DNA of 40,105 nt. Source: Hydrurus foetidus (taxonomy: Eukaryota). Of this stretch, positions 1 through 40,105 are shown in pieces; the stretch's first letter is position 1, and each line of letters opens with the position of its first letter. The notes beneath the pieces were generated by a model. It saw only the letters and a list, made by a program, of their open reading frames with translations. It made no database searches and had not been told where the DNA came from. The position numbers and the translations under genes were made by a program. Where the stretch lies: NCBI GenBank assembly GCA_900617105.1, contig UYFQ01000161.1, positions 1-40,105 on the forward strand, written 5' to 3'.

Positions 1-191
1 CTCAGGGTCTGCTACCCCATTCAGCCGATTAGATGCTGTTTCCACCTTAGTACCTTCGTGTTCACAGCCACGACTATCAGTCACTTTTTTGCTGCTTTGC
101 AGAAGTTACTAGCGTACCTTCTGTTGCACCCTAACTAACAAGCTTCTTTTAGCCTTTAGACTTCCCTTCTCTTTTTCCTTCCAAGGTCACA
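1..191 (+). repeat. Gypsy-1 5' LTR (first ~9 bp lie outside the window)
   Basis: Matches 8378-8569 with several small indels. The end is placed at ...GGTCACA (191); 183 is an alternative end. Confidence 0.85.
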
Positions 192-381
192 GTAGATCTA
201 CTTCCTTTAGTTTCTCTTCTTTAGACCCTATCCTCCTACTCTAAGCTACCATCCTCTACGCTACCCTGCTGCCCTAACTCTCCCGATTACCTGCGTGGAG
301 AATTCGAATTTTATTCGAAATTCTCGTTTGCGAGCAATTCTTACTATCGCGAGCAAGTCTCCGAAGTCTGGTTGCCGTAAA

Positions 382-722
382 CTTAGTCACTCGGAATCTC
401 CCGATACTTGACTATTTTGTGGTTGCTTGAGTTTCATCTCAGCAATCCCATACCATTGTGCAGAGTTAACTCCGTTAACTTCTGCCCATTCTCGTTTCAA
501 GCTTGCTTGATTGACGTCCGTGGATAGCTTTGTCTTCCACGCCGTTCTTAGTCACTCGGGTTGAGATTTATCTCCCGATACTTGACTGTCTTGTGGTTGC
601 TTGAGTTTCATCTCAGCAATCCCAAATTTTTGTGCAGAGTTAACTCCGTTAACTTCTGCCCATCTCTCGCTTCAAGCTTTGCTTGATGACGTCCGTGGAT
701 AGCTTTGTCTTCCACGCCGTTC
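382..722 (+). repeat. Tandem duplication (~165 and ~176 bp units) in the Gypsy-1 5' leader
   Basis: Units 382-546 and 547-722 both start CTTAGTCACTCGG and end TCTTCCACGCCGTT. Confidence 0.9.
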
Positions 723-920
723 TCGTGGTTGGTCGAGCAAGTCTCCCAATCCCGGCTCATTTTGTACGGATTGATTCATTCATCCGTCCAGAACCACTTG
801 ACTTATTTGCTTCGCCTAATCGCCTGTTTGATTTTCATCCAAACGGCACGAGGCGAAGCCCTTGCAATTTTTTTTGGCGACTCTCGCCATTTAAATTGTC
901 AAGACATAAGTCATCTAACG

Positions 921-3900
921 ATGCCGTTATCCGATGACTCTTCGGAGATATCGCCGTCGCTCGCCGAATTAATTACTCAACAGAACCGGCAGCGACGACA
1001 GTTGCGACAATCCAGTCGACACCAACAGCGCCGACAGCAGTAGCTGCGTCTGATGGAACTGATCGACCGGTATTCCCAGTAACAATACTGGGACCTACCA
1101 ACAGTTCCAATCAGGCGCCGCCTAATCGTCACGACGACGACGTTCGCAAAGCGCGACAACATGACAATGTCACGTTGCGTTCGTCAGACGCAAATCAACC
1201 GTCAACAGCACGCCATAACGGCAACCCTGACCGGGATGATGACGACGGCGATACAACCCTCGCCGCCGTATAGATTCACCCCCCAACGATTCTCCGTCGT
1301 CAGGGCCTCGACAGTTACGACAACTCAACTCGTCGGAATACCCTTTCGAAGGAGATGAACAGGCGACTACCCGCCCACTCCAATCAACAGAGTGGTAGCG
1401 AAGACGGTGGTGACGGTAATCGTTACGATAACCGTCAACGCAACGATTTATAACCCAACGTCAATACAACGACGATAATCGAAACAACAACGATTATCGA
1501 CGTTCTAATGATGACAATCAAGGTCACAACGACAATCGTCGTACTACGATGACTCCAACCCTCCCAGGGACAACCGTAATACGGGCCCTTCATACGGTAC
1601 GGAGCACCGTAACGACGTTCGTTACGATAACGACGGACGTCAATATAACGATGATCGCCGCAATGACAATCAACGTCAGAGCGATAATCGTCGTTATAAC
1701 GATTACCGTCAGAATGACGACAGTCAGACTACGACAACGATGGTCGTCGCGGCTACGACACCCAATTCAACGACGACAACAGACGTCAATACGACGATCG
1801 ACGCAACAGCGACAATCGTCGCAACGACGACAACCCACGTCAGAATGACGGGCGTCGCGATAACGACCATCGCCAACAAGACGACAACCCTAACAGGGAT
1901 AATCGCAGAGACACTTTCCAACGTCACAACGATAACCCCCAAAGGGATAATCGTAATTACGAGGATTCTCGTCGTAATGACAACCCAAACAGGGGAAATT
2001 ATTCGACTAACACTCGCAATTTCGATAATTTTCGCGACGACAACAACGACAGTTTCCGTCAGGGAGACAACAACCCCAATAGGAGAAGTCGTCGAGAACC
2101 CCACAGGGTTACGATGACAGTCCCCAAAGGGATTATCCTCAAGGAGACAATCGTCGCCAACAGGATACCTCCAACCGGGGCAACCGTAATACTGACGGTC
2201 GTCAGTACAACGACAACCAGTACGAGGACGAACGTGCGACTCCACGGGCAACCGTACGCGTTACCGACAACTCTCGACTACTCGAGAGTCGCGATACGCG
2301 CATCCCCGAAAATGTGGAGACAATAACCCGCACAGCGGACGTTCCTCGCAAACGCGCGTCACCTCCACAAGAGGGTCCCACGTCACGCAAGCGACAAGCT
2401 TCCCCACCAGGGTCACCGGAACGGCCTACATACGTACGTACGTTCACCGGTGACACGGATTACAACCCACAACCCCAACGAGTCATCCAGGAGATCCCAC
2501 GGGAAATTCGGGTTCCTAACCCACTCCCCTTGGATCCTCCAGACATCGTGGTACTGCCTGCAACGGATCGCATAATCGATTACGAGCAGCAAACAGCAGC
2601 ATTCCGTGCACAAGCTGCAGGGGGCGGTCCCGACCCCAATGCAGCGCACCCGGTACGACCACCGATACCACGGTACATACACGATCGTACGTCACCGATC
2701 AACGTACCCGCGGTACAGTTTGCCACACCCAATGCGGCACCTACAGCGCTTGTAGTGGGTGGCCGTGCTGTGGACGATGGTTCCCGACCCATCTCCGCTA
2801 TTGCCTTGCAAACGGTACTTTACGTTCTCAACGTAAATGCGTCAGGCATTATTGGACAAGAGGCCGCACGGGAGTTTTTCGAACACTCCCAGAGGTGGAC
2901 CAACAACTATGATGTTGGTCAAGTCATCTCGACTAAAGCAGTCAGGTGTATCGATGATCAGATCCATACGGATCAAGATTATCCATATGCGGAAGAGACA
3001 CGTAAAGTGTGGCTCCAAACACTGACTGTCCCTCAAGTAGCACAATTAGTCCTGCGCTACTTTCGCGCGGACACACAGCTAGGGCAGTCACTAGCTGAGC
3101 ATTTCTCAGAAGTCCATCTCGCCTTTTGTTACAACAAAAGGGAGATTGAGATGCGCTGCATGACTCAGTTTCGTGAGGTGGTGGAGAACCATGTACAAGT
3201 ACATGGCCCACTCAGCACCTCCGACCATGCTGCACTCACTCTCATCTTCGAGAAAAAGATGCCTCTTAACGGTGCCATCACCGCAAAATACAAAGAGCAT
3301 AAACGCGTCAACCCGCATGACGTGGACGATTGGGAATTCGCGATGCGTCGCTTCTTCTCCCAAGTCAATGCGGTACGACAACTTCAGCTACACGTAGCGG
3401 CTTTTGGGGACCCCAACGACATTTATTGTCACCCCGCTACCCAAAATCCATACGGGTTGTCTCTCACGACGAACCCCAAAACCCTGTTGGTTGGTGCGGC
3501 ACTCCCAGCTTTACCACCGCTGGCACTGCCAACAACACCACTCCGACAGTGTAACTCGTGTGGACACAGCGACCATCTGCTGAAAAACTGCCCACACATG
3601 TGGATGGTGGATTCAAACACCAACCACAATGTTCCGTGGGACCACTCCAACATGGGTCGCACGTGGGCACAATACGGTCATGCGACCTACCCTATCAATG
3701 ATCGCATCCCTGGTCTGGGCCGCTTCAAAATCCACATACCCCGTCGTGAAACAAATTTCACTGATGAGGTACTGAATAAAACTCAGCCCCCAGGGGGTGG
3801 TCAGAAGAAAAAATACCAAGGGAACCCCAATCATGGGGGAACTATAATCGAGGTCCACCAACAAACCGCGATACGGTTCTGGTGGACAAAACACCACGTT

Positions 3901-3960
3901 GGCCAACAACACCTCCATCAACGCAACCCACAGTGGTCTACCGCCCGCAGCCGCATATGA
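921..3960 (+). pseudogene. gag: Gypsy-1 gag with a long low-complexity R/D/N/Y-rich N-terminal region; frameshifted
   Basis: ATG at 921 (MPLSDDSSEI). Broken frames read RYDNDGRQYNDDRRND.... ORF 2314-3960 has the CCHC knuckle CNSCGHSDHLLKNC and resembles ORF 16544-17911. Confidence 0.75.
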
Positions 3961-4158
3961 TGGTACGTTACCTCATGTCACGGTGGTGGAGTCATTGGTA
4001 GTGGCGATACATGCTGCTAACACATGTAACCCTACCGATACACCACCACCTTTATGTATACTCAACTCTGATATACTCGTAACTGATACATTGGAGGTCT
4101 CAACCCCTTCCAATATATATCGGATAACACTAACAATGTTCTTCCCACATGTCTTCAC

Positions 4159-5022
4159 GTGTTACAGCCACTCCATACCTCCCTGCCTCTAATCTCGGAG
4201 GTGCTGGCGGCATGCCATAACCAGACCGACATGTCGGAAATACCGCTCATAGGTACGTTACCGTCTGACTCACTTGTAGCAGCGGTACACTCAACAAATC
4301 CTAATGAACTTCTTTCATTATTGGTGTTCAAGGATGAACGAAGAACCTTGCAGGGACACGCCCCCACCACAGCCGCGTCAGCACCCCAGTCCACGGGACT
4401 TAGTCTTACAGCGCACGCGCTCCTAGACACGGGTAGCATGGCCGGCGATTTTGTTTCCAAATCACTGCTTGTCTCACTTGATGCACTTGCTCATTGTTAT
4501 GTGTCTTCAACCGCACTTAACGTTTGTAGCGGTCTCGATGGCACTTGTTATAGGTGTAATACCTTAGTCGATTTAGGCCTTACTTTTCTCGATGATAGTA
4601 ATATTAAGCACACTATCTATATCACTTTTAGTGTTAATCCTTTTGCACAATTGGATCTGATCATCGGACGCAAGTCCCTGAATCAACACAACTTGTTTGT
4701 GCTGACGCCGAAACGTATGGGCTTTGACCCTACGTTAATCGAAACGTCACCCAGCCCAGATGACATCGGTCTACTTCCCTTAAGGGCAGAGTCCGACATC
4801 GGTACAGATTCACATACCGACGTCTGTTGTCATCATAGTGACGCTGTCGGATCGCGTAGTCCTTGTACACAGTGTCGCCTAATTACCGACACTGCTGACA
4901 ATGGAGACGAAGGTCACTCGAGCACCCACCGTATTCCAACAGTGGGAGAAGAGTGGGGTCCATCTGCGCTATGGACGGGCAGTGGTCTTAACCGCCCCCT
5001 TCTGAGACCGGGACGAGAGTGA
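4159..5022 (+). CDS. Gypsy-1 aspartic protease region
   Basis: ALLDTGS active-site motif and downstream DLIIGR motif. Confidence 0.85.
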   Translation: MLQPLHTSLPLISEVLAACHNQTDMSEIPLIGTLPSDSLVAAVHSTNPNELLSLLVFKDERRTLQGHAPTTAASAPQSTGLSLTAHALLDTGSMAGDFVSKSLLVSLDALAHCYVSSTALNVCSGLDGTCYRCNTLVDLGLTFLDDSNIKHTIYITFSVNPFAQLDLIIGRKSLNQHNLFVLTPKRMGFDPTLIETSPSPDDIGLLPLRAESDIGTDSHTDVCCHHSDAVGSRSPCTQCRLITDTADNGDEGHSSTHRIPTVGEEWGPSALWTGSGLNRPLLRPGRE

Positions 5023-7574
5023 ACACAGTAACACTTAACGCCGCGAGCGTGTTGCCGTGCGGAATCAATCTCAATGGAGATGAGATTGATGATGACAAAA
5101 CGGATGCGTTCGGTCCGTTTCTTTCTGCATTGATGAAAGACCCTACCCCAACAGGTAGGGCGAACGACGTCATCTCGACAATCACCTTTGGTGGGTCGGA
5201 AGCTCTGCAAACAGCATGCAGAGCATTATGTACCGAATTTATTGACATCTTTCAAGATGAGGTGGCCCGTGAACCGGCCCGTATACCTCCTTTTGATATT
5301 GATCATAAGGCGGCACAATGGGAAGTACCTGGTAACAGGACCCCGCTCCGCCCCCAATCCTCACAGAAGGAGGAGGCGATTCACAATAACCTTCAGGATC
5401 TGATACGGATCGGGGTGGTTGAAAAGAAGTCTAATGCGGTATACTACAGTCACCCTGTAGTAGTACAGAAGTCACCCGGACAATACCGTGTATGTATTGA
5501 CTTCCGGCCACTTAATAACTGTACGGAGTCGGCCAGTTGGCCACTCCCCAACATTCCAGCAATGTTTGAACGCATTGGCGCTCGTCAACCTGACATCTTT
5601 GGAGTTATGGACTTAACGTCCGGCTACCATCAAGCACCCCTTACGGCATCAGCCAAAATCCTGACTGCATTCATATGCTTCTCTGGAATTTATCAATTCA
5701 CTCGATTGCCTTTCGGCCTCAAACGTGCCCCATCATACTTCCAGGAGATGATGGCCACGGTTGTCCTTGCGGGCCTTTTATATGTAACATGTGAGATGTA
5801 TCTCGATGATTGCATTGTATTTGGTAATGGGCCTGACGAGTTTCTGCAGAGACTTCGTGATGTCTTCATCCGTTTTCGAGAAAAGAATTTATTCTTGAAA
5901 GCTAAGAAGTGTAAGTTCGGAGTTACACGCCTCGAATACGTCGGACGTGTGATCTCCAAAGAGGGGTTATCTATGTCGGCTGAGAAAATAAAATCTGTTT
6001 TAGATTTTCCTCGCCCTAAAACCGTCACTGCCCTTAGGGGATTTCTCGGTTTGGCGAACTATTTTAGAGGTTTCGTACCAAACCACTCCAACATAGTAGC
6101 ACCGTTACATAAAATGACGGTGTCTACAACTCATAAACATTCCAGGGTAACCTGGAATGCTGAAACCATTAAAGCGTTTCAAGACATTAGGCAGGCCATT
6201 TCTCAATGCCCCCTGATGCACTTCATTGATAATGTATCACCAATACATTTATACACCGACGCATCTGATTATGGTGTAGGCGGTGTATTGTTCCAAAAGG
6301 TTGGAGATGAGATGAAACCCATTTCATTTGTGAGTAAGTCACTCACCTTCTCACAGTTGAACTGGTCAACAATCCAGAAAGAAGCTTATGCTATCTACTT
6401 GTGTTGTACAAAACTTGATCCACTATTACGTGATCGCAAATTTACGATTCACACAGATCATAAAAATCTGACATACATGAAATCCTCCCCTAACTCGATG
6501 GTAGGGAGATGGTCCATGGCTCTACAAGAGCTTGATTACACTATCGCATACGTGCGAGGGTCTGAGAACACGGTCGCGGACGCTATGTCTCGCCTCTGTG
6601 CTAATCTCTCCGACCTTGTCATCAAGGTTCACCCAGCCACCACTGGCACAGAACCGGATAACTTGCCGGGCCCGTTTTGCGGCGCCCTCAAGGTCATACC
6701 AGAAATGACTGATACGCAGCGCGACGCACTCAACATGTGCCACAACAAGTTTGTCGGACACGGAGGCGTTAAACGCACCGTAGAAAAGCTGATAAGCTTA
6801 CCCATTGAGTGGGAACACATGGTTCAGCACACCCACTTGTTTATACAACAATGTGCGTGCTGCCAGAAGATGAACGCTACACGCGTACCGATACGTGTAC
6901 ACAAGTACGTTACTTCTGCGTACAAACCTTTCCATGTATTGAACATCGATTTCATCGGACCCTTCCCCGATGCCTCACACGTTCTTGTCATCATCTGTGC
7001 TTTCACACGATGGACAGAACTATTTTGGTGTGCTGATAATACGGCCAAATCGGCTACCGATTGCCTTCTCCAACACTTTGGAAGATACGGTGCACCCCAA
7101 ATGATCAGATCTGATCGGGGTTCACATTTTGCTAACGAATTGATCAAACAATTCCTAGTGTCAACGGGTACACCCCACAACCTGACACTAGCATACTCTA
7201 AACAAGAGAATGCTATAGTTGAACGAGTTAATAAAGAAATTAACCGGTACTTACGTTCGTTCCTGTATGATACAAACGACGTGTACCAGTATAAAAACTG
7301 CTTACCGTTTATACAGCGCATTTTGAATTCTTCAATTCACAGCAGTACCAATGCCTCCCCAGCAAGTTTATTGTTTGGTAACCAAATCAATCTTGATTCG
7401 GGCATACTTTCACCATTCCCACAATTACCGGAAGTGGAAACTTCCGCATCAAAAGTGGTCTGTGAGATGTATAACATCCAGGATACCCTGATTGCCCAAG
7501 CACAAACTGCTTTGCGCACAATGGACGCGGCTCATGTTGCCACAAGTCCACAGGATATAACGGTTTTCCCGTAG
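5019..7574 (+). CDS. pol: Gypsy-1 pol: reverse transcriptase, RNase H, integrase
   Basis: RT motifs CIDFRPLN, DLTSGYHQ, LPFG and YLDD; RNase H motifs TDASDYG, TDH and ADAMSR; integrase HHCC, IDFIGP, SDRG and ENAIVER. Confidence 0.97.
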   Translation: MNTVTLNAASVLPCGINLNGDEIDDDKTDAFGPFLSALMKDPTPTGRANDVISTITFGGSEALQTACRALCTEFIDIFQDEVAREPARIPPFDIDHKAAQWEVPGNRTPLRPQSSQKEEAIHNNLQDLIRIGVVEKKSNAVYYSHPVVVQKSPGQYRVCIDFRPLNNCTESASWPLPNIPAMFERIGARQPDIFGVMDLTSGYHQAPLTASAKILTAFICFSGIYQFTRLPFGLKRAPSYFQEMMATVVLAGLLYVTCEMYLDDCIVFGNGPDEFLQRLRDVFIRFREKNLFLKAKKCKFGVTRLEYVGRVISKEGLSMSAEKIKSVLDFPRPKTVTALRGFLGLANYFRGFVPNHSNIVAPLHKMTVSTTHKHSRVTWNAETIKAFQDIRQAISQCPLMHFIDNVSPIHLYTDASDYGVGGVLFQKVGDEMKPISFVSKSLTFSQLNWSTIQKEAYAIYLCCTKLDPLLRDRKFTIHTDHKNLTYMKSSPNSMVGRWSMALQELDYTIAYVRGSENTVADAMSRLCANLSDLVIKVHPATTGTEPDNLPGPFCGALKVIPEMTDTQRDALNMCHNKFVGHGGVKRTVEKLISLPIEWEHMVQHTHLFIQQCACCQKMNATRVPIRVHKYVTSAYKPFHVLNIDFIGPFPDASHVLVIICAFTRWTELFWCADNTAKSATDCLLQHFGRYGAPQMIRSDRGSHFANELIKQFLVSTGTPHNLTLAYSKQENAIVERVNKEINRYLRSFLYDTNDVYQYKNCLPFIQRILNSSIHSSTNASPASLLFGNQINLDSGILSPFPQLPEVETSASKVVCEMYNIQDTLIAQAQTALRTMDAAHVATSPQDITVFP

Positions 7575-7990
7575 GTTCATATGTGTTGGCTAGATACACC
7601 ACACAACCGCCCACACGTTTACACACGTTGTGGCGGGGACCGTTTCAAGTGGTATCGATCCACAACTCTGATTATACGTTGTTAGATATAACTACGAAGA
7701 AACATAAACATCTTCATATTAGTAATCTTAAACAATTTGTTTTCAATCCGAAACATACGGATCCTGCTGATGTAGCACGCCGCGATTATATGGAATTCTT
7801 TATTGATTCCATTCTTCAGCATCAAGGCAATTCCAGACGCAAAACCCAAATGCGGTTTTTAGTCAAATGGACTGACTTTGATGACTCACACAATACGTGG
7901 GAGTCGTGGAAGAATCTTCGTCTTACAGACGCTCTTCACACATATTTACGCCTTCACGGCATGTCGAAAATAATTCCGACAGAAAAGTAA
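7575..7990 (+). CDS. Integrase C-terminus (GPF motif) plus chromodomain; joined to pol across a 1-bp frameshift at ~7570
   Basis: WRGPF; FFIDSILQH...FLVKWTDFDDSHNTWESWKNL. Adding one C to TTCCCGTAG restores FPVGSYVLARY. Confidence 0.9.
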
Positions 7991-8313
7991 GTTCCCAAGG
8001 AACGACCTACACATTATCTTTTGAAGATTCCTCCTCATTTTTACAACGTTAAGTTGCTTTTCAGGAGGTTTAGTCAGTAAAAATCTGACATAAATGTGTA
8101 GGGGAACACTTAGATACAACACATCTAGGCACTCTCGTTTCTCACTTCCCCAATCTCTCACATGTACAAATATCTGTATACTTCGTACGTATTTATTACT
8201 GCATTTTTGTATTTTATTTTTATTTTTTTTATTATTATCTTTTTCTGCATTTTGCTTTCTCAAGCTTGAGTCGTATTTGTTTTGTAACACATTGTAGCTA
8301 GAGACACACCAAT

Positions 8314-8368
8314 AGAGAGAGAGGGAGAGGGAGAGAGAGATGAGAAAACGAGAGATAAGTAGGGGTAG
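8314..8368 (+). promoter_or_regulatory. Gypsy-1 polypurine tract region
   Basis: GA-rich run ending AGGGGTAG directly before the TGTGG start of the 3' LTR. Confidence 0.85.
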
Positions 8369-8569
8369 TGTGGCTCCCTCAGGGTCTGCTACCCCATTCA
8401 GCCGATTAGATGCTGTTTCCACCTTAGTACCTTCGTGTTCACAGCCACGACTATCAGTCACTAGCTAGTTTGTGCTGCTTTGCAGAAGTTACTAGCGTAC
8501 CTTCTGTTGCAACCCTAACTAACAAGCTTCTTTTAGCCTTTAGACCTCCCTTCTCTTTTGCCTTCCACA
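8369..8569 (+). repeat. Gypsy-1 3' LTR
   Basis: TGTGG...CCACA termini; repeat of window positions 1-191. Confidence 0.9.
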
Positions 8570-10020
8570 CTGCTCTGTACCTCGACGACCAGATCAGTCC
8601 AGACCACATGGCCATATTTGAAAGTGTCCTCATCTACGATTGTGCCTCCTGGGTCGCAGCACAGCTTGCCCGATATGCCAATGCACCCGGCAACTCCTGG
8701 CACAACCTTCCCACCCTTCGCATACTCATGCTCACGGAAGTTGATGCACACGTTGACGGTCTTATTACACGAACTGGATCAAACGAGTCATTCATCCAGG
8801 CCATTCGAGTCGTAATCCAGCATGTCCCACCCGACGCATTTCATGTTACACCCAACAGCTTATTCGTCGGACCCGATCCTGTTGAGCCCACCGAGTCACA
8901 CTACCGCACAGTATCTCTCGCCAGGGACCTCGCAGCATCGACAGCCCCACAGAACATACGCAAAAGATACACTTTGCGGAACTCTGAGAGCGATTCAGAG
9001 TCCTCTGTCGAAGACTCCATCTGTTTCCTCCCGTACAACATGTCTTGTCCAACCCATAACATCAGTGGCCCTCGATGCGCCCTCTCTTATGTTAACTACC
9101 TACATAGAGCCGTCACACGTCTCATGGTCCCTTTATCCGACGCATCCCCATGGGTACCACCGGACGCATCTATGGAACTTCAGAGGTACAACGCCAGGAA
9201 GCGCGGCATCGCATTCCAGAACGACCAGGCTCAAGGGGGCACTAAGCGTCCAGACACCTCCTCGTCCTCGTCAGCATCCTCTTCCGCCTCACCGTCAACA
9301 TCGATTCCCACTACGCTTCCGGAGTTCAATACTCCGCTACCACCTGTTCCATCGACACCCTCTGACCCTCTTACCGGGTCACTCAAACGTTGGCAAGCCG
9401 CGCAACCACTTGCATCCGACTCGCCTTTCACTATGCCTCGTGCCCAGCGCCACCGAATGACTCCACCAGTCGGATCTCAACGCTCGACAAATGTCCGACA
9501 TGCCTTCAACAGTACTCGCCCTCCGCTTGCATCAGCTCGCCCTCCTGCACCATCCGGCGGTACTTCCGACTCCAAGCTCAACACATTCGTCGTCAAGTCT
9601 CAACATGAGAGACTCAACTCGTTCCACGTTCCCGACAAGGTCATCTTCGACTCTGGTGCTTCACGCTCTGGCACCGGCCGCTCCCAACGTCTTACCAGCA
9701 TTGAACCTGTCAGCACATCCGTCACAGTCACCCCTGCATTCGGCCCGTCCATGACACCAACACACCAAGGCAGCCTCGGACCGTTGGAGCTTAGCACCCT
9801 CCTTCTCCCTGCACTAGGCGACAGCACCCTTGTCTCTGTCTCCCAGTTCTGCGCTGGCGGTGTCACCAACGACCACTTCATCGGCATCTTCACTCATAAA
9901 GACTTCCGCTTCTATGAGACTGCATCAGCCCTTCCCTACATTGCACTGGTAGCTCAGCATGGAAAGGAGGTCACCCGTGGAACCGTCCAAGACGGCCTCT
10001 ACGTGGAGACTCCCTACTGA
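8570..10020 (+). CDS. Copia-A gag-like region plus protease
   Basis: VIFDSGAS protease motif, LVSVSQ and GLY motifs. The ORF start at 8470 lies inside the Gypsy LTR and is spurious. Confidence 0.7.
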
Positions 10021-10637
10021 CCAACCACTCGGGAGAGTCTTTTGGTCACACACTATACTCCCGCTTCACTGTACGACCACGTGCATCAAGCCACAGGCCA
10101 CCCCGGTCTTCCAGGCATGGCATGGCACCGCGATCATTCCCTCAATGCTCGCTTCACCACCAAAGATGCACACACCTCCCGTCCGGTCTGTCCTGGATGC
10201 GCCCATGGCGCCATGCGTCAAGCATCCACAGACTATCGTCGCATCCACAGAGACACAACTACCCTCGTCGGCCAGCAGTTCTCCTTGGATGCCTATACCC
10301 ACTCGACTCCATCATTCCGTAACTACCGTTACACTCACATCCTCACCGACCTCGCGTCGGGACAATACTATCCTGTATATACAAAAGACCGGTCCGCCTC
10401 TGAACTCTGTGCCCGCATTGCAGCCTTCTTCGACCTAACCCCCAATGGAACCACAATACCCCTGGGGTTGATCGCTTCATCCGGCATGACCCAGAGGCCA
10501 ACTACCGATCTGAAGAATTTACTGCGCTTTGCGCCCGATACCGATACCGACTTGAGCACACTGCACCTCGTGACAAACATGCCAACGGCATCGCTGAGCG
10601 AGCAGTCGGCATTGTAGCTCTCAAGACCAACGTTGCC
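10021..10637 (+). pseudogene. Copia-A integrase, frameshifted at ~10437
   Basis: HQATGH...CPGC zinc finger and SLDAY; after the shift, RHDPEANY...ANGIAERAVG runs in frame into 10638. Confidence 0.85.
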
Positions 10638-12890
10638 ATGATAACCCCTGTTCCGCATGTGCCAATGAAGTTCTGGGACCTTGCAATGTCCTATGCATGT
10701 GTTACTCATTCCTTTAACCTTAACAAGCGTATTGGTACTTCTCCGTATCACTTCACTTCTGGGCAACACGTGGACATCAGGATGCTTCGACCATTCTGGG
10801 CACCCTGCTATGTCAAGCACGCACCCAAAGATCAGAAAAGTAAAGTTGGGTCACCTCGTGCCTACCGTGCTCGGTTCGTTGGTTATAGTTTTACATCTAT
10901 ACTAATACCACAATATTTAGTATTAGAAATACTACCCAAGAACACCTACGGTACTGTTCGAGTCAGTAAGGATGTCATCTTCGACATGCACAACAACTTC
11001 AAGCATGACTCAGATGCACACTTCCCTACCGACGAGGCCTTCGCCCTCATCCCGTCCCTCTACTATACTGATAATAATAATGACCCTATTGTGGTGCCTG
11101 AGCGAGTCGACCTACCCGGCCTCCCCTCACCTGCACCCCTTATCGACCCCGACTATATAACCCCTGTACCTGAGACAGAGCACTCAGTCAACGATGACAT
11201 GATATACTGGTCCACCTACACCAGTTCTTCCACATGCTTCCCTGTTCACCTCTTCCGTGTCCTGCACTACAACATAGCAGTCCAAATCAAGGATCCCTAC
11301 ATCCCCAAAGACTTCTGGACCGCAATGCAGTACCCAGAGTGGGAACAGGCCATCAACACTGAGCGAACTAAGTTTGAAGTCAACAACTGCTTCCGGTCTG
11401 TCCCCTTCACCGGCCAGCACCTCGTACCAATGATGTGGCTCTTCAGTATCAAGACTGACGGCACCAAGAAGGCCCGCCTCGTAGGTCGTGGTGATCTCAT
11501 GATACCCTGGGTCGACTTCGACCCCTACGCAGTATACTGCGGTAATGTCAATGCATCTTCGATCAAGATTGCACTCGTCATAGCCGCTACCTACAAATTA
11601 TCCATGCGGGGAGGAGATTTAGTAGGCGCCTACTTAATCACACTCGCTAACCCCGACTTTCCCGTTCACATCAAGACACCTCAAGGTTACACCACACCTT
11701 TTGGCACATGCTTCCAAGCCATTGGCAACCTCTACGGTTTTCCACCAGCAGGCCAGAATTTCTCAAAGGAATTCGACAAATGTGTACGCGAATGTGGATA
11801 CGAAAACACACCGTGGGACTTAAAGTTCTTCTTTAAGTGGGTCCAAGGTCAACCCCTGATACTGATAGCACACTCAGACGACTTCAGATGGTTCGGACCA
11901 CTTGCACTCATTAGCGAATGGGATCTCCTCATCGCTACATTCAACTCCCACAAGTATGAAGTCACCGACGCGACCTCCAAAGAGTTCGTCGGCATCCGCA
12001 TTACATGCGATGAAAACTTCAACTACTACATGGATCAGTCACGCATGATCACATCCATCGTATCGGAGGCCAACCTTGCTGGCGCCGCCGATGAGCATCT
12101 ACCATATCCACCTTCTGGTGAGAGTCTGTCCAAGGCGGACAACTCTACCGATCTCGATAGGCACATGTATAATAAGTATCCCTACCGACGGGTAGTTGGT
12201 CAGCTTATGTACGGTATGGTACACACATTGATCACAATCATGTACGCTCTCAACATACTATCCAGATATAGTAACAGTCCAGGTGCACGACACATCAAGT
12301 TTCTTAAGCACTTACTTCGATATGTCAAGTACGCCAAGATGGATAGACTGAAATTCACCACACACGACGGTCCCACCGACATCGCTACGATGACCAGTCT
12401 ACTGCAGTTGAAGTTCCAATGCGACGCCGACCTCGCCGGTAACAAAGACAACCGTCACTCCCAGACCTCCTACATTGGCTACCTCGCCGACAATGTCATC
12501 TGCTGGAAGAGTACCGACCAGGGCAGCATCTCATCATCAACTGCGGAATCCGAAATCAAGGCCGTTAATCACGCACTTAAATCCGATGTCATTCCCCTCC
12601 GGGGCATACTAAACCACATGGGATGGACACAAGCTCCTACAGTCATCGAAGAAGACAATTCTGCTTGTGTTGATGCTTCAAATCATACACACATGACCAA
12701 GAACCTTCGTCACATTGACCTGAGCGAAAACTACTTTAAGGACAAAGTCGCCGATGGTACCTGTGTCATTGTTAAAATCCCTTCGGGCGAAAACAACTCA
12801 GACATAGGTACGAAAAGAGTTCCACTACCACTTTTCGAATACCTAACGCACAGGCTCGTTGACAAGTCTTTACGAACTAATATTAAATAA
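10638..12890 (+). CDS. pol: Copia-A integrase C-terminus, RT and RNase H
   Basis: KARLVGRG, LYG, HSDD (YxDD variant), YPYRRVVGQLMY, DADLAG, SSTAESE, EDN, DIGTK. Confidence 0.93.
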   Translation: MITPVPHVPMKFWDLAMSYACVTHSFNLNKRIGTSPYHFTSGQHVDIRMLRPFWAPCYVKHAPKDQKSKVGSPRAYRARFVGYSFTSILIPQYLVLEILPKNTYGTVRVSKDVIFDMHNNFKHDSDAHFPTDEAFALIPSLYYTDNNNDPIVVPERVDLPGLPSPAPLIDPDYITPVPETEHSVNDDMIYWSTYTSSSTCFPVHLFRVLHYNIAVQIKDPYIPKDFWTAMQYPEWEQAINTERTKFEVNNCFRSVPFTGQHLVPMMWLFSIKTDGTKKARLVGRGDLMIPWVDFDPYAVYCGNVNASSIKIALVIAATYKLSMRGGDLVGAYLITLANPDFPVHIKTPQGYTTPFGTCFQAIGNLYGFPPAGQNFSKEFDKCVRECGYENTPWDLKFFFKWVQGQPLILIAHSDDFRWFGPLALISEWDLLIATFNSHKYEVTDATSKEFVGIRITCDENFNYYMDQSRMITSIVSEANLAGAADEHLPYPPSGESLSKADNSTDLDRHMYNKYPYRRVVGQLMYGMVHTLITIMYALNILSRYSNSPGARHIKFLKHLLRYVKYAKMDRLKFTTHDGPTDIATMTSLLQLKFQCDADLAGNKDNRHSQTSYIGYLADNVICWKSTDQGSISSSTAESEIKAVNHALKSDVIPLRGILNHMGWTQAPTVIEEDNSACVDASNHTHMTKNLRHIDLSENYFKDKVADGTCVIVKIPSGENNSDIGTKRVPLPLFEYLTHRLVDKSLRTNIK

Positions 12891-12999
12891 CACAAATAAT
12901 TAATATCCATATATCTAACATACGTACTAATTTTACTATCTTATATGAGTGCACGCATATATTATAACTAACTTTTTACACTTTTTGCTAAATCTCCCG

Positions 13000-13098
13000 T
13001 ACGGGGAGTACATCCTCAGTACGGGGAGTATATATACACATACCATTCGTTTCGATACTCTCAATAACACGTTCAACTACATCTTCACTACGGGGAGT
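13000..13098 (+). repeat. Three TACGGGGAGT motifs; the last is the PPT abutting the putative 3' LTR
   Basis: Copies at 13000, 13020 and 13089. Confidence 0.75.
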
Positions 13099-13260
13099 GT
13101 CAGTCCAGCATATTCATGCATGATCTGTTAGCATAGTTTCATCTGTAGATTAGCATTCACATGTCACAAGTAGTGTAGCGCTTCCTCACCCAAAACACCG
13201 CCATACACTGTTGTGTACATACGCTCATCGTTCTTCTAGCGATATCCCCTTCGGGGCCAT

Positions 13261-13336
13261 CACCAAGCATCCGGTTTTTCACCACCAAGCATCCGGTTTT
13301 CCACCAGGTATCCGGTTGTCACCAAGCATCCGATTT
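13261..13336. repeat. Minisatellite, 4 copies of ~18-22 bp (CACCAAGCATCCGGTTT)
   Basis: Units start at 13261, 13283, 13302 and 13320. Confidence 0.85.
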
Positions 13337-13586
13337 CATGAGCAGCGAGGGTTCCGCCCATTGCTCAATCGCCAACTTGACTATTCGCTAAATATATTTC
13401 ACTTCGACGATCACCATTTCATGCACAATGGATACTTTGCTTTGCTTTGCTTCTTTGATGGTTGTCTTCTCTGATATCATCGCCAGTTGTTTTACTACTT
13501 GATCGTTGTAAGTAAACACGTCTTCCGAGACCACTTCCATCAGCCAGTCTTTCCTTTGCGCTTCCGCAGCCAACAGGTAGCTCGCT

Positions 13587-15689
13587 TCACTCCACAGTCT
13601 GACTCACATCTTTTGCACTCAGCTTTTGACAACACGGACAGTTCTGTATGAGCGTACGTACATGTTGTTTCATGTGTTTCCAAACTTGTTGTAAACTAAA
13701 TAACCGAGTAAGGGTACGGTCTACGCCGTTGTGACCGACAATTGCATTATGGCACATCTGAATGTATTCTAACTGATCGTCTGAAGCCGGTTCTATGACC
13801 GTCAGAGCTGATACAGTGAAAGAAGTTGATGAAGTTGGAAGTAATTCCAATTCTTCTGTTCGTAAAGGTAGAGCAATTTCTGTCAGATTAGGACATAGCC
13901 TTGACAGTGCGTCTGCCAAAACATTTGAAGTACCGCGTACGAATACCACGGTAAAATGTAGTTCTTGCATAGCAATGAACCATCCCACCACCATTGAGGT
14001 AAGATTTTGTTTCATATATGTTATGTTCAAGTGATCCGTATGGATAGTGAACGTACGATCTCTGATTAAGTAATCGAGTTGTGTACAACAATAGAAGATG
14101 GCATAAGCCTCTTTTTGCATCGTAGACCACCTTATTTGTGTGGGTGTCAACGATTTGCTAATGAAAGCAATTGGTTGCCAAATGGCACCAACAACTTGGA
14201 ATAGGACACCACCGATACCAAAATCGGACGCGTCTGTATACAAGCGGATGTCTAACTTATTGTCATCAATGAAGTACATTAATGGACAACGAGATATAGC
14301 AATCTTTGTGTCAACAAATGCGTTGGTGCTCTTTTGAGTCCAAACTACAGCAGAACGTCTCGGAGCAGAGTGATCTATCATATCCTGCATTGGCTTAGCC
14401 AGAGTGGAATGCATAGGTACAAACTGTCTAAAATAGTTTGCTAAAGCTAAAAATGACCTGAGTAAGGTTAAATTCTTAGGTATAGAAAAGTTTAAAACTG
14501 TTTCTTTTGGCATGGATAGCCCATCTTTTTCAACGATTCTGCCAACGTATTCAATATGTGGAAGGCCGAAACGGCACTTTTTAGCTTTGAGTCTCAGACC
14601 CTTAAGTCTAAAACTTTCAAAAACTTTTTTCAAGTTAGTTAGAAACTCTGCTTCACCCTTGCCATATACTATACAATCGTCGAGATACATCTCACAACAA
14701 TGATAGATAAGGCCATAGAGGACCGCCGTTACCATCTGCTCTTGAAAGTAAGAGGGGGCACGACACGGACCAAAGGGCAGTCTCGTAAACTGAAATACCC
14801 CCGCAAAGCATGTAAATGCCGTAAAAATGCGGTGTGCGGGGTGTAACGGTGCTTGATGGTTACCTGCGGTTAAATCCATCACACCAAAAATATCCGGTTT
14901 TTTATTACCGATCCTCTCAAAAAGATGTTTGATATTTGGCAACGGGAATGAGGCCGGCTTAAGACACCTATTATGTGGCCGGTAATCGATGCAGGTTCGA
15001 AATTTACCGGGTGACTTAGTTACTATTACAGGATGACTGTAATAAGCGGCATCTGATCGCTCTATAACCCCTGATGCAAGCATCTCGTCAAGGTTTTCTT
15101 TGAGAGCAACCTCTTTCGTTGATGATTGGGGACGTACCGGCGTACGGTTTTCGTCTTTTTCCCACAACCCAAGTGGGATGTTAATCTCAAAGGGTTTAAG
15201 TGACGCTGGTTTCTTAGCTAATTGATGACTGAAGATGTCTGAATATTCAGAACAGAGCTCTCGGAGCTTCCTTTGAAAGCTTTCATCTCCTTCAAAGGTA
15301 ATCTCCTTGAGGAAATCCTCTGGCCATTTGGGGAAGTCATCTTGACTAGGTTTCTCCGCCAAGAAGGGGGCAAACGTATCTATCTTGCCATCGTCAATCT
15401 CGTCAACTGAGAGTGCGACACCACTGGGCCATAAAGGCTCAGTGACATAGTCTAAGGTATCAGAATCCCCAAAGGTATGTGTAAGGGTGGGAATCTGGTC
15501 GCCACCTAGGTGCGGTGTATCACCCGTACGTTTTGCGAGAATAGTAGTGACACTATTCAGTCGCTCACAACCTACCATACCACAGGGATCTTGGGTCGCG
15601 ACTCCCTCGATCTCCATCTGAGTATCGTTACATGTCGGCATTGGATGGACATAAGAGACGTTGCTCTTCAAAGAGGATTGACCATGCAA
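13587..15689 (-). pseudogene. pol: Gypsy-2 pol (RT, RNase H, integrase zinc finger), 3'-truncated
   Basis: CIDYRP, YLDD, TDASDFG, ADALSR, HNAIVGH...CPCC, then the homology breaks off; colinear with 5019-6870. Confidence 0.93.
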
Positions 15690-15731
15690 TATGCTCTTCT
15701 TGTTTGGATACTCGATAGATCCGTGTGTTTC

Positions 15732-16330
15732 TCACTTTTTAGAGGGTGGTTTACCGCCTGGATATTTCAGCTTGTCGTAGTGAGGTGTTAAAGACTCGAC
15801 TACGGCTGTATCAGGTTCGGTACCCAACGCTATCATACGACGCGTATATTTGTGTTGAAACAACGGATCGAGTTTATCCAACGCTTCTTTTCTTTCGAAT
15901 TCGCGTCTGCGAGCATCGCTCTTTCTCTTATTCTCAGCACTTAGCTCAGGAGAAATGCCGAATGCAAACGGAGTTAACGTCCAAAAATCATACTTACTAA
16001 CCGTTTCACAGCTAAATAAAATGTCTATGTCGGTTTTTCGATTGACCCTCATGGGTAGGCTAATGCTATGGTATTCACCATCGTAAGAATGAAAAAGGAT
16101 TTTTAAATCGCAAATTTCGTTATTTAGGTAACATTGGCCATCGAGACCGCTACAAAAAGTGATGGCTTTAAGAGCAGGATAACATAAATGAGTATCATTT
16201 AATTTTTCAATCATATCAAATTAAATGAAATTGTCGGAATAATTGGCCGTATCCATTACGGCCTTCCCCGCGGCACGCAGCTCGCTTGCTGGGCCTGTCC
16301 TGTCCTTATCCTGAACAATAACTGTAACGT
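15732..16330 (-). pseudogene. Gypsy-2 protease remnant
   Basis: AVMDTANYSDNFI* precedes the ORF containing CSGLDG, which Gypsy-1 PR also has. Confidence 0.7.
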
Positions 16331-16543
16331 TAAGGATGGAGTATGTAAAAATTCTTCACGAATAGGTACAAGTGGCAGCACTTCGAAATGATCATCAGTC
16401 AGATTAAAGACATCATCCTCGAAAGTGACAGCCACGCAGTCATGGGCAAGGTTCTTACCCTGGTTTTGTCCCGGCTGAGTGTTGGGAGGAGGGTTGTGTC
16501 CCTGCGGGGGGTTGTATTTACCCTTACCGCCGGACCCACGGCC

Positions 16544-17911
16544 CTAGTATTGGTTCGCATTGGGGTTTTGATTGCCCCTTTGCTTACCTCTACCACCCCC
16601 TTGGTTACCCTGGTTACCATAACCAGATTGGTTCTGGGAGTTTCCACCTTGACCCTGGTTGGAACGGTCTGAACCATTCGAGGTGTTGGGGTAGTTCCCA
16701 GAACCATGGCTGTTCTTGGCGCGCTTGTTGTCGTTACGCATCAAGTAAGGTTTAGAACCTTTGGGGTAGTACTGAACTCGTTCCTCGTGTCCTGGAAGGA
16801 CGAGGTTGAGTTGCCATTCAGTATACCCCACCGCGGCCCAAGCCATCCCCACTGTAGAACTCTCCCACTCAACTTGGTGATTCGTGTTGGAGTCGGAGTA
16901 ATACAAGATGGAGCAGTCTGCCAACGTGTGCGACGTAGCTCCGCACGACCGGTACGGACGAAACATCGGTACGAGCGGTACTTCCGTGGAAGCACGGACA
17001 GAGAGTCCGTGCTGCGTCGGAACGTACGAGCTAGGGGTACGCACTGTCGCAGTGACTGATCTCGACGAAGCGGAAGGTGTAGGTGAGGGTGTTTTAGCAC
17101 TCGCTCTACCCGTTTCCTTCTTACCAACGTCTGGTGGAACTGCTGCTGCAGGAAACGAGTACACCGTCTCCGGGTTGCCATAGCTTTTGATGAGGTTCAT
17201 CATTGCCCTAGCCTCGGCAAGAACCTGACCAATGCGTAGCATAGTCGAATACCACGTATGAGGTGGGGTGTTGTCAGCAGCTTTCGCTTTCAGGTAATCT
17301 TGTTGGATTTGACTACCCTTAGCTAGGCGCTTCTCCAAAATCAAGATGAGCTCAGCATGCTGAGTCTCTGATAATGGTCCCTTAGACCTCTCATAAGTGC
17401 TCACAAGTTCGTTGTAACGTACGAATGTGGCATTCTCATGATCGTGGTTAGCGATCTGATAATGGAAAGGAACTTGGCTAAAGCTCTCTGCCAGAGTACA
17501 TTCTCCCAAACCATTTGGCGAGAAGTACTTTATTATCAGTTTGGCTACCTGAAGTACCGACAATTTAGTCTGCCAATCATGGCGTTGTCGTCTATCGATG
17601 ATGTTAAATTCAGGATCGATCATGATCCTGAAATTAAGCAACTCGATTGCCTGCTTCTGCATGCAATCGGTTAGCTTCATCAACGGGTACCTCTGAGCCT
17701 GTTCGTAGAACTCAGTCGCATCAGCTTCATCAATGAAGTTATGCCTGAGGACGAACACCTCACCCTGGAGTTGCATCGTCGAGGGGAAAGCTGGGAACAG
17801 CGAGTTCGACATTGAGATAGTCGAATCGTTGAGCGCGGCTAAAGCTGCCAGACGTGCAATCTCCTCCTCTTCAGGAGATGGATCAGGGTTTGAGTTAGGT
17901 GGTGATGACAT
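16544..17911 (-). CDS. gag: Gypsy-2 gag
   Basis: Similar to Gypsy-1 gag (LSVLQVAKLIIKYF vs LTVPQVAQLVLRYF; DSNTNH); degenerate knuckle YRSCGATSHTLADC; N/Q/G-rich tail. Confidence 0.85.
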   Translation of the reverse strand: MSSPPNSNPDPSPEEEEIARLAALAALNDSTISMSNSLFPAFPSTMQLQGEVFVLRHNFIDEADATEFYEQAQRYPLMKLTDCMQKQAIELLNFRIMIDPEFNIIDRRQRHDWQTKLSVLQVAKLIIKYFSPNGLGECTLAESFSQVPFHYQIANHDHENATFVRYNELVSTYERSKGPLSETQHAELILILEKRLAKGSQIQQDYLKAKAADNTPPHTWYSTMLRIGQVLAEARAMMNLIKSYGNPETVYSFPAAAVPPDVGKKETGRASAKTPSPTPSASSRSVTATVRTPSSYVPTQHGLSVRASTEVPLVPMFRPYRSCGATSHTLADCSILYYSDSNTNHQVEWESSTVGMAWAAVGYTEWQLNLVLPGHEERVQYYPKGSKPYLMRNDNKRAKNSHGSGNYPNTSNGSDRSNQGQGGNSQNQSGYGNQGNQGGGRGKQRGNQNPNANQY

Positions 17912-19821
17912 GTCTAATCACTTATCGATGTAAATCTCACTGAAAGTCAATCGAGATCGATAACCCCTGCACAGAATTTTTTTTCAAGAGCATCGCCTCG
18001 TTCGCAAACGGGTACTGTAACGTCAGTAACAACGAATAGAGAGATATTATCCAACTCTTGAACTGAAAAGTTCTATGGCGTGAATATGGCGTGAAAGCCA
18101 AATTTAGAGTGGTAGAAAAGTTGGTATACCTTTAAGGTAGAAGACGTTGCTCAACGTCGACGAAAAGAAGTCTGTAGACTAACTTTGTGTCTGAATCTGT
18201 GATTCGATCGACCAGCGGAGCAAGTCTTAAATGACTTCTGGGAAGGATAAATCAACTTCGACCAAAAATGTCAAGTTTGGAAGAGCCCAATGCACGGGGA
18301 TTCCAAGAAAGCAGGTAATCTGACTTTCTCTAACTTAGACTAGCTTCTCTGAGCCAAACGGCTCGAATTTCGTTGATCAGAAGCTCAGAAGTCTTATCTA
18401 CAGGTTGGGACGAGTAGATGGAATGAGAAGTAGTAGAGAAAAGGGTGGACTAATAGCGCTATTGTAGTCCGGCAGCCTGTGCAAGATCAAGGGGCCATTT
18501 TTTAACCGAAAAGCTCCCCCACAGTATCGCCAAAGTTGGACAACGTATTGATCACATTACGAAGGATTTGATAAGGATATCAATTTGCTCGAGGACCAAA
18601 TAAACGATCGGTTTCCACTAATCTGACTATTGTGAGTGTCATGGTGCTATCAATTTTTTCAAATTTTATTCCTTCGATCACAAGATCAACCTAAAGTTGG
18701 ATTATCCAACTTCAACTTTACAGCAACCTTCATTACTCAACTGCTCCTGGTAAACACCGACGTAACATGATTTCCATCTCTAATAATGACGCATTAGAAA
18801 CATTTTCAAGCTTAACTGTTGACAGGTTTAGTTATCTGAAGCTCAATTTTTGGTATCTACTCATACCATATATCACCATACAGGAATCTAATGGTGAACC
18901 ACAGCAAAGCAAAATCTCGCTTCAAAAAGGACTACAACAATTCGATAGCTTTCTGAAGAACGTTACAGAAGCTGTGTTGGAAAATGAGCACCTTCCGAAC
19001 AGGAAGTTTAAAAATACTATAGCTGGAATGTCGAGGACTATACCGATCTTACCCAACTGTAAATATGACGTTTGTACCAAGTACCGGATAAATACTATAC
19101 AGCTGTGATTATTACAGTGTAACAATGGCAATATACGTGATACGAATTGGCATTGAGGGATTGACTTGGTGCACATTGCACACCAATAACAATCTACAAA
19201 ATGTGTTCACTTATTATATCCTATCATGCTAATTGTTGATTATACAAATAGCTATATACAGCTATAACTAGCACTTATCACTGTTATAGACCGACAAGGC
19301 CGTTCTTATGTCGTTGTGTGTGTGTATGCGCTGTGTACTATCCGGAGTGTTGTACGTTACAGTGCGCATGAAAAAGTGTTTCATGCGCATGACACAATTC
19401 AATCTTCAATGTTCTGTTTTCTTTCTTTAGAGTAGTGTAGATAGGTGGCGCTGTAAGCTTCGTGACTAGGTCGAACAGGGACGACAGTCACAAGTTAAAT
19501 TATCGACTGATTGGAAAACGATACTCTTTCATTTCACGGGATTTGCACACCACTCATACTGGAGACTTCGTACGTGAAGTGGTTCAGGCTACAATTCACG
19601 GGAACGGTAAAAAATGTTGCCTTAAAATTTAAGGCAAGCTTCACCACATACGGGAAAAGGCGCTATTTCATGGTCCTACTGTAAAATCCGTTCCATAACA
19701 TTTAAAATTTCGAATTGTTTTGATAATAATATCGTACTCGTCACTACTTCTTCAAAGGAATCTTTCAATATCTCACAGCTCGCAATGCCTCTGCAAATCA
19801 GAGTTTGAAAGAAGGGCCGAA

Positions 19822-21294
19822 ATGATCTACAGTGTCAGTGAAATCAACGAGAGATTTTTGCTCCTTCACAGGTGCATGATGAAGGCTCTTCAAAGGCGCA
19901 AGCAGAGAAAAGCTGCCAGTGCCAATCGCAAAGTTTATAAACAACGTGCAAAACCTGAAATTCCAAGAGACAAACATCCAAATTACTGGCAATCAGCTTG
20001 GGGACAACTTGTTCAGCGTCTTGCAAGCATTGTGGATGGGCCGTCTATTACGTCTAGGGACGGCAAACTTATCAGGAGGAGGTTCAGAGTACCATACCAA
20101 GTCTACTGTAAACTAGTTCAAATGTGTGTGGAGAAAAAGCTGTTTGGAGAGAATTCGTCAGTGGAAACTGACATAGCCAATAGGCTAATCTGCCCAGTGG
20201 AGATTAAAATGTTAGCGGTGCTTCGAATACTGGGACGCAACTGGAATTTCGATGATATAGCTGAAGCTACACTTATGGGAGAAACTACAGCTAGGAGAGC
20301 ATTCCACCTGTTTTGTGAAAACTTTGCCACATACTTTTATGACAAATACGTTTACAGACCAAAAGATCAGCAGTTGAAAAAAGTGTTAGAAGTATTCGGG
20401 AAAATGGGACTTCCTGGATGCATTGGATCGACTGACTGCGTACACCTAAAGTGGGATAGATGCCCTGTCTCGTTGAATCAGGTCTGTTCTGGCAAAGAAG
20501 GTTATCCGTCCTTGGCATATTCCTGTACTGTTGATCATCACAGTCGTATACTCGGATCGACGAGTAGCTTTTATGGTGCACGCAACGACATAACAATTGT
20601 CCGACATGATACTTACATCACAGATGTGAGAAACAAAAAAGTGCACGAAGAAGTTGAGTATGATATCTTCATTAATGGAGTTCTAATACGCGTCAAAGGA
20701 GTCTACTATCTGTGTGATGGGGGATATCATCGATGGAGTTGTATGATTAATCCTATCAAGCATACAATATCAAGGGGGGATAGGCTGTGGTCTGAATGGG
20801 TGGAGTCTACTAGGAAAGATGTCGAATATACGTTCGGCATATTGAAGAGTCGATGGCGATTTCTTCGGAACGGTATTGTGCTACAAAATCAATCGTCTAT
20901 TGATTTTGCGTTTTTCACCTGTTGCATTCTACATAACTAAATTTTAGAGTTTGATGGTTTAGACAACAGATGGGAGGTGAATGTGGATTGGGATCAAATC
21001 AATCCGCAGCCGGATAACTCAGATGAAGGTTTTGATCTTGAGGGCGACGTTCCTAGTATTCAAGAAAGGCGTGTACTTAATAGGGTTGACCAATGGACGA
21101 GTGCAGTCGAGATTTCTGATGAGGCTAATCAGGCATTGGGGAACGAAATTGAGGTTGAGATCGATTTTGACTTTGAAACAAAGAGGCGCAGTTTAATTAA
21201 TCATTTTTCGCATGCTTATGACGCGGGGCTAGTGCATTGGCCAAGATGTTTTAACGAACAAAAACAAGCTCATTATAACAAAGGAAGCATGTAA
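19822..21294 (+). pseudogene. Harbinger DDE transposase with an in-frame stop at 20938-20940
   Basis: GCIGSTDCVH, GKEG, GARND, YYLCDGGY, RKDVEYTFGILKSRW, CCILHN*ILEFDG continuing in frame to 21294. Confidence 0.92.
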
Positions 21295-21589
21295 TAGCCC
21301 TGAAATGAATCTTTATTTTATCATGGTTCCATTCCTCTCAAAGTTTGTTTGCAGTCATATGAGTATCTGTAATAAAAAAATAACACAAAATGTATATCAA
21401 ACGGTAGATTTAGAACAAATATAATATACGTTTAATGTAAGTTACCTAACAGAAATAACCATCCTCTTCTCCTAACGAATACTAAGTCATCCTAATTTCA
21501 CCTATCGAAGTTTAACGGGAGTACATGAAAAATATTGGAAATCTCAAAACCTGAAAAATGAATCACAGTGTACTATACTATACCGCTAT

Positions 21590-22657
21590 ACCTTCTGTGG
21601 TGACTCTAGACTATCCAAGCTCGTTTGATCGTAGCCCAGCTCCACGCCGAGAATTGTATCGGCAGCCATTGAAGTTTCTGTTCTAGCCATAACTGCTGAT
21701 GCCGGAGTCGAGCGGGCATCACGTTTAGTACTTTTAATCGCTACGTCGGAGATCTTCAGAGCGAAGGTAAATTAGCGAAGTTGTAGAGATTCATTTTGTG
21801 CTCGGTAATTTTCTCGGCAGGCAATTCTAACGACTGCGCCAATTCGAGCACAGTCTGCAGCCTTTTAATTTCATTTTTCCAAGCGACTTGATTTGTCGTC
21901 TCTTGCTGCGCCATCACGCCATCCCTCAAAAAAGAAATTTCTACATCATCAATCTCCACCGTTTTGACAGCTTCGTCTTTAATGACGGTGCTCCTCGAAC
22001 CGCAGAGTCGTCGCTGATCACGGCTACCGGTTTCCAGCATTTGTTCCCGAACTTCTGCGGCTGGTCTCTTCGAGAGCTGACTCAGACCAGATCCTGATAT
22101 TGGCGACCTGAATATTCCGAGACAGCCCCTTTCTCCAGCAGGTAGCCCAAGATATCTGAAACAAGGCCACTCTTTGAAAGTCCATTCTGCATCGAATTCC
22201 TTGTGTACTATATCTGCGGACCTATCTTTCTTTAATTTGATTCTCTCAGTTTCGTTATGAGCCCAAGCTGCTTTTCTGCAGACAAGCAGGGCGTTAGCAA
22301 GCTGATTCCCAGATGCGAAACTTGAAGGATCCTTCCAACTAGGGTTTAGAATATTATTGATGTAGTGGATTATAGCCTTCGCTTTTCTGATCATTTGTTC
22401 TCCGCTGTCACTGTCAATCTCCGCTAGAATAGTCGCTGGCTCAACATTTACTTTCAGAGAATTTGCAGACGCCGTCCTTAGCTCTGGTACTCGTTGCCTT
22501 AACCTTGATCAACTCTCAACAATGTCATTCCGCCGTTGACAACAATGTCATTCCACGACAAAGATAAAACAAGGCAGTATGCCTCAGCGCAATGCTTCGT
22601 AGCCGTCCCCTTACGCTTCACGACTGTTGTCGTCGCAGATGAACTCGCTTCAGCCAT
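21590..22657 (-). pseudogene. Probable Harbinger second (accessory) ORF, disrupted
   Basis: ORF pieces 22499-22657 and 21756-22394 lie inside the TIRs, convergent on the transposase; no domain recognised; 3' end approximate. Confidence 0.55.
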
Positions 22658-22960
22658 TTTGACGCTGATCCAAAAACTGTTTCGATGATATCTGTGATTA
22701 ATACGATGAAAAGCAGGGCCTGGACGCTTTATGGTAACTCTCAAATGTTTCCCATAAAACCATCGATTTTATGGAGGATCCCTGACACCTCCGTAGAATT
22801 TAAGTCAAAAATTCGCCCGTGAAACGCCCGTTTTCCGTAAAAAGCTTGCGCTATATCATACGGCAAAGATTTTAAGGCATCCGTGAATTGCAGCCTCACG
22901 GCGCGGTTGCAGAATACGGAATTCGCAACAACTTGAACTTGACACGGAATCTGGAATCTG

Positions 22961-23239
22961 TGTTGGGATATCCGGATTAGACTAGGATCTTGTACCCTGT
23001 GTGATGTATGATTGTTTTCATGCACGGGTGTACGTACATTCAGCGATAACATTGACCGCAACCCTCGCACTCATGTTATTCTACCTAGATGTAATCGACA
23101 GCACGTCACTGTCGTTTAATCCAACTTACCGAATAGAACGTCTTCTTCTCTTTTGAGCGAGCGTTGCTAGCAGTCGGAAGTGCAGGGATAGTTTGGGAAC
23201 TCGGAAGAAATTCCGTGTAAATCGCCCAGATTTCCAACA
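22961..23239 (+). repeat. Copia-B 5' LTR (279 bp)
   Basis: Matches 28717-28844 plus 36612-36762 with about 4 substitutions. Confidence 0.96.
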
Positions 23240-23250
23240 TAAACGACAGT
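23240..23250 (+). promoter_or_regulatory. Non-tRNA PBS (TAAACGACAGT) complementary to LTR 23108-23118
   Basis: Exact 11-bp inverted match; no TGG start. Confidence 0.8.
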
Positions 23251-23294
23251 CATCCTTAGATAGATTAGCTAGAAGTTGCAAAAGATTTGCAAGG

Positions 23295-24476
23295 ATGAGA
23301 GGACGAGGCGATGGAAGATTCCAGTCCCGTGGCGGGGGCAGGGGTCGATATGGTAGAGGGCAAGGAGAGCCTCATAAACCCATATCTAAAGGTAGGAAGC
23401 CCGAGGTAGGTGCTTACCTGGATTTGCCGCGAGGACAAGCGGCAGATCCAGAATCTGTGTTGAAATGGCTCGAATGTTTTCGAGTATATATGTACAGTAC
23501 TTATGAATCTACTGTAAAAGAAATAATAGGTATAGACGGGATCCTCTACGACTACGTAGAGCAGGTGGAACCTGCGGACCCGCCTGAAGGAGCAGGACTG
23601 GTCGCCATAGAGCGATGGAAAACTGCACGTAAGAAATATGAAGCTGCATCTGAATTGCTTATAAAAGACTGCGCGAAATTGTATGGTGTACTACTAGGTC
23701 AAATGTCAGAGGCGTCGCAGACGCGGGTGAACGAGATGCCCGCGGGAAAGAGAGCGATGGAGGAATGCGATCCCCTAGGTCTGTTGACATGTGTGGTGGC
23801 AACACACATGAACAACAAAAGGTATGGAGAAACATACAACATCATTACAGCAGTTAGAAACTTTTATAATAACAAAATGACTCAACACGAAGACCTAGCA
23901 GCTTACTATAGTAGGTGCAGGACTTTGCTATTCGTCAAGAGCGAAGCCTACAGGTTGGCAGACGAAGACGCACCAGAACACACAGATGAGTTCCATGCTG
24001 TCTTATTTATAACTGCACTGAATTCAAACTATTCAGACTATATTAATACGTTTAAAAATAAGGTTCGGCCATGGCCGCAGACCATGGCTGATGCCAACCA
24101 GGACGCGGCCAACTTCCTCATGGGAAGGCCCGTCCACGGAGGAGCTCCCCCGAACTCGGAGAAGCGAAACGTTTTCGCGGCCAGTCGGGGTGGGAGAGCG
24201 GGTTCCGGTGGGAGAGGCGGCAGAGGCCGCGGAGGCAATCAAGGAGCTGAGAAGGGAGGGTTCGACACCCCCGGCAGCGAGAGTACGGCGAGGGCAGGCA
24301 CTCCCTATAGGGATAGGGAGGCCACCCCGCAGAGAGAGAGAGGTGGTGCCGTACAGGAGTACGGTACCCGTTACGGAGCGTGTAACAACTGCGGGGAGGA
24401 GGGCCACTACGCGTACGAGTGTAAGAAGCCGCCGAGGAAGAACGCACCTGCGCGTCACACTTCCTCGGAAAAGTAA
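23295..24476 (+). CDS. gag: Copia-B gag with RGG-rich segments and a CCHC knuckle
   Basis: ATG 44 nt after the PBS; CNNCGEEGHYAYEC; also open in the second copy. Confidence 0.92.
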   Translation: MRGRGDGRFQSRGGGRGRYGRGQGEPHKPISKGRKPEVGAYLDLPRGQAADPESVLKWLECFRVYMYSTYESTVKEIIGIDGILYDYVEQVEPADPPEGAGLVAIERWKTARKKYEAASELLIKDCAKLYGVLLGQMSEASQTRVNEMPAGKRAMEECDPLGLLTCVVATHMNNKRYGETYNIITAVRNFYNNKMTQHEDLAAYYSRCRTLLFVKSEAYRLADEDAPEHTDEFHAVLFITALNSNYSDYINTFKNKVRPWPQTMADANQDAANFLMGRPVHGGAPPNSEKRNVFAASRGGRAGSGGRGGRGRGGNQGAEKGGFDTPGSESTARAGTPYRDREATPQRERGGAVQEYGTRYGACNNCGEEGHYAYECKKPPRKNAPARHTSSEK

Positions 24477-27400
24477 GTCCCTTATATGTTTTTTTACCTG
24501 ATTCACTAGCTAAGGATGTAAATGTTCCGTGTGGGGAAACCGGACTGCATGACGTATTTGCAACGTCGACCGGTTACCCTGCGTTTGTGCCATTGTTAGA
24601 TAAAGCATGCAGCTTGGAGAATTTTTGTCCACTGAACAGTAAAAATTGTGGGGGTGACCCTGTGATTTTTAGTGCGAATGTATATACACACAGTTCCACA
24701 TTCACAGACAGACAAGTGTTGTTAGATACATGTGCAGCAGAGTCAGTGTTTTGTAGTGGAGATTTATTTTATAGTATTATGCCGTCCGCTACCCCGATGA
24801 TTATTAATGGAGTGAACCCTCAGGGGGAACCCTTGATAATCACGGAGTGTGGCGAGACGGACTTCGGAACAGTTTACTACGATAGCAATTGTATAGCGAA
24901 TATATTATCCTTCGGTAACATAGTCAGCGTGAGCGAGTCAGTTAGCTATGACAGTGACCAGGATTGTTACAAAGTTAGGATGATTAAGTCAGGACCTGTA
25001 TATAGATTTGTCCATGATCAGTCTACGAACATATATCTATGCGACTTAGACAGAAATGTCAGTTACAAGAATGTATCGTTCGATAAATCGATCATGGTCA
25101 TGACAGTTAAGGATAAGAAGAAACTGTATACAGCTAGACAAGTTAAGTCAGCAGAGTTAGCTAGAGAGTATCAGAGAAAGTTAGGTTACGCCAGCCCAGG
25201 ACAGTTAATTAAATTAATAGGTCAGGGGAAATTAGATAAGAGTGACATAACAGCGCAAGATGTAGTTAGAGCATTAGATATTTTTGGACCAGATTTGGGT
25301 TCCCTTAAGGGGAAAACAACTAGTCACAAAACTGAGTTAGAAGAAGAGATGCCAGTTGTAGGTAGGCAGTTCCTAAACCAGGTTATGTACATAGATTTGA
25401 TGTTTGTGAACTCGATACCCTATCTAGTCACAGTTACAAATCCCTTGGAACATGTGATGATATGTAAACTCTCACGTACAAATAAGTCTTCCTTGTTGAT
25501 GAACATAGAGAGCAACATACATCACATTACTAAGTATGGATTTAAGATAACCATGATAAGAATAGACGGAGAGTCGGCAGTTAATACTTTAAGTTTTGAG
25601 AGTAAGCTAGCCGCACTAGGTATTATATTAGACAGTACTGGAGCAGGAGAAGCAGTAGCTGTAGTTGAGAGGAAGATTAGAGTGATCAAGGAACGTGTTC
25701 GTGCCATCATCAACACGGTACCTTTTTCACTGAGTGAGCTACTAGAAAGTTGGTTACTTAGATATGTTGTGAACAGATTAAATTTAGTACCAACTAGAAA
25801 CAGTGTAGCTTACGTCAGCCCCAGAGAGAAATTATACGGTAGAAAGATTAACGTAGATAAGGAGTTGAAACACGGTTTCGGTGATTACGTACAAGTACAT
25901 ACCGATTCCGTGGATAACTCAACTAAACCCAGATCACAGGCAGCAATAGCATTAGTTAGTGCAGGCAACCTAGAAGGTTCATGGTATTATCTGCTGTTAG
26001 CTAACTTAAAAGTAGTGAAGAGGACAAAGGCTACTAGCTTACCAATGACAGATGATGTGATCAGTTACCTCGATAAGTTAGCATCTGAGAGGAAATTAAA
26101 TATGTCAGTGAATGTCAAGCAACCTATTTTCGAACAGAGTAATCAAATCCTCGAAGACGATGGAAATGATTACTCCAACGATGAATTTGAGTTGCAGACA
26201 CCTGACATGATAACACCGTATAGTTATCCCACAGAAGACGAATTTGTGCATCATGAGATAGCAAATAATTTTGACTCATACGATGGCAATTCTGATGTAG
26301 CTTACGAATCAGAGTTCGAACAATTAACAGAATACATACCAAATGATATATACGTTAATGAAGGAGAGGATGTAGTGTATGACGATACACCAACTGACCC
26401 CGATGCATTAATGAATGATATATTTGGTGTAGACAGTGATGATGAGGTAGATACCCCCACCACAGAAAATAGCAAGTCAGAGGAAATTCTAGATAAACAA
26501 CCCAGACGTAGTGCTAGAAACCATCAGCCAGGTAGATGGAACAAGAGATTAGTAGGTTTAAGTATACCTAGCTACAAAGATTCAGTTATGTGTAAGTACA
26601 TGATGAACATGACCGTAACAGAGGGAGTACAGAAATTAGGCGAAATAGCCGTAGATTCCATTAAAAAGAGTTACAACAGATGTGTGATAAGAATGTGTGG
26701 GAGGCAGTTCACCTCAACAGTCTTAGTTACGATCAGAGGAAAAGTATCATAACCAGCAGTATGTTTTAAAAGATAAGTATACAGCAGATGGTAAATTTGA
26801 TAAGCTAAAATCTAGACTTGTAGCAGGAGGGCATTTACAAGATAGAAATATATATGATAACGGTTCATCACCAACTGTTAGCACCACTAGCGTATTTATT
26901 GTTGCTGCAATTGCTGCTAGTGAAAATCGAGCGGTCGCTACGATCGATTTTCCTGGTGCATTCCTCAACAGTGATATGCCACTAGACGGTGACCATGCAG
27001 TGCTGATGAGACTGAATAAATATTTGACTAACATATTAGTTAGCATTGACAAGTCTTATCAGAAGTATGTAAATGAGAAAGGAACAGTAGTAGTTAAACT
27101 TAAGAAAGCATTATATGGATGCGTAGAGTCAGCTAAGTTATGGTATGATAAAATATCATCAGATTTAACACAGCTAGGCTATAAGGTAAATCCATCAGAC
27201 ATATGTGTATTCAATAGGACTGAGCTAGATTCCACTCAGACTACTTTAGTTATCCATGTTGACGATATGATGATCAGCAGTAGGGATGAGAAGCGTATAG
27301 ATAGTATAATTTCAGAGATAGAAAAACTATACCCAGGCTTGACTAAGAGTAGAGGTAGAGTGTTGAATTATATAGGTATGACTTTTAACTTTGAGCAGTT

Positions 27401-28205
27401 AGGCAGAGTTGTCATATCCATGGAAGGTTTCATAAAAGACTTGTTAGACGATTGCATAGAGATTGTGGGGGTGTCTAGAACACCTGCCGACGATAATCTA
27501 TTTAAGATCGATCTTAACAGTCCTTTATTGAAAGATAAAGAACGTGAGAGATTCCACTCACTAACAGCTAAGTTGTTATATTTAAGTAAGAGAACCAGAC
27601 CAGACATACTGACATGTATAGCATATCTAACTAAAAGAGTCCTAGAACCTAGAACCGACGACTGGAATAAGTTAGCGCATACTATACGGTATATCAGAGA
27701 GACTAGAGCTACGCCGCTGACCCTAGAGGTAGATACTCCGGTTAAGGTTATAGCCTATATAGATGCATCATACGCTGTACATGCAGATAAGAAGAGTCAC
27801 ACTGGCTGTATTATAACACTAGGTAAGGGAGCAATATATGGTAAGAGTTCCACTCAGAAATTAAATACTACGTCTAGCACAGAGGCAGAACTAGTAGCTA
27901 TGACTGAAGCAGGTAATCAGGTTTTATGGACTAGGAATTTCCTTATCCATCAAGAGTATGAGGTAGGTCCAGCTTTAATTTACCAAGATAACCTATCCAC
28001 AATTCAGTTAGTTAAGAACGGTAGGTCCAACAGTGAAAGAACTAGACACATAGACATCAAGTTTTTCTTCCTGCATGACCGAATTAAATCAGACCATATT
28101 ATTGTAACCTACAAGAGTACTAAAGAAATGATTGCAGATTTGCTGACCAAGCCACTGCAGGGGAAGCTATTCCAAGAGCTACGTGACCAAGTGCTCAATG
28201 TATAA
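24425..28205 (+). CDS. pol: Copia-B pol (PR, IN, RT, RH) in the -1 frame relative to gag, with two frameshifts at ~26665 and ~26767
   Basis: LLDTCA; IDLMFV, DGE, ERKIR; KSRLVAGG, DFPGAFL, KALYG, HVDD; DASYA, SSTEAE, QDN, ADLLTK. Confidence 0.93.
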
Positions 28206-28716
28206 AGAAATTCAGGGGAGTTATTTATTGATTTTGACTTACCCACTTATAGCGCTTTTTCCAGATAAATTACAAAATAAAAATAAAAATCTGATTTCGC
28301 TTTAAATCAACATTTGTTTGATAGGACCGCGAGGGACATCGATACACCGCTTTTGCGACATCGAATGTCGACGTTTTAGTGGATTTAAGGGCACCAACAT
28401 CGGTTGGATCGAACTCGAGACCGGTCACCAGCTGAGGCTTTTTTGACGGTTTAGAAATAGTTTTTCTCGAGTAATACCTATCCACTAATCCAACCACCCA
28501 TGTTTTATTTTACACCATATCACGACGCAACTTGTCAATATTAAAAAATTCCGTGAAAAATATTTTTAAGAAAATTTACTGTTTACCATACCCTAACACT
28601 AAGTTCCCTATCTGAGTGTTGTGTGAAACATTATGAACAATAACCAATAAGTATACTATACAAGCATATGCTAATTAACATTTTCACTTATTCAAACAAT
28701 AACCATCATGGGGGTG

Positions 28717-28844
28717 TGTTGAGATATCCGGATTAGACTAGGATCTTGTACCCTGTGTGATGTATGATTGTTTTCATGCACGGGTGTACGCACATTCAGC
28801 GATAACATTGACCGCAACCCTCGCACTCATGTTATGCTACCTAG
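28717..28844 (+). repeat. Copia-B 3' LTR, left part
   Basis: Matches 22961-23088 and breaks after CCTAG. Confidence 0.95.
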
Positions 28845-29122
28845 TGTCTGAAATCCACGGTTCAGGTAGCTGCGAAGCGTACGGGAACGTTCTGAGTCTC
28901 GTAAAATAACTAGGTGATAGTCAAGTACTTGTTATTAAAACTTGTGCGCGGCGTCCCTGTTCACCGTACACGAAGCTTAGTGTTCGCAACACTAACTAAC
29001 TTATATATATACGCATATCGAATCGCACATTCAAAGTGTAGTGCGTTACTTTCAGGCCTGAAAGTAACGTACGTAAGTACACCTCTCTACTAACACCAGT
29101 CCTACACACGTAATATCCAACA
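28845..29122 (-). repeat. Copia-C 3' LTR
   Basis: Direct repeat of 36329-36606. Confidence 0.96.
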
Positions 29123-29223
29123 CACCCCTAGGACTTGCGTTGTTTCACACATCTCATTCAAACAGTATATAGCACACATCATCTGTATATTCACGCATTG
29201 TAAGGTGTAAGTAATATATCGCA

Positions 29224-31588
29224 TTACTTCCATCCCGTCAGACACTCTCTCTCATATATGAACTGCGACCCTTGTAACGGCTTAGTCAGTACGTTCGCGT
29301 ACATCTCTTTAGTTCCCTTGTGCACCACGGTCGCCTCCTTCTTCTCCACCCGCTCTCGCAACCAGAAATATCTGATGGAGATATGCCGAGTTCTCTCAGC
29401 TACAGATCTTCCCCTCTCCATGAGAGCCATACAGGACGTGTTGTCCTGGTATACCGTAATTGGCGCTACCCTGTGCCCTTGCGCCAGCAGGAAGTTCCGG
29501 ATGTACAACCCTTGATTCGCCGAGTCCGATAGAGCGATCAGCTCCGCTTCCGTGCTCGATTTGGTCACAATGCTCTGCTTGCACGATTTACAGTGGATAG
29601 CTCCAACCTCTCCTATCACGACATAGCTCCCTGTGTGTGACTTGCCGTCCCCGTGCACCCCGTATGCGGCATCCACGTACAGCCGTACGCACACCCCCAA
29701 TTTCCCCGGTCTCAGGATAACCCCTCTCTCCCTAGTGTACGCGATGTATTGCACCATCCGCTTCAACTTCTCTTCGTCGTCAACGGTACACTTTGTCACC
29801 CGAGTCGCAAGGAACGCAACAGCGGTAAGGCACTCCGGTCTCGCACGCTTCGCCAGATATGTGAGTTTGGCCACCACACTATGGAACCATGATCTTTGCG
29901 TTTCCGACACCAGTACCGCACCATCTCTGGTGTCGAACAGTCCACTGGTGGCAGGGCTTCTAGAGTGTCCAACGATCCCGCTGTACGCTATGACGTCCTC
30001 GACGTATCCCTGCATAGTCATTTTAACTTGTCCTCGAACGGATATATCAAATACCATACCAAGATAATTCAGCACGGGTCCGTCCGCAGACGTTATTTCC
30101 CCATACCTTTTCTTCATGAATCCCTTTAGGCCCATAATCATTTCCTCGCTTTCGCTTGTGATGATGAGGTCGTCGACGTGCACGGCCACTGTGCATTGCA
30201 CTCCATTCGGGTCCCTCTTATTGTAAACACATATCTCATATTCGTTTCTCTTAAAACCGGCGTCCGTCAGTGATGCAGATAGGTTATTATACCACAGTGC
30301 TGCAGACTCAACACACCCGTACAGTGCTTTCTCGAGCCGTACCACCGTACATCCTCTGTCGTCCGTTTACGAGCCGTACGTTCCATCTAGCTCAGCCAGC
30401 ATGGCTGACATTGTCGGGTCTAGTCGCATATACACAATTATTTTTCCCATCGTTGCATTTAGGAATGCACCCCCGATGTCCAGCACGCTGCCTTTCCTAT
30501 TCTCATGCGCCGCTACCGCGAACACTGTCATGACCGCACTAGTCGACACTGTAGGCGAGGATATGTCATCGTATAAATCCTTGTCCTGCTGGTTGCCTCC
30601 AGCCACCAGTCTAGCTTTGAGCTTCTCAAACTTCCCAGTGGGGAGGTACTTCTCCTTAAGGAACATCTGTGATCGGATGATACCCCTCTTCTCTGTTACA
30701 CTCAGCGACGACACGTCTACCGGGGTCCATACTCTTTTGTCGAGCATCTGCTTCAATTCCTTCTTTATCACCCTCTTAGCTTCGTCACCCCTACTCTTGA
30801 GTGCTTCTTTCACCGAGATATTCATCACACGTTCTTCGTACACGCCTCCGCTCTGGTACGTACGATCAGCGTACAGCGCCACGTCGTGATCACCGCCGTA
30901 TGTTCTCGAGAGATTTGTTCCAGCTCCCACGTCGAATCCCGTCGGCACGGCCGTGTACATAGGTGTTTGTGCATTCCCTGGTGGGGTAACCGGCACCGCC
31001 GCGTCAGGATGATGATACGATTCAGGTGCAGCCGGCCCGAACTCCTGGAGCTCCCCGACATCCAAGTCTTCCATATTGAATTCTGCACCCTGCACGATCG
31101 GCACATCGTAGTCTTCAGGGTATCCTATGATGTTGTTCACCATCGCTGGGTCGAATTGGTACTCCTCTCTCTCGCCCTCGTCCAGATCCAGCTGGGTGTA
31201 GGGGTTGGCCGTGACATCCGGGTCCAGGTTAGCCGCAGGATCTTGGGTCGGCCGTATGTACGTGGGTTCTTCAGTTCGTCGCAACCCTCCTTCACTGATA
31301 CTTTGATTATCTTACCAGTACTGATCGACATCATCTTCACTGATCCTGTTCTGTTCCCCGTTGGCAGCATGACGATACAGTCTTCCGTCCTCGATTCCAT
31401 AGTGTTATTGGTATTCGGCACGGTGCATTGGGCATATTCCCCGAAGTCCATCTTCCCGTCCGTCTATCTACCAGAGAACATCACTCGCGGACTCTCCCCT
31501 GAGCCGCTGACCGACGAGACTTGGTAGTTCAACCTAGAGACACAAAACAGTACTAACATTGCCACGCCCAGGTATGTTAGAGTGAATG
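29224..31588 (-). pseudogene. pol: Copia-C integrase C-terminus, RT and RNase H; disrupted
   Basis: KARLVAGG, DIGGAFL, KALYG, HVDD, DAAYG, SSTEAE, QDN; in-frame stop at 30367-69 and a frameshift near 31290. Confidence 0.92.
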
Positions 31589-31701
31589 CCAGTGGGGGGC
31601 TAAACTGATACCGGGGCAAAACTGATACCGCTCTGTACTATACTCCGCACAATCAACTGACATACCAACCCTCCGTATATCACAATTCACATCGCGGTGA
31701 A

Positions 31702-33465
31702 ATGTCAACTTCTCCGCCATCGAATCCCGAGAGGCTCCCTAGTCCTTGGGGGAGACGGACACCAAAATTAAAATCGAATTCAATTTCGACAGCTGAGAAA
31801 GTTTGGCTTATTCATGAGATCTTCTATCATGGAGTATCTTCACGAGAACTCTCTGGACGCTATGGCATTTCCAGGAAAATATTGAATCTTTGGGTTAACA
31901 GATTCTCAAAGAATGGAAAGGTGCACGATGCTGGCAGACCAAAATTATTTGATTCTCCCGCGAAAGCAGAACTGAGATCGTCTGTTTCGGGCAATATTCA
32001 CAACACAGTAAAATCAGAGTTCGTTCGCAATTTACAGTCAGAGCACGTGAAAGCAGTCGTCAAAACAAAAGCTGTTGCTGGATCATCGGTCAAGCCTATC
32101 TCACGGAGGTCAATAGCACGTTACATTGATGCCATCGGTCTCAAAGTCGGTAATGCGGAGCAGACCACCGACGCAAGAGCTCTCGCTACTTCGGATAAGC
32201 TCAATGCTGTTACCGTCGCTGTGGCGCACTTCTTGATGATGCCTTTGACAGTTCCTGATCTAGCGATCAATGCCGATGGGACTTCATATCAAACTTCGGG
32301 TGGCCTAACAGACAAGGTTCAGGTTCTCTATGACCCACTAGAGAGGGTTGAGAAGAAAGGACCGTTGAAAGTCATGGCAGTGAAAGGGTCTACCTTGACA
32401 GCATTTTTCATCAAGTTCTATATGTGTATCACTGCTATGGGTGTCTCTGCTCCTCCTGTTTACATTATTGCCGACGACAACATGGTGGAGGGGACAATAG
32501 ACTATCATGAGGTACCCGGTCTGGGAATCGGGACTGATATACTGTCGACTGGTTGGATAGTATTTTCTAAAACTCGAAGCGTCAACCAGGAGTTCTATAG
32601 ATGGTGGTTCTCAACTGTCTTCATCAAGTTTGTCACTGACATAAGGATACTAAATCAAATACCTCTGACGACACCAGCTTATTTTACACTTGATGGGGAG
32701 GATGTTCAGATCAAGCCGTTGAGAACCACTGAGGTTGCCAACATGTGCTTAGAACACTATATCGTCATTGGGAAGTTGCCTGCCTCTACAACCTCAATCT
32801 ACCAGCCGTGCGATGTTGGGACATGTTTTATGGCATCCAAAACAAAAAAAGGGACTTAAAAATATCAAGGATATACTGATTTCCGAATCTACCGAGCGTC
32901 ACAAAAACTTCATCAAGCTGCATGAAACTTTCGTTGGGAAGAAAATGTCTGCGGCGCATGTGAAAGCAATAGCAGAGGGACTGCATGTAGTGAAACATAT
33001 AATTCAGTCAACTTTGAAATCAGACACAATTACCGATTCATTCAGTACGTGCGGCCAGTTCGACAGAAAGGGCGGGGGATGCGATGTTGAGAAAATTTTG
33101 GGTCAGTGCAAAACTGCTTTGAGATCACGAGAGTTTGGGAGCACATGCCATTCCTTTGCAACCAGATGAAGACCAATGGGGAGTTGTCTATGAAGGACAT
33201 GGAACGCTTAGATATGGACAACATGTCCAGGGCAAATGGTAGATGCATTGATGATCTCGTCCTCAACCGTCGAAGATTTGTATTCCTAACTAACTGCGCA
33301 TTTATCGCTAGTGAGGACGACAAGAAGCTGGCGAAAGAAGCACTCGAGACAGAGAAGGTTGCCAAAGCTGTCAAGCGCAAAGCAGATGCAGAGTTAAAGA
33401 AGCAGAACCCCAAGCCGAACAAAAGAGCAAAAAAGGCAGGAGTAGTAGCAGTAGAAGATATTTAA
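31702..33465 (+). CDS. pogo-like transposase with frameshifts at ~32848 and ~33120
   Basis: N-terminal HTH and GRPK linker; INADGT, TLDG, LPASTTSIYQPCDVG, ITDSFSTCG; basic C-terminus. Confidence 0.85.
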
Positions 33466-33522
33466 TCTATTTGTAAATAAACGGATAATTCAGAATCATT
33501 ATGAACAGTTTGAGCTTCATCT

Positions 33523-34028
33523 TCAGACAACAGCAGAGTGCGCGTCAGATGTTTTAAATACTCCAGGATGAAAGCAGGTAAGATAGCGCTTTAGTGATCT
33601 CCTCGAAATCTTAACAGGATCAACAACGTCAGTATTATCGTCAGCTGCATCAACTTTGCCCAATCTCAGGCGGGTTGCAAGGAATTCCTCTTTGATTGCC
33701 GAGGTAAGGTGATCGTCATTTTCGAACGTCATATCTACGATGGAAGTTTCAATTTTCTGTTGGCTTTCAGCATCAAGAACTCGCGGTCTGCCCGGCAGCA
33801 TTCTGAGATAGGATCTTTTACGCATCCTCTGAACAAGGATATTGATATACTTTCTTTGGATGTTGTATCTTTTTGCAATGTCCGCCGCGATATCTTTTTG
33901 CAATATCTTTTTTCTTTCTTCAAGACTCTACTTGTTATCCATTTTTTCTGTTGAAGCGTTGGCAAACCGCCCGAAAATTCAATCCAGTGGTTGTAGGCAT
34001 CTTCGTCCACTGGCACTGTTGCATCCAT
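33523..34028 (-). CDS. Stand-alone paralog of the transposase DNA-binding domain (~170 aa; 1-bp frameshift at ~33910)
   Basis: DIAKRYNIQRK, GRPRVLD and ISRRSLKRYL align with ELSGRYGISRK, GRPKLFD and ISRRSIARYI of ORF 31702. Confidence 0.78.
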
Positions 34029-34155
34029 GGTGTTCTGATCGACGCCGGCGATGTCCTAATTGATTGTTGTGAGGGTTGGTATGTCAGTTGATTGTGCGGA
34101 GTAAAGTACAGAGCGGTATCAGTTTTGCCCCGGTATCAGTTTAGCCCCCCACTGG

Positions 34156-36302
34156 AATGGTAGTTGATGAGCGATGTATGCTCGCAACCTTTCCTTTACC
34201 GTCTGTATCTTACGTTCGATTCTCGCCACATGACCCCCTGCCCCGGCGATATCGACTTCCATACCCAACATGTTGAGGTCCTGCTTAATCTTCCCCACTG
34301 CCCCCTCACCGTCACTCATTATCATTCTCGTAACAAAGTTTCTGGAGGCCAGGGTCGCAACGAGTCCGTCGATTCCCTTCTTTACGACGGCTGCCGACCT
34401 CGGACCCTATGCTGAGTCGAATGCCGACAGAGTCACAGCCATTGTTAGGTCCAACGGTGTGGCCAGTCCGATCAGAGACGGCACACCGTCTACGAACATC
34501 ACATCAACCGACAAGACCTGTTTCACTTGCACCACAGCAGCACCCACTGTAATGTCTGCACAGATCGAGACTCTCTTTTTGGTTTTGCTCTTCATCGTTG
34601 CTATATCCTTCCCATATATATCCTCAGCTACAGCGAAGTCTCTAGCTGTCACGTCAAAGTTGGTACCGCGAGTCGCGATGTCGATGGCGTTTCTCACCGA
34701 TGGGAATCCCATCTTAGCCAATAGCAGTCGTGCTCTGTCTGCCCCAGCGATCTCGCGCTTAGTATATCTCGTTAAGTTGTTCTCAACGGTTTCGATCATC
34801 GCATGATCGCTCGGCTCAGGGTAGGTCGTAGGCTCATCCTGCACCATCGTCTTCACATGACAACAGTGGAACCTCCCTTCACTTCCACTAACGTTCTTCC
34901 TACAGAACGAGTATACTCTCCGGCTCCCAGCCGGTTTGAGTATGAACCGGTCGTTCACCTTATCATAGCTCACGTCGTTGCCTCCGTCAACCATTACAGC
35001 ATACGACAAGATGTTTGCTGTGGCTTCTTTGCTGAAGTAGCATCTCCCTACATCTAGGAAGTCTCCTTTCTGGTCTATTGCAACTCCAGACGCTTTGGCT
35101 TGAACCCCGTTCAGCACAACTTTCGTCTCCGACTGTCTCACATTGCTCAGCAGCTCCCGATTGCAGAATACATTCACTGATGCCTGACTGTCCAGAAGCA
35201 CATCGTCCCTTGAGAAAAGGACCCTTTCCACGGTTGTCACGTAAGCTATGTCCTCATCTTCCAGATCTTCCTCGCTATCGTCGCTACCTGACGGTCCTGA
35301 TGTCAGAAACGCTTTCTCGCTTCCCTTCTTTTTCTTACAATCTCTGGCGTGGTGCCCTATCTTCCCGCACACGAAGCATTCCACGATGGATTTGCTTTTC
35401 TTCTTCGTGTCGGGTTTGCCCTTTCCGGCTGGCTTCAGATCGTCGGTCTTGCCGGCATGGTCTGTGTCTGTTACCAGAGCAGAGTGGGTATCGGTATCTG
35501 TACCGGGTGCCCGTGAGAACCCTGGGTCGTTTGTCACATAACCGGTTGCAATGCGCACAGCGGCGATGACCGTCGGCGGGTATGCGTTTGGATCCAGTCT
35601 GTTCGCTGCGTTGCGCATATCTCCCACCATGTTCCCATATCTTGCCTTGTCCAATTTGTACACGAAGTCCATTGCACGTTTGGACTCTGTGATTGCAGGG
35701 ACCCCAGCACCTCTGCAAGCGAGTACCTGCGCTTCAAATCCAATCATGAAATTAGCTAGTTGTTCTCTTTCACCTTGTTAGAGGACCTCATAGCGACACT
35801 CTTGCTCTTTCACGTTGAGCAGTTGCAGGTGGTCTCCTTCGCCGTTTATGTGGGTTAGATGGGTGCGTCTGATGAGATCCCACAGGATCACGCAGTCCTT
35901 GCTGATGTTTGCGGCCGCGTATTCGGCTTGTTCCTGCACCTTACACCGTGATGCGGGTGACATCTTCTGCCACATCAGAGACCAGATTTTGGCCTCGTCT
36001 TCTTTTGCTTGTATGACAGACTTCATACGGGTCGTAAAGACCGTCTCTTTAGTTTTGGTGATTGCCACGGCCTCCGGTTCCCCCTCCGCGGGTACCGGAT
36101 ACACCACTGTAAAATCCTCGTTGCGAGGCAGTGGTGGTACATATCTGATGTTCGTCAGCAGGAAATTGGCAGTGAGCCCATACACGGCGCCCACTGACGT
36201 GCTCATTTCGAGATTCCACGCTACGATGTTGTTGAATTTTCCTATGCGGAGCATGCATTCTGGTGTCGAATCCTTTGCTTCCGCTGCGCGTTTGGGCGGC
36301 AT
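34156..36302 (-). pseudogene. Copia-C gag-PR-IN, one reading frame with stops at 35778-80 and 34407-09
   Basis: The three ORF pieces are in the same frame; CFVCGKIGHHARDC, LLDSQAS, VDVMFV, SDGE, ERKIQ. Confidence 0.92.
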
Positions 36303-36317
36303 CTCTATGCTGTCCTT

Positions 36318-36328
36318 AAGTTTTAATA
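36318..36328 (-). promoter_or_regulatory. Copia-C non-tRNA PBS (TATTAAAACTT) complementary to its LTR at 36417-36427
   Basis: Exact 11-bp inverted match immediately after the 5' LTR. Confidence 0.78.
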
Positions 36329-36606
36329 TGTCAGAAATCCACGATTCAGGTAGCTGCGAAGCGTACGGGAACGTTCTGAGTCTCGTAAAATAACTAGGTG
36401 ATAGTCAAGTACTTGTTATTAAAACTTGTGCGCGGCGTCCCTGTTCACCGTACACGAAGCTTAGTGTTCGCAACACTAACTAACTTATATATATACGCAT
36501 ATCGAATCACACATTCAAAGTGTAGTGCGTTACTTTCAGGCCTGAAAGTAACGTACGTAAGTACACCTCTCTACTAACACCAGTCCTACACACGTAATAT
36601 CCAACA
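36329..36606 (-). repeat. Copia-C 5' LTR
   Basis: TGTTGG...CTGACA on the minus strand; repeat of 28845-29122. Confidence 0.96.
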
Positions 36607-36762
36607 TTTAGATGTAATCGACAGCACGTCACTGTCGTTTAATCCAACTTTCCGAATAGAACGTCTTCTTCTCTTTTGAGCGAGCGTTGCTAGCAGTCGG
36701 AAGTGCAGGGATAGTTTGGGAACTCGGAAGAAATTCCGTGTAAATCGCCCAGATTTCCAACA
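36607..36762 (+). repeat. Copia-B 3' LTR, right part (including the Copia-C TSD)
   Basis: Matches 23084-23239; followed by the TSD ATCTG. Confidence 0.95.
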
Positions 36763-37545
36763 ATCTGGACTCTGTATGTTGGAATTCTGGGCGAATTACA
36801 CGGAATTTCTTCCGAGTTCCCAAACGATCCCTGCACTTCCGACTGCTAGCAACGCTCGCTCAAAAGAGAAGAAGACGTTCTATTCGGTAAGTTGGATTAA
36901 ACGACAGTGACATGCTGTCGATTACATCTAGCTAGCATAACATGAGTGCGAGGGTTGCGGTCAATGTTATCGCTGAATGTACGTACACCCGTGCATGAAA
37001 AACAATCATACATCACACAGGGTACAAGATCCTAGTCTAATCCGGATATCCCAACACACCCCCATGATGGTTATTGTTTGAATAAGTGAATATGTTAATG
37101 AGCATATGCTTATATAGTATACTTATTGGTTATTGTTCATAATGTTTCACACAACACTCAGATAGGGAGCTTAGTGTTAGGGTATGGTAAACAGTAAATT
37201 TTCTTTAAAATATTTTTCACGGAATTTTTTTAAATATTGACAAGTTGCGTCGTGATATGGTGAAAAAGAAAACATGGGTGGTTGGATTAGTAAATGGGTA
37301 TTGCTCGAGAAAAACTATTTGTAAACCGTCAAAAAAGCGTCAGCTGGTGACCGGTCTCGAGTTCGATCCAACCGATGTTGGTGCCCTTAAATCCACTAAA
37401 ACGTCGACATTCGATGTCGCAAAAGCGGTGTATCGATGTCCCTCGCGGTCCTATCAAACAAATGTTGATTTAAAGCGAAATCAGATTTTTTATTTTTATT
37501 TTGTATTTTTATCTAGAAAAAGCGCTATAGGTGGGTAAGTCAAAA

Positions 37546-38246
37546 TCAATAAATATCTAATGCTCTGACTACAACTTGTGCTGTTATGTCGCTCTTATCT
37601 AATTTCCCCTGACCTATTAATTTAATTAACTGTCCTGGGCTGGCGTAACCTAACTTTCTCTGATACTCTCTAGCTAACTCTGCTGACTTAACTTGTCTAG
37701 CTGTATACAGTTTCTTCTTATCCTTAACTGTCATGACCATGATCGATTTATCGAACGATACATTCTTGTAACTGACATTTCTGTCTAAGTCGCATAGATA
37801 TATGTTCGTAGACTGATCATGGACAAATCTATATACAGGTCCTAACTTAATCATCCTAACTTTGTAACAATCCTGGTCACTGTCATAGCTAACTGACTCG
37901 CTCACGCTGACTATGTTACCGAAGGATAATATATTTGCTATACAATTTCTATCGTAGTAAACTGTTCCGAAGTCCGTCTCGCCACACTCTGTGATTATCA
38001 AAGGTTCCCCCTGAGGGTTCACTCCATTAATAATCATCGGGGTAGCGGACGGCGTGGTATATAAAATAAATCTCCACTACAAAATACTGACTCTGCTGCA
38101 CATGTATCTAACAACACTTGTCTATCTGTAAATGTGGAACTGTGTGTATATACATTCGCACTAAAAATCACAGGGTCACCCCCACAATTTTTACTGTTCA
38201 GTGGACAAAAATTCTCGAAGCTGCATGCTTTATCTAACAAAGGCAC
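37546..38246 (-). pseudogene. Copia-B2 protease and pre-integrase remnant
   Basis: Near-identical to 24587-25283; 1-bp frameshift at ~38058; ends at the deletion junction. Confidence 0.92.
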
Positions 38247-38356
38247 AAACGCAGGGTAACCGGTCGACGTTGCAAATACGTCATGCAGTCCGGTTTCCCC
38301 ACACGGAACATTTACATCCTTAGCTAGTGAATCAGGTAAAAAAACATATAAGGGAC

Positions 38357-39544
38357 TTACTTTTCCGAGGAAGTGTGACGCGCAGGTGCGTTCTTCCTCG
38401 GCGGCTTCTTACACTCGTACGCGTAGTGCCCCTCCTCCCCGCAGTTGTTGCAAGCTCCGTAACGGGTACCGTACTCCTGTACGGCACCAACTCTCTCTCT
38501 ATGCGGGGTGGCCTCCCTATCCCTATAGGGAGTGCCTGCCCTCGCCGTACTCTCGCTGCCGGGGGTATCGTACCCTCCCTTCTCAGCTCCGCTGTAGCTG
38601 TTTCCTCCGCGGCCTCTGCCGCCTCTGCCTCCGGAACCCGCTCTCCCACCCCGACTGGCCGCGAAAACGTTTCGCTTCTCCGAGTTCGGGGGAGCTCCTC
38701 CGTGGACGGGCCTTCCCATGAGGAAGTTGGCCGCGTCCTGGTTGGCCTCAGCCATGGTCTGCGGCCATGACCGAACCTTATTTTTAAACGTATTAATATA
38801 ATCTGAATAGTTTGAATTCAATCCAGTTATAAATAATACAGAATAGAACTCATCTGTGTGTTCTGGGGCTTCTTCGTCCGCCATCCTGTAGGCTTCGTTC
38901 TTCACGAACAGCAGCGTCCTACACCTACTATAATAAGCAGCTAGGTCCTCGTGTGCAGTCATTTTATTTGTATAGAAATTTCTAACTGCAGTTATAGTGT
39001 TAAATGTTTCTCCATACCTTTTGTTGCTCATGTGTGTTGCAATCACACATGTCAACAGACCTAGTGGATCACACTCCTCCATAGCTCTCTTCCCAGACGG
39101 CATCTCGTTGACCCTGGTCTGTGAAGCCTCTGACATTTGACCTAATAATACACCATACAATTTCGCGCAGTCTTTTGTAAGTAAATCATCAGCAGCATCA
39201 TATTTCTTACGTGCAGTTTTCCATCGTTCTATCGCGACAAGACCGGCTCCCTCCGGCGGGTCTTCAGGTTCCATCTGCTCCACGTAATCGTAGAGGATGC
39301 CGTCTATACCTATAATCTCTTTAATAGAAGATTCGTAAGTACTGTACATATATACTCTAAAACATTCGAGCCATTTCAACACGGCTTCCGGATCTGCCGC
39401 TTGGCCTCGTGGCAGATCCAGGTAAGCACCTACCTCGGGCTTCCTACCTTTAGGTATGGGTTTATGGGGCTCGCCTTGCCCCCTACCATATCGACCCCTG
39501 CCCCCGCCACGGGACTGGAATCTCCCATCGCCTCGTCCTCTCAT
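38357..39544 (-). CDS. gag: Copia-B2 gag, intact
   Basis: 395 aa, colinear with 23295-24476; CCHC knuckle intact. Confidence 0.93.
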   Translation of the reverse strand: MRGRGDGRFQSRGGGRGRYGRGQGEPHKPIPKGRKPEVGAYLDLPRGQAADPEAVLKWLECFRVYMYSTYESSIKEIIGIDGILYDYVEQMEPEDPPEGAGLVAIERWKTARKKYDAADDLLTKDCAKLYGVLLGQMSEASQTRVNEMPSGKRAMEECDPLGLLTCVIATHMSNKRYGETFNTITAVRNFYTNKMTAHEDLAAYYSRCRTLLFVKNEAYRMADEEAPEHTDEFYSVLFITGLNSNYSDYINTFKNKVRSWPQTMAEANQDAANFLMGRPVHGGAPPNSEKRNVFAASRGGRAGSGGRGGRGRGGNSYSGAEKGGYDTPGSESTARAGTPYRDREATPHRERVGAVQEYGTRYGACNNCGEEGHYAYECKKPPRKNAPARHTSSEK

Positions 39545-40105
39545 CCTTGCAAGATTTTTGCAATTTTCTAGCTAATCTATCTAAGGATGACTGTCGTTTA
39601 TGTTGGAATTCTGGGCGAATTACACGGAATTTCTTCCGAGTTCCCAAACGATCCCTGCACTTCCGACTTCTAGCAACGCTCGCTCAAAAGAGAAGAAGAC
39701 GTTCTATTCGGTAAGTTGGATTAAACGACAGTGACATGCTGTCGATTACATCTAGCTAGCATAACATGAGTGCGAGGGTTGCGGTCAATGTTATCGCTGA
39801 ATGTACGTACACCCGTGCATGAAAAACAATCATACATCACACAGGGTACAAGATCCTAGTCTAATCCGGATATCCCAACACTAGAGTGGTGAAGCAACCT
39901 GGAATTCTGGATCCAAGTTTTTTTTAAATCCGGATTATTTTTCATGATCGGATCCGTGGTGGAGCATGTGAATTCCGGAATTCCGGATCCATGGTACCCC
40001 CAAGAAACCAGTGGGTTCGACTTCTCCCTAGTGCACATATGGGTGAAGAATTCTGAATTATAATATCGACTCAAAATTGATCATGGACTAAAAGCTTTCG
40101 CCAAA

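What the first reader, a model, noticed from the sequence alone, without database searches (positions are those of the whole stretch)
23108..23250. tRNA-independent self-priming signature in Copia-B, an 11-nt PBS that pairs with its own LTR
Seen: the 5' LTR (...CCAACA) is followed by TAAACGACAGT rather than a TGG-type tRNA PBS. This is the exact reverse complement of ACTGTCGTTTA at 23108-23118 inside the LTR, and the pairing stops at 11 bp on both sides. The arrangement is retained in the second copy (39590-39600 with 39722-39732). Known: the fission-yeast Ty3/Gypsy element Tf1 primes reverse transcription with the first 11 nt of its own mRNA, whereas Ty1/Copia elements normally use tRNA. Inference: transcription starts at A23108 (initiator-like TCACT context) and the RNA primes itself. 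I recall a similar proposal for diatom CoDi-type Copia elements, so novelty needs a literature check.
Basis: partly seen in the sequence, partly recalled or inferred. Interest (0 to 1): 0.85.

Follow-up and report, generated by a model that had tools for sequence, protein, structure and literature searches.

The report
Self-priming Copia retrotransposon lineage
Two unrelated jumping genes in this DNA, and most of their testable relatives, carry a short stretch that pairs with their own terminal repeat where others bind a host tRNA, so this lineage likely starts copying itself from the front end of its own RNA.

Summary
The 11 bases after the 5' LTR (23240-23250) are the exact reverse complement of 23108-23118, and the same is true in the second copy (66 of 100,000 shuffles match it). 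Of 17 relatives with a visible LTR/primer-site junction (RT 25-57% identical), 16 show a perfect 9-16-base match to their own LTR. One of these is doubtful, one was a blind test, and the 17th is ambiguous. Across families the longest match was 9 bases (1 of 342 pairs), and 4 distant Copia controls gave 3-4 bases. The match starts at an initiator-like YCA in 10 of 15 (1.4 expected). Tf1-like self-priming is likely (0.8). No start site, cut or primer was observed, and one Tf1 helper duplex is unsupported. Self-priming is shown for Tf1 and predicted for plant Copia TAR (PMC6317226). I found no paper on it for this lineage, but this scan noted it earlier in diatom-type DNA. The host is undetermined, and the window copy is broken.

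The parts
22961..23239 (+). 5' LTR of element B (279 nt, TG...CA); predicted U3 up to 23107, R-U5 from about 23108
   Evidence: 5-bp target-site duplication at 22956-22960 and 36763-36767
23106..23110 (+). Initiator-like TCACT; predicted transcription start at 23108 or 23109
   Evidence: sequence; YCA at the start of the pairing arm in 10 of 15 families; diatom TCAH(+1)W in PMC4686930; start not observed
23108..23118 (+). Predicted self-primer (first 11 nt of the RNA)
   Evidence: exact complement of 23240-23250; mean pair probability 0.95
23240..23250 (+). Primer-binding site, directly after the LTR, not of the TGG type
23251..23298 (+). Predicted leader hairpin next to the primer helix; it includes the gag start codon at 23295
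   Evidence: MFE fold only
23295..24476 (+). gag ORF with a CCHC zinc knuckle
24425..28205 (+). pol (protease- and integrase-like motifs read by eye, then Copia-type RT and RNase H); broken by frame changes near 26.7 kb in this copy
   Evidence: RVT_2 E 2.4e-22; no Pfam hit for the first ORF even at E 1; relatives hold Pol as one 1242-1243-aa ORF
28710..28716 (+). G-run / polypurine-tract end just before the 3' LTR
   Evidence: sequence
28717..28844 (+). 3' LTR of B, first part (interrupted by element C)
36607..36762 (+). 3' LTR of B, second part; holds the primer-sequence copy at 36631-36641
28845..36606 (-). Element C: a different Copia family (RT 46% identical to B) nested in B's 3' LTR; 278-nt LTRs, 275 of 278 identical
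36417..36427 (-). Element C predicted self-primer (LTR positions 180-190)
36318..36328 (-). Element C primer-binding site: 11 nt, exact complement of 36417-36427, letters unlike B's
   Evidence: 0 of 3000 shuffles
36777..39880 (-). Second copy B2, internally deleted; LTRs 279 of 280 identical; primer site 39590-39600, self-primer 39722-39732

Best explanation
The 11 bases right after the 5' LTR pair exactly with an 11-base stretch inside the same LTR, and this pair is likely a self-priming device: transcription is predicted to start at or beside 23108, so the RNA's first 11 bases would fold onto the primer site, be cut free (likely by the element's own RNase H, as in Tf1) and prime reverse transcription without a tRNA. 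The helix would close a 121-nt loop, which would be the template for the minus-strand strong-stop DNA. If the primer stays attached, as the title of a Tf1 paper states, plus-strand synthesis would copy it back into the primer site. That would explain why each family's site is a perfect copy of its own LTR whatever the letters. Shown: the pairing, its position, its recurrence with changed letters in a clade. Inferred: start site, cut, priming, re-templating.
For: Exact 11-bp pair beginning at the first base after the LTR, well above chance. A second family in the window has the same geometry with other letters. In 15 junctions from one RT clade (SH-aLRT 98 in a quick tree) the own-LTR match is 9-16 nt, against at most 15 of 3000 shuffles each. 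Cross-family pairs reach 9 nt once and 8 nt once in 342. Mean identity of the first 11 site bases between families is 3.5 of 11. Blind test: L106, with the LTR-end rule fixed beforehand, gave 14 nt starting at TTC|A. Four distant Copia junctions give 3-4 nt, and the window's Gypsy junction gives 5 nt. The LTR arm starts at YCA in 10 of 15 against 1.43 expected, 0 of 200,000 simulations, which fits an RNA 5' end. The helix is in the MFE fold in 14 of 15. RNase H acidic residues are present by eye. Precedent: Tf1 pairs its first 11 bases with the primer site and RNase H cuts between bases 11 and 12 (PMC7175516, passages).
Against: No start site, cut RNA or RNA-DNA primer was seen. The RNA-run contigs ran across LTR ends into flanks like DNA. 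Host tRNAs could not be searched (no genome). Tf1 needs two further duplexes (PMC10085805, passages): the one 3' of the primer site is not supported here (mean z +0.47 in 14 families), and the U5-side one is weak (mean z -0.67). L014 and L017 pair over only 9 nt, L024's helix is absent from its fold (0 of 10 pairs), and L083 matches only imperfectly by eye. All LTR ends but L106's were chosen after a scan for matches, and for L010, L024, L065 and L067 the choice leaned on the match. The three-position initiator window was chosen after seeing the contexts. One contig has a substitution at 23118 in a 3'-LTR copy. No compensatory change within family B was seen.
Confidence: 0.8

Rival explanations
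1. Self-priming in trans or without an RNase H cut: a short 5' piece of the element's RNA (an abortive capped transcript, or the 5' end cut from the second packaged RNA) anneals to the primer site.
For: Predicts the same complementarity and initiator position. The Tf1 helper duplexes are weak or absent. Loop length varies from about 47 to 208 nt.
Against: The in-cis helix dominates the predicted fold in 14 of 15 families. The cis route is the one shown for Tf1. This rival shares the main claim (no tRNA).
Confidence: 0.1
2. A structural long-range helix (packaging, translation control, or shielding the site), while a tRNA or tRNA fragment primes elsewhere or by displacement, like Ty1's pairing of nucleotides 1-7 with 264-270.
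For: Ty1, a tRNA-primed Copia-type element, pairs its 5' end with a site near the primer site (PMC3592414, passages). A predicted hairpin over the gag start adjoins the helix in B.
Against: The arm sits at the very first base after the LTR, where priming must start, and covers it fully. The sites share no sequence across 15 families, whereas tRNA-primed lineages share one or a few types (PMC6317226). The helices are perfect Watson-Crick runs, and the next distal pair is G-U in 0 of 15.
Confidence: 0.07
3. Chance or an assembly artefact.
For: A short match; LTR ends partly chosen after seeing matches; many loci are collapsed metagenome contigs.
Against: 66 of 100,000 for B alone; repeated in element C, whose ends are fixed by two LTRs, and in the blind test; absent in controls.
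Confidence: 0.01

Closest known systems
Tf1/Tf2 of Schizosaccharomyces pombe and the Tf1/sushi group, including Tj1 and Tcn1 (Ty3/gypsy chromoviruses)
   Same: The primer site is complementary to the element's own LTR, 11 nt in both Tf1 and B, and lies right after the LTR's terminal CA; no tRNA match (PMC7175516, PMC10085805, PMC4600332, passages).
   Different: B is Copia-type (RVT_2; pol ends with RNase H, with no integrase or chromodomain after it). Arm length runs 9-16 nt across the clade. The third duplex of the 'pretzel' is not supported. The mechanism is shown for Tf1 and only predicted here.
Plant Ty1/copia TAR lineage (Houba, Osr-1)
   Same: Copia elements predicted to self-prime by the same criterion, at least 10 bp starting 0-5 bp after the LTR: 89% of 203 elements, 5-bp target duplication (PMC6317226, passages and supplement table).
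   Different: TAR was described in plants, mostly as one gag-pol ORF. B's relatives are environmental aquatic sequences with no named plant hit among those listed, and B has gag and pol in separate frames. No TAR sequence was in my tree, so an independent origin is inferred, not tested.
Diatom CoDi elements (CoDiI / CoDiII)
   Same: Divergent Copia elements of aquatic protists; gag look-alike clusters are commonest in Bacillariophyta, on few records.
   Different: Neither PMC2806351 nor PMC2774666 mentions priming. Membership was not tested, for lack of reference sequences.
Fungal GalEa conserved hairpin site (CHS)
   Same: A Copia lineage without a tRNA primer site, with a conserved self-complementary element after the LTR (PMC5445492, passages).
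   Different: The CHS pairs with a sequence downstream, and the authors found no LTR complement to it. Here the partner is inside the LTR and the letters are not conserved.

Membership tests
Ty1/copia LTR retrotransposons | LTRs TG...CA, target-site duplication, polypurine tract | tested here: met
Ty1/copia LTR retrotransposons | Copia-type RT (RVT_2) followed by RNase H at the end of pol | tested here: met
   RVT_2 E 2.4e-22, weak RVT_3
Ty1/copia LTR retrotransposons | Integrase upstream of RT | tested here: inconclusive
   No Pfam or PDB hit for 24425-26749; D-D-E-like motifs read by eye; no room for integrase after RNase H
Self-primed LTR elements (works like Tf1) | At least 10 nt starting 0-5 nt after the 5' LTR are complementary to the LTR | tested here: met
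   11 nt at offset 0; 14 of 17 junctions reach 10 nt or more
Self-primed LTR elements (works like Tf1) | The LTR arm is the 5' end of the RNA | tested here: inconclusive
   Initiator enrichment; only contigs, no start data
Self-primed LTR elements (works like Tf1) | RNase H cut after the primer; own RNA attached to strong-stop DNA | not testable with these tools
   needs RNA/cDNA end mapping
Self-primed LTR elements (works like Tf1) | No host tRNA or fragment matches the site | not testable with these tools
   No host genome; no TGG at the LTR end in 15 of 15
Tf1/sushi group | Ty3/gypsy domain order with chromodomain | tested here: not met
   RVT_2-type RT, pol ends at RNase H
Tf1/sushi group | Three-duplex 'pretzel' leader | tested here: not met
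   Downstream duplex mean z +0.47, U5-side duplex mean z -0.67, 14 families (rough energy test)
Plant TAR lineage | RT clusters with Houba/Osr-1; plant host | not testable with these tools
   No reference sequences; no plant-named hit among those listed
Diatom CoDi lineages | RT clusters with CoDi references; diatom host | tested here: inconclusive
   Gag look-alikes commonest in Bacillariophyta, phylum known for 7 and 1 members; no named host in 20 clusters looked up

The most novel reading that the evidence does not exclude
A large, old Copia clade of aquatic microbial eukaryotes (949 full-length polyproteins at E 1e-50 or better, not all necessarily in the clade) evolved tRNA-free priming independently of Tf1 and of plant TAR. 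It does so with a simpler RNA fold than Tf1's, and each replication cycle rewrites the primer site from the RNA's own 5' end, which frees the sequence to drift. This would be a self-priming Copia that can be tested in a lab microalga.
Probability: 0.5. Interest if true: 0.65.

Novelty: new variant of a known kind. Interest (0 to 1): 0.5.

Why it matters
The sources I read report self-primed reverse transcription as demonstrated for the Gypsy element Tf1, while for Copia (plant TAR) it is a sequence prediction. A further clade with the signature, in a different superfamily and apparently a different host group, would show that tRNA-free priming is common or arises repeatedly. This bears on the open question of whether hairpin priming or tRNA priming came first in LTR elements (raised in PMC3601003, passages). 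It would also imply that a Copia RNase H can cut an RNA duplex. It gives a precise, alignment-free prediction of transcription starts in these elements, and explains why tRNA-based LTR finders would miss their primer sites.

Tried and rejected
No own genome is held, so there was no search of host tRNAs or of further copies. No tRNA gene lies in the window, and no Rfam match at 22900-23400 up to E 1. Viral contigs gave no relatives with gag or RT alignments. The one metagenome scan gave only 2 loci, one with a junction. RNA runs X17-X20 are contigs that cross LTR ends into flanks, so they say nothing about a start site. In four DNA or unlabelled runs, none of the 40 listed substitutions fell in either arm, but 36 rows were not shown, so I draw no conservation figure. 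A DNA search of 4 binned genomes for family B found nothing. Attempts to name the host group failed: no named host in 20 clusters, an uninformative Atlas result for the nearby transposase, and 18S genes in 3 of 5 bins that were not classified. The careful tree did not finish; the quick tree is used. The bacterial labels of the loci are bin labels of contaminating eukaryotic contigs (my inference) and were ignored. Left out of the scan: 29 loci (L031-L060 except L059), of which 22 are parts of contigs scanned whole and 7 (L037, L050, L052, L054, L056, L058, L060) were not examined. L005 was dropped as the same family as L004. 18 of the 34 clade rows have no usable junction on their own contig. 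Literature: 8 answered searches plus one on initiators found no paper on self-priming in diatom or other protist Copia; most subscription journals are not covered, and I did not read the supplements of PMC2806351 or PMC2774666.

Full report
Observation. The 5' LTR of element B spans 22961-23239. The 11 bases after it are the exact reverse complement of 23108-23118, and the pairs just outside the helix are mismatches. Copy B2 on the minus strand has the same pair (39590-39600 and 39722-39732), but its LTR matches B's at 272 of 279 positions, so it is not independent. No dinucleotide shuffle of 3000 reaches 11 nt at the fixed position, and 66 of 100,000 do when the arm may start 0-5 nt after the LTR. 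Apart from the inverted LTR pair and the three primer-site pairs, 5 of 39,794 window positions show such a match.

Anatomy. B is a Copia-type element: gag with a CCHC knuckle (23295-24476), then pol with a Copia-type RT (RVT_2, E 2.4e-22) and RNase H at its end. Protease and integrase are read by eye only, as Pfam and PDB give no hit. Close relatives carry Pol as one ORF of 1242-1243 aa, whereas B changes frame near 26.7 kb. Its 3' LTR is split by element C, and B2 is internally deleted. B has a 5-bp target-site duplication. These copies are therefore probably inactive but young (B2's LTRs are 279 of 280 identical). Near-identical DNA occurs in biofilm, sediment, freshwater and glacier metagenomes (20 of 24 listed runs hold some of it, in 13 studies). 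The host was not determined. Gag look-alikes lean towards diatoms on very few records.

A second case in the window. Element C (28845-36606, minus strand, RT 46% identical to B) has LTR ends fixed by its two LTRs. The 11 bases after its 5' LTR (36318-36328) are the exact complement of LTR positions 180-190 (36417-36427), with letters unlike B's. The Gypsy element at the window start gives only 5 nt in the same test.

Relatives. I gathered relatives from one metagenome scan (2 loci), one scan of binned genomes (28 loci) and searches inside 20 of those bins. I scanned 70 loci and 4 window pieces; 29 loci were left out, 22 of them duplicates. A quick RT tree of 60 rows places B in a 34-row clade (SH-aLRT 98; the careful search did not finish). 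Fifteen rows of that clade, B and C included, have a readable LTR/primer-site junction, and each has a perfect match of 9-16 nt between the first bases after the LTR and its own LTR: 11, 11, 14, 16, 15, 15, 14, 9, 9, 15, 10, 14, 14, 10 and 11 nt, reached by 0-15 of 3000 shuffles. Sites paired with another family's LTR reach 9 nt once and 8 nt once in 342 pairs, and the first 11 site bases agree at 3.5 positions on average between families. One more row, L083, matches only imperfectly by eye, and 18 rows lack the junction. Four Copia junctions outside the clade give 3-4 nt. Two of those resemble the half-tRNA-iMet type of site (motif recalled; the type is described in PMC6317226). Caveat: I chose these LTR ends after the scan, and for L010, L024, L065 and L067 the choice leaned on the match. 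L024's helix is absent from its fold, and L065 sits on a long branch. A blind test was possible once: L106, fetched later by gag similarity and overlapping L003 from B's own four-row subclade, gave 14 nt with the end rule fixed beforehand. The total is 16 of 17 junctions with a perfect match of 9 nt or more, 14 of them 10 nt or more.

Is the LTR arm the RNA's 5' end? A YCA with its A within one base of the arm's start occurs in 10 of 15 families against 1.43 expected (0 of 200,000 simulations; the window was chosen after seeing the data), and L106 fits too. Five arms start right after TCA, matching the diatom initiator-like TCAH(+1)W of PMC4686930 (passages); four start on the A, as B does. 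For B this leaves 23108 or 23109. Contigs of a diverged family begin to align to the window at 23106 in 3 of 4 runs (listed pieces), which fits a U3/R boundary there but is only a hint. RNA-run contigs carried genomic flanks and gave no start. One of them has a substitution at 23118 in a 3'-LTR copy.

RNA fold. The predicted leader 23108-23300 folds at -57.4 kcal/mol (z -3.1) with the primer helix closed, a U5 stem ending 4 nt before the site, and a hairpin over the gag start. The primer helix is in the MFE fold in 14 of 15 families. Tf1 needs two more duplexes beside the site (PMC10085805, passages). In a rough energy test on 14 families, the U5-side duplex is weakly favoured (mean z -0.67) and the downstream one is not (mean z +0.47). 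Rfam has no match here.

Mechanism. Most likely (0.8), Pol II starts at the arm, the first 11 nt pair with the primer site, a cut after nt 11 frees a 3'-OH, and RT copies the 121-nt loop. The cut by the element's RNase H is taken by analogy from Tf1 (PMC7175516, passages). A Tf1 paper seen only as a title in reference lists states that the self-primer is not removed. If that holds here, plus-strand synthesis would rewrite the site from the primer each cycle, which accounts for perfect pairing with freely drifting letters (inference). Rivals are priming in trans by a short own-RNA piece (0.1), a Ty1-like structural helix with tRNA priming (0.07; PMC3592414, passages), and chance (0.01).

What is known. 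Self-priming is shown for Tf1 and proposed for the Tf1/sushi group. Within Copia it is predicted for the plant TAR lineage, 89% of 203 elements (PMC6317226, passages and supplement table). Fungal GalEa elements lack a tRNA site but have no LTR complement (PMC5445492, passages). The CoDi papers PMC2806351 and PMC2774666 do not mention priming (term searches of the main text), and my searches listed no paper on it for protist Copia. This scan has noted the same signature before: 31 findings in at least 6 other genomes, mostly called diatom-type (AI notes, not support), with no look-alike of this stretch.

Verdict. The feature is real and shared across a lineage. It works like Tf1 by prediction, but it is not a member of the Tf1/sushi group, and membership of TAR or CoDi is untested. 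It is a new variant of a known kind; interest 0.5.

Noticed in passing
window 28845-36606 (-): Element C, a second Copia family with its own 11-nt self-complementary primer site, is inserted inside B's 3' LTR; its flanks agree at only 3 of 5 target-duplication positions, and it holds extra sequence with an 88-nt inverted repeat (31586-31673 / 34071-34158).
   Followed up: partly
window 36609-36930: B's 3' LTR end and B2's 3' LTR lie tail to tail, 14 nt apart, forming a long inverted repeat; B2's flanks show no clean 5-bp duplication.
   Followed up: partly
window 24425-24476: gag and pol of B overlap by 52 nt in different frames, and several close relatives also have a separate Pol of about 1243 aa, while most other clade members have one 1500-1700-aa ORF; the expression mechanism is unknown.
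   Followed up: no
window 23251-23298: A predicted hairpin stacked on the primer helix hides the gag start codon; it might couple priming and translation.
   Followed up: no
window 1-8567: Gypsy element whose sequence after the 5' LTR (from 184) has neither TGG nor an LTR complement over 5 nt; its primer is unexplained.
   Followed up: partly
window 19699-21294: Harbinger-type transposase (Plant_tran, DDE_Tnp_4) interrupted by a stop at 20938-20940.
   Followed up: partly
L066:5116-5130 and L085:4765-4780: Two distant Copia elements share a site beginning AGTTAC after the LTR end, neither self-complementary nor TGG-type; possibly an unusual tRNA-fragment primer.
   Followed up: no
runs X8 and X17 on window 23239/22960: Contigs join an LTR end to an LTR start with 34 or 14 bases between them: closely spaced tandem insertions or circle junctions.
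   Followed up: no
G001, G002, G013: Bins labelled as bacteria hold many eukaryotic Copia contigs (70, 14 and 33 matches), that is, heavy eukaryotic contamination.
   Followed up: no

Follow-up and report, generated by a model that had tools for sequence, protein, structure and literature searches.

The stretch of DNA analysed here (the window) comprises the 40,105 nt of contig UYFQ01000161.1 from Hydrurus foetidus (GCA_900617105.1) and consists of nested retrotransposons, with the element Copia-C located inside the 3' LTR of the element Copia-B. The features of both elements are given below; in C/A and TC/A, the slash stands before the A at which the transcript is predicted to start.

36329-36606, minus strand: Copia-C 5' LTR, 278 nt, TG...CA (direct repeat D2, 99% to 28845-29122)
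28845-29122, minus strand: Copia-C 3' LTR, which holds an identical 11-nt site at 28943-28933
36318-36328, minus strand: Copia-C PBS position, TATTAAAACTT, no spacer after the LTR, no TGG
36417-36427, minus strand: predicted self-primer of Copia-C, AAGTTTTAATA, exact reverse complement of the PBS (putative role)
36427-36428, minus strand: initiator-like C/A of Copia-C, predicted start at A 36427
36329-36416, minus strand: 88-nt loop of Copia-C, closed by the duplex in the RNA fold
34410-36302, minus strand: Copia-C gag-protease region with ATG at 36302, in-frame TAA at 35780-35778 and a CCHC zinc knuckle
29227-31311, minus strand: Copia-type RT and RNase H of Copia-C with one in-frame stop (RVT_2 matches; ORFs)
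29123-29135, minus strand: Copia-C polypurine tract, adjoining the 3' LTR (from the sequence)
31589-34155, plus strand: DNA transposon with long terminal inverted repeats, within the Copia-C integrase region (inverted repeat I10; flanks)
22961-23239, plus strand: Copia-B 5' LTR, predicted self-primer at 23108-23118 after TC/A
23240-23250, plus strand: Copia-B PBS position, TAAACGACAGT, matching 23108-23118 in its own LTR
28717-36762, plus strand: Copia-B 3' LTR, split by Copia-C into 28717-28844 and 36607-36762 (repeats D3, D4)
36777-39880, minus strand: second, internally deleted copy of Copia-B (repeats D1, I1-I9)

Organization of the elements

The hallmarks of Ty1/copia elements are present, namely a TG...CA LTR pair, a polypurine tract and a target duplication. 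The Copia RTs of the window match RVT_2 (Pfam, E-values of 3e-16 and 9e-9), and RT-RNase H, which is 42% identical between Copia-B and Copia-C, is located at the end of pol. No integrase domain was matched in Pfam, and the placement of the integrase before the RT is deduced from gene order. The two LTRs of Copia-C differ at 3 of 278 nt (98.9% identity). Its flanks CCTAG and TTTAG agree in three of five letters; despite the LTR identity, the two copies of this target duplication (28840-28844 and 36607-36611) are separated by two adjacent C-to-T changes. The U3 of both LTRs contains a near-perfect palindrome of 32 bp (36525-36556 and 29041-29072), a possible factor-binding site. With stops and the DNA transposon interrupting its coding region, the present Copia-C copy has probably lost its autonomy. 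The DNA transposon is separate from the priming system; it has terminal inverted repeats of about 85 bp, a flank duplication of 4-5 bp (AATG or GAATG) and an ORF (31609-32859) without Pfam match. To the eye, this 416-aa ORF resembles pogo; the target duplication of pogo elements is usually TA.

Copia-B is bordered exactly at TG...CA by a perfect 5-bp target duplication, ATCTG. Its gag (24425-26752) and pol (26727-28205) are in different frames and pol contains a further frame break, in contrast to the relatives, which have one ORF of about 1500-1640 aa; both decay and a programmed shift are possible. The insertion point of Copia-C (28844, equivalent to 23086-23088) falls in the core promoter region of the Copia-B 3' LTR, the predicted start being about 20 nt downstream of it. 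The deleted copy of Copia-B lies tail to tail with the full copy, with 14 nt between their ends (36763-36776), and has no matching target duplication. The window further contains a Gypsy element (1-8567) with long Asp/Asn/Arg-rich repeats in its gag region, and a PIF/Harbinger-like pair (19699-22508) with a DDE_Tnp_4/Plant_tran ORF on the plus strand and a second ORF on the minus strand. No tRNA genes were found in the 40 kb. An Rfam search gave one match at chance level (E 0.84), and a PDB search gave none.

Complementarity between the LTR and the PBS position

The initial annotation had reported an exact 11-bp match between the PBS position and the LTR of Copia-C, and this match is indeed present: the 11 nt right after the 5' LTR (36328-36318, minus strand) are, in reverse complement, identical to 36427-36417, and the complementarity ends at 11 nt on both sides. 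In Copia-B, the match of 23240-23250 to 23108-23118 likewise abuts the LTR with zero offset, and the PBS of the deleted copy (39600-39590) matches 39732-39722 as in the full copy. The LTRs of the two families share no alignable sequence, which agrees with the difference described earlier. Position and length had been called the same in both families; this is true for the 11 nt and for the PBS abutting the LTR, whereas the partner site starts 99 nt before the LTR end in Copia-C and 132 nt before it in Copia-B. TGG is absent within 20 nt of the LTR of both elements. The 5' LTR of the Gypsy element is followed neither by TGG nor by an own-LTR match, which does not exceed 5 nt over offsets 0-7.

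When the own LTR was shuffled 3000 times with its dinucleotides preserved, an 11-nt match was never reached, either for Copia-C or for Copia-B, and none of 1000 downstream positions reached 9 nt in either family. The whole 40 kb contain nine exact inverted repeats of at least 11 nt with arms 30-300 nt apart, three of which are the PBS positions of three Copia 5' LTRs.

Relatives of Copia-B and Copia-C

Protein searches revealed a large family in environmental collections, with 2090 and 1208 RT matches and 66 gag matches. Loci were taken from one metagenome scan (5 loci), one prokaryote-genome scan (32 loci) and follow-up sequences; the eukaryotic Copia loci in prokaryote genomes appear to be stray contigs. 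One bin filed as a bacterial genome (G001; L070-L076, L082-L121) contains 62 Copia RT matches from many clades and is apparently heavily contaminated with eukaryotic repeats. No relatives were found in viral contigs, and 12 motif-scan stretches in such contigs, which share the motif alone and have no protein similarity to the window, were rejected as chance. The 401 and 19 genomes near G003 gave nothing new. In a protein-cluster atlas, the Gag of a relative falls into unnamed clusters, one of which has a single Bacillariophyta record and can serve as a lead only.

For scoring, Copia-B and Copia-C were joined by twelve relative families in which an LTR, the sequence following it and the start of gag are present. 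Sequences of the same family (L003 and L004, equal to L002; L080, equal to L079; Copia-B2, equal to Copia-B) were left out, as were L016 and L018, in-clade loci without an LTR-PBS junction (L017, L019, L030, L070-L072, L077, L078, L102, L103, L107 and short fragments) and Copia-A, the 5' LTR of which lies beyond the window. The 14 elements have own-LTR matches of 9, 9, 10, 10, 11 (five elements), 12, 14, 15, 15 and 16 nt, most of the relatives being single-LTR collapsed contigs whose LTR ends were mostly fixed after the match scan had been viewed (the boundary was located before the match in L008 and L074 only). In L001, L008, L011, L032, L073 and L074, the LTR ends are consistent with a terminal repeat of 5-6 bp; four LTRs were also aligned at the DNA level, but the quality was too low for use. 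Each match length was reached by 0-13 of 3000 shuffles, and when the PBS was paired with the LTRs of other elements, 2 of 182 combinations reached at least 9 nt (L039 on L074 and L074 on L008).

Overall, 15 of 17 testable in-clade families have an own-LTR match of 9-16 nt. One of the remaining two is ambiguous: L028 has 4 nt at the best LTR end suggested by a terminal repeat, and 12 nt if the LTR is taken to end at a CA 41 nt further on. The other, L029, fails, with no exact own-LTR match of at least 8 nt; its sister L026 has a 10-nt match, which starts where the similarity between the two starts. In L082, one possible LTR end gives 3 nt and a second one, 67 nt further on, gives 14 nt; this family was counted as a match. 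A search for a second LTR copy was negative for both L082 and L028. In eleven Copia elements at a greater distance, of which nine are from one bin and some have approximate LTR ends, the match reaches just 4-6 nt over offsets 0-5. Several of these outgroup elements have putative TGG-type or half-tRNA-like primer sites. The proposal that the match is a clade-wide trait thus holds, with a single clade of self-matching families and none of the 11 outgroup elements above 6 nt, whereas the fixed length of 11 nt does not hold as a clade rule, being found in five of the 14 scored elements.

Covariation of the two arms

The PBS letters vary at nearly every position across the 14 elements, yet track the own LTR. 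Natural covariation had been proposed from Copia-B and Copia-C; with LTRs that cannot be aligned, these two are replicates, and true covariation is found between Copia-C and its closest relative, L039, instead. The Gag proteins of these two are 38% identical and share the N-terminus, and their 11-nt sites have a common anchor, TAACAAGT, at the 3' end. Six of the 11 positions differ between the sites, and each change is compensated in the PBS; both sites have A at position 1, which is unpaired in L039. The pattern seen in the primers of Copia-B and Copia-C, which start with A and end in TA, extends to the clade in part: the match begins with A in 9 of 14 elements and an unpaired A lies just before it in three more, but the TA end occurs in 7 of 14. 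In L079, the two predicted primer copies (118-133 and 5657-5672) differ by one A-to-G change, after which a G-U pair with the PBS would still form.

At position 10 of the Copia-C primer (36418), a variant makes up 38-60% of the depth in DNA contigs of all four runs. A matching PBS change at 36327 is not among the variants listed, this site being at the edge of the reported range. The computed stability of the duplex between the variant and the unchanged PBS decreases from -7.4 to -5.8 kcal/mol. Because it is accompanied by further changes and by loose ends in R-U5, the variant probably marks a subfamily. In run X13, a single contig covers both arms; of 150 letters, 11 differ, and no difference can be assigned to the arms.

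RT/RNase H tree

Mapping of the trait on an RT/RNase H tree, as suggested in the initial annotation, confined the self-matching rows to one clade. In this IQ-TREE phylogeny of 39 RT-RNase H rows, which is midpoint-rooted, has no named reference and contains several long branches, all 13 rows labelled self-matching sit in one clade of 25 rows with a support of 96/95 (UFBoot 96). The clade also includes L026, L028 and rows lacking a testable junction, and none of the 11 non-matching rows; identity of RT-RNase H within it goes down to 25-31%. L039, which has no RT, and L029, which was placed by its similarity to L026, are not rows of the tree. L107 comes from the same bin as L039 and is the sister of Copia-C (100/97), and we infer that L039 and L107 are one element.

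Predicted transcript start and RNA fold

At the far end of the match (position 0 or -1), C/A is found in 11 of 14 elements and TC/A in 8 of 14; it is absent from L073, L074 and L109. A naive binomial test gives 1e-8 for this enrichment, a value that is overstated, as the elements are kin and two positions were allowed. Because the C lies outside the duplex, the signal is independent of pairing. Similar sequences are YCAYTYY, the initiator of oomycetes, and the TCAHW motif of diatoms, and the stramenopile initiators described are of the YCA type (PMC3599244, PMC4686930). The start of the RNA is predicted at 36427 in Copia-C and at 23108 in Copia-B, with the far-end C/A as the one feature on which this prediction draws. 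The sequencing runs listed in a search for this DNA included no RNA run. Copia-C has a TATA-like run about 55-65 nt upstream; the usual distance between TATA and start is 30 nt.

When the Copia-C RNA is folded from 36427, the duplex closes the 88-nt loop, and the prediction places one hairpin in R and another, long one in U5 beside the PBS. The fold z-scores are -1.75 for Copia-C, which is not significant by itself, and -1.61 for Copia-B, and a U5 stem-loop is predicted in both. The AU-rich duplex of Copia-C is weak in isolation (-7.4 kcal/mol), and its mean pairing probability in the fold is 0.96. The same value is obtained from starts up to 73 nt upstream, and since the duplex is equally probable from these earlier starts, the fold is no argument for a primer rather than a structural stem.

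Proposed self-priming and alternative explanations

A standard TGG-type tRNA primer site is absent from the lineage of Copia-B and Copia-C, which, with a probability of about 0.8, uses Tf1-like self-priming. In Copia-C, Pol II would initiate at the C/A at 36427, and the first 11 nt of the RNA would fold back onto the PBS, thereby closing the 88-nt loop. The RNase H of the element would then cut after nucleotide 11, at 36417, and from the 3' end made by this cut, RT would synthesise DNA into U5. Because the PBS abuts the LTR, the cDNA would have its end flush with the CA of the LTR, which fits the position of the Copia-B target duplication at TG...CA. Finally, the primer would be copied into the PBS of the daughter element during plus-strand strong-stop synthesis, a step that would account for the joint change of both arms.

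The duplex could also be a structural stem of the 5' leader with a role in packaging, dimerisation or translation control, priming being achieved in another way. Such a stem would form wherever the transcript starts, it has a parallel in the fungal GalEa Copia elements, which have a conserved hairpin in place of the PBS (PMC5445492), and it could straddle the LTR end in L082 and L028, where this end is uncertain. However, one arm begins exactly at the first post-LTR base in Copia-B and Copia-C, which have two LTR copies, as well as in the six relatives whose LTR ends agree with a terminal repeat, and the other arm begins at the initiator-like C/A in most of the elements scored. The GalEa hairpin, moreover, is located wholly downstream of the LTR, and its authors report that they found no LTR complement (PMC5445492). 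No alternative primer site is evident in the elements studied here, and a purely structural role of the duplex is considered unlikely.

Priming by a tRNA half, as in Osser, Bianca and FunCo1, would make the LTR match secondary, for example as a shield of the PBS. With a 1-nt offset, the PBS of Copia-C shares 7 of 11 letters, compared by eye, with the tRNA-Lys PBS of FunCo1 (PMC5445492), and half-tRNA priming is described as confined to Copia (PMC6317226). A shared tRNA would fix the letters of the PBS, however, and therefore their variation across the 14 elements, following the own LTR in each, speaks against this mechanism, which is judged very improbable. A chance match of an AT-rich 11-mer, a motif of 91% AT in a window with six other inverted repeats of 11-18 nt, is ruled out for practical purposes by the shuffle and position controls for both families, as the initial annotation had expected, together with the recurrence of the match across the clade, including the GC-richer Copia-B and L034.

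Comparison with known systems

The 11-nt match of the PBS position to the own LTR in Copia-C resembles Tf1/sushi elements such as Tf1 and Tf2 of Schizosaccharomyces pombe. Tf1 is described as using no tRNA primer; the initial 11 bases of its RNA form a duplex with the PBS, and RNase H cleaves between bases 11 and 12 (PMC7175516). Tf1 uses 11 bases, whereas the match in the Copia clade has 9-16 nt and is known here from sequence alone. Tf1/sushi elements belong to Ty3/gypsy, whereas Copia-B and Copia-C are Ty1/copia elements with RVT_2 rather than RVT_1, and are thus not members of this group.

Within Ty1/copia, the plant TAR lineage (Houba, Osr-1) is similar. Self-priming was predicted in 89% of 203 TAR elements (PMC6317226 with supplement file 3), the criterion being a complementarity of 10 nt or more to the 5' LTR, located 0-5 nt from the LTR end (PMC6317226), and such complementarity is found in both Copia-B and Copia-C. 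The best 120 matches of each RT search and the 66 gag matches all come from ENA, JGI and Logan and none from NCBI or UniRef, and the exclusively environmental origin of the matches among those listed argues against a plant lineage. From these data, and with a tree that contains no TAR reference, we infer an origin separate from plant TAR. The fungal GalEa elements are also Copia elements without a tRNA PBS and have a covarying inverted repeat at the PBS position. Their Conserved Hairpin Site consists of a palindromic first arm of 9 nt and a partner 12-41 nt downstream (PMC5445492), whereas the partner arm of Copia-C is located 99 nt upstream, inside the LTR at the predicted start, and is not of the GalEa type. 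The diatom CoDi Copia families (Maumus et al. 2009) are possible relatives, the tree being without a CoDi reference; in the accessible text of PMC2806351, priming is not discussed, and both "tRNA" and "priming" have word counts of 0.

It was suggested that self-priming may be ancestral (PMC3601003). A literature search that covered few subscription journals found no description of self-priming in protist Copia elements. To our knowledge, self-priming has been proven only for the gypsy-type Tf1, and for Copia it has just been predicted, in one plant lineage. The chances are about even that tRNA-free self-priming arose, independently of both Tf1 and plant TAR, in a deep and large clade of Copia elements from aquatic protists. 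The primer of 9-16 nt would then be free to change, its length being set by the distance to the initiator.

Biological implications

Annotation tools that demand a tRNA PBS will undercount elements of this kind. If the self-priming model is true, the RNase H of Copia elements would cut an RNA:RNA duplex solely on the basis of structure, and in each cycle the element's own primer would serve to rewrite the PBS. The diverse Copia clade with its natural compensatory changes provides test cases for duplex-RNA cutting by Copia RNase H, and it bears on how often tRNA-free priming arose and on whether such priming lets elements escape tRNA-fragment silencing.
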